Assembly (NCBI GenBank): GCA_016292015.1
Contig: JAEEZY010000019.1
Location: 61,415-93,414 of the forward strand
DNA from: Bacteroidales bacterium
Lineage (GTDB): Bacteria; Bacteroidota; Bacteroidia; Bacteroidales; P3
Direction of reading: 5' to 3'
DNA: 32,000 nt
Part shown: positions 1-32,000 of the stretch, piece after piece
How the letters are laid out: every line of letters begins with the position of its first letter
Numbering within the stretch: the first letter of the stretch is position 1
Translations under genes and position numbers: made by a program
Notes under the pieces: generated by a model
What the model was told of the DNA's origin: nothing
Database searches by the model: none
The model's input: the letters and a program-made list of their open reading frames with translations, nothing else

Positions 1-417
1 TAAAGAAGAGTTTTCGCATAATTTCGCAAGTTTTAGCAATTTTTCGCAATCAAACAGAAGAAACAGCGCAGCGTATTTCATTTTCGAGTTTTTCGCTCCA
101 GCAATAGACAATCACCCAAGCAAGACCTTTCGTGTTTTTCGAGTTTTTCGATGTTAAAAAAAATAACCCCAGCAAACTAACCCCATCAAGTAATTCGATG
201 TAAAAACAGAAGAAACAGCGCAGCGCATTTCATTTTCGAGTTTTTCGCCCAGCAATAGACAATCACCCAAGCAAGCCTTTTAGTTTTTTTCGAGTTTTTC
301 GATGTTCAAAAAAAATATTTTCGCACCTTTTGCCTAGAGCAAACCCATACAAGAGCCCAGTCAAAAGCAAAAGACAAGCAAGCCTTTTCGATTTTTCGAT
401 GTTAAAAAAATAACCCC
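1..417. repeat. Mosaic direct-repeat field upstream of rfbB, running off the left edge of the window
   Basis: Two ~112-bp units at 53-165 and 205-316 (period 152 bp, only a few mismatches). Four 10-bp phased units at 11-50 (ttttcgcata/atttcgcaag/ttttagcaat/ttttcgcaat). The motif gagtttttcgatgtt plus an A-run occurs at 141-155 and 292-306, with a variant at 389-403. No ORF on the + strand. Confidence 0.9.
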
Positions 418-1548
418 ATGAACATATTAATCACCGGCGGAGCCGGTTTCATCGGCAACCACGTAGTCCGCCTCTTCGTCAACAAGTACCCCCAGTACAA
501 GATCGTCAACCTCGACAAGCTCACCTATGCCGGTAACTTGGCTAACCTCAAGGATGTCGAGGCCAAGCCCAACTACAAGTTCGTCAAGATGGACATCTGC
601 GACTTTGAAGGCGTGATGAGACTGATGCAGGCCGAGCATATCGACGGAATTATCCACCTGGCCGCCGAGAGCCATGTGGACCGCAGTATCAAAGACCCCT
701 TCACCTTCGCCCAGACCAATGTCATGGGCACGCTGAGCCTGCTGCAAGCCGCCAAAGCCTATTGGGAGAGCCAGCCCGAGAAGTACGAAGGCAAGCGGTT
801 CTACCATATCAGCACCGACGAGGTGTATGGAGCGTTGGCGATGACGCATCCCGAAGGCATAGAGCCCCCGTACACCACCAAGGCCTCGTCCGGCCAGCAC
901 CATTTGGCCTATGGCGACCAGTTCTTCACCGAAGAGTTGAAGTACCAGCCCCACAGCCCCTATAGTGCTGCCAAGGCCAGCAGCGACCATTTCGTCAGAG
1001 CCTTCCATGACACCTTCGGTATGCCGACCATTGTCACCAACTGCTCCAACAACTACGGCCCCTACCAGTTCCCCGAGAAGCTGATACCCTTGTTCATCAA
1101 CAATATACGGCATCGGAAGCCGTTGCCCGTGTATGGCAGAGGCGAGAATGTGCGCGACTGGCTGTATGTCGAAGACCATGCCAGAGCCATCGATACTATC
1201 TTCCATAGAGGCAAGGTAGCCGAGACCTACAATATAGGAGGCTTCAACGAGTGGAAGAATATCGATATAGTCAAGGTCCTTATCAACACTGTTGACCGGT
1301 TGTTAGGCCGTCCCGAAGGAGCCGACATGGACCTGATTACATACGTCACCGACCGAGCCGGCCACGACCTGAGGTATGCCATAGACAGCAGCAAGCTGCA
1401 GCGAGAGTTAGGCTGGGAGCCCAGTCTGCAGTTTGAAGAAGGCATCGAGAAGACCGTGAGGTGGTATTTAGACAACCAAGCCTGGCTAGACAACGTGACC
1501 AGCGGCAAATACCAAGACTACTATAGAGACATGTACGACAAAAGATAA
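418..1548 (+). CDS. rfbB: dTDP-glucose 4,6-dehydratase
   Basis: 376 aa. N-terminal Rossmann motif ILITGGAGFIGNH, STDEVYG, and the YSAAKASSDH catalytic Y-x3-K region. End-to-end resemblance to RmlB/RfbB. Confidence 0.95.
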   Translation: MNILITGGAGFIGNHVVRLFVNKYPQYKIVNLDKLTYAGNLANLKDVEAKPNYKFVKMDICDFEGVMRLMQAEHIDGIIHLAAESHVDRSIKDPFTFAQTNVMGTLSLLQAAKAYWESQPEKYEGKRFYHISTDEVYGALAMTHPEGIEPPYTTKASSGQHHLAYGDQFFTEELKYQPHSPYSAAKASSDHFVRAFHDTFGMPTIVTNCSNNYGPYQFPEKLIPLFINNIRHRKPLPVYGRGENVRDWLYVEDHARAIDTIFHRGKVAETYNIGGFNEWKNIDIVKVLINTVDRLLGRPEGADMDLITYVTDRAGHDLRYAIDSSKLQRELGWEPSLQFEEGIEKTVRWYLDNQAWLDNVTSGKYQDYYRDMYDKR

Positions 1549-2567
1549 TCCACCCCAGAGTAAAAAGAAGAAATTTAGTAATAAAAAAGGTTTCAAGCAA
1601 AGCAAGAAAAAACAAGCAATAAACAGCCGAAGCAAGCCAACCCATGCAAGGTTTCAAGCGAAGCAAGAAACAAATTTAGAGTATTTCGTAAAGACCCCAG
1701 CAATCAACCCCAACAGGATTTCGAGTTTTTAGAGTTTTTCGATGTTATAAAAAGGTTTCAAGCGAAGCAAGAAAAAACAAGCACTAAAAAGAAGAAGCAA
1801 ACCAACCCCAGCAAGGTTTCAAGCGCAGCAAGAAACAAATTTCGAGTTTTTCGCTCCAGCAATAGACAATTACCCAAGCAAACCTTTTCGTGTCTTTCGT
1901 GTTTTTAGATGTTTAAATAAAGAAGAGTTTTAGCATAATTTCGCACTTTTAGCATCTTTTCGCAATAAAACAGAAGAAACAGCGAAGCGAATTTCAATTT
2001 AGAGTATTTCGTAAAGACCCCAGCAATCAACCCCAACAGAATTTTAGTGTTTTTCGAGTTTTTAGATGTTTTAAAAAAAACGTAGTCAAGTAACCCCAGC
2101 AATGTTTCAAGCGAAGCAAGAAACAAATTTCGAGTTTTTCGAGTTTTTAGATGTTAAAAAGAAAACCGTAGTCAAGTAACCCCAGCAAGGTTTCAAGCGA
2201 AGCAAGAAACAATTTTCGCAATTTTAGCCCAAGACCCCAGCAACCTAGAGCAAAAAAAAAAAGATTTTCGCATAATTTCGCACTTTTCGCATTTTTTCGC
2301 AATAAAACAGAAGAAACAGCGAAGCGAATTTCAATTTAGAGTATTTCGCCAATAACCCAGCAATCAACCCCAACAGAATTTTCGAGTTTTTAGAGTTTTT
2401 CGATGTTATAAAAAAGGTTTCAAGCGAAGCAAGAAACAAATTTCGAGTTTTTCGAGTTTTTAGATGTTTAAAAAAAAAGCCGTAGTCAACCAACCCCAGC
2501 AAGGTTTCAAGCGAAGCAGAGAACAAAGATTGTTCACTATGCCGAGCAAGAAAAAGACAACGAAGTC
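1549..2567. repeat. Mosaic direct-repeat field downstream of rfbB (about 1 kb, non-coding)
   Basis: Large units at ~1917-2250 and ~2255-2530 (period ~338 bp) and a partial copy at ~1669-1785. There are 8 copies of ggtttcaagcgaagcaagaaac-like 22-mers (starts 1589, 1650, 1754, 1815, 2103, 2189, 2416, 2503) and 6 copies of g(a/t)gttttt(c/a)gatgtt plus an A-run (1732, 1899, 2056, 2141, 2393, 2454). Segment 1917-1968 matches window positions 1-52. An A11 run lies at 2252-2262. Confidence 0.9.
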
Positions 2568-2679
2568 AAACCGTAAACCTTAAACGGTAAACCGTAAACT
2601 ACAAACCGTAAACTACAAACCGTAAACCGTAAACCATAAACTACTAAGCTACTAACCTGTCTGTAAACCCTAACCTAAC
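2568..2679. repeat. TAAACCG-type heptamer/14-mer low-complexity array abutting the start codon of the RelA/SpoT gene
   Basis: ccgtaaac occurs at 2571, 2592, 2606, 2620 and 2627. The 14-mer aaaccgtaaactac is tandem. It is followed by aaactactaagctactaacc and ctaacctaac, then the ATG at 2680. Confidence 0.85.
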
Positions 2680-3726
2680 ATGAAATACTCCCGAAATAAG
2701 ATCAACATCTCCGGTAAGGCCCTCTTGGCAGGACCCGATACAGGATTTCCATACACCGACGCAGGTCTTGTCGTTGATGATTGGCGCCGGCTCCACATGG
2801 TTCCGCTCGAGGAGTTAGTGTCCGAAGTGACGCGCCTGCTTGCCGATGCTGGAGTGTCGGCCGCCTTCTCTTCCCATCGCCTCAAGCGAATGACCTCCAT
2901 CGTGGCCAAGCTACGTCACAACCCAGGGATGGGGCTTGGAGGTCTGCAGGATATCGGAGGGGCCCGTTTTGTGTTCGAGGATATGACCTCATTACGGCAG
3001 GCGCAGAATGTGGTTGCGGAAGCGAGTTTTAGCCATTTTCTTCCCGACAGGGAACCGTACGACTATGTGCAGACACCCAAAGAGAGTGGCTATAGGAGTA
3101 TCCATTTTGCCTATAAGTATGTCAGTGACGATACCGACTATGATGGACTTAGGGTTGAGCTGCAGCTCCGAACGCGGTTGCAGCACGATTGGGCCATGGC
3201 CGTTGAGACGGCCGAACTCATCTCCCAGTCGTCGCTTAAGGCCAGTCTTGGCGACCAGAACTGGTTAGAGTTCTTCAAGCTGTGCAGTGCTGTCTTTGCG
3301 CAGAAGGAGTCGATGCCCGTAGCCGAGGCATACAGAGAGTTTACGGAAAGAGACTATTGTGAGAGGTATGCGCAGCTGGAGCAGCAGTATAAGTTTATGG
3401 ATCAGCTGAAAGCACTTGTGAGTGCGGTGAAGATAACCGAAGAGCATACGTTGAAGGAAGGGTATGCCGTGATTTTCATACAGTTTTTAGACAAGAGAGT
3501 CCAGTTGAGGCATTTTAATACGGGAGAGTTGGAGAAGGCTACGGACTATTATTCCGAAGTGGAGAAGACCGTGAATGATGAGAATTCGGCAGTTGTCCTT
3601 GTGTCAGTCTCCGACATGCAAGAGCTCCAGGAAGCCTATCCCAGCTATTTCTTGAATTCAGGCGAGTTCATCGCCGCACTGGATGATTTTCAGCGAGCCT
3701 GCCGCATAAAAGGATACATCAAGTAG
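2680..3726 (+). CDS. RelA/SpoT-domain (small alarmone synthetase / toxSAS-like) protein with an uncharacterised C-terminal domain of about 150 aa
   Basis: 348 aa. Synthetase-fold signature in the expected order: HRLKRMTSIVAKL, LQDIGGARFVF, PKESGYRSIHFAYKY, VELQLRTRLQHDWAMAVE. The N-terminal KYSRNKINISGKAL and W-R-x-x-H helix region is typical of stand-alone SAS/toxSAS proteins. There is no hydrolase (HD) domain and no adjacent partner ORF. Confidence 0.8.
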   Translation: MKYSRNKINISGKALLAGPDTGFPYTDAGLVVDDWRRLHMVPLEELVSEVTRLLADAGVSAAFSSHRLKRMTSIVAKLRHNPGMGLGGLQDIGGARFVFEDMTSLRQAQNVVAEASFSHFLPDREPYDYVQTPKESGYRSIHFAYKYVSDDTDYDGLRVELQLRTRLQHDWAMAVETAELISQSSLKASLGDQNWLEFFKLCSAVFAQKESMPVAEAYREFTERDYCERYAQLEQQYKFMDQLKALVSAVKITEEHTLKEGYAVIFIQFLDKRVQLRHFNTGELEKATDYYSEVEKTVNDENSAVVLVSVSDMQELQEAYPSYFLNSGEFIAALDDFQRACRIKGYIK

Positions 3727-3754
3727 AATGCCCATTGACCAGCTCACAATGAAC

Positions 3755-3930
3755 TATTAAGCGATTAAGCTAATTTCAGTAAACCGTAAACATTAAACGG
3801 TAAACTAAACCAACAGTAAACCGTAAACAGTAAACAGTAAACTATAAACCGTAAACCACTAACCCACTTAGCAATTAAACAATTAAGCTACTAAACAACT
3901 AAGCAATTAAACTACTAAGCCCCTAACCCA
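3755..3930. repeat. Second TAAACCG / TTAAGC low-complexity array, in direct orientation relative to 2568-2679
   Basis: aaaccgtaaacAttaaacggtaaac at 3781 matches aaaccgtaaacCttaaacggtaaac at 2568. ccgtaaac occurs at 3784, 3821 and 3849. aaactactaagc followed by ctaaccc at ~3909-3929 parallels 2638-2657. Confidence 0.85.
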
Positions 3931-3964
3931 ATTAACGGCCAATTTAATTAACGTTTAAAAGAAT

Positions 3965-5161
3965 ATGCGTAAAGTAATGCTAGTCTTTGGAACCCGCCCA
4001 GAGGCCATCAAGATGTGCCCCCTGGTCAAGGAGTTCCAAAAATACCCGAAGGACTTTGAAACCATCGTCTGCGTCACAGGACAGCACCGCGAGATGCTCG
4101 ACCAGGTGCTGCATATCTTCGAGGTCAAGCCCGACTATGACCTCAACATCATGAAACAAGGCCAAGACCTCTATGATGTCACCGCCCGAGTCCTTACAGG
4201 TATGCGCGATGTGTTCACCAAGGTCAAGCCCGATGTGGTGCTGGTTCATGGAGACACGACAACAAGCACCGCGGCAGCTTTAGCCGCTTTCTATCAGCAG
4301 ATACCAGTAGGTCATGTCGAGGCAGGCCTCCGCACGCACAACATCTACAGCCCCTGGCCCGAAGAGATGAACCGCCAGATCACAGGACGTATCGCCACTT
4401 ACAATTTCTCACCCACACCACTCTCAGAAAGCAACCTGAAGGACGAGAAAGCCCAAGGCCAGATCTTCGTGACGGGCAATACCGTTATCGATGCCCTCCA
4501 CATGGTGGTGGAAAAGTTGAAAACCGACAAAGCCTTGGCCGATGAGCAAATCAACGTCCTAAAAGCCGCAGGCTATGATGTGACAAGATTATTCTCTAAT
4601 TCTCAAATTCTTGACAGAAAAAAGCTAGTCTTGATTACCGGCCATCGCCGCGAGAATTTCGGTGACGGTTTTATCTCTATGGTGACAGCCATGAAAGACC
4701 TCAGCGAGAAGTATCCCGATGTGGACTTTGTCTATCCCATGCACCTTAACCCCAACGTACGTAAACCCATCCACGAAGTCTTTGGTGAGGACTTGACGAA
4801 ATACGAGAACTTCTTCTTCATCGAACCGCTGCAGTATTTGGAGTTCGTCTATCTGATGGAGAAATCGACAGTTGTCCTTACCGATAGTGGTGGTATCCAG
4901 GAAGAAGCCCCCGGCCTTGGCAAGCCCGTGCTTGTGATGCGCGACACCACCGAGCGCCCGGAGGCCCTCAAGAGTGGCACGGTACACCTTGTGGGTACCA
5001 ACCACGACCTCATTGTTAGAGAGGTAAGTACCCTCCTCGATGACACAGCCGCCTACGAGCGCATGAGCAAAGCCGTGAACCCCTATGGCGACGGCAAAGC
5101 TTGTAGCCGCATTGTGCGGGCACTCAATGGTGAAAAGGTCAAGCGCTACGAGGTGAAATAA
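3965..5161 (+). CDS. wecB: UDP-N-acetylglucosamine 2-epimerase (non-hydrolysing)
   Basis: 398 aa. Motifs FGTRPEAIKM, HVEAGLRT, TGNTVIDAL, ITGHRRENFG, HLNPNV, TDSGGIQEEAP, VMRDTTERPE. Confidence 0.93.
   Translation: MRKVMLVFGTRPEAIKMCPLVKEFQKYPKDFETIVCVTGQHREMLDQVLHIFEVKPDYDLNIMKQGQDLYDVTARVLTGMRDVFTKVKPDVVLVHGDTTTSTAAALAAFYQQIPVGHVEAGLRTHNIYSPWPEEMNRQITGRIATYNFSPTPLSESNLKDEKAQGQIFVTGNTVIDALHMVVEKLKTDKALADEQINVLKAAGYDVTRLFSNSQILDRKKLVLITGHRRENFGDGFISMVTAMKDLSEKYPDVDFVYPMHLNPNVRKPIHEVFGEDLTKYENFFFIEPLQYLEFVYLMEKSTVVLTDSGGIQEEAPGLGKPVLVMRDTTERPEALKSGTVHLVGTNHDLIVREVSTLLDDTAAYERMSKAVNPYGDGKACSRIVRALNGEKVKRYEVK
4591..4614 (+). repeat. 24-bp element attctctaattctcaaattcttga inside the wecB coding sequence
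   Basis: Exact 24/24 match to 5608-5631. It encodes FSNSQILD in a loop just before the conserved ITGHRRE motif. Confidence 0.9.
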
Positions 5162-5170
5162 TAAACAAGG

Positions 5171-5196
5171 TCAAGAATTAGAGAATTTGAGAATTG
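5171..5196 (-). repeat. Imperfect inverted copy of the gagaatt-type element, immediately upstream of the GxxExxY gene
   Basis: tcaagaattagagaatttgagaattg. Its reverse complement caattctcaaattctctaattcttga is a permuted version of the 24-mer at 5608-5631. Confidence 0.6.
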
Positions 5197-5199
5197 TTG

Positions 5200-5604
5200 A
5201 TGGCTTTACTATATCCGGAACTAAGCAAAAGAATTCTGGGAATTGCGATGCAGTTGCATCGTGAAATGGGTTGCGGGTTTAAGGAAAAGGTGTATCAGGA
5301 TGCCTTTGAAGTACTCCTCAAGGAGAATAACATAAACTATGAACGCGAAAAGCATATCGACCTCAAGTTTCATGGGGTAAAACTGGAACACGATTTCTTC
5401 TATGACTTCCTTATTGATAATAAGATAGGGGTGGAGTTGAAGGCAGTGTCGGAAATAGTTGGAGAGTTTGAGGCTCAGATAATCAACTACCTGCATGTGA
5501 GCAATCACAAGCTTGGTTTGTTGCTGAATTTTGGTACCACGAGTCTGGAATACAAATGGTATCCCAACGAGTGGCACTACAGACAATGCGCAAGCATTGG
5601 TTGA
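5200..5604 (+). CDS. GxxExxY family protein (PD-(D/E)XK-like small protein common in polysaccharide loci)
   Basis: About 134 aa counted from the ATG at 5200 (the ORF track starts at TTG 5194). Motifs GCGFKEKVYQDA (the GxxExxY signature), DFLIDNKIGVELKAV and KLGLLLNFG. GC looks lower than in the flanking wecB and wecC. Confidence 0.8.
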   Translation: MALLYPELSKRILGIAMQLHREMGCGFKEKVYQDAFEVLLKENNINYEREKHIDLKFHGVKLEHDFFYDFLIDNKIGVELKAVSEIVGEFEAQIINYLHVSNHKLGLLLNFGTTSLEYKWYPNEWHYRQCASIG

Positions 5605-5607
5605 AAA

Positions 5608-5631
5608 ATTCTCTAATTCTCAAATTCTTGA
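5608..5631 (+). repeat. 24-bp element attctctaattctcaaattcttga immediately after the GxxExxY stop codon
   Basis: Exact copy of 4591-4614. Confidence 0.9.
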
Positions 5632-5670
5632 TGAATAATAACTTGAAATGATAATTTAAACAATACAAAA

Positions 5671-6897
5671 ATGATTAACGTTATCGGACTGGGCTACATC
5701 GGACTGCCCACAGCATTGATGATGGCTTCGCATGGTGTTGAAGTCATAGGTACAGACTACAACAAAGAACTGGTGGCAACACTGAATGCAGGAAAGACCA
5801 CCTTTAAGGAGGACGGCCTTGATGAACTCTTCCAGGATGCGCTGAAAAAGGGCATCAAGTTCACCACCGAGTATCAGAAGACCGACATATACATCGTGAG
5901 CGTACCCACACCTTACGACAAGTTCAGCAAGAAGGTCGATGCCTGCTATGTGGTGTCAGCTGTCAAAGATGTGATGAAGGTCTGCCCCAAAGGAGCCACT
6001 GTGGTGATTGAGAGCACTGTCAGCCCCGGAACCATCGACAAGTTCGTCCGTCCTGTCATCGAGGCCAACGGCTTCAAGATAGGCGAGGATATCAACCTCG
6101 TCCACGCCCCCGAGCGCATCATCCCAGGTAATATGGTCTATGAGTTGTTGCATAATAACCGCACCATCGGTGCCGACAGCCGTGAGATTGGTGAGAAGGT
6201 GAAGAAATACTATGCTTCCTTCTGCCAAGGCGAGATTGTGGTGACTGACATCCGTACTGCCGAGATGACCAAGGTGGTGGAGAATACCTACCGAGCCGTG
6301 AACATCGCCTTCGCCAACGAGCTCAGCCGCATCTGTCGCCACGACAATATGGATGTGTACGAGATAATCAAGATTTGCAACATGCACCCCCGTGTCAATA
6401 TCTTGCAGCCCGGTCCTGGAGTCGGCGGTCATTGCATCTCCGTTGACCCGTGGTTCCTCGTGGGCGACTATCCCCAGCTGGCCAAGGTGATTGACGAGAG
6501 CATGAAGACCAACGACTATCAGCCAGTCTTCGTCCTCGAGCGCATCCATGAGATCATGGAAGAGCACCATATTACCGACAACCGCCGAGTGGGATTGTAT
6601 GGCATCACATACAAGGAGAATGTGGATGATGTAAGAGAGAGTCCGACCTTGCAGATGATCGACATACAGGAGCGCCATCTTGCCCGTCCTTTGAAGAGCT
6701 TCGACCCCTTCTTCACCGACAAAGAGATTGTGAAGAACCAGCTTCTCGACTTCGACCAGTTCCTCAACGAGGTTGACATGGTAGTCATCATGGTGAAGCA
6801 CGACCATATCAAGCAGAATTGGGACAAGCTGAAAGGCAAAGTCATCCTTGACTGCCATAATATCTGCCCGTTGATAGAGAACGTCTATCACATCTAA
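5671..6897 (+). CDS. wecC: UDP-N-acetyl-D-mannosamine dehydrogenase
   Basis: 408 aa. N-terminal GLGYIGLP NAD-binding motif, a UDP-glucose/GDP-mannose dehydrogenase family layout, and the catalytic-Cys region GVGGHCISVDP. It is paired with wecB. Confidence 0.9.
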   Translation: MINVIGLGYIGLPTALMMASHGVEVIGTDYNKELVATLNAGKTTFKEDGLDELFQDALKKGIKFTTEYQKTDIYIVSVPTPYDKFSKKVDACYVVSAVKDVMKVCPKGATVVIESTVSPGTIDKFVRPVIEANGFKIGEDINLVHAPERIIPGNMVYELLHNNRTIGADSREIGEKVKKYYASFCQGEIVVTDIRTAEMTKVVENTYRAVNIAFANELSRICRHDNMDVYEIIKICNMHPRVNILQPGPGVGGHCISVDPWFLVGDYPQLAKVIDESMKTNDYQPVFVLERIHEIMEEHHITDNRRVGLYGITYKENVDDVRESPTLQMIDIQERHLARPLKSFDPFFTDKEIVKNQLLDFDQFLNEVDMVVIMVKHDHIKQNWDKLKGKVILDCHNICPLIENVYHI

Positions 6898-6918
6898 CAT
6901 CATACATCTTACATCAAA

Positions 6919-6970
6919 CATCCTTGACTGTCACAATATTTGTCCATTGTACGGTGTTTATCGTATTTAA
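6919..6970 (+). pseudogene. Orphan remnant of a second wecC 3' end
   Basis: catccttgactgTcaCaatatTtgTccAttg matches 6843-6873 of the intact gene. It translates to ILDCHNICPL in both copies, and every difference is a synonymous third-position change. The tail then diverges and ends in TAA at 6968-6970. Confidence 0.8.
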
Positions 6971-7129
6971 GAATATTTATGATGTAAGGGGAGGTATGTA
7001 AGATGAGGATAGTTGAATATACAATAAAAAAATAGTGTATGTCGTTTGCCGAAATAGTAATTAAACTCAAAGAGGACCCTCTAGGGCAAACAGTAGAACT
7101 ACATCTTTCGTTTCCCGTAAAACGTATAT

Positions 7130-8656
7130 ATGCAGATACTAGATTGTACCTTTCGTGATGGTGGTTACTACACAGATTGGGATTTCAATGAGGATATTGT
7201 ACGCACCTATTTGGAGGGAGTAAACAATCTTCCCATTGATTATATTGAATTGGGGTACCGTAATAACCCAGAGAAAGAGTATCTGGGTAAGTTTGGCTAC
7301 ACTCCGGTATACCTTCTCAAGCAAGTTCGTGAGTTGTCAAAGAAGAAGCTCGCAGTGATGCTGAACGAGAAGAACACAAAGGTTGAAGACCTTCAGAATT
7401 TGACAGAACCAATCAAAGGATTGGTGGATATGATTCGCTTGGCCGTTGATCCCAAGAATCTTCTGCGAGCTATTAACTTGGCTAAGGCTATCAAGACTCA
7501 AGGATTCGAGGTGGGCTTCAACATTATGTATATGTCTAAATGGGAACAATATGAAGAGTTATATGAAAAGCTGAGTTCCCTTAACGGAGTTGTAGATATC
7601 TTGAATATGGTTGACTCCTTTGGAGGTATCATGCCCAATGAGGTCACTGCCATGGTGGGGAAACTTCGTGGTATCGTTACATGTAAGATAGGTTTTCATG
7701 GTCATAATAACTTGGAGATGGCGTTAGCAAACACCTTGGCTGCAATCAATAGTGGTGTGGATTCCGTCGATGCAACCATTCTTGGTATGGGGCGAGGAGC
7801 AGGAAATTTGAACACGGAGTTGCTCCTTACTTACCTGAACAAAGATGGTCTTGGAGTGGATTTTAATGCCTTGAGTGATGTTATCACAGCATTTCAACCT
7901 CTATACGAAACTTATAGATGGGGAACACAGTTGCCTTATATGATTTCCGGTGCTAATTCGCTGCTACAGAGAGAAGTAATGGCATTGGTAACAAATCGTG
8001 TTTATTCTTTTGATAGTATAGTAAGAGGTGTGCAAAACAAGAAGGATGGGATTGTGGATAATGCCAAATATCCTTTGCTTGAAAAAGCTGAATTTGATGA
8101 CGTGATTATCATCGGTGGAGGGGAATCACCTGTAGATCATTTAGAAGGCATTACCAACTTCATTGCTAAGAAAAAGAATATTGCTCTTGTGTTTGCAACA
8201 GCCAGACACGCAGGTAAGTTTATTGATATAAATGTACCTCAGTATTATTGCTTATTGGGAAGAGAAGCCAAACGCCTTAGAGCTAATGTGAAAGCAGAAC
8301 AGTTTAAGGCTAAGTGCATTTTACCACCATATCCACGCAAACTTGGAACGGATGTTCCGTCTTTTGCAGAAAAAGCAACTTACGAATTGCCCAGGATAGA
8401 ATTTACAACAGAGTTTCAAGACTCTTGTACAACACTGGCCATCCAGACTGCCTTGAATATCAGCAAGGGAAACATTTACATTGTTGGTTACGACGGCTAT
8501 CCTGGGAGTGTGCTTTCTGAAAAGGAAGTTGCTTTAAGCAACGAAAATATGGCTTTACTACAGGATTATGAGAAATACACTGGCAAGAAGTTGATGTCGT
8601 TGACACCCTCTTTATATCCTGAATTAGAAATAGTGTCATTATATCAATTCATATAA
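7130..8656 (+). CDS. HMGL-like / DRE-TIM aldolase-domain protein with an extra C-terminal domain of about 200 aa
   Basis: 508 aa. The N-terminus ILDCTFRDGGY, together with later HGHNNLEMALANTLAAI and GMGRGAGN, is typical of pyruvate-carboxyltransferase / 4-hydroxy-2-oxovalerate-aldolase-type TIM barrels. The C-terminal region (VIIIGGGES ... IYIVGYDGY) loosely resembles the MptE/DUF115-like pattern of the ORF at 22145. Confidence 0.7.
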   Translation: MQILDCTFRDGGYYTDWDFNEDIVRTYLEGVNNLPIDYIELGYRNNPEKEYLGKFGYTPVYLLKQVRELSKKKLAVMLNEKNTKVEDLQNLTEPIKGLVDMIRLAVDPKNLLRAINLAKAIKTQGFEVGFNIMYMSKWEQYEELYEKLSSLNGVVDILNMVDSFGGIMPNEVTAMVGKLRGIVTCKIGFHGHNNLEMALANTLAAINSGVDSVDATILGMGRGAGNLNTELLLTYLNKDGLGVDFNALSDVITAFQPLYETYRWGTQLPYMISGANSLLQREVMALVTNRVYSFDSIVRGVQNKKDGIVDNAKYPLLEKAEFDDVIIIGGGESPVDHLEGITNFIAKKKNIALVFATARHAGKFIDINVPQYYCLLGREAKRLRANVKAEQFKAKCILPPYPRKLGTDVPSFAEKATYELPRIEFTTEFQDSCTTLAIQTALNISKGNIYIVGYDGYPGSVLSEKEVALSNENMALLQDYEKYTGKKLMSLTPSLYPELEIVSLYQFI

Positions 8657-9352
8657 ATGATGAAAGAAAAAGTGTCTTTCTTCCTTCCAACACGTAAGGG
8701 AAGCGAAAGGGTAAAGGATAAGAATACCAAGCCTTTCGCTGGAATAGAGGGTGGATTGGTAGAGAATAAAGTAAAGCAACTGCTGGAATCACGTCTCATT
8801 GATGAGATTATTTTCTCTTCCAATGATGAAGTTTGTATGGAAGTTGCTTCGAAGTATAAAGACAGTCGTTTAAGAATCATCAAGCGCCCAACGGAATTGT
8901 GCTTAAGTACAACAAACCTTCAGGACCTGATTTGTTACGTGCCAACCGTTACGGATGCAGAGCATATCCTTTGGGGGCATGTGACAACTCCGCTCTGCGG
9001 CGCAGATCAGTATGATTCTGGTATTAAGTTGTACTTTGACAAACTTAATGAGGGTTATGATTCCTTGGTGGGAGTGACAGAATTGAAGAATTTCCTTTTG
9101 AACAAGGATGGTAAACTGATAAATAACACCACAGATATACCTTGGCCCAGAACACAGGATTTGGAGGCCCTTTACCCCATTAACCATACAATGTTCATTG
9201 CAAAGCGTGAAGTCTATACCAAGAAAAAGAACCGAATTGGAGAAAAACCACTGCTGTATGTCATGGATGAACTTCATTCTTTTGATATTGACTGGCCTAA
9301 TGACTTTGTAATAGCTGAGATTATGTATAATAACCTATACGGAACCAAGTAA
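8657..9352 (+). CDS. Cytidylyltransferase of the CMP-NeuAc/CMP-Kdo synthetase (CTP_transf_3, SpsF-like) family
   Basis: 231 aa. The N-terminal FLPTRKGSERVKDKNTKPF motif corresponds to the P-loop-like (A/L)P(A/T)RxGSxxxxxKN signature of acylneuraminate cytidylyltransferases. The start abuts the aldolase stop. Confidence 0.75.
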   Translation: MMKEKVSFFLPTRKGSERVKDKNTKPFAGIEGGLVENKVKQLLESRLIDEIIFSSNDEVCMEVASKYKDSRLRIIKRPTELCLSTTNLQDLICYVPTVTDAEHILWGHVTTPLCGADQYDSGIKLYFDKLNEGYDSLVGVTELKNFLLNKDGKLINNTTDIPWPRTQDLEALYPINHTMFIAKREVYTKKKNRIGEKPLLYVMDELHSFDIDWPNDFVIAEIMYNNLYGTK

Positions 9353-9353
9353 G

Positions 9354-10391
9354 ATGACAAAAGTAGTTACCTTTGGAGAAATTATGGTGCGACTTGGAGC
9401 GCCTGGATATCTCAAGCTTATACAAACTGACAAGTTTGATGTCGGCTATGCTGGAGCAGAGGCTAATGTGGCGGTCTCGCTGGCCAATTATGGTGTTGAG
9501 ACGGATTATATCACCTGTTTACCTGACAATCCAATCGCTGAACGTTGCATTATGGATTTACGGGGACACAAAGTTGGCGTTGACCATATTCACCGCAGTG
9601 GCAAGCGCATGGGTATCCTTTATTTGGAAACAGGTAGTAACGCCAGACCCTCTAAAGTTTACTATGATCGAGAGTACAGTGCCATTGCAACTGTTGAACC
9701 CGGCTCTTTTGACTGGAAAGAAATCCTTAAGGATGCAGAGTGGTTTCACTGGACGGGTATCACACCGGCCCTTTCTGAGAATGCTGCAGATGAGTGTTTG
9801 AAAGCCATTAAGACAGCAAACGGGTTGGGTGTAATTGTGAGCTGTGATATCAATCATCGTGGTAATCTTTGGAAGTACGGAAAGAAGGCATCTGATGTGA
9901 TGCCTGAGATGGTGGCATGTTCTGACATAATCCTTGGCAATGAAGAAGATTGTGAGAAGGTTTTTGGCATTAAACCCAAGGACTTTGATGCGACAAAGAC
10001 CAATGGCAATGTGGATCAGAGCATTTTCCTAAGTGTTTGCCAGCAGATGATGGAACGATTCCCCCGTTGTAAAAAAATGGTGGTGACGCTCCGAGGGGCA
10101 ATCAATGCCAACCATAATACATGGGGTGGAGTCCTTTATAACGGTCAAGAACTGATGGAGTCTCGTCGCTATGATATTACAGATATCGTAGATAGAGTAG
10201 GAGGAGGGGACTCTTTTATGGGAGGGCTCATCTTTGGCATGCTGCATTATCAAGATGACCGTAAGGCATTGGAGTTTGCTACGGCGGCCAGCTGCTTGAA
10301 GCATACTTTGAAAGGAGATTATAATTGGGTCACTATACAAGATGTTGAAAACCTGCTGGGCGGTGAAGTGAGTGGAAGAGTAAAAAGATAA
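9354..10391 (+). CDS. PfkB-family sugar kinase, 2-dehydro-3-deoxygluconokinase (KdgK)-like
   Basis: 345 aa. The N-terminus VVTFGEIMVRL ... GAEANVAVSLANYG and the C-terminal DRVGGGDSFMGGLIFG motif are typical of ribokinase/KdgK-family proteins. Confidence 0.8.
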   Translation: MTKVVTFGEIMVRLGAPGYLKLIQTDKFDVGYAGAEANVAVSLANYGVETDYITCLPDNPIAERCIMDLRGHKVGVDHIHRSGKRMGILYLETGSNARPSKVYYDREYSAIATVEPGSFDWKEILKDAEWFHWTGITPALSENAADECLKAIKTANGLGVIVSCDINHRGNLWKYGKKASDVMPEMVACSDIILGNEEDCEKVFGIKPKDFDATKTNGNVDQSIFLSVCQQMMERFPRCKKMVVTLRGAINANHNTWGGVLYNGQELMESRRYDITDIVDRVGGGDSFMGGLIFGMLHYQDDRKALEFATAASCLKHTLKGDYNWVTIQDVENLLGGEVSGRVKR

Positions 10392-10403
10392 AACAAATAG
10401 AAA

Positions 10404-11339
10404 ATGAAAGGAATAGTACTCGCTGGTGGATCTGGCACTAGGTTGTATCCCATCACAAAGGGTGTGAGCAAACAGTTGCTCCCTATTTACGATAAGCCGA
10501 TGGTCTATTATCCCATCTCGGCCTTGATGCTAGCAGGGATTAGAGATATTCTGATTATTTCTACCCCGTATGACCTCCCAGGCTTCAAGCGTCTGCTTGG
10601 CGATGGTAGTGACTATGGGGTGCATTTCGAATATGCTGAGCAGCCTTCGCCTGATGGACTGGCGCAAGCGTTCATTATCGGTGAGAAATTCATCGGCAAT
10701 GATAGTGCATGTTTGGTTCTGGGAGATAACATCTTCTATGGCAGTGGCTTTACCAAGTTGCTCCGCAATGCAGTCGAAGATGCTGAGGAGAACAATAAAG
10801 CCACTGTATTTGGCTACTGGGTGAGTGATCCAGAGCGTTATGGCGTTGCAGAGTTCGACAAGGAAGGCAACTGCTTGAGTATTGAGGAAAAACCAAAAGA
10901 GCCGAAGAGCAACTATGCTGTGGTAGGATTGTATTTCTATCCCAATAAGGTTGTAAATGTGGCCCAAAATATAAAGCCATCTGCAAGAGGAGAACTGGAG
11001 ATTACCACCGTCAATCAAGAGTTCTTGAAAGACGGCGAGTTGAAGGTGCAAGTCTTTGGACGAGGCTTTGCCTGGTTGGATACAGGTACACATGACAGCC
11101 TCAGCGAGGCCTCAACCTTTGTTGAAGTGATAGAGAAACGCCAAGGATTAAAGATTGCCTGTTTGGAAGGCATCGCCTACCGCAATGGTTGGATAAGCGA
11201 GGAGAAAATGAGAGAGTTGGCTAAACCCATGCTGAAAAACCAGTATGGCCAATACCTGCTGAAGGTGATAGAAGAGATGAAGGAAGAGATAAATTCGAAC
11301 ACATTTACACACCCCGATATGTCTGGTGTTAAAGAATAA
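10404..11339 (+). CDS. rfbA: Glucose-1-phosphate thymidylyltransferase
   Basis: 311 aa. Motifs [44 protein letters not shown]. Confidence 0.95.
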
Positions 11340-11345
11340 TTGTTT

Positions 11346-12455
11346 ATGTCAGAGAAACAAATAACTGTCACTTCGCCGTTGTTGCCTGACCTCGACGAGT
11401 TTAATGAGATGCTCAAAGAAATCTGGGCAAGCAAATGGATTACCAATATGGGACAATTTCATCAACAGTTGGAAAAAGAACTATGTCAGTATCTGAAAGT
11501 GCCTTTCATTAGTCTTTTCACAAATGGTACGTTACCGCTGTTGACCGCATTACAAGCTCTGCATATTACAGGTGAGGTTATAACCACGCCATATAGCTTT
11601 GTTGCAACCACTCATAGCATTTGGTGGAATGGTTGTCGCCCGGTATTTGTGGATATCGAGGAGGAGACTTGCGGCATTGACCCTGATAAGATTGAGGCAG
11701 CAATAACCCCCAAGACAACAGCAATCATGCCTGTCAGTTGCTATGGCAAGCCATGCAAGATGGACGAGATTCAAGCCATAGCCGACAAGTATGGCTTGAA
11801 GGTTATTCATGATGCAGCCCATGCCTTTGGTGTGGAAGTGGATGGTGAAAGTTGGGCAAGTAAAGGTGATATGATTTCGCTGTCATTCCATGCCACTAAG
11901 GTTTACAATACACTTGAAGGAGGGGCACTTGTGGTGAAGGATGAGGCCACCAAGAAACGAATCGACTTCTTGAAGAATTTTGGCTTCGCAGGGGAGACAG
12001 AAGTTGTCGCGCCAGGTATTAACAGCAAGATGGATGAAGTGCGTGCGGCATACGGATTACTTAACTTGAAGCAGGTGGATGAGGCCATTGAGAAGCGTCG
12101 TCAAGTGGCTGTGAAATACCGTAATGCATTGCGAAATGTGCCAGGTATTCGTTTCTTCGATGATATGCCCGGAGTGCGACATAATTATAGTTATTTCCCC
12201 ATCTTTATCAATGCCGAGGAGTATGGTCAGACACGAGATGAACTGTACTTCAAGATGCGTGAGGCCAATGTATTAGGTCGTCGATATTTCTATCCGCTGA
12301 TAAGTACCTTCAGTACCTATCGTAGCTTGCCAAGTGCCGGTGCAGAGAATCTGCCCGTGGCCACCAAGGTCGCCAATGAAGTCATCTGCCTTCCGATGCA
12401 CCATGAACTAAGTCAGAATGATTTGGAAAGAACCATAGATATAATACTGAAATGA
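11346..12455 (+). CDS. DegT/DnrJ/EryC1-family PLP aminotransferase, dTDP-4-amino-4,6-dideoxyhexose synthase (WecE/VioA-like)
   Basis: About 369 aa counted from the ATG at 11346 (the track starts at TTG 11340). The PLP-lysine motif SLSFHATK resembles WecE SFHETK. No 3,4-ketoisomerase gene is present, which favours a 4-amino product. Confidence 0.85.
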   Translation: MSEKQITVTSPLLPDLDEFNEMLKEIWASKWITNMGQFHQQLEKELCQYLKVPFISLFTNGTLPLLTALQALHITGEVITTPYSFVATTHSIWWNGCRPVFVDIEEETCGIDPDKIEAAITPKTTAIMPVSCYGKPCKMDEIQAIADKYGLKVIHDAAHAFGVEVDGESWASKGDMISLSFHATKVYNTLEGGALVVKDEATKKRIDFLKNFGFAGETEVVAPGINSKMDEVRAAYGLLNLKQVDEAIEKRRQVAVKYRNALRNVPGIRFFDDMPGVRHNYSYFPIFINAEEYGQTRDELYFKMREANVLGRRYFYPLISTFSTYRSLPSAGAENLPVATKVANEVICLPMHHELSQNDLERTIDIILK

Positions 12456-13096
12456 AACATTTAATAATTATTGGGGCATCTGGTTTCTCTCGTGATATGT
12501 ATTATGTGGTAACACAAGCTATTGGATATTTGCAAACTTATGATGTCAAGGGTTTTTTGGTACATGAAAAAGAATATTTAAACTCGCTTGATGCCTATAA
12601 AGATTACCCTCCTATGCTTGGAACTATATATGATTACGAAATAGAAAACGACGACGTTTTCATTATAGCACTTGGCGATGTAAGCGTTAAATCGGAAATT
12701 GGAGAATACATGAAATCGAAAGGTGCCATATTCCAAACAATAATTCATAAGGATGCCCAACTTCGAAATAACGTAAAAATTGGCGCTGGCTGCATTATTG
12801 AAAGCCATGCACATATTGGGTCTGAAGTGACAATAGGAGAAAATTGTTTGATTCAAGCATTTGCATGTATAGCTCATGACTGCGAAGTGGGTGATTATAC
12901 CAGAGTAGATGTGAGGTGTTTGTTAACAGGAAGGTCAAAAGTGGGGAAGAGCGTTACCATTCATTCAAACGCCATAATCAATCAGAAAGTTATTGTTGAA
13001 GATAACGCTACTGTAGCAGCGTTAAGTTTTGTTATAAGGAATGTAAAAGCAGGAACCACTGTTATGGGCAACCCTGCAAAACGATTAGAATATTAA
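12452..13096 (+). CDS. NeuD/PglD-family left-handed beta-helix sugar N-acyltransferase
   Basis: 214 aa. N-terminal LIIIGASGFSRD Rossmann-like motif, then C-terminal hexapeptide repeats (IGAGCIIESHAHIGSEVTIGENCLI...). ATGA overlap with the aminotransferase gene. Confidence 0.8.
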   Translation: MKHLIIIGASGFSRDMYYVVTQAIGYLQTYDVKGFLVHEKEYLNSLDAYKDYPPMLGTIYDYEIENDDVFIIALGDVSVKSEIGEYMKSKGAIFQTIIHKDAQLRNNVKIGAGCIIESHAHIGSEVTIGENCLIQAFACIAHDCEVGDYTRVDVRCLLTGRSKVGKSVTIHSNAIINQKVIVEDNATVAALSFVIRNVKAGTTVMGNPAKRLEY

Positions 13097-13099
13097 ATT

Positions 13100-14050
13100 A
13101 TGAGTAAAGCATTTATCTTCCCTGGTCAAGGCTGCCAGAAGGAGGGAATGGGTGGTGATTTGTATGCTCAGTTCCCAAAAGCCAAAGAGTTGTTTGAGCG
13201 TGCTAATGATTTCCTTGGTTATAAGATTACCGACGTGATGTTTCACGGTTCGGAAGAGGAACTGATGGAAACCAAAAATACCCAACCCTCAGTGTTTTTA
13301 TATGAGACTATTCTCGCCATGTGTCAGGATTATGTGAAGCCTGATTGCGTTGCTGGTCACTCACTTGGTGAATTTGCCGCTTTGGTTATTGCTGGTTCCA
13401 TTACTTTTGAGGAAGGCTTGAAACTGGTTTTGAATCGAGCATTGATCGGTCAAAAGGCATCAGATGAAGCTCCTGTCAAGACAGGTATGGGTGCTGTAAT
13501 AGGACTTCCAGACGAGTATGTTGAGAAACGCATCAAAGAGATTTGGGAAGAAGTTGGCGAACCGCTTTATTTTGCCAATTACAACGGTCCCGGTCAGGTG
13601 GTTATCTCTGGTTCTCGCAAAGCGGTGCGTGTTGCATGTAAAGCCTTTATGAAGGAAGGTGCAAAGAAAGCTGTGCCTCTGGCTATTGGCGGTTCATTCC
13701 ACACTCCTTTTATGGATGAGGCACGTGAAGAATTAGGTGCTATTATAAAGGAGGTTGTCTTCAAACCCGCTTCTATTCCTGTTTATCAATGTGTAGATGC
13801 ACTGCCGCATACAGACCCTGAAGAGATTCGTGCTAATCTGATTCAACATATTACGCATCCTGTTCTTTGGACGGCAATGACGCACAATATGGCAAAGGAT
13901 GGCGTAACTGAGTTCTATGAGGTTGGAACAGATGATACTTTGGAAAAGATAGTACGCCGCATGTATCCAAACCTGCACCAGCAGTCACTGCTTGATGTTC
14001 CGACATACGCAGGTAAGATTAAGAATTTTAAAGTTGTAAAAGAAGGATAA
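13100..14050 (+). CDS. ACP S-malonyltransferase (FabD-like acyltransferase)
   Basis: 316 aa. Motifs FIFPGQGCQ, nucleophile elbow AGHSLGEFAAL, and NYNGPGQVVISG. Confidence 0.88.
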   Translation: MSKAFIFPGQGCQKEGMGGDLYAQFPKAKELFERANDFLGYKITDVMFHGSEEELMETKNTQPSVFLYETILAMCQDYVKPDCVAGHSLGEFAALVIAGSITFEEGLKLVLNRALIGQKASDEAPVKTGMGAVIGLPDEYVEKRIKEIWEEVGEPLYFANYNGPGQVVISGSRKAVRVACKAFMKEGAKKAVPLAIGGSFHTPFMDEAREELGAIIKEVVFKPASIPVYQCVDALPHTDPEEIRANLIQHITHPVLWTAMTHNMAKDGVTEFYEVGTDDTLEKIVRRMYPNLHQQSLLDVPTYAGKIKNFKVVKEG

Positions 14051-14052
14051 GT

Positions 14053-14460
14053 ATTGATATTTCACATATTGAACATATCGGTATAGACGTTAAGAGTATT
14101 GAGGAGTCACTCCCATACCATGAAACAGTGCTTGGCTTCAAGTGCTATGCAATAGAAGAAGTAGCCGACCAGAAAGTAAAGGCAGTTTTCTTAAAAATGG
14201 GTGAAACCAAGCTGGAATTACTGGAACCATCTTCTGAGGAAAGTCCAAAAGCTAAGTTCCTTGAAAATAGAGGCTCTGGTATCCATCATACAGCATTTGC
14301 CGTGTAAGATGGCGTTGCTATTGCACTTTGAGAGTGTAAGAACAAAAAAGTAAGGCTAATGGATTTTGAACACCGAAATTGTGCTGAATGGCTGAATGTC
14401 GCTTTCCAAAATCCAAAGTCAACACAATGAGTTCTTACAGAACTTTGTGAAAAACAATAA
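14053..14460 (+). pseudogene. Methylmalonyl-CoA epimerase / VOC (glyoxalase-fold) pseudogene
   Basis: A single reading frame reads IDISHIEHIGIDVKSIEESLPYHETVLGF...KAVFLKMGETKLELLEPSSEESPKAKFLENRGSGIHHTAFAV*DGVAIAL*ES..KKVRLMDFE...VAFQNPKSTQ*VLTEL. There are in-frame stops at 14305 (TAA), 14329 (TGA) and 14428 (TGA), no ATG start, and no frameshift. Confidence 0.8.
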
Positions 14461-14516
14461 ATCAAGATAATTTTTGAGTTCAATAATTTAAGTTCAACAT
14501 TTAAAATTTTAGAATT

Positions 14517-14744
14517 ATGGAATTAAATGAATTTGTAACAAGATTTGCTGAGGAGTTCGATGAGACTCCCGCTGAACAGTTCAAGGCTGACACCGTGTTT
14601 AAGTCACTCGACGAGTGGGGTTCACTGACCGCACTTTCTATCATTGCAATGGTAGATGAGGAGTTTGAAAAGCGCATTACTGGCGCAGACCTCCGTTCTG
14701 TCAACACACTGGAGGAATTGTACAACTTAATTCAGAGCAAATAA
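14517..14744 (+). CDS. Acyl carrier protein (phosphopantetheine-binding)
   Basis: 75 aa and acidic. LDEWGSLTALSIIAMV matches the (D/G)SL phosphopantetheine serine helix-II pattern. It lies among fatty-acid-synthase-type genes. Confidence 0.75.
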   Translation: MELNEFVTRFAEEFDETPAEQFKADTVFKSLDEWGSLTALSIIAMVDEEFEKRITGADLRSVNTLEELYNLIQSK

Positions 14745-15502
14745 TGGCTTACAATCCATTTTCATTAGAAGGTAAGACCATTCTCGTAACGGGAGCCTCG
14801 TCCGGAATCGGACGAGGCATCGCCGCCGAGTGCTCCAAGATGGGGGCCAAGATGGTCATCAATGGACGTAATGTTGAACGATTGAATGAAACAATGTCCA
14901 TGCTTGAAGGAGAAGGTCATGTGGCGATTGCTGCAGATCTTTCAAAACAAGAAGACATAGACAGCCTTGTTGCACAATGTCCTGCAATCAATGGTGTCGT
15001 TCACAGTGCGGGTATCCCCAAAATATGTGGGGTTAAACATATTGAGCGCAGTTTATTGGAAGAAATAGTCAATGTCAATGAAATCGCTCCGATTCTTTTG
15101 ACATCTGGTCTGCTAAAAAAGAAAAAACTTCAAAAGAAGTCGTCTATCATTTTCATTGCCTCCATATCTGGAGTTTGTGTCGCTAATGTTGGCGAAGCAC
15201 CATATTCAACTACAAAGGGTGGACTTGCAGGCTTTACGAAGGGAGCAGCTTATGAGTTAGCTGCACAGGGTACGAGAGTCAATACAATTTGTCCAGCTTT
15301 GGTGCCTACAAGTATTCTTGGACTGTCAAACGAAATGTTCTCGGAACAACAGTTGAAAGATACTATGTACGGTCGATATCCTCTTAAACGAGTCGGCACT
15401 CCTGAAGATATTGCCAATGGTGCTATTTATCTTCTTTCAGATGCATCAAGTTGGGTGACTGGTATTAATTTAATAATCGATGGTGGATATACATTAGTAT
15501 AA
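14744..15502 (+). CDS. SDR-family 3-oxoacyl-ACP reductase (FabG-like), copy 1
   Basis: 252 aa. Motifs TGASSGIGRGIA and YSTTKGG (Y-x3-K). TAATG overlap with the ACP gene. Confidence 0.85.
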   Translation: MAYNPFSLEGKTILVTGASSGIGRGIAAECSKMGAKMVINGRNVERLNETMSMLEGEGHVAIAADLSKQEDIDSLVAQCPAINGVVHSAGIPKICGVKHIERSLLEEIVNVNEIAPILLTSGLLKKKKLQKKSSIIFIASISGVCVANVGEAPYSTTKGGLAGFTKGAAYELAAQGTRVNTICPALVPTSILGLSNEMFSEQQLKDTMYGRYPLKRVGTPEDIANGAIYLLSDASSWVTGINLIIDGGYTLV

Positions 15503-15503
15503 T

Positions 15504-16556
15504 ATGGCATTAGTAAAATTTAATAATATAGGAATTAAGGCCTTAAGTGCAACTGTTCCTCAGAATGTGGTTAAAACACGTTCACTTACGGATTACTATA
15601 CCCCAGAGGCAATAGAAAAATTTATTGAAGCAACAGGTATAGAAGAGCGTAGATTGGTCCAGAGAGACCAGTGTGCGTCAGATCTCTGTTATAAATCAGC
15701 TTGTCAAATTTTTGGTGAGACGGATATCAAACGTGAGGATATTGACGCACTATTCTTTGTTAGTCAAACCCCAGATTACAAGTCTCCTGGGACTTCCATC
15801 ATTCTCCAAGATAAATTGGGCTTGAAGAAATCTACTCTTGTTTATGATGTTAATATGTCATGTTCTGGTTTTATACACGGCATGTTGATGGCATACAGTT
15901 TCCTTCAATCCCCATCTTTCAACAATGTTATGGTGATGGTTGGAGATACTCTGTCAAAGATTACATCTGTACAGGATAAAGGAACAGGAATGCTTTTGGG
16001 CGATGCTGGCATATGCTGTGTTATTGGTAAGGGCGAACAGTATGGTGAGAGTTTCTTTTCAATGAATACGGATGGCTCTAATATTCAGTCTGTTATTTTG
16101 CCTGCTGGCGGTAGTAGAATCCCGAGTTCAGAAGAGACGCTTAAGGTGAAGGAATATGAAGATGGCAGTATTCGTAGTTTGGAACATGTCATTATGGTTG
16201 GTCCTGATGTCTTTAGCTTCGCAATTTCAGAACTGCCTCGTGACATTAAGCGACTATTAGAGTATGCAGGAAAGTCTATTGATGAAGTTGATAAATATGC
16301 ATTCCATCAGGCTAATGACTTTATGACTAATTATATTGTCAAGAAGTCTAAGGCAAATCCTGACAAACTTTTGCACTCTATTCAGAAGTATGGAAATACA
16401 GCAGGTACTTCCATTCCTTTGTGTATGGTACACAATCGAGAAGAAATAAAGTCAAACGATATAATTTTAATGAATGCGATTGGAGCTGGTTTCGCTTATG
16501 GAACAGTGCTTTTAAATATCGCTGATTGCAAGATTTTGAAACGACAGGAACTGTGA
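15504..16556 (+). CDS. 3-oxoacyl-ACP synthase III (KAS III / FabH-like), copy 1
   Basis: 350 aa. Cys-His-Asn triad contexts NMSCSGF, FHQAN and YGNTAGTSIP. Confidence 0.85.
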   Translation: MALVKFNNIGIKALSATVPQNVVKTRSLTDYYTPEAIEKFIEATGIEERRLVQRDQCASDLCYKSACQIFGETDIKREDIDALFFVSQTPDYKSPGTSIILQDKLGLKKSTLVYDVNMSCSGFIHGMLMAYSFLQSPSFNNVMVMVGDTLSKITSVQDKGTGMLLGDAGICCVIGKGEQYGESFFSMNTDGSNIQSVILPAGGSRIPSSEETLKVKEYEDGSIRSLEHVIMVGPDVFSFAISELPRDIKRLLEYAGKSIDEVDKYAFHQANDFMTNYIVKKSKANPDKLLHSIQKYGNTAGTSIPLCMVHNREEIKSNDIILMNAIGAGFAYGTVLLNIADCKILKRQEL

Positions 16557-17557
16557 TAAAAGTATATATAAAAGCGATTTCATACAATCTACCTGAGAAC
16601 ATCCTTACCAATGAGATGATTGCAGAAGAATTCCCAGAGTGGACTGTTGAGAAAATAGACAAGAAAATTGGAATAAGGAAGCGTCACGTGACAGCAGATG
16701 GTGAAACGGCAAGTGACCTTGCTGTTGGGGCAGCAGAAAAACTCTTTACAGAAAACGGTTATGACCGCAATCAGATAGACTATCTGATATTTGTTACACA
16801 AAGCCCTGATTACCATCTGCCCACAAATGCTTGTACCATTCAAACACGCTTGGGATTATCAAATCGACTGACAGCCTTTGATGTCAATCTTGGTTGCAAT
16901 GGTTTTGTGGCAGGACTATCACTTGCTAAAGCAGTTATAGTTGCTGGTCAAGCAAAGAATGTGTTGCTGCTTACAGGTGAAACATACTCAAAGTACATGC
17001 ACGAGCGTGACAAGAGTAACCGTACTATTTTTGGAGATGGAGCGGCTGCTACGTTGGTAAGTACCGAGGGTATAGCAGAAGTAGGCGAGTTTGTGATAGG
17101 CACTGATGGCATTGGTGCTGAGAACCTAATAGTGAAGACAGGAGGTGCAAGACATCCACAACCTGCCGGTGACTTAAAGTATGACGATTTTGGAAATCCA
17201 CGTTCTTCAGATAACCTCTACATGGATGGCCCTGCCATTCTCAATTACTCTCTTGATAGCATTCCTCAGTTAGTTGCAGATGTGCTTGATAAGAATGGCG
17301 TTACGATGGAAGACATAGACCTTCATGTTTATCATCAGGCTAATACCTTCCTTGCCAATCTCGAACGCAGGAAATTAAGAATTCCTGCAGAAAGGTATTA
17401 TTGTAATATTGAGAACTTCGGTAATACCGTGTCCTCAACCATTCCTATAGCTCTCTGTGAAGCTGTAAAAGAAGGGCGTATTCAGAAAGGAACAAAAGTA
17501 TTATCGGTAGCCCAAGGTCTTGGATACACATGGGGCGGTATGGTATTGTTTTTCTAA
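16553..17557 (+). CDS. 3-oxoacyl-ACP synthase III (KAS III / FabH-like), copy 2
   Basis: Triad contexts NLGCNGF, YHQAN and FGNTVSSTIP. The start is uncertain: GTG 16553 (GTGA overlap, giving VIKVYIKAISY) or TTG 16526 as in the ORF track. Confidence 0.8.
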   Translation: MIKVYIKAISYNLPENILTNEMIAEEFPEWTVEKIDKKIGIRKRHVTADGETASDLAVGAAEKLFTENGYDRNQIDYLIFVTQSPDYHLPTNACTIQTRLGLSNRLTAFDVNLGCNGFVAGLSLAKAVIVAGQAKNVLLLTGETYSKYMHERDKSNRTIFGDGAAATLVSTEGIAEVGEFVIGTDGIGAENLIVKTGGARHPQPAGDLKYDDFGNPRSSDNLYMDGPAILNYSLDSIPQLVADVLDKNGVTMEDIDLHVYHQANTFLANLERRKLRIPAERYYCNIENFGNTVSSTIPIALCEAVKEGRIQKGTKVLSVAQGLGYTWGGMVLFF

Positions 17558-17571
17558 AATAAAATAGTTCA

Positions 17572-18321
17572 ATGAATCTAAATGGAAAGAAGTTCCTAAT
17601 AACAGGAGCGGCATCAGGATTAGGTAGAGCCACATCATTAATGCTATCCTCATACGGAGCAGAATTGTTACTTATAGACAGAAATGTAGAGGATTTAAGG
17701 CAGGTCGCACAAATGACGAGTGGTGTGGGAAATGCACTCGTTTGCGACTTGCTTACATGCGAGTGGGGGGTGGTAAAATCATGGATATTAGATAGATGTA
17801 AAGATGTGGGGCTCGATGGGTTTGTCCATTTTGCAGGTGTACCATGTACGGTACCCATTAAGCATCTTTCTGTTGAGAGATATGAGAAAGTCAATAAAGT
17901 GAACGTCTCTTCAATTATTGAAATGACCAAGATCTTTATCTCAAAGAATATATTGTCAAGAAATAATCCCAGCGTAGTATTAATATCTTCAGTTTCTGGT
18001 CTTGTGGGATTTACCCCCAATGTGGCGTATTCAATGACAAAAGGCGCAATAATCAGCATGACACGAGCATTAGCAATAGAACTTGCATCCAAAGGAATAA
18101 GGGTCAATTGTGTGGCACCAGGTTTTATCAAGACACCATTAATGGAACAGACAGCGGATATGCTTGGCGATGATTATGAAAGCAATCTATCTGCAATGCA
18201 TCCTTTAGGGCTAGGAACAACTGTCGATGTGGCAAATGCAGTGGCATTTCTTCTTTCCGACTATTCTAAATGGATTACTGGAGTTGTACTCCCTGTAGAT
18301 GGAGGATATACGGCACAATAA
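17572..18321 (+). CDS. SDR-family oxidoreductase (ketoreductase-like), copy 2
   Basis: 249 aa. Motifs TGAASGLGRA and YSMTKGA (Y-x3-K). Confidence 0.82.
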   Translation: MNLNGKKFLITGAASGLGRATSLMLSSYGAELLLIDRNVEDLRQVAQMTSGVGNALVCDLLTCEWGVVKSWILDRCKDVGLDGFVHFAGVPCTVPIKHLSVERYEKVNKVNVSSIIEMTKIFISKNILSRNNPSVVLISSVSGLVGFTPNVAYSMTKGAIISMTRALAIELASKGIRVNCVAPGFIKTPLMEQTADMLGDDYESNLSAMHPLGLGTTVDVANAVAFLLSDYSKWITGVVLPVDGGYTAQ

Positions 18322-18322
18322 A

Positions 18323-18958
18323 ATGATTAAAGTAGAAAGAGTAATAAATGAGTTGATGACTTCGAACTGCTATGTTGTATATGATGAAGATACCCTAAGG
18401 TGTCTCGTCATAGATCCTGCCAGTGAGAAGTCCCTTCGGGAGATAGAGTATATAGAAAAGAACGGATTGACGCTAGACTATATTCTCTTAACCCATGAGC
18501 ATACAGACCACACATGGGGTGTTAACGCTTTGCTTGGGAAATATCCTTCATCAAAGGTGATTTGCTCAGAACTATGCAAAGAGGCTTTGCCAAGAGAGGC
18601 TAAAGCCTATTTCCAATTCTATTATGATGACCCAGATTACATATACAATGTCGAACGGGTCGATGTTACTACAGAGGAATTGAATTGGCACATGGAGTGG
18701 GTAGGGCATAGCATTAAGTTTATCGCTACACCAGGTCATAGTCCCGGCTCTGTTTGCATAGCTATTGATACTATGGTTTTTGGAGGAGATACCCTGATGC
18801 CATTCAAGCCGTTTATCAAAAAACGTAATGGTGGGTCAGTTGAGCAGTTTCAGGAGAGCGTAAAGCAAATGGTAGAAGCCTTTCCAGCGGATACAATAGT
18901 ATATCCAGGACATGGAGAAAGTGGGCAAATGAAGGATTATAATAATAACATTAAATAA
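18323..18958 (+). CDS. MBL-fold metallo-hydrolase (glyoxalase II-like, candidate thioesterase)
   Basis: About 211 aa counted from the ATG at 18323. HxHxDH motif LTHEHTDHTWG, plus a later PGHSPGS and a distal PGHG. Confidence 0.8.
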   Translation: MIKVERVINELMTSNCYVVYDEDTLRCLVIDPASEKSLREIEYIEKNGLTLDYILLTHEHTDHTWGVNALLGKYPSSKVICSELCKEALPREAKAYFQFYYDDPDYIYNVERVDVTTEELNWHMEWVGHSIKFIATPGHSPGSVCIAIDTMVFGGDTLMPFKPFIKKRNGGSVEQFQESVKQMVEAFPADTIVYPGHGESGQMKDYNNNIK

Positions 18959-19002
18959 GTTTATATAAGGCAAATAGAACATTTAGTAGCCCGGCAGATA
19001 CT

Positions 19003-19273
19003 AGACGGAAGAATTTTTCTGATGATGAAATACAGAGCGTGTGGAAGAAGGCAAAAAAATGATAGTGAAAATCCCGCCGTATATAGACAGGACTATTCAG
19101 GTGCATGGATTAGGCGTGACAAATCCGGAAATACAGAATCCACACTCGGCTGGGAGATAGACCATCGCAAACCAGTTGATAAAAACTGATCTGATGATTT
19201 GTCAAATATAGACCATCTCCAATGGAACAATAATCGTACACAGAGTGACGATTGCCCCCAATGGAAAACCTAG
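19003..19273 (+). pseudogene. Small HNH-endonuclease-family pseudogene
   Basis: Frame A reads RRKNFSDDEIQSVWKKAKK, then runs into stops at the A-run near 19053-19060. A shifted frame reads ENPAVYRQDYSGAWIRRDKSGNTESTLGWEIDHRKPVDKN*SDDLSNIDHLQWNNNRTQSDDCPQW. The GWEIDH ... SDDLSN ... N-N-N layout is the HNH core. There is at least one frameshift plus an internal TGA. Confidence 0.6.
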
Positions 19274-19382
19274 AAGAAGGTCGGTCAAAGTTTGACAGGC
19301 GACATTACAATGTGGAGCAAGAATAGGTGTGGGAAACTGACTAGTGGTTAATGTGGAATAAGGAGGAAAAGAAATTAGAATA

Positions 19383-20837
19383 ATGGCAGAAGGAAGCTTA
19401 AAAGATAAGACTGTTAAAGGGACATTCTGGAGTGCAACGGATGCGGCATTTAGGTATGGTGTAACTTTTGTGGTAGGGATTGTTCTTGCACGTCTGCTTA
19501 CTCCGGAAGATTATGGACTGTTAGGAATCCTGACTATCTTCATATCCCTGTTTAACGTAATTGTTGACGGTGGTTTCACTAATGCCATTATTAGGAAACA
19601 GAATGCGTCAGATGAGGACTACTGCACGGCATTCTATACAAATCTGGTCGTTTCGATATTCCTTTCGGTACTTCTTTTTTTTTGTGCGAAGCCGATTGCG
19701 ATACTCTTTGAACGTCCAGAACTGGTGGCATTAACCAGAGCAGTTTCTCCTGTGGTGGTAATAAATGCGCTGGCCATAGTGCAAAAAGCAAGACTTACCA
19801 AACGGATAGATTTTAAGACACAGACCATAATCACCATCATTACTGCTACAACGAGTGGAGTGATTGGTATCGGTATGGCATTGGCAGGTTGTGGTGTATG
19901 GGCTTTGGTTGGACAGCAGATATCAAACTATGTATTAAATGCAGGTCTATTATGGTTTTTCAACAAGTGGTATCCCAAACTGGTTTTCAGCTGGAAGAGT
20001 TTCAAAGACCTTTGGTCGTTTGGCTGGAAATTGCTTGCTAGTGGGGTCCTCGGTGCATTAACCGATGAACTGAATCAGGCTGTGATAGGAAAATCTTTTT
20101 CACCTCAATCGTTGGGGCAGTTTACACGGGCTCGACAGTTTGCAAACCTGCTTTCCCATAATGTTACAACGATTGTTCAGCGGGTTAGCTTCCCCGTACT
20201 TAGTGCTATTCAGGATGATAAGCAGAGATTGAAGTCTGGATACAAGCGCGTGATAAAAACAACTATGCTGCCAACATTTATCTCCATGCTTATGTTGGCA
20301 GCTATTTCGAGACCGTTAATACTAACATTAATAGGTGCCAAGTGGGAGATGGCAACAACGATTCTGCCTATTTTGTGCTTTAGCCTGATGCTGCACCCCC
20401 TGCATGCGCTTAATCTGAATGCAATACAGGTATGTGGAAGAAGTGATTTGACATTAAAACTTAAAATAATTAAAACCATCCTTGCGTTAATACCGATAGG
20501 CTTGGGTATTTATTTTAATGATATATTCTGGTTGCTTTGGGGTGAAGTGGTAACAAGCTATTTCTGCTATTATTTGAATGCTTATTATTCCAAGGATCTT
20601 ATTAATTATCCTATTATGGAACAGCTGAAAGACGTGACACCGTCACTCCTTGTCGCATTGGCCATTGCAGTACCAGTCTATCTGTTAAATTTTATTCCAA
20701 TTTCCTTTTATTTAGTGCTTCTACTGCAACTGTTAGTAGGATGTGGCTTGACAATATTTATTAATGAAAGAGTATTGTTGCCGGAGTATATCGAAATTAA
20801 GGGAATTATCATGAAGTTCTTTAAGAAAAAGGAGTAG
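19383..20837 (+). CDS. wzx: Wzx-type polysaccharide flippase (MOP/PST family)
   Basis: 484 aa and polytopic. The N-terminus KGTFWSATDAAFRYGVTFVVGIVLARLLTPEDYGLLG is typical of PST-family flippases. Confidence 0.85.
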   Translation: MAEGSLKDKTVKGTFWSATDAAFRYGVTFVVGIVLARLLTPEDYGLLGILTIFISLFNVIVDGGFTNAIIRKQNASDEDYCTAFYTNLVVSIFLSVLLFFCAKPIAILFERPELVALTRAVSPVVVINALAIVQKARLTKRIDFKTQTIITIITATTSGVIGIGMALAGCGVWALVGQQISNYVLNAGLLWFFNKWYPKLVFSWKSFKDLWSFGWKLLASGVLGALTDELNQAVIGKSFSPQSLGQFTRARQFANLLSHNVTTIVQRVSFPVLSAIQDDKQRLKSGYKRVIKTTMLPTFISMLMLAAISRPLILTLIGAKWEMATTILPILCFSLMLHPLHALNLNAIQVCGRSDLTLKLKIIKTILALIPIGLGIYFNDIFWLLWGEVVTSYFCYYLNAYYSKDLINYPIMEQLKDVTPSLLVALAIAVPVYLLNFIPISFYLVLLLQLLVGCGLTIFINERVLLPEYIEIKGIIMKFFKKKE

Positions 20838-20853
20838 TTATTACGTAACGAGT

Positions 20854-22143
20854 ATGAGAGAAAACAGTACAGTACATATAATAGAGGGTAATAGGATAAG
20901 ACCTGGAGTATGGCCAAATATGATTTGCACCATGGCTCTGGTTGCAATAGGTTGTACACCATATTTGGGGTATAATATATCGAATGCACTCAAGTTGATA
21001 CTTTTTCTGATATGGTGCTTGTCTACGTTGACATTACATCCCTTTACAGGAAAAGAGATGGGATTTAAAATAATAATATGGATTCTTGTTTTTTTTATTG
21101 TGCAATTATTGTACAGTATTGTCGGTATTTCACGCGAACTAGTTTACTTCCTGGCCCGTTGCCATGTATATGTGATACCGGTGGCTCTGGTGTATATAGT
21201 AAATTATTACAATTCAAAGGAAATAAAATTGCTTTGGTCATTTTCCCTTCTGTTGCTTTTCGTAAATCTGATAAGTAATATAGAAATAGGTTTGACACAG
21301 GGAGTATTCGCATTCCGTGTAACAGAAGATACGGTGAATACAAATGCGGGAAATACAGTATTTGTAGTGGAATGTATGCTTTTAATACCTACTTTATGGA
21401 TTTTGGTTAGTAATAATAAACGCAAAGCTATACGATTGTTTTCGTTGGTGTTTATTCCTGCTTTGTTTTATTATATTTTGTTTTTAAACACTCGTGCGAC
21501 ATCAATAATTGTTTTATCTTTAATTATTGGGGGATTTGTTTTGGTGGAAACAGATAAGAATAATAAGATGAAGAAAGGCAAACTTTTCTTTGGTATGTTA
21601 CTAATTGTAGCCGTCATTCTAATTCTGTTTAATCCCATTATTGAACTTGTATCCTCTTTTTTGGGTGACAATATGAGAATGATGTCACGAATAGAGGACT
21701 TGTCGACGGTGGTAAATCAAGGCGATGTTGGACAATTGGATGAGGGTAGCTTATATACACGAAGTATGCTTTGGGGAGCAAGCATAAGCACTTTTTTCAG
21801 TTCAGTGCCACATTTTTTATTTGGGGTAGGAGAGTCTGTGATTGAGACAGATTTTTACAGTTTGCTACAACATGGCGTTAGCAATCATTCTGAATTTTTT
21901 GATCTTGCAGCGCGGTATGGTGTGATGGGGATTGTAATGTATTACTTTATCATTAAATACTCATATTCTTTCATCAATAGTCTAACTGTCGATGAAAAAA
22001 TAAAAAAATTTTTATTCATTATTTTTTTGGGCGTAATGTTATTTGGATTTGTGAACAATCTTTCAAAAAGTCTGAATATATTTATTGTTATTTATCTTAT
22101 TACGCCATTGACAATAGTACTGATTAATCAAAATAAAATATAG
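20854..22143 (+). CDS. wzy: Wzy-type O-antigen/capsule polymerase (O-antigen ligase-like, Wzy_C domain)
   Basis: 429 aa, very AT-rich and multi-pass hydrophobic. The loop GVGESV...GVSNHSEFFDLAARYGVMG resembles the Wzy_C H-x-x-(Y/F)-L...G-G signature. The true start may be an internal Met. Confidence 0.7.
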   Translation: MRENSTVHIIEGNRIRPGVWPNMICTMALVAIGCTPYLGYNISNALKLILFLIWCLSTLTLHPFTGKEMGFKIIIWILVFFIVQLLYSIVGISRELVYFLARCHVYVIPVALVYIVNYYNSKEIKLLWSFSLLLLFVNLISNIEIGLTQGVFAFRVTEDTVNTNAGNTVFVVECMLLIPTLWILVSNNKRKAIRLFSLVFIPALFYYILFLNTRATSIIVLSLIIGGFVLVETDKNNKMKKGKLFFGMLLIVAVILILFNPIIELVSSFLGDNMRMMSRIEDLSTVVNQGDVGQLDEGSLYTRSMLWGASISTFFSSVPHFLFGVGESVIETDFYSLLQHGVSNHSEFFDLAARYGVMGIVMYYFIIKYSYSFINSLTVDEKIKKFLFIIFLGVMLFGFVNNLSKSLNIFIVIYLITPLTIVLINQNKI

Positions 22144-22144
22144 T

Positions 22145-23029
22145 ATGTTCAAAAATATATATAACAGTTCTGCCTTTCTACAATGGATGTTCAGAAAGTC
22201 GTTTCTTTCCAGGGCGCTTCATAAGATATATCAATATTATGAATACATATCATTGAATCGACTGACAAAAAAGCAGGCAAAAGATGTTTCAAAACGTGCC
22301 AATGGCTACGATGACCCACGATATGCCAAATTAAAAGAACTTAAAGGGAAATATGCAGGGAAAAGATGCTTCATCACCTGTACTGGTCCAAGCCTTACGA
22401 TTAAAGACCTTGAGAAACTGAATGGTGAATATGTTTTTGGCATGAATTCCATCTGTTTGATTCATGATAAGACCGACTGGAAACCAGATTTTTTTGGAAT
22501 TCAAGATGTGAAGGTGTATGAAAAAGTGAAAGATAAGATGTTGGCTACGGACAACGGTCAAGTATTCGCTCCATACGCCTATTATGAACAGATGAATACG
22601 CCTGAGAACTGGATATATTTCCCCATGAGCTGGGCATATCATATATATGATAAGAAATATAAGGAAAAATATTTCGCAAAATTCAGCGGTGATTGCTATG
22701 AGACTGTTTACGATGGCTTTACCATTACTTATAGTATTATGCAGTTGGCATTCTATCTGGGCTTTGATGAATTATATCTGATAGGCGCAGATTGCACATA
22801 TTTGGGGCAGCAACAGCATTTTATTGAAACTGGGCATATGGTGTCCCAGAAAGACTCAGCCAAGGTGCAAGACAAGATGTTTGCTGTATATCATGAAGCC
22901 AAGGCCTATGCTGAAGCTCACGGATTGAAGATATACAATGCTACCAGGGGCGGTTTTCTTGAGATTTTCCAACGTGTTTCTCTTGAAGAGGTATTGTCTG
23001 ACAACCAAAAGAATAAGAATAGTTTATGA
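22145..23029 (+). CDS. MptE-like / DUF115 protein (Maf-like putative CMP-sugar-dependent glycosyltransferase)
   Basis: 294 aa. RCFITCTGPSL and ELYLIGADCTY follow the DUF115 layout. This is a family-level call made by eye only. Confidence 0.5.
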   Translation: MFKNIYNSSAFLQWMFRKSFLSRALHKIYQYYEYISLNRLTKKQAKDVSKRANGYDDPRYAKLKELKGKYAGKRCFITCTGPSLTIKDLEKLNGEYVFGMNSICLIHDKTDWKPDFFGIQDVKVYEKVKDKMLATDNGQVFAPYAYYEQMNTPENWIYFPMSWAYHIYDKKYKEKYFAKFSGDCYETVYDGFTITYSIMQLAFYLGFDELYLIGADCTYLGQQQHFIETGHMVSQKDSAKVQDKMFAVYHEAKAYAEAHGLKIYNATRGGFLEIFQRVSLEEVLSDNQKNKNSL

Positions 23030-23042
23030 TAGATTTTGAAAG

Positions 23043-24197
23043 ATGAGAATAATTCGTTTTTTACATGTAGTTAAGGATGATAAGTTCACCGCCCCAGTAA
23101 AAAAAAGTTTCGATAACGATGCGATGATAGCATCAGAATACATACATTATTGCTGGCGTAAACATCTCAAGTATTTGGATAAAGAGCCGTATGTTTCTTT
23201 ATATTACAAATCAAAGGATTTCAAAAAACGTCTACAGAAAAATGATTATGATGTGCTATATCTTCATTCGCTACATTTCTCTGTTATGCGTTTTCTGAAG
23301 TATGTACCTTCGGACAAGATTGTAATATGGTGGGCCTGGGGCGGAGATATATATGATGGACAGTTGCTAGGCCTTAAATCATATGTTCATATTGATACTT
23401 TGAAACCAATTACCAAGAAAGTAATTATTGGCGGTATCTCAAGTAGGCGAATTAAAAATTTGTTAACAGGACTATTGTTTTCCATTCCGTTTACATACTA
23501 TAGGAAGCAGGCATTGAAGCGAATTGATTACTTTCAGCCAGTTATTGATGTTGATTATGCTTTAATGAAGAGATTCACAAAGTTTAACGTACAAGAATAT
23601 TATCCAAATAATTGGTCAAATTTCTATACCGGCACAGAAAAATGTGAAGAAAAAGATCCCAGGGGGGCTATACTACTAGGTAATTCAGCCGCTCCGGCAA
23701 ATAATCATTTAGATGCATGGGAGTTTATTAAGAAAGAAGTATCTTCAGATAGACTTGTTATACTTCCATTGAGCTATGGAGCGATGGATTATGCCCGTAA
23801 GGTAAAGGAGGAAATAAATGACAAAAAACACAATACACGCTTCTTGGACACTTTTATACCGTTTGAAGAATATTATAAATTAATCGGACAATGTTCTTAT
23901 GCTGTCTATGGTTCAATACGACAGCATGCGATGGGTAATATTTATAATGCCTTACGCAACGGATTGAAGGTTTTCCTTTTTAAAGATTCATATATTTTTC
24001 AATACCTGGTCCAAAAGGGATTTGTCGTTTTTGCTATTGATGATGTTAATGCAGAGAGTTTTAACAAACCTCTTTCCCGTGAAGAGCATATGAAAAATTT
24101 GGATGCCATGAAGTGTGAGATTATGGAAAACAGGGAAAAAGCAAAAAGTGCGATGGATAGTATAATAAGACGAGTTGAAAATAATACGATATTATAA
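23043..24197 (+). CDS. GT56-family glycosyltransferase, WecF-like (dTDP-4-acylamido-4,6-dideoxygalactose transferase)
   Basis: 384 aa. Collinear with E. coli WecF as I recall it: WWAWGGDIY vs WHIWGADLY, ILLGNSAAPANNH vs ILVGNSGDRSNEH, ILPLSYG vs VVPMGYP, and a C-terminal QCSYAVYGSIRQHAMGN block. Confidence 0.6.
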   Translation: MRIIRFLHVVKDDKFTAPVKKSFDNDAMIASEYIHYCWRKHLKYLDKEPYVSLYYKSKDFKKRLQKNDYDVLYLHSLHFSVMRFLKYVPSDKIVIWWAWGGDIYDGQLLGLKSYVHIDTLKPITKKVIIGGISSRRIKNLLTGLLFSIPFTYYRKQALKRIDYFQPVIDVDYALMKRFTKFNVQEYYPNNWSNFYTGTEKCEEKDPRGAILLGNSAAPANNHLDAWEFIKKEVSSDRLVILPLSYGAMDYARKVKEEINDKKHNTRFLDTFIPFEEYYKLIGQCSYAVYGSIRQHAMGNIYNALRNGLKVFLFKDSYIFQYLVQKGFVVFAIDDVNAESFNKPLSREEHMKNLDAMKCEIMENREKAKSAMDSIIRRVENNTIL

Positions 24198-24206
24198 TTG
24201 TACCCA

Positions 24207-25274
24207 ATGAAAGTATTATTTTTAGAAAGAGTTATCCTCAACTATAGAGTGCCATTTTACAACGCATTAAGTGAGTTTGTTGATGTTACTGTGGCGCACT
24301 ATATGGAAGACAAAACCAATGATGCTGATTGCAAGTTTAAAAAAATAAAGGTTGAGTCAATAAGGTTCGGTCCCTTTCATTTTCAGAAAGGAGTAAGAGG
24401 ATTGGCCGAACAATATGATGTTGTTTCTATAACATCCAATATCCATGCTATCGGTTATATCAGGCTTCCTTTCAAAAAACGTTCTTTTAAGTTGATTACA
24501 TGGGGTATTGGTTTTAGGGTATCCCATTCTCATCCATACCACGTTTACAGATCACACAACATCCTTGATAAAATTATGTTAAGGGTATTGTCAAAGGGGG
24601 ATGCAAATGTTTTTTATATGTCGGAGGCCAAAAAGTTTTGGGAAAAGACGACGTTAAATATGGATAAGGTGTTCATTGCTCCGAACACGGTTGAAGTAGC
24701 AGATGTGCATTTTGATCATAAAAAGAAGAAGAATATAATATTTGTTGGTACACTCTATAGAGGTAAAGGCGTTGATTGCCTTTTGAAATGTTTTCGCGAA
24801 GCAATAGACATAGTTAATAATAGTGTACACGTTGACATCATAGGTGATGGCCCATGTAGGCAGGAACTTGAAGAGTTAACTAATCAACTCAAACTGAATG
24901 ATAATGTAACTTTTCATGGTGCCATATATGACATCCAGCAGTTGACTGATTTCTATTCAAAAGCCATACTTTGCATTTCCCCTTATCAGGCAGGTCTTAC
25001 TGTTTGTACAAGCATGGGCAATGGTGTCACTTTTGTAACAAGAAAGGATGCCATAACAGGAGGAGAATTATACCATATTACCAATGGGGAAAATGGAATT
25101 ATATTCGAGAGAGACGAGGAACTGATAGAAATAATCAAAGATGTAATAACCAATCCTTCAAAGTATATAGAAATGGGGATTAAAGCAAAAGAATACTATG
25201 ATACCCATGCAACAATTAACCACATGGTTAATGGATTCTTATCTGCAATAGAGTACGTTAATAAAATAAAATGA
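24207..25274 (+). CDS. Glycosyltransferase family 4 (GT-B fold)
   Basis: About 355 aa counted from the ATG at 24207. The segment FVGTLYRGKGVDCLL ... IIGDGPCRQELEEL ... is typical of the GT4 C-terminal domain. Confidence 0.75.
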   Translation: MKVLFLERVILNYRVPFYNALSEFVDVTVAHYMEDKTNDADCKFKKIKVESIRFGPFHFQKGVRGLAEQYDVVSITSNIHAIGYIRLPFKKRSFKLITWGIGFRVSHSHPYHVYRSHNILDKIMLRVLSKGDANVFYMSEAKKFWEKTTLNMDKVFIAPNTVEVADVHFDHKKKKNIIFVGTLYRGKGVDCLLKCFREAIDIVNNSVHVDIIGDGPCRQELEELTNQLKLNDNVTFHGAIYDIQQLTDFYSKAILCISPYQAGLTVCTSMGNGVTFVTRKDAITGGELYHITNGENGIIFERDEELIEIIKDVITNPSKYIEMGIKAKEYYDTHATINHMVNGFLSAIEYVNKIK

Positions 25275-25366
25275 ATGAGGATCATTGTTTATTAACACAC
25301 ACCATTTCCCATTTTTAGAGAATACTAATGTAGTAGTATTACGTAAAATATTGAGAATAAAATATA

Positions 25367-26707
25367 ATGACAAAAGTAATTACATACGGCACATACGACC
25401 TGCTGCATCAGGGACATATTAATCTTTTGCGGAGTGCAAAGGAGTTGGGAGACTACTTAATAGTAGGCGTCACTAGTGATAGTTTCGACCGGGGGCGTGG
25501 AAAACTCAATGTGCGTAATAATGTGCTCGAGCGTGTAGAAGCCGTGAAGGCTACAGGTTTTGCCGATGAAGTTATCATTGAGGACTACCTTGGTCAGAAA
25601 ATTGACGATATCCAAAAATACGATGTTGATATATTCGCGATAGGTAGCGATTGGCTAGGGAAGTTTGATTATTTGAATGAGTATTGTAAAGTGGTATATC
25701 TTCCCAGGACAGAAGGGATCTCTTCCACAATGTTAAGGGCAGAGAACCAGAGTACATACCGTATCGGTATTATTGGCAGCGGACGTATAGCGCATCGTTT
25801 CGTTCCCGAAACGAAGGTGGTGAATGGGGCGGAGGTGACGGCAGTACTGAATCCTGACAAGGATAAAGCAGCGGCATTTGGCAAGGTCCACAGATTGGAT
25901 GCATTCTCTGATTTTGATGATTTTATCAAACTAATAGATGTAGTATATGTCGCTTCGCCGCATCTGACGCATTATGATTATGCTAAAAGTAGCTTATTGG
26001 CAGGAAAACATGTCTTGTGCGAAATACCATTTACACTTTCAAAAGATGAGGCACTCGAGCTCTATCGTCTGGCGGAAGAGAATAATCTAGTGTTGATGGA
26101 GGCAAGCAAAACTGCGTATTGCCCAGCATTTGGGCATATTATCACTTTGATAAAGAGTGGAATTATTGGCGATGTAGTGGACGTAAAGGCCTCTCTGAGT
26201 AAGATGGTGGAGCCTCCGACCCGCGAGTTAGATGCAATGCAGGCGGGTGGAGCAATAACTGAACATGCTCCACTTACGATTATGGCCATAGTAAGACTGT
26301 TGGGAATAGACTGGATAGATGTTGGTTTTCATACCAAGAAAGAGAAAGGTGTGGATATATATACCAAAGGCATCATCAACTATCCTCATGCTACTTCATC
26401 TTTTACTCTTGGTATTGGGGTTAAGACGGAAGGTAATTTGGTGATTTCTGGAACTAAGGGCTACGTTTATGTGCCTGCCCCCTGGTGGCTTACCAGCTAT
26501 TTTGAAGTGCGGTATGAAGACCAACGCAAGAATAAGAAATACTTCTATAGCTATGATGGTGAGGGATTGCGTTATGAGATTCAGGAATTTCTTTCTATGA
26601 TTGTTAATAACCGACGTAGCTGCTATAAACTTCGTCGTCGCGAAAGTGTGGCAATAGCAGAGATTATAGAGAAATACCGTAACGGTGAAAATGTGACTGA
26701 GATATGA
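25367..26707 (+). CDS. Fusion protein: TagD-like glycerol-3-phosphate cytidylyltransferase (N-terminal ~130 aa) plus Gfo/Idh/MocA oxidoreductase (C-terminal)
   Basis: 446 aa. The N-terminus YGTYDLLHQGHINLL ... IGSDW ... RTEGISST matches cytidylyltransferase HxGH and RTxGISTT motifs. From residue ~133, RIGIIGSGRIAHRF ... EIPF(T) ... is a Gfo/Idh/MocA Rossmann domain. The gene is preceded by the only sizeable gap (92 bp) in this part of the locus. Confidence 0.8.
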   Translation: MTKVITYGTYDLLHQGHINLLRSAKELGDYLIVGVTSDSFDRGRGKLNVRNNVLERVEAVKATGFADEVIIEDYLGQKIDDIQKYDVDIFAIGSDWLGKFDYLNEYCKVVYLPRTEGISSTMLRAENQSTYRIGIIGSGRIAHRFVPETKVVNGAEVTAVLNPDKDKAAAFGKVHRLDAFSDFDDFIKLIDVVYVASPHLTHYDYAKSSLLAGKHVLCEIPFTLSKDEALELYRLAEENNLVLMEASKTAYCPAFGHIITLIKSGIIGDVVDVKASLSKMVEPPTRELDAMQAGGAITEHAPLTIMAIVRLLGIDWIDVGFHTKKEKGVDIYTKGIINYPHATSSFTLGIGVKTEGNLVISGTKGYVYVPAPWWLTSYFEVRYEDQRKNKKYFYSYDGEGLRYEIQEFLSMIVNNRRSCYKLRRRESVAIAEIIEKYRNGENVTEI

Positions 26708-27399
26708 AATATGCAGTAGTAACAGGTGGCACGTCTGGCATGGGACTGGGTGTCGCCAAATTGTTGGTAGGAAAGGGATACTATGTTTTTACCACATACG
26801 TCGGCCCTGAGTTTACGGAAAAGATTGAAAACTACGAGGCTCACCTTGTGGATCAAACCAAGCGCGACGAGGTATATGCCTTTATCAACCATGTGAAGTC
26901 AAATACAGACCGTCTTGATTGTATCGTGTGCAATGCAGGCATAAGCATTCGTAAGTCGTTCACAGAAACTACTGATGTTGATTGGGATAGACAGATGGAG
27001 GTTGCTGTGAATTCGCACTACATTATGGTGAGGGAGTTCTTCCCTATAATTCCGGCAGGGAGCAGAATCCTTTTTACTGGATCTCAAATGGCCGTTCATC
27101 CACACGCAACAGTGTTGGCTTATGGTGTTACTAAATCTGCGGTCTGTGCACTTTCCAAAAATCTTGTAAAAGAGTTTGAAGGAACTGGTACTACGGTAAA
27201 CATAATCGTTCCTGGTTTTGTGGCTACCCCCTGGCAGAATGAGAAACCGGATGAGATTAAGCAAAACATATACAACAAGACAGCTATCCACCGTTTCGCT
27301 ACCGTTGACGAGATTGTCGATGCATTTAGATTCTGTATAGATAATCCTTTTGTCAATGGAAGTATGATAGAGGTGAATGGTGGGTATTGTTATAAATAA
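26704..27399 (+). CDS. SDR-family oxidoreductase
   Basis: 231 aa. Motifs VVTGGTSGMGLGVA and YGVTKSA (Y-x3-K). ATGA overlap with the upstream fusion gene. Confidence 0.8.
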   Translation: MKYAVVTGGTSGMGLGVAKLLVGKGYYVFTTYVGPEFTEKIENYEAHLVDQTKRDEVYAFINHVKSNTDRLDCIVCNAGISIRKSFTETTDVDWDRQMEVAVNSHYIMVREFFPIIPAGSRILFTGSQMAVHPHATVLAYGVTKSAVCALSKNLVKEFEGTGTTVNIIVPGFVATPWQNEKPDEIKQNIYNKTAIHRFATVDEIVDAFRFCIDNPFVNGSMIEVNGGYCYK

Positions 27400-27410
27400 T
27401 TGGTTGTATA

Positions 27411-28157
27411 ATGGAAAACATGGAAGAAATTTATCAGAATGAGATGTTGAGGATTGTTAGTTATATAGACAAAGTCCTCACAGAGAATAATATATGGTAT
27501 TCGGTGGCTTATGGAACCATCCTTGGTGCCATTAGAGAAAACGGATTTATACCTTGGGATAGGGATGCTGATGTGTTCATCAAACTACCTGACCGTGAAC
27601 GGGCAAGAAAGGTACTTAAAGAAAACTTGCCCGCGGATCTTGTATACAATGACAGTTCTAGAAATACTGTTGGATGTATGGACGGCATTATATCGAAGCA
27701 ATATGGTGACTTTACAACTGTGGACATATATACGTTGATAGGTGCTCCAGACACTGACCATATGGAAGCATCGAAAGTGAAGGCAATTCTTCGTAGGAAT
27801 AAGTTTTGTACTAAGTTTTTTGGCGCAAAATACGGAGATTGGCACAAGCTTAGAAAAGCTTATAAGATTGCTCCATATCTGTTTGTAAAGTTTTTTTTGT
27901 GCCTTATCCCCAACAGTGTGATTAGAAGAATACTTCGTCATTATGAGTATAAGTACGATTTTGAGACTTCTCCATTTATAATGACGATGGTGTCTTATCG
28001 TAGACCAGGTGACATCATGCCGCGAGAAATCTTTGATGAGGTGGTTCGACACAATTTTGAGAACATTGAAGTGAATGTCCCAAGGTTGGCTCATAACTAT
28101 TGTTCGCGATCCTATGGTGAAGATTATATGACCCCTAAACAAACCGGATGGAAATAA
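27411..28157 (+). CDS. licD: LicD-family phosphotransferase (CDP-alcohol / phosphocholine-type transferase)
   Basis: 248 aa. YGTILGAIRENGFIPWDRDADVFI matches the LicD core GTLLGAxRHxGFIPWDDDxD motif. Confidence 0.8.
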   Translation: MENMEEIYQNEMLRIVSYIDKVLTENNIWYSVAYGTILGAIRENGFIPWDRDADVFIKLPDRERARKVLKENLPADLVYNDSSRNTVGCMDGIISKQYGDFTTVDIYTLIGAPDTDHMEASKVKAILRRNKFCTKFFGAKYGDWHKLRKAYKIAPYLFVKFFLCLIPNSVIRRILRHYEYKYDFETSPFIMTMVSYRRPGDIMPREIFDEVVRHNFENIEVNVPRLAHNYCSRSYGEDYMTPKQTGWK

Positions 28158-28670
28158 TGTCACGAAAGAGCATAATTATCCTTACCCATCAGTATTCGAG
28201 TGATACCAGGTACAATGGACGTTGGACCAAAGTGGTGGCATACTTTGCTCACGAATGGGCGAAAGAAAATGATGTATTGATTATTATAAACTCATCAAAG
28301 TTTCCAAAGTTGTATTATTTCTTTGGAAGTATCATGAGATTAATTGCGAGATTTACCTCCCAAGCCCCGGCTCTAATAACAGATCAAGATTGGCGCCAGC
28401 CTTTTGACTTCGGTTATGCTGGTATTAATGCGTATAACCGTCCAATGCTAAATTTTGGCCGCCTGCAAATTATAGTGGTTCCAGATTGAGAATCAAGTGA
28501 AAGAGATTATCAGCATTTGCAAACAGAACGGTTTTAAGCCGGATATTATTGATGCCCACTGGTTGAATCCTCAACATGATTTGCTTAAACCATTAGGCGA
28601 TTATTATCATGTAAAGACAGCTTTGGTGCTTCATTTGGAGGCCATAAAATCACAGTATTATACCCATTAA
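28157..28670 (+). pseudogene. Frameshifted and truncated glycosyltransferase (N-terminal GT-B domain only)
   Basis: The ORF to 28489 reads MSRKSIIILTHQYSS.... It continues in another frame from ~28476 as WFQIENQVKEIISICKQNGFKPDIIDAHWLNPQHDLLKPLG...ALVLH, with a stop at 28668. The FKPDII(D/H)AHW block is typical of GT4 N-terminal domains. The catalytic C-terminal domain is absent. Confidence 0.65.
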
Positions 28671-28806
28671 ATGAGCTAAAACTCTATGAATTAGCAAAGT
28701 GGGTGTAGATCGCATTATGGCGTGAAAGTGCTTAATGAATGCACTCACTAAAAGAAACTCCATTAGTATGTTCTTTTGGTATCTCGACATTATCTCAGCA
28801 TAGGCT

Positions 28807-29850
28807 ATGGAAAGAATAAAGGGGCGTTTGCTCTATATAATTGATGGCCATACTGGCCTTCTGTGTAAACAAATGTCATTTTTCCTTGTTGATTTAACAA
28901 CTCATGAGGAAAAATTCATTTGCACATTGCCTGTTGGGAAAAAGACTGCCATTTTATCCCGTAGCAGACTGTTTTCTCGCTTGAAAAGATTGGAACCTAA
29001 GTGTGCGGGTCGTTTGTCGGAAACAGAATTTGTGGTCTCGCTTTTACGAACATGCTGGCTGGTAGATGTGGCTAAAAAAAAATGTACCAAGTTATGTGAT
29101 AATCCCACGGGATTCAGTGAAGTGATAAACTTCTGCTCTGTGGAAGATGGCATTTTATGGGGCGACTACGGAAGGAATGCAGAAAACCGTGAAGTTAAGA
29201 TATATCATTTAGGTAAAGACCAACGGATCTCTGTGGTACATTCTTTCCCCTCGGGTACGGTAAGACATATTCACAATATCGTTGAAAGGGATAACGGTTA
29301 TGTCCTCTTCGTTGGTGACAATGAAGCCAAGGCGGGTATCTATCTGGTCAACAAAGAATGGACGGAAGTACAGCCTTGGAAAACGGGACAGCAAAAGTAT
29401 CGTGCTGTGGTGGGTTTCCCATACAATGGGGGGGTGTTATATGCTACAGACTCTGTGGAAACGGAAAATCATATAAGGTATGTATCAGAAGAAGGAGAAG
29501 AAACGATATTAGCTCCTCTCAATGGTAGTTGTATATATGGATGTGAGACAAAGAAATATTATCTGTTTTCAACAACGGTTGAGCCACATGAGGGAGGCGG
29601 AAAACTGTCGCTTGTATTTGAGAAACTTGGAGGCGGTATCAAGAACCGTGATGTGACAATTGTTGCAGTGTCAAAAAAGGACTTGTTTGTGCGACAGGTG
29701 GCATCGTTCAGAAAAGACGTATGGCCTATGAAATTATTCCAGTACGGGCGATGCATATTTGCTGGGGGACAAAAGGAAATGAACACTGCATGGTGTAGTC
29801 CTGTAGCATGTAATAAATATGATGGGAGAACAATAAAAATAGAGTTATAG
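28807..29850 (+). CDS. Hypothetical protein (no family recognised; beta-rich, apparently soluble)
   Basis: A 347-aa intact ORF in the operon orientation. No hydrophobic N-terminus or transmembrane stretch is seen, and I recognise no motif. Confidence 0.5.
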   Translation: MERIKGRLLYIIDGHTGLLCKQMSFFLVDLTTHEEKFICTLPVGKKTAILSRSRLFSRLKRLEPKCAGRLSETEFVVSLLRTCWLVDVAKKKCTKLCDNPTGFSEVINFCSVEDGILWGDYGRNAENREVKIYHLGKDQRISVVHSFPSGTVRHIHNIVERDNGYVLFVGDNEAKAGIYLVNKEWTEVQPWKTGQQKYRAVVGFPYNGGVLYATDSVETENHIRYVSEEGEETILAPLNGSCIYGCETKKYYLFSTTVEPHEGGGKLSLVFEKLGGGIKNRDVTIVAVSKKDLFVRQVASFRKDVWPMKLFQYGRCIFAGGQKEMNTAWCSPVACNKYDGRTIKIEL

Positions 29851-29855
29851 TATAA

Positions 29856-31106
29856 ATGAATATTTGGATTATAGATCACTATTCATCTGAACCCAGGTTT
29901 AGCGGTATTTCAAGGCAATATGATTTTGCAAATGGTTTATCAGCCAAAGGGTATAACGTTCTGGTGATAGCATCGTCGTTTTCTCATTTCACCAAGAAGT
30001 ATCTGACAGCGGGGAAATGTACGGTTTCTGAAATTAACACCAATGCACATTATGCGTACGTAAAGACGATGGCATACGAGACAAATGACGGTTGGAGGCG
30101 TGGTTTGGGCAGTACATTGTCGTTTGTGAATGCAGTAAAGATGCATCGTGATGAACTGGCAGAGAAATATGGCAAACCGGATGTGGTGGTAGGTTGTTCC
30201 ATTCATCCTTTTGCATGGGTAGCTGCATACAGGGCGGCTAAGCATTTAAAGGCTCGTTTCTTTGTAGAGGTGCGTGACCTGTGGCCTGCATCGTGGATTG
30301 ATAACAAAGGATTAAGCCCCAGGCATCCACGTGCACTGTTTTTCGGCTGGTTAGAGAAATGGGCTTACAAGCGAGCAGAAAAGATTATCTATTCGATGTC
30401 CAAGGGTGACAAGTATATCTGTGATAAGTTAGGTTTTCCGAAAGAGAAAACTATCTGGATAGACCAACCCATGTTCACGGAGAAGTTTGACGAAAATGCA
30501 AAGCGTTATGAAGAACTTCCTACCGAACTCAGGGACTTTATCGGTGATTCTTTTATCTGCGTTTTCACTGGCTTCTATAAGGACTATGAGGGAGTGTTTG
30601 ATATGTTGGAGGCTGCAAATATTTTGAAACAGAAAGGTTCTCCTATCAAATTCGTCTTTTTGGGAGCTGGCGATGCCAAAGATGGAATGCTGGTATATAA
30701 GGAAGATAAGCAACTTGAGAATGTGTTTGTTGGAGGTCGTATTAGCAAGGAACTGATTCCGCCACTTCTGAGGCGAGCCCAGATATGTTTGGTTCAGTTG
30801 GCTATCAAGGGCAACAGAAAGTCATATCAGTATGATGCCTCGAAGAATAAGATTAACGAGTACATGTATAGTGACTCGGTAATCATCTATGGTACATATC
30901 AGCAGCATCATAATGTTGAAACTTCCGGTGCAGGTATCTGCATTGAACCTTTCGATGGTCAGGCTTTTGCTGATACCATTGAGAAGGTGTATAATATGAC
31001 TCCTGAAGAGCGTAAAAAATATGGAGATAATGCCAGAAAATACATTTTGGAGAATAATACGCTCGAAAAACTAACAGAAAAGTATATCTCTATTTTGGAG
31101 AAATAG
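29856..31106 (+). CDS. Glycosyltransferase family 4, WbuB-like
   Basis: 416 aa. The N-terminus MNIWIIDHYSSEPRFSGISRQYDFANGLSAKGYNVLVIASSFSH is characteristic of WbuB-type GT4 enzymes. Confidence 0.8.
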   Translation: MNIWIIDHYSSEPRFSGISRQYDFANGLSAKGYNVLVIASSFSHFTKKYLTAGKCTVSEINTNAHYAYVKTMAYETNDGWRRGLGSTLSFVNAVKMHRDELAEKYGKPDVVVGCSIHPFAWVAAYRAAKHLKARFFVEVRDLWPASWIDNKGLSPRHPRALFFGWLEKWAYKRAEKIIYSMSKGDKYICDKLGFPKEKTIWIDQPMFTEKFDENAKRYEELPTELRDFIGDSFICVFTGFYKDYEGVFDMLEAANILKQKGSPIKFVFLGAGDAKDGMLVYKEDKQLENVFVGGRISKELIPPLLRRAQICLVQLAIKGNRKSYQYDASKNKINEYMYSDSVIIYGTYQQHHNVETSGAGICIEPFDGQAFADTIEKVYNMTPEERKKYGDNARKYILENNTLEKLTEKYISILEK

Positions 31107-31113
31107 AATAATA

Positions 31114-31148
31114 GTTCAAGAAGTTCAAAGGTTCAAGAAGTTCGAGAA
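31114..31148 (+). repeat. Four tandem ~9-bp units (gttcaagaa/gttcaaag/gttcaagaa/gttcgagaa) abutting a start codon
   Basis: Read directly from the sequence. The last unit ends at 31148 and the ATG is at 31149. Confidence 0.85.
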
Positions 31149-32000
31149 ATGAATTATTCTTTAGTTTGGAACACTGTGAAGTATCTGAAGCCAGTGCAAG
31201 TGGTGCATCAGGTGCTGAACAAGTTCAAGAAGAAGGAAAGGGTATATTTTGACAAGCTTCCTGTTGGATACAGGGAGGTGCGTATTGCTATTCCTGAACT
31301 GGATTGCGATGAAATATTAGTTGCGCGTTTCAATCCTAACTTGATGAAGAGAGGCAAGGTTTGCTTGCTTAATCAAGTAGTCGAATTAAACTATGAGTCT
31401 TCCTATACAAAAACTTTGAAACCGCTTATCTATAACAATGTCTATTATTTTGAATACGGCATAGTGTTGGGTGCAAAATATAGAGAGACGACGGATACAG
31501 CCTATTGGGAACTGTTTAAGAAATGCTATCAGGATTATTTGGATGCCAAGGCAGAGTTGAAATCTACTTATAGCATGGCCTTGCACATCCCAAATGTATT
31601 GATAGCCTTAGAACTGTTTGGTGAGGCAGCTGAGCTGGATCTCAGAGAGAAGATATACTGCGAGTTGTATTCTCAATATCTATATCTTCAAAAGCATCAG
31701 GAAAAGCATTTGTTTGCCAATCATTACTTCGAGGATTTAAAGGCACTGATCATTGCCTCTTATCTGTTCAGGGATGATAAGAAGCTGGATTGCTATCTGA
31801 AAGCCTTCAAGAAACAATGTGATGAGCAGATACTGGCAGATGGTGTTCACTATGAACTGTCATTGATGTATCACAAACTGATAATGGAGGATTTGATGCG
31901 CATTGGGATGTTGGCAAAACAGACAGACTTTCCCGAGTGCAAATGGATTATCCCTTTGATACAGAAGATGACTGATGCTTGTTACTCTTTGGAGAAAGGG
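31149..32000 (+). CDS. Heparinase II/III-like (alginate-lyase superfamily) protein, 5' partial that continues beyond the window
   Basis: The frame stays open from the ATG at 31149 to the window end. LFANHYFEDLKALIIASYLF and DGVHYELSLMYHKLIMEDL resemble the GNHxxxxxxAL and DGxxxExSxxYH blocks of heparinase II/III-family proteins often found beside WbuB-type GTs. Confidence 0.65.
   Translation, partial: MNYSLVWNTVKYLKPVQVVHQVLNKFKKKERVYFDKLPVGYREVRIAIPELDCDEILVARFNPNLMKRGKVCLLNQVVELNYESSYTKTLKPLIYNNVYYFEYGIVLGAKYRETTDTAYWELFKKCYQDYLDAKAELKSTYSMALHIPNVLIALELFGEAAELDLREKIYCELYSQYLYLQKHQEKHLFANHYFEDLKALIIASYLFRDDKKLDCYLKAFKKQCDEQILADGVHYELSLMYHKLIMEDLMRIGMLAKQTDFPECKWIIPLIQKMTDACYSLEKG

Follow-up and report, generated by a model that had tools for sequence, protein, structure and literature searches.

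A non-coding, one-directional repeat family in a rumen Bacteroidales genome reaches its largest block around rfbB

REPs are found in Enterobacteria and Pseudomonas, where they occur in alternating orientation, mostly carry GTAG or CGTC tags and are tied to RAYT transposases. BIMEs and REPs are species-specific, non-coding and intergenic; short modules follow one another in a set order, the copy number varies from site to site, and the elements are often co-transcribed within operons. The REP unit itself has been defined as an imperfect palindrome of 20-40 bp (PMC3733652). Within the Bacteroidales, the BrickBuilt MITE/minisatellite of Porphyromonas gingivalis is always intergenic, is limited to one lineage and occupies ~19 sites per genome; a single 23-nt brick is set between a leader and a tail, and the element has inverted-repeat ends and bidirectional promoter activity (PMC4596501). 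Heptamer repeats of the TAACTGA type have been described from Beggiatoaceae, Cyanobacteria and Bacteroidetes (in some of which they form long arrays) as intergenic sequences of unknown function that in many cases stop a few bases short of a start codon, and those adjoining start codons have been proposed to act as post-transcriptional sites (PMC4679880).

The repeats described here surround rfbB at the head of a glycan locus in the genome of an uncultured rumen Bacteroidales bacterium, and lie at the start of the window, which is the whole 32,000-nt stretch of DNA that was analysed. A first-pass annotation made from the letters alone had reported a mosaic of ~1.4 kb, in which the DNA flanking rfbB is built of shuffled repeat modules. 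Such a mosaic is indeed present, but it is only the final 1.4 kb of ~4.1 kb of same-strand non-coding repeats, the remainder of which lies farther upstream on the same contig, before the window begins. These repeats fill three spacers: S1 (2.1 kb, sense array) lies between ygiQ and ugd, whilst S2 (1.0 kb, + strand, positions 60820-61831 of contig C22) runs from the stop codon of a PDDEXK_3/GxxExxY gene to the ATG of rfbB, the part within the window (1-417) being a mosaic array in sense orientation that is identical across all six assemblies compared. The rfbB gene (418-1548, + strand) encodes a 376-aa protein of the dTDP-glucose 4,6-dehydratase family and has arrays on both sides, being followed by S3 (1549-2566, + strand), a 1.0-kb sense mosaic in which a 337-bp super-unit is repeated at 1915 and 2252. 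Among the 673 ORF-free gaps of the genome (median 188 bp) the three spacers rank 1st, 7th and 12th, which bears out their description as anomalous; the rest of the locus had been credited with gaps of 0-20 bp, but gaps of 230-690 bp occur at 3726-3965, 6897-7130, 14050-14744, 18958-19383 and 28489-28807. The 7.4-kb stretch considered here holds about two thirds of the bases of the repeat family, and the preference of the family for the rfbB/ugd locus is strong.

The basic word of the arrays is TTT(C/A)G, of which the + strand of the arrays carries 182 copies; neighbouring words lie 9 bp apart in 78 cases and 10 bp apart in 27. The word and its period are strict and the bases that follow the word vary freely. 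An alternation of C and A, first noticed at one recurrent position, is real and general: the fourth base of TTTNG on the array + strand is C in 127 cases, A in 55, T in one and G in none, and this position is limited to C or A across species. Words are assembled into five modules in cyclic order to give units of 125-165 bp, and copies are only 60-95% alike. All of the modules lie on the + strand. Module A (11-50, 1928-1966 and 2265-2303) comprises four TTT(C/A)GCA words at 10-11 bp spacing, with phased T-tracts for which the wedge model predicts strong curvature. Module B (60-80, and from 212, 1976 and 2313) is a weak hairpin, GAAACAGCG-(A/C)AG-CGnnTTTC, the variant of which differs spacer by spacer (local homogenisation). 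Module F (82-127, and from 233 and 1840) is a CA-rich linker, TTTCGAGTTTTTCGC..CAGCAATAGACAATCACCCAAGCAAG, and the related linker C (..AAGACCCCAGCAATCAACCCCAACAG) lies at 1673-1721, 1996-2044 and 2333-2381. Module D (128-167) consists of three TTT(C/A)GNGT words at 9-bp spacing followed by GATGTT and an A-run; this 40-nt module has nine copies in the window (0.3 expected), starting at 128, 279, 376, 1719, 1886, 2043, 2128, 2380 and 2441, and the copy at 376-415 adjoins the rfbB start codon. The gagttttt-type motif listed earlier has seven exact copies as GAGTTTTT(C/A)GATGTT, and AACCCCAGCAA, said to complete it, follows only four of the nine D modules. In most copies the ATG within module D opens a mini-ORF of 1-9 codons; that of the last copy (MLKK-stop) falls 4 nt short of the rfbB ATG. 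Module E (1589-1610) is a second weak hairpin, GGTTTCAAGCGAAGCAAGAAAC, and is the 22-mer of the first-pass annotation; the scan recovered all eight copies (from 1589, 1650, 1754, 1815, 2103, 2189, 2416 and 2503), each on the + strand and inside 1589-2524, three exact and five with 1-3 mismatches, where chance expects none. Longer repeats were likewise recovered, namely ~95-bp modules from 1, 1917/1918 and 2255 (families D11 and D5, 79-91% identity) and ~112-bp modules (D2 and D5) from 53 and 205 and, in part only, from 1840. No inverted repeat of at least 14 nt was found in the 3 kb searched, in keeping with the claim that all copies are direct, although modules B and E do hold short hairpins around GCG(A/C)AGC, with 5+2 or 4+3 pairs and energies of -1.6 to -5.2 kcal/mol. 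The repeat family encodes nothing, and minus-strand ORFs of up to 115 aa were rejected as genes, being by-products of the repeat.

Like BIMEs and REPs, the family is a dispersed, intergenic, lineage-specific mosaic of modules. In contrast to them, all array copies are direct, the hairpins have seven pairs and are weak, so that the REP palindrome is lacking, and the RAYT association is lacking too: a search for a Y1/RAYT transposase (PF01797) that matched six of 14 control genomes gave no match in this genome, which is 97.6% complete. The family shares with BrickBuilt its occurrence in the Bacteroidales, its intergenic and lineage-limited distribution and a tandem short-period core without unique spacers, but here a 9-10 bp period is embedded in composite units of 125-165 bp, arrays reach 2.1 kb, no inverted ends were found and the sense strand is without a -7 box. 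The dispersed copies end in module A or D and share neither inverted termini nor flanking duplications, in contrast to the terminal inverted repeats and target-site duplication of a MITE; every between-module segment is itself repeated, in contrast to the unique spacers of a CRISPR. Heptamers (STRR/TAACTGA-type) are also short-period intergenic direct repeats near start codons, yet they consist of a single 7-nt word, whereas the words here span 9-10 nt, share a fixed TTT(C/A)G core and belong to a five-module mosaic. Module D was found again in many MAGs of rumen Prevotellaceae and Bacteroidales, with the exact 19-mer TTT(C/A)GAGTTTTT(C/A)GATGTT shared. These elements, apparently undescribed, are likewise intergenic, show the C/A alternation and have short-period arrays nearby, but are mostly single copies or inverted pairs separated by a loop of 10-45 nt. 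The metagenome contigs checked did not contain modules A, B and E, and among the loci bearing module D no kilobase-scale arrays were seen besides those on the sister species' own contigs.

At least 12 other intergenic sites in this genome (G000) carry the repeat family, in either orientation to the genes and beside unrelated neighbours such as topB, uvrC, comEC and iorB; at four of them the array is antisense between genes of the same direction, and all three glycan-locus spacers are oriented along transcription. The search of the genome and its relatives that had been proposed as a check thus revealed dispersed repeats, yet ones that strongly prefer the glycan locus. Of the 136 species of the genus, only G000 (17 copies) and its sister G075 (10 copies) have an amplified module B, BLAST of the repeat family returned nothing in 24 other species, and the exact 22-mer gave only three chance matches, in Actinomycetes, when compared with 185,579 species genomes. 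At the syntenic places the sister species has 0.9 kb for S1, 0.15 kb for S2 and nothing for S3, and the G000 sites orthologous to its other arrays are without arrays; its modules are 75-81% identical to those of G000 and its genes 78-89% identical. The TTT(C/A)G word and period, amid other surrounding letters, are patchy elsewhere in the taxonomic family, in further species and genera (62 in G240, 59 in G083 and 39 in G048). A DUF3987/BT4734-like primase-helicase gene, flanked by repeat copies in G000, was considered as a possible tie to a mobile element and rejected: a D+B copy lies past its stop codon in both G000 and G017, but the upstream region in G017 is without an array and the array-bearing sister species is without a close copy of the gene. 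The block around rfbB is the largest of a non-coding, one-directional family scattered in this genome and in its sister species, and because it belongs to such a family the repeat DNA is not a control device made for rfbB.

It is for this reason very unlikely that the modules are multiplied copies of an rfbB leader, 5' junction or promoter, forming an array private to that gene, as the first-pass annotation had proposed. The last D module does lead straight into the rfbB ATG at 418, with the same ...AAAATAACCCC as another copy, but the same modules occur in both orientations at the 12 or more unrelated sites, a different module adjoins the rfbB ATG in the sister species, and the modules bear no relation to the 70 nt that precede rfbB in 18 other Bacteroidales. 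A general link between such arrays and rfbB was also rejected, as a scan of 80 rfbB loci gave one phased array, itself unrelated. A promoter array is contradicted by the array sense strand, which contains no TAnnTTTG (the -7 box of Bacteroidetes sigma-A) in 4.1 kb against a genome average of 0.33 per kb per strand, and a single TTTG compared with 43 on the other strand; the only nearby TAnnTTTG lies upstream of ugd and is kept in the sister species. A scan for sigma-70 promoters and intrinsic terminators gave counts equal to those of shuffles, the minus-strand 'terminators' it returned being module B hairpins, and no terminator-like site lies on the array sense strand. The suggested sRNA array finds no more favour: an Rfam scan of 8.5 kb at E values up to 1 gave one chance-level match (20 bits, where the gathering score is 94), array sense RNA folded less well than its shuffles in every one of 13 windows (z-scores of +0.2 to +3.4), and the proposed covariance analysis found zero compensatory pairs in the hairpin (module E). 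A protein-binding array and a recombination substrate, also raised in the first-pass annotation, are possible. The GC skew of the genome was too noisy for replication-strand assignment.

On balance, the family is probably a lineage-specific, mosaic, minisatellite-like repeat that gains and loses length where it stands, through unequal recombination or slippage, and forms a passively co-transcribed operon spacer. Changes in size would arise through unequal homologous recombination or replication slippage between the family's own direct copies, with copies homogenising locally and a new intergenic site being gained only rarely. S2 and S3 would most likely be passive spacers, promoter-less and terminator-less, within an operon read from the ugd promoter, with S1 placed upstream of that promoter; this would leave DNA that is AT-rich and strongly curved, and an untranslated RNA that is rich in A and folds weakly. 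Kilobase-long direct repeats around ugd and rfbB should also make this segment prone to deletion or duplication. Several features nevertheless hint at selection instead of junk, because module identity between the two species (75-81%) stands beside gene identity of 78-89% and arrays are kept at two syntenic places, because all three spacers point with transcription and TTTG is all but confined to the other strand, because the fourth position admits only C or A and module D is found in so many rumen MAGs, and because none of 200 random 1-kb windows of the genome reaches the curvature predicted here with provisional wedge parameters.

These features bear on two readings in which the arrays do more than fill space. 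If a protein reads the DNA, the TTT(C/A)G words would be phased sites for a nucleoid-associated, iteron-binding or gyrase/IHF-like factor and, together with the curvature, would form an architectural or insulating structure of adjustable length at the head of the glycan operon. A strict word and period with free following bases, their patchy recurrence in other surroundings, the C/A limit, the spread of module D among rumen Prevotellaceae, the free orientation at dispersed sites and the predicted curvature all suit a role at the level of DNA. However, no candidate protein was identified, the spacing is mainly 9 bp and not the helical 10.5 bp, the arrays extend far past the reach of any known upstream element, presence and size vary freely between the sister species (one of which is missing S3), and the curvature value rests on provisional wedge parameters, so that this reading is considered unlikely. 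A broader version, in which the words at 9-10 bp are the recognition code of a DNA-, ssDNA- or RNA-binding protein common to rumen Bacteroidales, and in which the kilobase arrays are protein-loaded architectural, insulating or attenuating elements whose length and C/A pattern act as a fast-evolving knob for surface-glycan expression, is rather doubtful. Alternatively, the arrays may be co-transcribed, unstructured, A-rich RNA spacers that load a factor and set the amount of rfbB and downstream message; Rho (with attenuation that an antiterminator must overcome), S1/RRM-type proteins or ribosomes on the D-module mini-ORFs could be that factor. The shared sense orientation of the spacers, the lack of a sense promoter box or terminator from the ugd promoter to the genes past S3, the under-folded sense RNA with more C than G (20% vs 16.5%) and the ATG with a stop within 1-9 codons in most D modules (the last just ahead of rfbB) argue for it, as does the post-transcriptional role proposed for heptamers at start codons (PMC4679880). 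Yet the C excess is small, antisense arrays lie between same-direction genes at four dispersed sites, S1 is upstream of the promoter and S3 is dispensable in the sister species, and this reading is judged quite improbable.

In favour of the preferred reading, a minisatellite-like repeat that changes size in place, arrangement and length differ between assemblies as well as between sister species, as the first-pass annotation had anticipated. Six metagenome assemblies whose coding flanks are identical vary solely within S1 and S3, and the differences are deletions with junctions in repeat copies; two other assemblies have an S3 that is 0.31-0.40 kb shorter. These differences could instead reflect the collapse of 120-bp exact repeats by short-read assemblers. 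That the arrays as such are chimeric or inflated products of metagenome assembly is most improbable: two copies do lie at contig ends (the end of C34 overlaps the start of C23) and S1 and S3 are unequal in length among assemblies, but S2 does not differ by a single base among six assemblies, S3 is likewise unchanged in one more assembly, the family occupies the same places in the sister species, and most copies should be crossable by reads because they are only 60-95% alike.

Uncultured rumen and gut Bacteroidales hold much unannotated, fast-changing intergenic repeat DNA, a family of which can reach kilobases within a surface-glycan operon, can be the sole variable part of otherwise identical strains and is predicted to form the most strongly curved kilobase-scale DNA of the genome (relative to the 200 random 1-kb windows). 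Arrays of this kind break assemblies and may be misread as control regions specific to a gene. Should the changes in length be real, the repeats are a ready source of ugd/rfbB deletion or duplication and a strain marker; if a protein reads the words, they would represent a regulatory array of a new kind. The genome also contains true heptamer arrays (AGTTTTT/AGTTTCA, CACTAAT and AAACCGT), separate repeats that often adjoin the mosaic. One of these, an AAACCGT-type array (2567-2679, + strand) belonging to a separate repeat family, lies between S3 and a RelA/SpoT-domain gene and is ~52 bp shorter in one assembly.

Three arrays of direct repeats, all on the same strand, were found at the head of the glycan locus of the source genome (G000, a MAG of 2.54 Mb in 35 contigs, 97.6% complete) once the part of contig C22 upstream of the window, which spans C22:61415-93414, was included. 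S1 (C22:56650-58760, 2.1 kb) runs from the stop codon of a YgiQ-type radical-SAM gene to the ugd promoter region, S2 (C22:60820-61831, 1.0 kb) from a PDDEXK_3/GxxExxY gene to the rfbB ATG, and S3 (C22:62965-63980, 1.0 kb) lies downstream of rfbB; they rank 1st, 12th and 7th by size, respectively, among the 673 ORF-free gaps of the genome (median 188 bp). The first-pass annotation had described a mosaic of about 1.4 kb around rfbB: sequence reading and a repeat finder recovered its modules where it had placed them, but the whole is larger and continues upstream of the window. Its copies are indeed all direct, no inverted repeat of at least 14 nt being returned by the repeat finder, and there are eight copies of the 22-mer at three or fewer mismatches (three exact; 0 expected), nine of module D (0.3 expected) and seven exact copies of the D core. 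Two small PDDEXK_3 (GxxExxY) genes sit among the sugar-nucleotide genes of the locus (positions 12408-12818 of L001, a C22 region reaching upstream of the window, and window 5194-5604), one of them directly 5' of S2.

The basic word of the arrays is TTT(C/A)G, which occurs 182 times on the plus strand and at most three times on the opposite strand (4,139 bp of arrays), spaced 9 bp from the next word in 78 cases and 10 bp in 27. The alternation of C and A reported earlier was confirmed at word position 4 on the plus strand (C 127, A 55, T 1, G 0), and 130 of the 186 CpGs of the arrays are located in these words. Module A consists of four TTTCGCA words at 10-11 bp spacing, module B reads GAAACAGCG-(A/C)AG-CGnnTTTC, module F or C comprises linkers rich in CA, module D has three words 9 bp apart followed by GATGTT and an A-run, and module E corresponds to the 22-mer GGTTTCAAGCGAAGCAAGAAAC. 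Most often the modules recur in the order A-B-F-D, E being optional, which gives units of 125-165 bp, and S3 holds a 337-bp super-unit. Self-complementary pieces are found only in modules B and E, each around GCG(A/C)AGC (32 on the plus strand of the arrays, 0 on the opposite strand). GCGAAGC is an unusually stable DNA mini-hairpin, taken here as a lead only; folded as DNA, the B and E hairpins reach only -1.6 to -5.2 kcal/mol, and among 19 distinct E copies the E hairpin showed no compensatory changes, its outer pair being broken in seven. An ATG lies inside every D module, and in most copies the frame it opens reaches a stop within 1-9 codons (M, ML, MF, MFK, MLK, MLKK, MLKRKP, MLKKITPAN). 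These mini-ORFs are at window 153-182, 304-340, 399-413, 1744-1752, 1911-1922, 2068-2076, 2153-2173, 2405-2413 and 2466 onward, and the last before rfbB, MLKK-stop, terminates 4 nt 5' of its start codon.

The arrays have a G+C content of 36-38% (51% for the genome) and an A-rich sense strand with C slightly above G. With Bolshoy-Trifonov wedge values, each spacer has a mean predicted curvature of 15 degrees per 30-bp arc; shuffles give 11.3 +/- 0.6, and 200 random 1-kb windows of the genome 9.4 +/- 1.2 (maximum 13.7). At its peaks the predicted curvature matches or surpasses that of a phased A-tract control.

The family is not private to rfbB: BLAST of the spacers against G000 found at least 12 further sites, 45-420 bp in length, on contigs C4, C18, C23, C29, C32 and C34, with diverged copies on C15 and C26; about two thirds of family bases are located in S1-S3. 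The genes beside the dispersed copies, judged by eye, are unrelated (topoisomerase III, UvrC, ComEC, IorB, AsmA-like protein). Four dispersed arrays lie antisense between two genes of one direction, and others downstream or upstream of a co-oriented gene. No BLAST match was found in 24 other species of the genus, and of 136 species only G000 (17 copies) and its sister species G075 (10 copies) have module B amplified. The genes of these two share 78-89% identity. Syntenic arrays in G075 measure 0.9 kb at S1 and 0.15 kb at S2, with none at S3; at the sites orthologous to its other arrays (0.4-0.8 kb), G000 lacks the family and holds heptamer arrays only, or nothing. In both genomes the module-B variant is specific to each locus, which points to duplication in place. 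The A form of the word accounts for 30% in G000 and 6% in G075. By a looser criterion, triplets of TTT(C/A)G at 9-10 bp are patchy across the bacterial family (80 in G000, 46 in G075 and, in other genomes of the wider group, 62 in G240, mostly TTTAG, 59 in G083 and 39 in G048), most genomes having 0-3 and reversed-pattern controls near 0-3. Many MAGs and contigs of rumen Prevotellaceae and Bacteroidales contain the exact D 19-mer, mostly as a single copy or as two inverted copies around a loop of 10-45 nt. There it adjoins other short-period arrays, and its orientation relative to genes varies; some matches, outside rumen taxa or within ORFs, are expected by chance. The inverted pairs (rumen Prevotellaceae/Bacteroidales MAG stretches L321, L273, L319, L320, L324 and L276) read AACATC(G/T)AAAAAC.CGAAA, a loop, then TTTCGAGTTTTT(C/A)GATGTT, often with the A form of the word in one arm and the C form in the other, which would place a regular mismatch at that position of the predicted stem.

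Seven contigs, from metagenomes of a related set, encode the exact RfbB protein. Coding DNA over 5-10 kb equals that of G000 except for one base in one assembly, S2 is identical across all RfbB contigs compared, and all other differences fall within S1, S3 or a heptamer array. Between ygiQ and ugd, G000 has 2,541 bp and two other assemblies 1,828 and 1,433 bp; from rfbB to the next gene the distance is 1,131 bp in G000, against 818 and 731 bp in two others. These length differences have their junctions in paralogous copies, in one case with an exact overlap of 123 bp, and a 337-bp super-unit is missing from one S3 variant. Such differences would fit unequal recombination and, equally, a short-read assembler skipping a loop. 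The heptamer array (AAACCGT), between S3 and a RelA/SpoT-domain gene (window 2567-2679), is about 52 bp shorter in another assembly (L021).

The simplest account that fits all results, on balance the probable one, is that the family is a lineage-specific, minisatellite-like mosaic repeat that would expand, contract and homogenise in place, be tolerated within the untranslated portions of a long operon and be carried passively along in its transcript. Between S1 and ugd, at C22:58858, is the only good -7 box in the vicinity, TATCTTTG, a box also conserved in G075. TAnnTTTG is absent from the sense strand of the arrays, contrary to the proposal of a promoter array; TTTG itself occurs once on that strand vs 43 times on the opposite one (genome mean 4.9 per kb). 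Terminator-like sites were no more frequent in the stretch than in shuffles, with none on the array sense strand. From a -7 box before ugd and neither box nor terminator on the sense strand of the arrays, we infer that transcription from the ugd promoter continues across S2 and S3 and covers rfbB and the genes 3' of S3. That the modules are a multiplied rfbB leader or promoter is largely excluded and very improbable: the 70 nt 5' of rfbB are unrelated to them in 18 other Bacteroidales, any phased array was found in only one of 80 rfbB loci, and module D, put forward as the rfbB 5' junction, is replaced in G075 by another module touching the ATG. An assembly artefact, also largely excluded, is the least probable origin of the arrays; two copies do sit at overlapping contig ends, indicating an assembly break within the repeat.

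Two further readings share the same support, namely the strict word, the C/A-only rule at its fourth position, the near absence of TTTG from the sense strand, the conservation of modules across species and the wide spread of module D. That the arrays are DNA read by a protein is unlikely, though the stronger of the two. A role at the RNA level is less likely still. The arrays are not a stable RNA, as the suggested sRNA array would be: in each of 13 windows (300 nt) the sense strand folds worse than its dinucleotide shuffles (the antisense strand gave mixed results). They also match no Rfam family. A coding function and a CRISPR array were rejected, as was a MITE with inverted ends, from the repeat finder and the ends of the dispersed copies; a REP/RAYT system was rejected too, no Y1 transposase being found in G000 by a search that matched six of 14 control genomes. 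The nearest described systems to the minisatellite-like family are BIME/REP mosaics, the BrickBuilt minisatellite-MITE of Porphyromonas gingivalis (PMC4596501) and heptamer direct repeats (PMC4679880), all likewise intergenic, lineage-specific, modular and variable. However, it has neither the palindromes and RAYT that define BIME/REP nor the inverted ends that define BrickBuilt, and its words are spaced 9-10 bp apart instead of forming the 7-nt word of the heptamers. It is notable for kilobase-scale, direct-only arrays within a glycan operon and for a TTT(C/A)G code with a 9-10 bp period.

Other repeats were seen in G000. A second dispersed family, of AGTTTTT/AGTTTCA heptamer arrays, occupies at least 12 intergenic sites (C22:21680-21860, C32:76040-76230, C34:145830-145900, C34:198480-198620, C18:140810-140880, C11, C1 and others), and CACTAAT and TAACGCA-type heptamers are likewise present; insertion of CG or AG into AGTTTTT heptamers would give a sequence like module D. 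Upstream of the window, a CA-rich tandem duplication of about 107 bp crosses the ygiQ stop codon (L001:8341-8596 = C22:56340-56595), and YgiQ is 725 aa here vs about 600-640 in relatives, with a low-complexity tail in which Pro, Asn and Thr abound; repeat-like DNA has therefore entered the reading frame. The ugd frame, also upstream, contains short-period repeats (CAGCCAT x4 and GAATTCA-type runs; L001:11640-11670 and 12050-12085) in the long linker between the N-terminal and central domains (a Pfam gap, residues 170-235). Both G000 (C34:274180-274290; positions 2180-2290 of L003, part of C34) and G017, a genome of the wider group (C8:7070-7140), have a single D+B copy that comes after a small ORF and is turned towards the stop of a BT4734-like/DUF3987 primase-helicase gene. 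This gene is 93% identical between the two, above the 83% of YgiQ, and so is probably carried on a mobile element. The orthologous D+B copies differ precisely where one word alternates between C and A (TTTCGATG in G000, TTTAGATG in G017).

Follow-up and report, generated by a model that had tools for sequence, protein, structure and literature searches.

CapRelSJ46, a fused toxSAS enzyme of Salmonella phage SJ46 (PDB 7ZTB, 9ERV; Zhang et al. 2022, PMC9712102), is encoded in a prophage as a single polypeptide of ~350 aa, laid out in the order N-terminal helices, toxSYNTH domain, anchor helices, three-stranded pseudo-zinc-finger domain (pseudo-ZFD) and C-terminal helices. It carries R/R/Y catalytic residues and a YXXY motif, and has neither a hydrolase domain nor a partner gene. 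CapRel is a self-inhibited toxin which, on sensing phage proteins, halts protein synthesis. In bicistronic toxSAS pairs the antitoxin is a separate protein, to which the C-terminal region of fused CapRel is homologous (PMC9712102); such pairs include PhRel/ATphRel of phage Phrann, FaRel2/ATfaRel2 and the Panacea-linked systems. Enzymes of the RelQ/RelP type (YjbM/YwaC), of ~200–250 aa, consist of the synthetase domain only and make (p)ppGpp. By definition, PDC systems are genes that lie within other systems of several genes (Payne et al. 2024 preprint, 10.1101/2024.01.29.577857), the hosts being BREX, DISARM, RM or Hma; PDC-S33 is listed there as a candidate.

We describe a gene, here called X, from an uncultured rumen Bacteroidales bacterium. 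It lies in a stretch of 32,000 nt that was analysed whole and that we call the window (Table 1). X shares with CapRelSJ46 the single chain of similar length, the order of its parts, the catalytic residues, the YXXY motif, and the lack of both hydrolase and partner gene, but it is chromosomal, in a Bacteroidales polysaccharide locus. The bicistronic pairs have in common with X a RelA/SpoT synthetase domain, predicted to be toxic in X, whereas their antitoxin is a separate gene, for which X has no counterpart. RelQ/RelP enzymes share the catalytic fold and motifs of the synthetase and lack the N-terminal helices and the C-terminal 170 aa of X. The embedded position of X echoes the PDC definition, although its host is a polysaccharide operon. 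We found no description of this arrangement in the literature that we searched on PDC-S33, on CapRel with Bacteroides, on capsule-embedded defence genes or on DUF4143 in Bacteroides polysaccharide loci. The best explanation of the evidence below, and one that we consider likely, is that X is a CapRel-family fused toxin–antitoxin enzyme present as an accessory single-ORF insertion.

Table 1. Features of the window around gene X and their coordinates
Feature	Position	Strand	Remarks
RfbB-type dTDP-glucose 4,6-dehydratase, upstream neighbour of X	418–1548	+	Pfam GDP_Man_Dehyd/Epimerase
Repeat-module spacer from rfbB to upstream array, outside gene X	1549–2567	+	41-nt module in 8 copies; duplicated stretches of 164 and 105 nt
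Upstream bracket: heptamer (AAACCGT/GTAAACC) array, then TAAACTAC units	2568–2653	+	Direct-repeat partner of 3781–3868
Gene X, predicted CapRel-family fused toxin–antitoxin	2680–3726	+	ORF including stop codon, 348 aa, ATG start
toxSYNTH (RelA/SpoT synthetase) core of X, residues 61–181	2860–3222	+	PF04607 at residues 66–173
Linker/anchor helices, toxin domain to C-terminal sensor domain, residues 182–255	3223–3444	+	AF2 helices, CapRel alignment
Pseudo-zinc-finger-like putative antitoxin/sensor domain, residues 256–309	3445–3606	+	Three beta-strands, helix between strands 2 and 3
C-terminal helical extension with YXXY auto-inhibition motif and interface residue A319	3607–3723	+	Residue mapping to CapRel
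YXXY motif, Y320-P-S-Y323	3637–3648	+	Maps to Y352/Y355
Downstream bracket: heptamer array 3777–3857, then 8/16/32-nt ACTAAGC/CAATTAAA-type arrays 3852–3934	3777–3934	+	
WecB-type UDP-GlcNAc 2-epimerase, downstream neighbour of X	3965–5161	+	Pfam Epimerase_2, E=1.1e-115
WecC	5671–6897		Polysaccharide locus of window
Wzx flippase	19383–20837		Polysaccharide locus of window

Family membership of X

A first-pass annotation of this DNA, made from the sequence alone, had read X as a 348-aa ORF with a complete synthetase signature. Both the ORF and the three motifs were recovered: QDIGGAR at residue 90, GYRSIH at 137 and ELQLRTRLQHDWA at 160. The Pfam search that it had proposed gave PF04607 (RelA_SpoT) as the sole match, at E=2e-14, with no HD hydrolase domain, so that the absence of hydrolase it had noted was borne out.

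Profile and sequence searches extended the relationship over the whole protein. PADLOC model PDC-S33 matches X end to end (E=4.4e-98, 326.9 bits) and also matches CapRelSJ46 (E=3.3e-85, 284.6 bits); because it recognises CapRelSJ46 itself, PDC-S33 is effectively the CapRel family. In a phmmer search of the PDB, residues 1–330 aligned with the CapRelSJ46 chains 7ztb_A/9erv_A at E=4.5e-26, the next matches being ordinary SAS enzymes at 1e-5 over residues 61–174 only; FaRel2-type proteins gave no match at E≤1. Identity to CapRelSJ46 is only 26–30%. The AlphaFold (AF2) model of X (pLDDT 82.4, pTM 0.75) superposes on 7ZTB, with a Foldseek E-value of 2.2e-21 against 7ztb_B and TM 0.78/0.79 over 352 columns, whereas RelP/RelQ structures reach a TMq of ~0.42 and cover about half of the model. 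The first-pass annotation had called for this structural comparison and had described the last ~150 aa as unrecognised; they instead align with the CapRel antitoxin domain in both sequence and fold.

The family comprises 910 full-length clusters at E≤1e-30, the ORF is intact in more than 100 homologues, and dN/dS across X is 0.06–0.13, which is strong purifying selection. Since whole-length alignment, fold, invariant motifs and the PDC-S33 match are all shared with CapRelSJ46, X is, on sequence and model comparison, a clear relative and a new member of the known fused toxin–antitoxin CapRel family. The CapRel-like reading of the first pass is therefore supported, with conserved catalytic and auto-inhibitory residues as described next.

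Domains, key residues and proposed mechanism

The toxSYNTH core holds R67 and R96 (ATP-stacking), D91 within QDIGG, Y138 (G-loop) and E160-LQLRT; nowhere else in the protein are entropy (0.60) and dN/dS (~0.06) as low. The core is followed in the AF2 model by anchor helices at residues 193–209, 223–237 and 239–255, aligned with the CapRel alpha7–alpha9 region, and then by the elements of the pseudo-ZFD: strands at 262–268 and 273–279, a helix at 284–297 and a strand at 303–309. The CapRel pseudo-ZFD has been described with this strand and helix topology (PMC9712102). It is the most variable region of the X family (entropy 1.12). There was no sign of positive selection in this sensor domain (dN/dS ~0.12), where such selection is not detectable because dS is saturated. 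Entropy falls to 0.22 around the YXXY motif.

The catalytic residues R79, R116 and Y155 of CapRelSJ46 map to R67, R96 and Y138 of X, and its C-terminal residues V338, L339, A351, Y352 and Y355 map to V306, L307, A319, Y320 and Y323; all eight are invariant in 55 homologues. The roles of these catalytic and auto-inhibitory residues in CapRel are given in PMC9712102. Two interface positions are changed to Ser in X (A77 to S65 and A341 to S309), and the sensor domain as a whole is too unlike that of CapRelSJ46 for trigger prediction. The hinge bearing YXXY is poorly determined in the model, at pLDDT <50 for residues 314–325, which makes the closed auto-inhibited form of X a predicted one.

By homology with CapRelSJ46, X would pyrophosphorylate tRNA 3′ ends. 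In the uninfected cell the pseudo-ZFD would fold back, and its YXXY segment (Y320/Y323) would sit between R67 and R96 and plug the ATP site there. Once a phage infects, one of its freshly synthesised proteins would bind the C-terminal domain and keep the enzyme open, and the infected cell would stop translating (abortive infection). X would thus most likely be a phage-triggered tRNA pyrophosphokinase; we infer its enzymatic activity, toxicity, phage trigger and defence role from this relationship. Capsid sensing, which the first-pass annotation had brought up, does not transfer to X: according to two reports (PMC11578894; PMC13423816), CapRel proteins sense differing phage proteins via their variable domain, so a capsid trigger cannot be carried over.

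Setting in the polysaccharide locus

Besides the genes of Table 1, the locus encodes RfbA, a DegT aminotransferase, GT1/GT4/GT56 glycosyltransferases and others, which confirms the polysaccharide setting recognised at first pass. X is separated from rfbB by 1131 bp of non-coding DNA (1549–2679) and from wecB by 238 bp (3727–3964), and neither spacer holds a credible partner ORF. The only ORFs of the upstream spacer are TTG-started, on the minus strand and built from repeat modules; two deletions seen within the species, 313 and 337 nt long and so out of frame, take these ORFs away in whole or in part and leave X untouched. With no conserved ORF in the spacers, the earlier statement that X has no partner gene stands. 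Nor was any small antitoxin gene (ATphRel-like, SAH hydrolase or Panacea-domain) found in the window.

Rfam at gathering thresholds over the whole window, together with a permissive scan of positions 1–4100, gave no RNA family in the spacers or arrays. A scan for tRNA and tmRNA found none, and hence no tRNA-type integration site. Predicted sigma-70 promoters and intrinsic terminators did not exceed those of shuffled sequence, and the single match to the Bacteroidetes-type promoter TTTG-N17-23-TANNTTTG fell within a coding region, as expected by chance. Co-transcription of X is not evident in the window, since rfbB is 1131 bp away.

Flanking arrays and repeat spacer

The upstream bracket, made up of repeat families D1/D4, was detected by TRF at 2568–2641 with period 7 and 10.6 copies; contig L061, from the same species, has 9 units (63 nt) fewer. 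The downstream bracket ends 30 nt before the wecB start. GTAAAC hexamers are concentrated in the two arrays beside X, both of the (GTAAACC)n type, which hold 15 of the 21 in the window. The best direct local alignment of the flanks, 2568–2653 against 3781–3868, scored 40.5. Among 286 control genes the 99th percentile stands at 41.5, close to this value; among 1073 control genes it stands at 31.6, which the flanks of X exceed. The flanks had been called homologous low-complexity arrays in direct orientation, and with heptamer arrays on both sides and this score they are so. They could be two copies of a heptamer array or, equally, one pre-existing array split by insertion.

No RNA structure was found in the flanks, which are if anything less structured than shuffles: the downstream bracket folds at an MFE of −6.1 kcal/mol for 146 nt, a value equalled or bettered by 198 of 200 shuffles. 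Positions 1500–4000 contain no inverted repeats, and no rfbB remnant was found downstream of X in the window. The 41-nt module of the upstream spacer occurs only in contigs of the species of X, always on the + strand, and in all three long spacers of the locus. The 313-nt and 337-nt deletions noted above, in contigs L001 and L061, are deletions of these modules.

Homologues and their insertion sites

Across rumen and herbivore-gut Bacteroidales, homologues of X share the orientation of a conserved gene and usually follow it closely; in most cases this is a nucleotide-sugar gene heading a polysaccharide locus. Their neighbours are on the same strand and the spacers are short. Of the 12 closest loci, 10 are polysaccharide loci with the homologue co-oriented, and polysaccharide genes lie within 7 kb at about 16 of 30 genome loci. 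Being co-oriented and usually close behind an operon-head gene, the family is probably transcribed with its host operon. None of 80 RfbB-anchored loci had X. No relative was found on viral contigs, which leaves a phage-borne moron origin unsupported.

Direct repeats above the control 95th percentile flank 11 of 33 X loci and are locus-specific, usually copying the 3′ end of the upstream gene. The clearest comparison pairs a filled locus, L039, with an empty one, L144: the filled allele has a 1090-nt insert plus a 116-nt duplication, each copy of which is identical to the empty allele at 114 of 116 positions. Other duplications of the upstream-gene 3′ end measure 69 nt (L025), 51 nt (L037), 38 nt (L022) and 18 nt (L035). 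In a further case ugd and rfbA are adjacent at three loci (L069, L111, L141) and separated by X at L026. Unrelated accessory genes (PDDEXK_3, AAA_14/DUF4143 and Abi_2) have the same flank-repeat signature.

Judged by these comparisons, X is an accessory single-ORF insertion in its genome, and the bracketing direct repeats of the family are most simply read as insertion scars. The earlier proposal of cassette capture is supported by comparison: the scattered distribution, the locus-specific repeats and the L039/L144 pair speak for it, but no empty allele turned up in the species of X itself, where look-ups with the exact X, WecB and RfbB proteins gave only filled contigs or contigs breaking in the repeat spacer. 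The related-strain comparison that the first pass had suggested thus found its empty site elsewhere in the family.

Repeats at the other loci are displaced 3′ ends of upstream genes, as would be expected from homology-facilitated illegitimate recombination (3′-end displacement), which has precedent in Vibrio T6SS effector–immunity arrays (PMC5361080). As in these arrays and at Rhs loci, where C-termini are displaced, loci related to that of X have gained a gene next to a conserved one, whose ancestral 3′ end now lies beyond the newcomer as a direct repeat in decay. Three things differ: the cargo is one complete unrelated ORF instead of a toxin tip with its immunity gene, the right boundary lies 1–19 nt after the stop codon at independent sites, and the window repeats at X are microsatellite arrays, not gene ends. 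The second of these counts against illegitimate recombination alone, a process that does not predict such ends. No conserved motif was seen at the junctions, and this speaks against any site-specific recombinase that uses a fixed core site.

Integron cassettes resemble the X family as promoterless single ORFs that are inserted along the direction of transcription, with repeats on either side. X, however, has no attC-like inverted repeat and no nearby integrase, all its neighbours coding for sugar-nucleotide or polysaccharide enzymes, and the repeats of its family are copies of local host sequence, different at every site. An integron or transposon origin was rejected, there being no inverted repeats, integrase or transposase; so was staggered-cut target duplication, for which 18–116 nt is too long and too variable.

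Alternative explanations

X might instead be a housekeeping or regulatory small alarmone synthetase whose (p)ppGpp tunes the polysaccharide locus and whose C-terminal domain is a metabolic sensor, much as the first-pass annotation had suggested in offering an alarmone-based capsule regulator as its alternative. The RelA/SpoT synthetase domain, the weak match to RelQ/YjbM-type enzymes and the recurrence of homologues in polysaccharide loci fit such a role. Yet X scores 30.9 bits against NCBIfam YjbM (NF053588), where the cut-off is 320, SAS structures cover half of its model and CapRel all of it, and its C-terminal domain bears the invariant YXXY of the CapRel auto-inhibitor. Its genomic distribution also disfavours this reading, with X missing from all 80 related RfbB loci, homologues following sodB, a tRNA synthetase gene and a GT2 gene as well, and their neighbours often being Abi/TA-type genes. 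We regard it as most improbable. A toxSAS working in another mode, either as an ATP-depleting (pp)pApp synthetase or as a toxin held by an unlinked or neighbouring antitoxin (a Panacea-domain protein, for example) and not by its own C-terminus, seems very unlikely: the fused antitoxin domain and interface residues are invariant, and the characterised protein nearest to X, ahead of others by ~20 orders of magnitude, is tRNA-modifying and self-inhibited. Makers of (pp)pApp do exist among toxSAS enzymes (PMC9712102), and the closed state is unclear in the model of X. Panacea-domain (antitoxin-type) genes adjoin X homologues in two related loci only, L016 and L024, and may give some CapRel-family members extra control; the window and most loci have no Panacea or small partner gene, and the Panacea domain of L024 sits in a 331-aa protein, which may be a system in its own right.

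A third reading, also unlikely, makes X a passenger, selfish or decaying, that plays no part in defence. Its position would then reflect nothing more than insertion-tolerant recombination hot spots, and its heptamer arrays would be independent microsatellites of the kind typical of intergenic DNA in this genome. Polysaccharide loci are highly recombinogenic. In the genome of X and in L019, short intergenic arrays with many different units abound, the arrays beside X change length by slippage, and unrelated cargo (PDDEXK_3, AAA_14/DUF4143, Abi_2) bears the same flank-repeat signature. Against this, within the 32 kb the heptamer unit is confined to the flanks of X, with a further occurrence 10 kb upstream in L001, X is consistently co-oriented with upstream genes, and purifying selection on the ORF is strong, more than 100 homologues being intact although dS is saturated. 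Moreover, CapRel-family relatives defend E. coli against phages (PMC9712102).

Implications

As a probable fused toxin–antitoxin of the CapRel family, X extends an experimentally understood family into uncultured rumen Bacteroidales. This identity is useful but unsurprising, since tools such as PADLOC would already flag X. The genomic placement of the family is of more interest: an ORF-sized co-oriented insertion behind conserved genes, in related loci with a displaced host-gene 3′ end, a scar common to unrelated accessory genes. Displacement of 3′ ends is a proposed mechanism of insertion, and any functional link of X to the polysaccharide is hypothetical.

A broader proposal, which we advance tentatively and hold to be rather doubtful, is that the surface-polysaccharide loci of Bacteroidales from the rumen and the herbivore gut serially receive, behind their conserved operon-head genes, promoterless modules of one gene each, immune or selfish (CapRel, AAA_14/DUF4143, PDDEXK_3, Abi_2/HEPN). 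A cargo-independent process would duplicate 18–200 nt of the target and cut the insert a few bases from its stop codon. The abortive-infection repertoire would then be co-transcribed and co-inherited with capsule type, the phage receptor, giving a receptor-linked immunity by way of an undescribed insertion mode. If capsule operons do have defence genes routinely wired into them, the expression of these genes would follow that of the capsule, as well as capsule exchange. The signature of host 3′ end, ORF and host 3′ end could be used to find new accessory and defence genes in metagenomes. Such wiring would also bear on phage–host dynamics in gut Bacteroidales, whose capsule type governs phage susceptibility.

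A CapRel-family protein in a polysaccharide locus

The 348-aa ORF carries the synthetase motifs QDIGGAR (residue 90), GYRSIH (137) and ELQLRTRLQHDWA (160), its position and motifs being as the first-pass annotation gave them. That annotation called it a synthetase without a hydrolase, and a Pfam search agreed, matching the RelA_SpoT synthetase region alone (residues 66–173, E=2e-14) and no hydrolase domain. The C-terminal extension had been described as unrecognised, but it is recognisable. In a phmmer search of all PDB sequences, residues 1–330 aligned with residues 13–362 of the 7ZTB/9ERV chain (E=4.5e-26); the next matches were ordinary small alarmone synthetases at E 1e-5, over residues 61–174 only. 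7ZTB is CapRel^SJ46, a fused toxin-antitoxin of Salmonella phage SJ46 (PMC9712102). An AlphaFold2 model with 55 homologues as input (pLDDT 82.4, pTM 0.75) overlaid 7ZTB, C-terminal part included, at TM 0.78/0.79 across 352 columns, while RelP/RelQ gave TMq of ∼0.42. The modeled C-terminal part has strands at 262–268, 273–279 and 303–309, a helix (284–297) between the second and third, and then two helices, the topology of the pseudo-zinc-finger (pseudo-ZFD) described for CapRel.

Functional residues of CapRel^SJ46 could be mapped onto the protein: R79 and R116 (ATP stacking) to R67 and R96, Y155 (G-loop) to Y138, V338, L339 and A351 (docking interface) to V306, L307 and A319, and Y352 and Y355 (YXXY motif) to Y320 and Y323. 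Two interface alanines, A77 and A341, are instead Ser (S65 and S309). The conserved functional residues are all invariant across a 55-sequence family alignment. The catalytic core had an alignment entropy of 0.60, the surroundings of YXXY one of 0.22 and the pseudo-ZFD one of 1.12, the same pattern of conservation as in CapRel. Among the twelve closest genes dN/dS was 0.06–0.13, lowest in the core, with dS saturated.

The PADLOC model PDC-S33, a 'phage defence candidate' defined via guilt-by-embedding in a 2024 preprint, matched our protein end to end (E=4.4e-98). It also matched CapRel^SJ46 (E=3.3e-85), so PDC-S33 amounts to the CapRel family. Searched exhaustively at E≤1e-30, this family comprised 910 clusters (50% identity), nearly all of 335–365 aa and matching over their full length. 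Judged on every sequence and structure-model criterion that can be checked in silico, the protein belongs to the known fused CapRel family. The fused toxin-antitoxin reading of the first-pass annotation is supported, with phmmer, fold superposition, residue mapping and PDC-S33 all in agreement, though the family was already catalogued; the other reading, an alarmone-based regulator, is disfavoured.

The remainder of the window belongs to a locus for polysaccharide biosynthesis, which encodes WecC, an HMGL-like enzyme, cytidylyltransferases, a PfkB kinase, RfbA, a DegT aminotransferase, acetyl- and acyltransferases, FabH-like enzymes and GT1/GT4/GT56 glycosyltransferases. Two stretches (7130–10391 and 13100–17557) hold consecutive HMGL-like, CTP_transf_3 cytidylyltransferase and PfkB kinase genes along with an acyltransferase, a short-chain dehydrogenase and two FabH-like ketosynthases; this gene content suggests an unusual acylated or non-standard sugar. 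GC is ∼0.52 in rfbB/wecB/wecC but drops to 0.40 in the gene for the HMGL-like enzyme. Between wecB and wecC, at 5194–5604, a small PDDEXK_3 ('GxxExxY') gene has on its two sides an imperfect inverted pair of ∼25 nt (5172–5196 and 5605–5630) built of the 8-mers caagaattagagaatttgagaattg and aaaattctctaattctcaaattcttg. In L001 and L002 another PDDEXK_3 gene separates ugd from rfbB, its alleles differing (136 vs 124 aa).

The CapRel gene itself has GC 0.52 and GC3 0.62, similar to rfbB, wecB and wecC. This composition and the saturated dS between homologues indicate an old resident of the lineage rather than a recent import.

Features of the window and of compared loci (L numbers denote metagenome contigs or genome loci)
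Feature	Locus	Position or length	Remark
CapRel gene	Window	2680–3726 (+)	348 aa, ATG start
rfbB	Window	418–1548	1131 bp from CapRel gene
wecB	Window	3965–5161	238 bp from CapRel gene
Wzx flippase	Window	19383–20837	Polysaccharide locus
GTAAACC-type heptamer array	Window	2568–2641	Upstream of CapRel gene
GTAAACC-type heptamer array	Window	3777–3857	Downstream, same orientation
Flank repeat	L039	116 nt	
116-nt GT2 3′ end	L039	9839–9954 and 11045–11160	
116-nt GT2 3′ end	L144	3793–3908	
Flank repeat	L025	69 nt	sodB 3′ end
Flank repeat	L037	51 nt	
Flank repeat	L022	38 nt	
Flank repeat	L035	18 nt	
Direct repeat pair	L015	4453–4537/5837–5922	AAA_14/DUF4143; 3′ end of upstream gene
Direct repeat pair	L025	8513–8715/9144–9340	PDDEXK_3
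Direct repeat pair	L019	8312–8499/9159–9358	PDDEXK_3
Direct repeat pair	L043	11058–11126/12025–12093	Abi_2/HEPN
Direct repeat pair	L119	3703–3902/4910–5109	Unannotated 290-aa gene
AAA_15/AAA_21 and AAA_14/DUF4143	L015		Neighbours of CapRel gene
Abi_2/HEPN	L043		Neighbour of CapRel gene
HipA	L045		Neighbour of CapRel gene
Schlafen/AlbA_2 and Hypoth_Ymh	L025		Neighbours of CapRel gene
Panacea-domain protein	L016	9148–9597	149 aa, downstream of CapRel gene
Panacea-domain protein	L024	8932–9927	331 aa, upstream of CapRel gene

Distribution and neighbourhoods

The window is identical to JGI contig Ga0401733_0000487 over 11.6 kb. A few metagenome contigs carry the exact protein, and every time it lies between rfbB and wecB. 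Thirty species-level genomes of uncultured Bacteroidales, a Leyella stercorea assembly among them, encode homologues of 46–80% identity; they come from rumen, other gut compartments of ruminants and the faeces of herbivores. Relatives of ∼30% identity occur in Massilia, Sutterella, Coriobacteriia and others. A viral contig search found none carrying the family.

In 10 of the 12 closest loci (≥64% identity) the gene lies within a polysaccharide locus, usually directly after rfbA, rfbB, ugd or an epimerase gene, and in ∼16 of the 30 genome loci polysaccharide genes lie within 7 kb. Such loci account for just a few per cent of a Bacteroidales genome; against this share the enrichment looks large. 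Elsewhere the gene comes after a class II tRNA synthetase gene (L035, L036, L037, L040), sodB (L025), a conserved GT2 gene (L039) or a UpxY-like NusG gene (L031). All loci but three have an upstream neighbour on the gene's own strand, and in ∼20 of 33 the upstream spacer is ≤100 nt, so the gene is probably co-transcribed with the genes before it.

Toxin-antitoxin and Abi-type genes are often nearby. Behind sodB in L025, 8720–14800 forms a small accessory island, in the order PDDEXK_3, sodB, CapRel gene, Schlafen/AlbA_2 + HATPase_c_4 + wHTH protein, Hypoth_Ymh protein. The tRNA synthetase gene at the four sites, each in a different species, is of D/K/N type. The displaced copy of its 3′ end measures 51 nt, 18 nt or, with one mismatch, 17 nt, and at the remaining site none was detected, a pattern that a single old insertion decaying at unequal rates would give. 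The position would be a curious one for a tRNA-modifying toxin.

Probable insertion as an ORF-tight cassette

The first-pass annotation took the gene for an inserted cassette, and comparison of loci supports this. None of 80 metagenomic loci anchored on RfbB 83–90% identical to that of the window has the gene within 6 kb; in most, the next gene is ∼200 bp or less from rfbB. In L026 the gene splits ugd and rfbA, which are 1–21 nt apart in L069, L111 and L141. Its direct flank repeat exceeds the control 95th percentile in 11 of 33 Bacteroidales loci (∼1.6 expected) and differs site by site. In clean cases the 3′ end of the upstream gene, through its stop codon, recurs 1–19 nt past the CapRel stop codon.

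We found no empty allele of the window's own species among metagenome contigs retrieved by exact matches to the CapRel protein, WecB and RfbB; L144 supplies the empty counterpart of L039. The YfhO-GT2 arrangement is equal and GT2 is 95% identical, without the CapRel gene. The single GT2 3′ end of L144 is 114/116 identical to each L039 copy, and between the two L039 copies identity is 112/116. Inserted in L039 are 1090 nt, made up of a 46-nt leader, the ORF and 6 further nt. Between L039 and L144 the duplicated part is 98% identical and the rest of GT2 91% (715/786), an excess that may reflect conservation of this stretch or a recent recombination event limited to the point of insertion.

A like scar marks other single accessory genes, with repeats of 69–200 nt: 85 nt of an upstream Epimerase_2 gene at AAA_14/DUF4143 (L015), ∼200 nt at PDDEXK_3 (L019 and L025) and 69 nt at Abi_2/HEPN (L043). 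Only 13 of 1073 control genes had a flank score ≥30, the annotated top scorers being small accessory genes of such kinds. Since the scar recurs on unrelated genes, the process appears to be independent of cargo. Transposon target duplication, integron cassettes and tRNA-type integration are unsupported as routes. Among documented processes, displacement by homology-facilitated illegitimate recombination, which has been put forward for Rhs loci and for Vibrio T6SS effector-immunity arrays (PMC5361080), comes closest. Displacement would account for a donor-derived copy joined to the gene and for a recipient copy that is displaced and decaying, but does not obviously explain an insert whose right end is so near the stop codon at independent sites.

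Heptamer arrays and spacer repeats

In the window itself the repeats consist of heptamer arrays instead of the end of a gene, and no rfbB remnant lies downstream of the CapRel gene. As first noted, the arrays are in direct orientation; they hold 15 of the window's 21 GTAAAC hexamers, and the top flank alignment (2568–2653 vs 3781–3868) scores 40.5, near or above the control 99th percentile (41.5 for 286 genes, 31.6 for 1073). Either the insertion split an array that was already there, leaving its two halves, or it duplicated a target that has since drifted; both readings fit equally well. The upstream array lies 39–112 nt before the start codon; L061, a contig of the same species, has exactly nine units (63 nt) fewer there, which points to slippage, although the difference could be a metagenome assembly effect. 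Such length polymorphism tunes expression at contingency loci.

In L019, the closest genome-level relative, (AACTTTG)n arrays precede a 23S_rRNA_IVP gene, separate it from the CapRel gene and follow the latter. Tandem arrays are abundant in the lineage's intergenic DNA (L019 7500–13500; L023 9927–9963; window 6890–6922), often of period 7, with a new unit at almost every site (CCACTGA, TAACTCA, AACTTTG, AACCTTG, ATAACCC, TCTTCCA, AACTTAG). The two arrays flanking the CapRel gene are G-poor on the coding strand (9–10% G) and fold poorly as RNA. Short arrays are possibly unstructured inter-cistronic leaders in organisms without Shine-Dalgarno pairing, which does not account for the 7-nt period.

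Three ∼1 kb spacers of the locus (window 1549–2567 and 1–417; L001/L002 upstream of ugd, rfbB and the CapRel gene) share repeat modules such as AAGGTTTCAAGCGAAGCAAGAAACAAATTTCGAGTTTTTCG and TTTCGAGTTTTTAGAGTTTTTCGATGTT, all on the + strand. The modules vary in copy number, giving spacer lengths of 731, 818 and 1131 bp, and the 22-mer GGTTTCAAGCGAAGCAAGAAAC is restricted to contigs of the window's species (12 of 143 loci). Rfam, promoter and terminator scans of these spacers gave no match.

Proposed action and significance

The non-coding flanks have the lengths first reported, and the absence of a partner gene was also confirmed: the sole ORFs in the 1131-bp spacer are repeat-derived and on the minus strand, and deletions of 313 and 337 nt in other same-species contigs remove or truncate them with the CapRel gene intact. 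No antitoxin partner would be needed. Panacea-domain (SocA-like antitoxin) proteins adjoin the gene in two related loci; toxSAS and other toxins are known to pair with such domains.

The protein most likely works as CapRel^SJ46 does (PMC9712102). In the closed form the YXXY segment would sit between two arginines, blocking ATP. A phage protein made in infection would bind the pseudo-ZFD and anchors and keep the enzyme open, and the open enzyme would pyrophosphorylate tRNAs, halting translation in the infected cell. CapRel^SJ46 senses the unrelated Gp54 of Bas11 as well (PMC11578894), and CapRel^Ebc is reported to sense a Gp0.4-FtsZ complex (PMC13423816). A capsid trigger therefore cannot be assumed here, and the capsid sensing of the first-pass annotation does not transfer.

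We found no description in the searchable literature of recurrent co-oriented embedding of this family in Bacteroidales polysaccharide loci, or of an ORF-tight insertion scar that it shares with other accessory genes. What the embedding and scar mean functionally, and how they arise, we infer.

Follow-up and report, generated by a model that had tools for sequence, protein, structure and literature searches.

Gene organization of the locus

The window considered here, i.e., the whole analysed stretch of 32,000 nucleotides from a Bacteroidales bacterium, contains three genes on the + strand at positions 7130–8656 (508 amino acids), 8657–9352 (231 amino acids), and 9354–10391 (345 amino acids), which are separated by gaps of 0 and 1 bp and lie in a capsule locus of gut or rumen Bacteroidales. 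The first gene, here termed ALD, encodes an N-terminal DRE-TIM (HMGL-like) class II aldolase-type barrel with a helical linker (7130–8050) and a C-terminal Rossmann-type domain resembling Maf and MptE of the DUF115 superfamily (8045–8656). It is followed by the gene of a cytidylyltransferase from the PseF/NeuA-like subfamily of CMP-ulosonic-acid synthetases (8657–9352) and that of a KdgK-like PfkB kinase (9354–10391). On the same strand, 22145–23029 encodes a DUF115/MptE-like protein, which PF01973 and the gene neighbourhoods mark as a candidate glycosyltransferase for the CMP-activated acid.

The three ORFs agree exactly with the abutting genes described in the initial annotation. Also, its statement that the window lacks a NeuB/KdsA-type synthase was confirmed for the annotated ORFs of at least 150 amino acids, none of which belongs to PF03102 or PF00793. 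Profile searches with all four proteins and structure comparison of the two ALD domains, a kind of check that had been suggested, recovered the families originally assigned: a DRE-TIM/HMGL-type, pyruvate-type aldolase with an extra C-terminal domain (PF00682, DmpG-like profile and fold matches), a CMP-NeuAc/CMP-Kdo-synthetase-family enzyme (PF02348 above cutoff), a 2-keto-3-deoxygluconate-kinase-like PfkB protein (PF00294, full-length match to 2afb), and a DUF115/Maf-like protein (PF01973 above cutoff).

The aldolase barrel of ALD

In the profile search, ALD matched PF00682 (HMGL-like) with 89.2 bits (cutoff 29), and this family was also matched by a divergent ALD form of 525 amino acids and by the form from Leisingera. 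The best NCBIfam matches were 4-hydroxy-2-oxovalerate aldolases, with scores below the cutoffs for DmpG-type enzymes (97.7 vs. 286 bits for TIGR03217 and 111.3 vs. 229 bits for NF006049). The N-terminal 308 residues matched PDB entry 3dxi (E = 2.5e-127), a true member of the ALD family that is 61% identical over the barrel; this structural-genomics entry with the deposit title 'putative aldolase' covers the N-domain of BVU_2661 from Bacteroides vulgatus, the only part solved. The closest characterised relatives in sequence and fold are DmpG, BphI, and HsaF (1nvm, 4lrs, 4jn6): the barrel matched DmpG 1nvm with E = 2e-16, and Foldseek returned 3dxi, 4lrs, and 1nvm for the N-domain. DmpG-type enzymes are pyruvate aldolases.

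Residues R9, D10, H190, and H192 of ALD aligned with R17, D18, H200, and H202 of DmpG, i.e., the arginine and the metal ligands. The arginine, the Asp-His-His metal site, and a GMG-GAGN motif are common to both proteins, and in 29 diverse ALD homologues the Arg/Asp/His/His residues, RDGGYY, and GMGRGAGN are invariant. In contrast to DmpG, to which it is only ~20% identical, ALD carries Tyr13 at the position of the catalytic His21, and therefore its chemistry may differ. ALD further differs by its extra Maf-like domain and by its surroundings, since neither the partner DmpF (acylating aldehyde dehydrogenase) nor a meta-cleavage or other aromatic-degradation context was found among the window ORFs; the neighbours are capsule genes. 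With a mean column identity of 63%, the barrel is the best-conserved part of ALD, which together with the invariant metal and pyruvate site argues for catalysis. Since pyruvate aldolases work reversibly and mostly in catabolism, we counted this against a biosynthetic reading of ALD.

The C-terminal domain of ALD

The C-domain of the window protein matched PF01973 weakly (E = 0.05; 13.9 bits vs. a cutoff of 34.6), and comparison with the DUF115 protein of the window by hhalign gave a probability of 45% (E = 2e-4). PF01973 was matched by 25 of 32 diverse ALD homologues (best E = 7.9e-8). When the domain was modelled with AlphaFold (pLDDT 87.6) and searched with Foldseek, Maf 5mu5 was the top match and alone reached E < 1e-3 (E = 2.9e-5, TM 0.61); it was followed by archaeal MptE 8sd5 (probability 0.94) and ST6GALNAC2. 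The resemblance to DUF115 noted in the initial annotation is thus borne out by the homologues and by the fold, while no match between the domain and 5mu5 was detectable by sequence. Invariant motifs of the domain are GGG, GxE, G-DGY, and EN; in a comparison at the level of spacing, the arrangement of the invariant E80, S133, and D156 resembles that of residues critical in Maf enzymes, whose catalytic acidic residues are E324 and D415 in 5mu5.

A search of 1.84 billion representatives with the C-domain yielded 215 matching clusters. Full-length matches among those listed have ~490–550 amino acids with the domain at ~310–515, and shorter ones look like gene fragments; therefore the domain looks essentially always fused to the aldolase. 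Maf and the pyrophosphokinase MptE are its nearest folds and belong to the same family as the protein at 22145–23029, whereas the ALD domain forms a separate subfamily, aldolase-fused among the matches listed. Possible functions of the domain are the sensing of a CMP-sugar, transfer, and phosphorylation. Most likely, it would bind a nucleotide or a CMP-sugar and serve in feedback control or as a transferase.

Cytidylyltransferase and recurrence of the cassette

The cytidylyltransferase scored 28.3 bits against PF02348 (CTP_transf_3; cutoff 22.6), a family whose enzymes activate ulosonic acids to CMP-sugars. It is weakly similar to characterised enzymes, the best PDB matches being CMP-Neu5Ac synthetases (E ~ 1e-7). 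Its best NCBIfam match, PseF (TIGR03584), reached 59.9 bits and stayed below the cutoff of 205.7; judged from its sequence, the protein is a subfamily distinct from PseF. In 29 of 60 genome loci, the gene right behind ALD is of this PseF/NeuA-like type, and the others have a KdsB-like enzyme instead, which reaches E = 9e-42 against PF02348 and exceeds the cutoff of the KDO-cytidylyltransferase subfamily NF009905. Accordingly, the initial description is to be amended in that the cassette enzyme may be either PseF-like or KdsB-like.

Co-occurrence was surveyed, as had been proposed, in neighbourhood samples that comprise 5–6 kb on each side of a locus and are biased by their seeding. ALD homologues were present in 59 species-level genomes, in 56 of which a CTP_transf_3 gene adjoins ALD; the remaining three loci are cut off by the end of a contig. 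This association is far beyond chance. A dedicated HAD phosphatase, which is of the capped HAD-IA type and not of the KdsC type, is present in 49 of the 59 loci, and loci with just ALD and the cytidylyltransferase also exist. The same cassette was found in a capsule-type locus on Leisingera plasmids (ALD 26% identical), and the trio itself in at least three unrelated capsule contexts. Among 130 neighbour clusters, the 25 commonest families do not include NeuB/KdsA.

Three transferase families tied to CMP-ulosonate donors follow ALD repeatedly. The DUF115 protein at 22145–23029 scored 50.8 bits against PF01973 (cutoff 34.6), and DUF115 genes occur in at least 15 cassette loci; homologues of ~260–280 amino acids are encoded immediately downstream of the kinase or cytidylyltransferase gene, among others in L071, L094, L107, L141–143, and L149–153. 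PF07388-like proteins (polysialyltransferase-like, GT38-like) occur in 11 genome loci, four further neighbour clusters match PF07388, and in L002, L130, and L139 a gene of this type stands straight after the kinase. PF00777-like (GT29-like) proteins are present in five loci. Maf enzymes, known as flagellin nonulosonic-acid glycosyltransferases, use CMP-Pse and CMP-Leg and also transfer CMP-Neu5Ac and CMP-Kdo (bioRxiv 10.1101/2020.06.03.131540).

The KdgK-like kinase

The kinase matched PF00294 (PfkB) with 111 bits and, over residues 3–345, the 2-keto-3-deoxygluconate (KDG) kinase TM0067 of T. maritima (2afb; E = 8.6e-89, ~55% identity), with which it shares the PfkB motifs. It scored ~460 bits against the kinase half of NF041633, the cutoff of which (700) refers to a model also spanning an aldolase half, and remained below the cutoffs of the curated KdgK equivalogs NF041332 (213 vs. 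440) and NF040938 (107 vs. 400). In the 80 closest relatives, which are 78–90% identical and come from metagenome loci, ALD and/or the cytidylyltransferase are present wherever upstream DNA is available. With enough upstream DNA, ALD precedes the kinase in 65 of 65 loci, 59 of which also have the cytidylyltransferase and none a HAD phosphatase. The loci are of the capsule type, and no catabolic context (Eda or hexuronate genes) was found in this clade. Since the whole clade is cassette-associated, the kinase is dedicated to the cassette and not a housekeeping catabolic KdgK, from which it differs by its biosynthetic context. The possibility of a genuine catabolic KdgK, named initially as a refutation, is contradicted by these 65 loci.

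The one kinase clade pairs with two ALD subfamilies (25–32% identical) and with both types of cytidylyltransferase. In gut and rumen Bacteroidales, it holds the slot that a HAD phosphatase holds elsewhere. The trio as originally proposed indeed recurs as a unit, but the kinase lies outside the ancestral module, which consists of the aldolase, the cytidylyltransferase, and the HAD phosphatase; replacement of the latter by the kinase is limited to gut and rumen Bacteroidales. Neither kinase nor HAD phosphatase is present in the loci L001 and L071, and in L001 the cytidylyltransferase is 80% identical to that of the window. Therefore, formation of the cytidylyltransferase substrate does not require the kinase, and its step is difficult to assign.

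Alternative explanations

An origin of the acid from housekeeping metabolism, for example as hexuronate-derived KDG that the kinase or the HAD enzyme renders usable, or as Kdo, would leave ALD without a role as backbone synthase. ALD might then be, e.g., a Maf-like transferase or a CMP-sugar-binding regulator whose barrel modifies or merely binds the acid. The Maf-like C-domain with its invariant Glu...Ser...Asp, the spacing of which resembles that of the critical Maf residues, would suit such a role, as would the lack of any additional sialyltransferase-like or DUF115 gene within 6 kb in 42 of 59 genome loci. In Bacteroidales that degrade pectin, KDG is abundant as an intermediate, and the ~55% identity of the kinase to a KDG kinase points in the same direction. 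Nevertheless, we regard this origin as unlikely: the barrel with its fully invariant metal and pyruvate site is the most conserved part of ALD, the window and many other loci do have a separate DUF115 or polysialyltransferase-like gene, the dedicated HAD in 49 of 59 loci suits a synthase with a phosphorylated product, and loci with ALD and the cytidylyltransferase only exist.

It is even less probable, and in our view rather remote, that the product of the barrel is an atypical or non-sugar acid which undergoes CMP activation and ends up as a substituent, e.g., a short 4-hydroxy-2-oxo acid, a branched one with a KDPG enolate as donor, or a Claisen-type product as formed by isopropylmalate and homocitrate synthases. 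Acetyl-CoA-dependent Claisen synthases of the HMGL-like family were among the weaker matches of ALD, the motif RDGGYY fits neither RDGSH of DmpG nor RDGEQ of the synthases, and 2-oxo acids other than pyruvate can serve class II pyruvate aldolases as donors. By profile and by fold, however, ALD was closest to DmpG-type aldolases and not to synthases. Activation by CTP_transf_3 enzymes requires a cyclic hemiketal and therefore a sugar-like acid of at least 5–6 carbons. Moreover, the KdsB-like partners score above the cutoff of the KDO-cytidylyltransferase subfamily, and the adjoining transferases are of the sialyltransferase and Maf types.

That the capsule loci simply harbour a normal module of KDG catabolism, made up of KdgK and a non-orthologous KDPG aldolase, with the pathway as an adjacency artefact, is highly improbable and largely contradicted by the evidence: although the kinase is strongly KdgK-like and a kinase-aldolase pair is the canonical one for KDG degradation, even fused in Bacteroidota (NF041633), ALD accompanies the kinase in 65 of 65 clade loci with enough upstream DNA, 59 with a cytidylyltransferase and often then a DUF115 or polysialyltransferase-like gene, the trio moves as a unit among unrelated capsule loci, the partner of ALD outside the gut is a phosphatase and not a kinase, and the Maf-like domain has no role in catabolism.

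Proposed pathway and comparison with known routes

The initial core proposal of a NeuB/KdsA-independent CMP-ulosonic acid route via a pyruvate-type aldolase with Maf-type transfer is supported at the level of comparative genomics by the 56/59 coupling, the transferase families, and the lack of a recurrent PEP-dependent synthase. In such a route, the metal-dependent, DmpG-like barrel of ALD would add the enolate of pyruvate to an aldehyde, which is probably a sugar phosphate and most economically a central one such as glyceraldehyde-3-phosphate, to give a 4-hydroxy-2-oxo acid, i.e., a KDG/KDPG-like ulosonic acid. The CTP_transf_3 enzyme would, from its family, join the anomeric O2 to CMP. From the gene context, the Maf/DUF115 enzyme (here 22145–23029) may move the sugar into the repeat unit, a step for which other loci would use a polysialyltransferase-like or GT29-like enzyme.

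The phosphorylation state would be set by the third cassette gene, i.e., the HAD phosphatase in most lineages and the KdgK-like kinase in gut and rumen Bacteroidales. That kinase and HAD never co-occur would be explained by the futile cycle which a phosphatase and a kinase acting on one acid would make. For the window, we tentatively consider that the terminal CH2OH of a KDG-like acid is the site at which the kinase acts, thereby trapping the reversible aldol product by phosphorylation or capturing free KDG-type acid, and that the cassette delivers, or passes through, the phosphorylated form; this is a possibility we hold to be somewhat doubtful. We know of no precedent for a phosphorylated CMP-ulosonic acid.

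The ancestral cassette follows the same logic as the pathways of Kdo (KdsA-KdsC-KdsB), Kdn (Kdn-9-P synthase, Kdn-9-P phosphatase, and CMP-Kdn synthetase of Bacteroides thetaiotaomicron), and animal Neu5Ac (NANS-NANP-CMAS), namely a condensation that yields a phosphorylated 3-deoxy-2-ulosonic acid, followed by a HAD phosphatase and a CTP_transf_3 CMP-synthetase, with transfer by sialyltransferase-, Kdo-transferase-, or Maf-type enzymes as the shared last step. Half of the cassettes even have a KdsB-subfamily enzyme as in the Kdo route. In contrast to these pathways, the condensing enzyme is not a PEP-dependent synthase of the NeuB/KdsA type but ALD, in which a DRE-TIM class II aldolase of the pyruvate type is joined to a Maf/MptE-like domain, the HAD enzyme is not of the KdsC type known from the Kdo pathway, and the window cassette has a kinase in place of the phosphatase. 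No characterisation of the cassette was found in full-text literature, RefSeq names, or collection names, in line with the earlier remark that the combination matches no characterised pathway; the cassette is recurring and uncharacterised. Based on comparative genomics alone, we consider it reasonably probable that the trio is a portable cassette which makes a CMP-activated 3-deoxy-2-ulosonic acid for the capsule without a NeuB/KdsA-type PEP-dependent synthase.

Capsule locus and cassette genes

The window represents a single-strand capsular-polysaccharide locus of the Bacteroidales type. It contains a GDP-mannose dehydratase-family gene, WecB, WecC, RmlA, an aminotransferase, a NeuD-type acyltransferase that has an ACP/KAS III set of its own, Wzx, Wzy, genes for DUF115 (22145-23029, PF01973), GT56 and GT4 proteins, and also LicD, an SDR and a TagD-like/Gfo fusion. 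The three abutting genes proposed in the initial annotation were confirmed as ORFs at 7130-8656, 8657-9352 and 9354-10391. The first product, here named ALD, carries a PF00682 HMGL-like barrel (89 bits) with 4-hydroxy-2-oxovalerate aldolases as best curated relatives, and its residues 2-308 match PDB 3dxi, the N-domain of B. vulgatus BVU_2661, with E=2.5e-127; the title of this entry reads only 'putative aldolase'. The second is a CTP_transf_3 cytidylyltransferase nearest to PseF and NeuA, far under every equivalog cutoff, and the third is a PfkB kinase aligned over its full length to the T. maritima KDG kinase 2afb (E=8.6e-89). No HAD phosphatase was found in the window by tblastn with 48 cassette HADs.

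Two-domain architecture of the aldolase

Alignment to 1nvm placed R9, D10, H190 and H192 of ALD at the pyruvate-binding Arg and the metal ligands of DmpG, while Tyr13 stands at the position of DmpG His21. The barrel is the best-conserved part of the protein, with 63% mean column identity among 29 homologues down to 41% identity, in all of which RDGGYY, HGHNN, GMGRGAGN, R103 and R222 are invariant; R44 is conserved in over 90%. The AlphaFold models of ALD are based on shallow alignments (51 and 18 sequences, at least 62% identity), and the full-length model (pLDDT 81.6) retrieved 3dxi and next DmpG-type aldolases. ALD has the fold of the DmpG aldolases but falls outside their family. DmpG-type enzymes join a pyruvate enolate and an aldehyde to a 4-hydroxy-2-oxo acid, which is the skeleton of a 3-deoxy-2-ulosonic acid.

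A phosphonate pathway, in which an HMGL-like FrbC-type synthase is paired with a cytidylyltransferase and for which the sole literature hit was PMC8942020, was rejected: the best matches of ALD are aldolases, not synthases, and neither the recurrent neighbour families nor the annotated window ORFs include a PEP-mutase-type family. Aromatic catabolism of the DmpFG type was ruled out by the lack of a DmpF, the capsule-locus context and the ALD score under the cutoffs. Single-domain aldolase homologues on Priestia and Paraburkholderia plasmids lie in unrelated contexts and were uninformative.

The last ~200 residues of ALD form a separate domain, in which a DUF115-like pattern had been claimed from the sequence. 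This was substantiated by homologues and fold, on which the link to Maf is based: PF01973 (MptE-like/DUF115) matched the domain of the window protein with E=0.05 only but was matched by 25 of 32 diverse ALD homologues (best 7.9e-8), and a model of the C-terminal domain alone (pLDDT 87.6) had the Maf glycosyltransferase 5mu5 as sole Foldseek match below 1e-3 (E=2.9e-5, TM 0.61), followed in rank by archaeal MptE, SteA and a GT29 sialyltransferase. The domain has a Maf/MptE-like fold; its profile gave only noise against PDB sequences. Invariant elements are GGG, GxE, GYDGY and EN, and DS is nearly so. Maf enzymes were shown to require an acidic residue, a Ser and, spaced 23 from the Ser, an Asp/Asn (bioRxiv 10.1101/2020.06.03.131540); E80...S133...D156 of ALD have the same Ser-Asp spacing, which is a match of pattern only.

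When the C-terminal domain was used by itself as query, only 215 clusters among 1.84 billion representatives matched. Since the full-length proteins among the matches listed have ~490-550 aa with the domain at ~310-515, and shorter matches resemble gene fragments, the domain appears to be a subfamily existing only as a fusion to the aldolase. It may bind the CMP-sugar and thereby exert feedback on the first committed step, it may be a transferase, or it may act as an MptE-like (pyro)phosphokinase.

Association of the aldolase with cytidylyltransferases across genomes

Loci were collected in two scans, seeded on ALD and on the kinase, each of which is blind to the other's absences outside its seed. 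ORFs were called heuristically, clustered and searched with HMMs. The ALD-seeded scan, with one genome per species, comprised 60 loci, 59 of them with ALD. Most belong to Bacteroidota (Flavobacteriia, Pedobacter, Prevotella, Alistipes), and further carriers are Burkholderiales, alphaproteobacteria, Balneolaceae and Malaciobacter.

The co-occurrence survey suggested in the initial annotation showed that a CTP_transf_3 gene adjoins ALD in 56 of the 59 loci, and the remaining three stop at a contig edge. PseF-like enzymes occur in 32 loci, KdsB-like ones in 27, and three loci have both; all KdsB-like cassette enzymes passed the NF009905 subfamily cutoff. A small HAD-IA hydrolase (PF13419) follows directly after the cytidylyltransferase in 49 of the 59 loci; the kinase was present in one. 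PF07388 alpha-2,8-polysialyltransferase-like proteins were found near the cassette in 11 ALD-seeded loci, PF00777 GT29 sialyltransferase-like proteins in five and DUF115 in one, which are lower bounds, since the loci span just 5-6 kb per side. PF07388 was matched by four more neighbour clusters (best E=9.6e-53). NeuB- and KdsA-type families were absent from the 25 most frequent families among 130 neighbour clusters.

The order ALD-cytidylyltransferase-HAD also occurs on Leisingera plasmids, where ALD is 26% identical and the RefSeq names are generic: 'aldolase catalytic domain-containing protein', '3-deoxy-manno-octulosonate cytidylyltransferase' and 'HAD family hydrolase'. In the marine alphaproteobacterium Leisingera caerulea, the ALD-KdsB-like-HAD cassette (locus L154:8986-11988, plasmid NZ_CP081095.1) lies in a capsule locus of the ABC-transporter type. 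Three loci (L130:2684-4261, L139:3414-4991, L148:3416-4993) have a strongly divergent ALD subfamily instead, with a length of 525 aa and 25-32% identity to the window protein, flanked by a KdsB-like cytidylyltransferase and a kinase of the window-type clade; it has the same two-domain architecture and keeps RDGGY, HSHNN, GMGRGAGN and the C-terminal G-DGY. Small PF05635 ORFs ('23S rRNA intervening sequence protein') were seen within or beside cassettes of three loci (L112:4579-4950, L114:1921-2292, L017:3264-3644).

A kinase in the position of the phosphatase

Exact-protein look-ups with ALD homologues 72-73% identical to the window protein revealed the ALD-cytidylyltransferase-kinase trio in two more, unrelated capsule contexts, and one 77% homologue lies in a locus with ALD, cytidylyltransferase and DUF115 that contains neither kinase nor HAD. 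In the kinase-seeded metagenome scan, comprising the 80 closest relatives (78-90% identity), ALD was upstream of the kinase in all 65 loci with enough upstream DNA, and a cytidylyltransferase (PseF-like, KdsB-like, or both in one locus) was detected in 59 of these; none of the 65 contained a HAD. In the other 15, the contig ends before the place of ALD. Two of them (L077, L082) were unreadable; those with upstream DNA show a cytidylyltransferase, except for L108 with an acyltransferase, the gene lying between cytidylyltransferase and kinase in L097 and L129. None of the 15 shows a catabolic context. Judged from these loci, the kinase clade is dedicated to the ALD cassette. The closest known system is KdgK, but a housekeeping or catabolic KdgK, which had been named as the case that would overturn the proposed pathway, was ruled out by the genomic context of these 80 relatives. 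Kinase and HAD are mutually exclusive, and the kinase sits in the position of the HAD.

The gene right after the kinase encodes DUF115 in at least 12 loci and a PF07388-like protein in L002, L130 and L139. Some cassettes have PF01757 membrane O-acyltransferases (L097:3937-5001, L129:2937-3920, L115:2399-3349) between cytidylyltransferase and kinase or directly 3′ of the kinase, which suggests that the acid is O-acylated in these capsules, as is often the case for sialic acids.

Further features of the window locus

The sub-cluster at 11340-18958 encodes a DesI/VioA-like aminotransferase, a NeuD/VioB-type and a FabD-like acyltransferase, a 75-aa ACP (14517-14744, PF00550), two KAS III, two SDR and one metallo-beta-lactamase-fold protein, and seems to equip a 4-amino-4,6-dideoxyhexose with an unusual N-acyl group. 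The second KAS III ORF (16526-17557) has a putative TTG start and overlaps the preceding gene by 31 nt; in a gene call of the parent contig it starts later (334 instead of 343 aa). A second, separate CDP-activated polyol-phosphate branch is located at 25367-28157, where a 446-aa fusion protein combines a Gfo/Idh/MocA oxidoreductase with a TagD-like glycerol-3-phosphate cytidylyltransferase domain and is followed by an SDR and a LicD-family phosphotransferase. For the 347-aa ORF between LicD and a GT4 gene (28807-29850), neither Pfam nor NCBIfam gave a match.

The ORF at 2680-3726, which separates wecB from the GDP-mannose dehydratase-family gene, encodes 348 aa and has a RelA/SpoT nucleotidyltransferase domain (PF04607, E=2e-14); it is preceded by 1.1 kb (1548-2680) without any plus-strand ORF of at least 40 aa; this arrangement recurs in L061 and L062. 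A small PD-(D/E)XK ORF (PDDEXK_3) lies between wecB and wecC at 5194-5604, with a second copy further upstream on parent contigs (L061:2177-2587), and these ORFs may be selfish or insertion-associated genes inside the operon.

Proposed pathway

To our knowledge, all characterised routes to CMP-ulosonic acids (Kdo, Kdn, Neu5Ac, Pse, Leg) begin with a PEP-dependent synthase of the NeuB/KdsA type. CTP_transf_3 enzymes produce CMP-beta-ulosonic acids, which serve as donors for Maf, GT29-like and GT38-like enzymes. The ancestral ALD-cytidylyltransferase-HAD module would accordingly condense pyruvate with a sugar phosphate, dephosphorylate the product and activate it with CMP. Its step logic would be that of the Kdo, Kdn and animal Neu5Ac pathways, but with a different class of synthase. 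Since the cassette contains no isomerase or epimerase for a special acceptor, the acceptor is probably a central metabolite, e.g. G3P, E4P or R5P, and since a KdgK homologue was recruited, the product is more likely a KDG/KDPG-like acid with six carbons, i.e. pyruvate plus G3P.

In our preferred reading, kinase and HAD would act in opposite directions on one acid and its phosphate; jointly they would form a futile cycle, which would explain why they never occur together. On this basis, we tentatively propose, while considering it doubtful, that the cassettes of gut and rumen Bacteroidales preserve or produce the acid in phosphorylated form, either trapping the reversible aldol product or tapping the large catabolic KDG pool of pectin degraders. 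Our reserve is due to the loci with neither kinase nor HAD (at least one of these, L001, has a cytidylyltransferase 80% identical to that of the window), and we know of no example of a phosphorylated CMP-ulosonic acid. Alternatively, the kinase may salvage or recycle the free acid, or may remove competing KDG.

The most far-reaching reading would be that gut and rumen Bacteroidales capsules carry an undescribed CMP-activated hexulosonic (KDG-type) acid bearing, or passing through, a terminal phosphate, made de novo from pyruvate and glyceraldehyde-3-phosphate by the class II aldolase and/or drawn from the KDG pool by the kinase. The HAD sister cassette of Bacteroidota and some Proteobacteria would yield the unphosphorylated sugar, and the Maf-like domain would sense or transfer the CMP-sugar. 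Such a scheme would be a third, evolutionarily independent route to sialic-acid-like sugars; we regard it as rather unlikely.

Novelty and significance

Full-text literature searches found no description of the ALD cassette, the protein cluster collection held no names for its proteins, and a 2026 preprint on sialic-acid-active enzymes did not mention the ALD family. To this extent, the statement that the combination matches no characterised pathway held. Judged from sequence, the novelty would be a ulosonic-acid activation cassette with a putative synthase of a new class and with a kinase form that has no precedent. Hexulosonic acid has been reported in Vibrio parahaemolyticus LPS (O7/O12). 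A possible known polymer of such a kind is the E. coli K3 capsule with 4-deoxy-2-hexulosonic acid, as far as the reference list of PMC10433991 indicates.

The cassette is spread over ~60 species-level genomes (Bacteroidota, some Proteobacteria) and many gut and rumen metagenome contigs. Genome mining for sialic-acid-like surface sugars uses NeuB/KdsA-type synthases as marker, and if the proposed pathway is true, these surveys would miss the pyruvate-aldolase cassette. The structural-genomics orphan 3dxi would gain a function, aldolase, CMP-synthetase and Maf-like transferases would be new enzymes for chemoenzymatic synthesis, and the kinase-for-phosphatase swap poses a testable evolutionary puzzle. 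For the abundant gut commensals themselves, it would mean that their capsules carry an unrecognised acidic sugar, with bearing on phage receptors, immune recognition and capsule typing.
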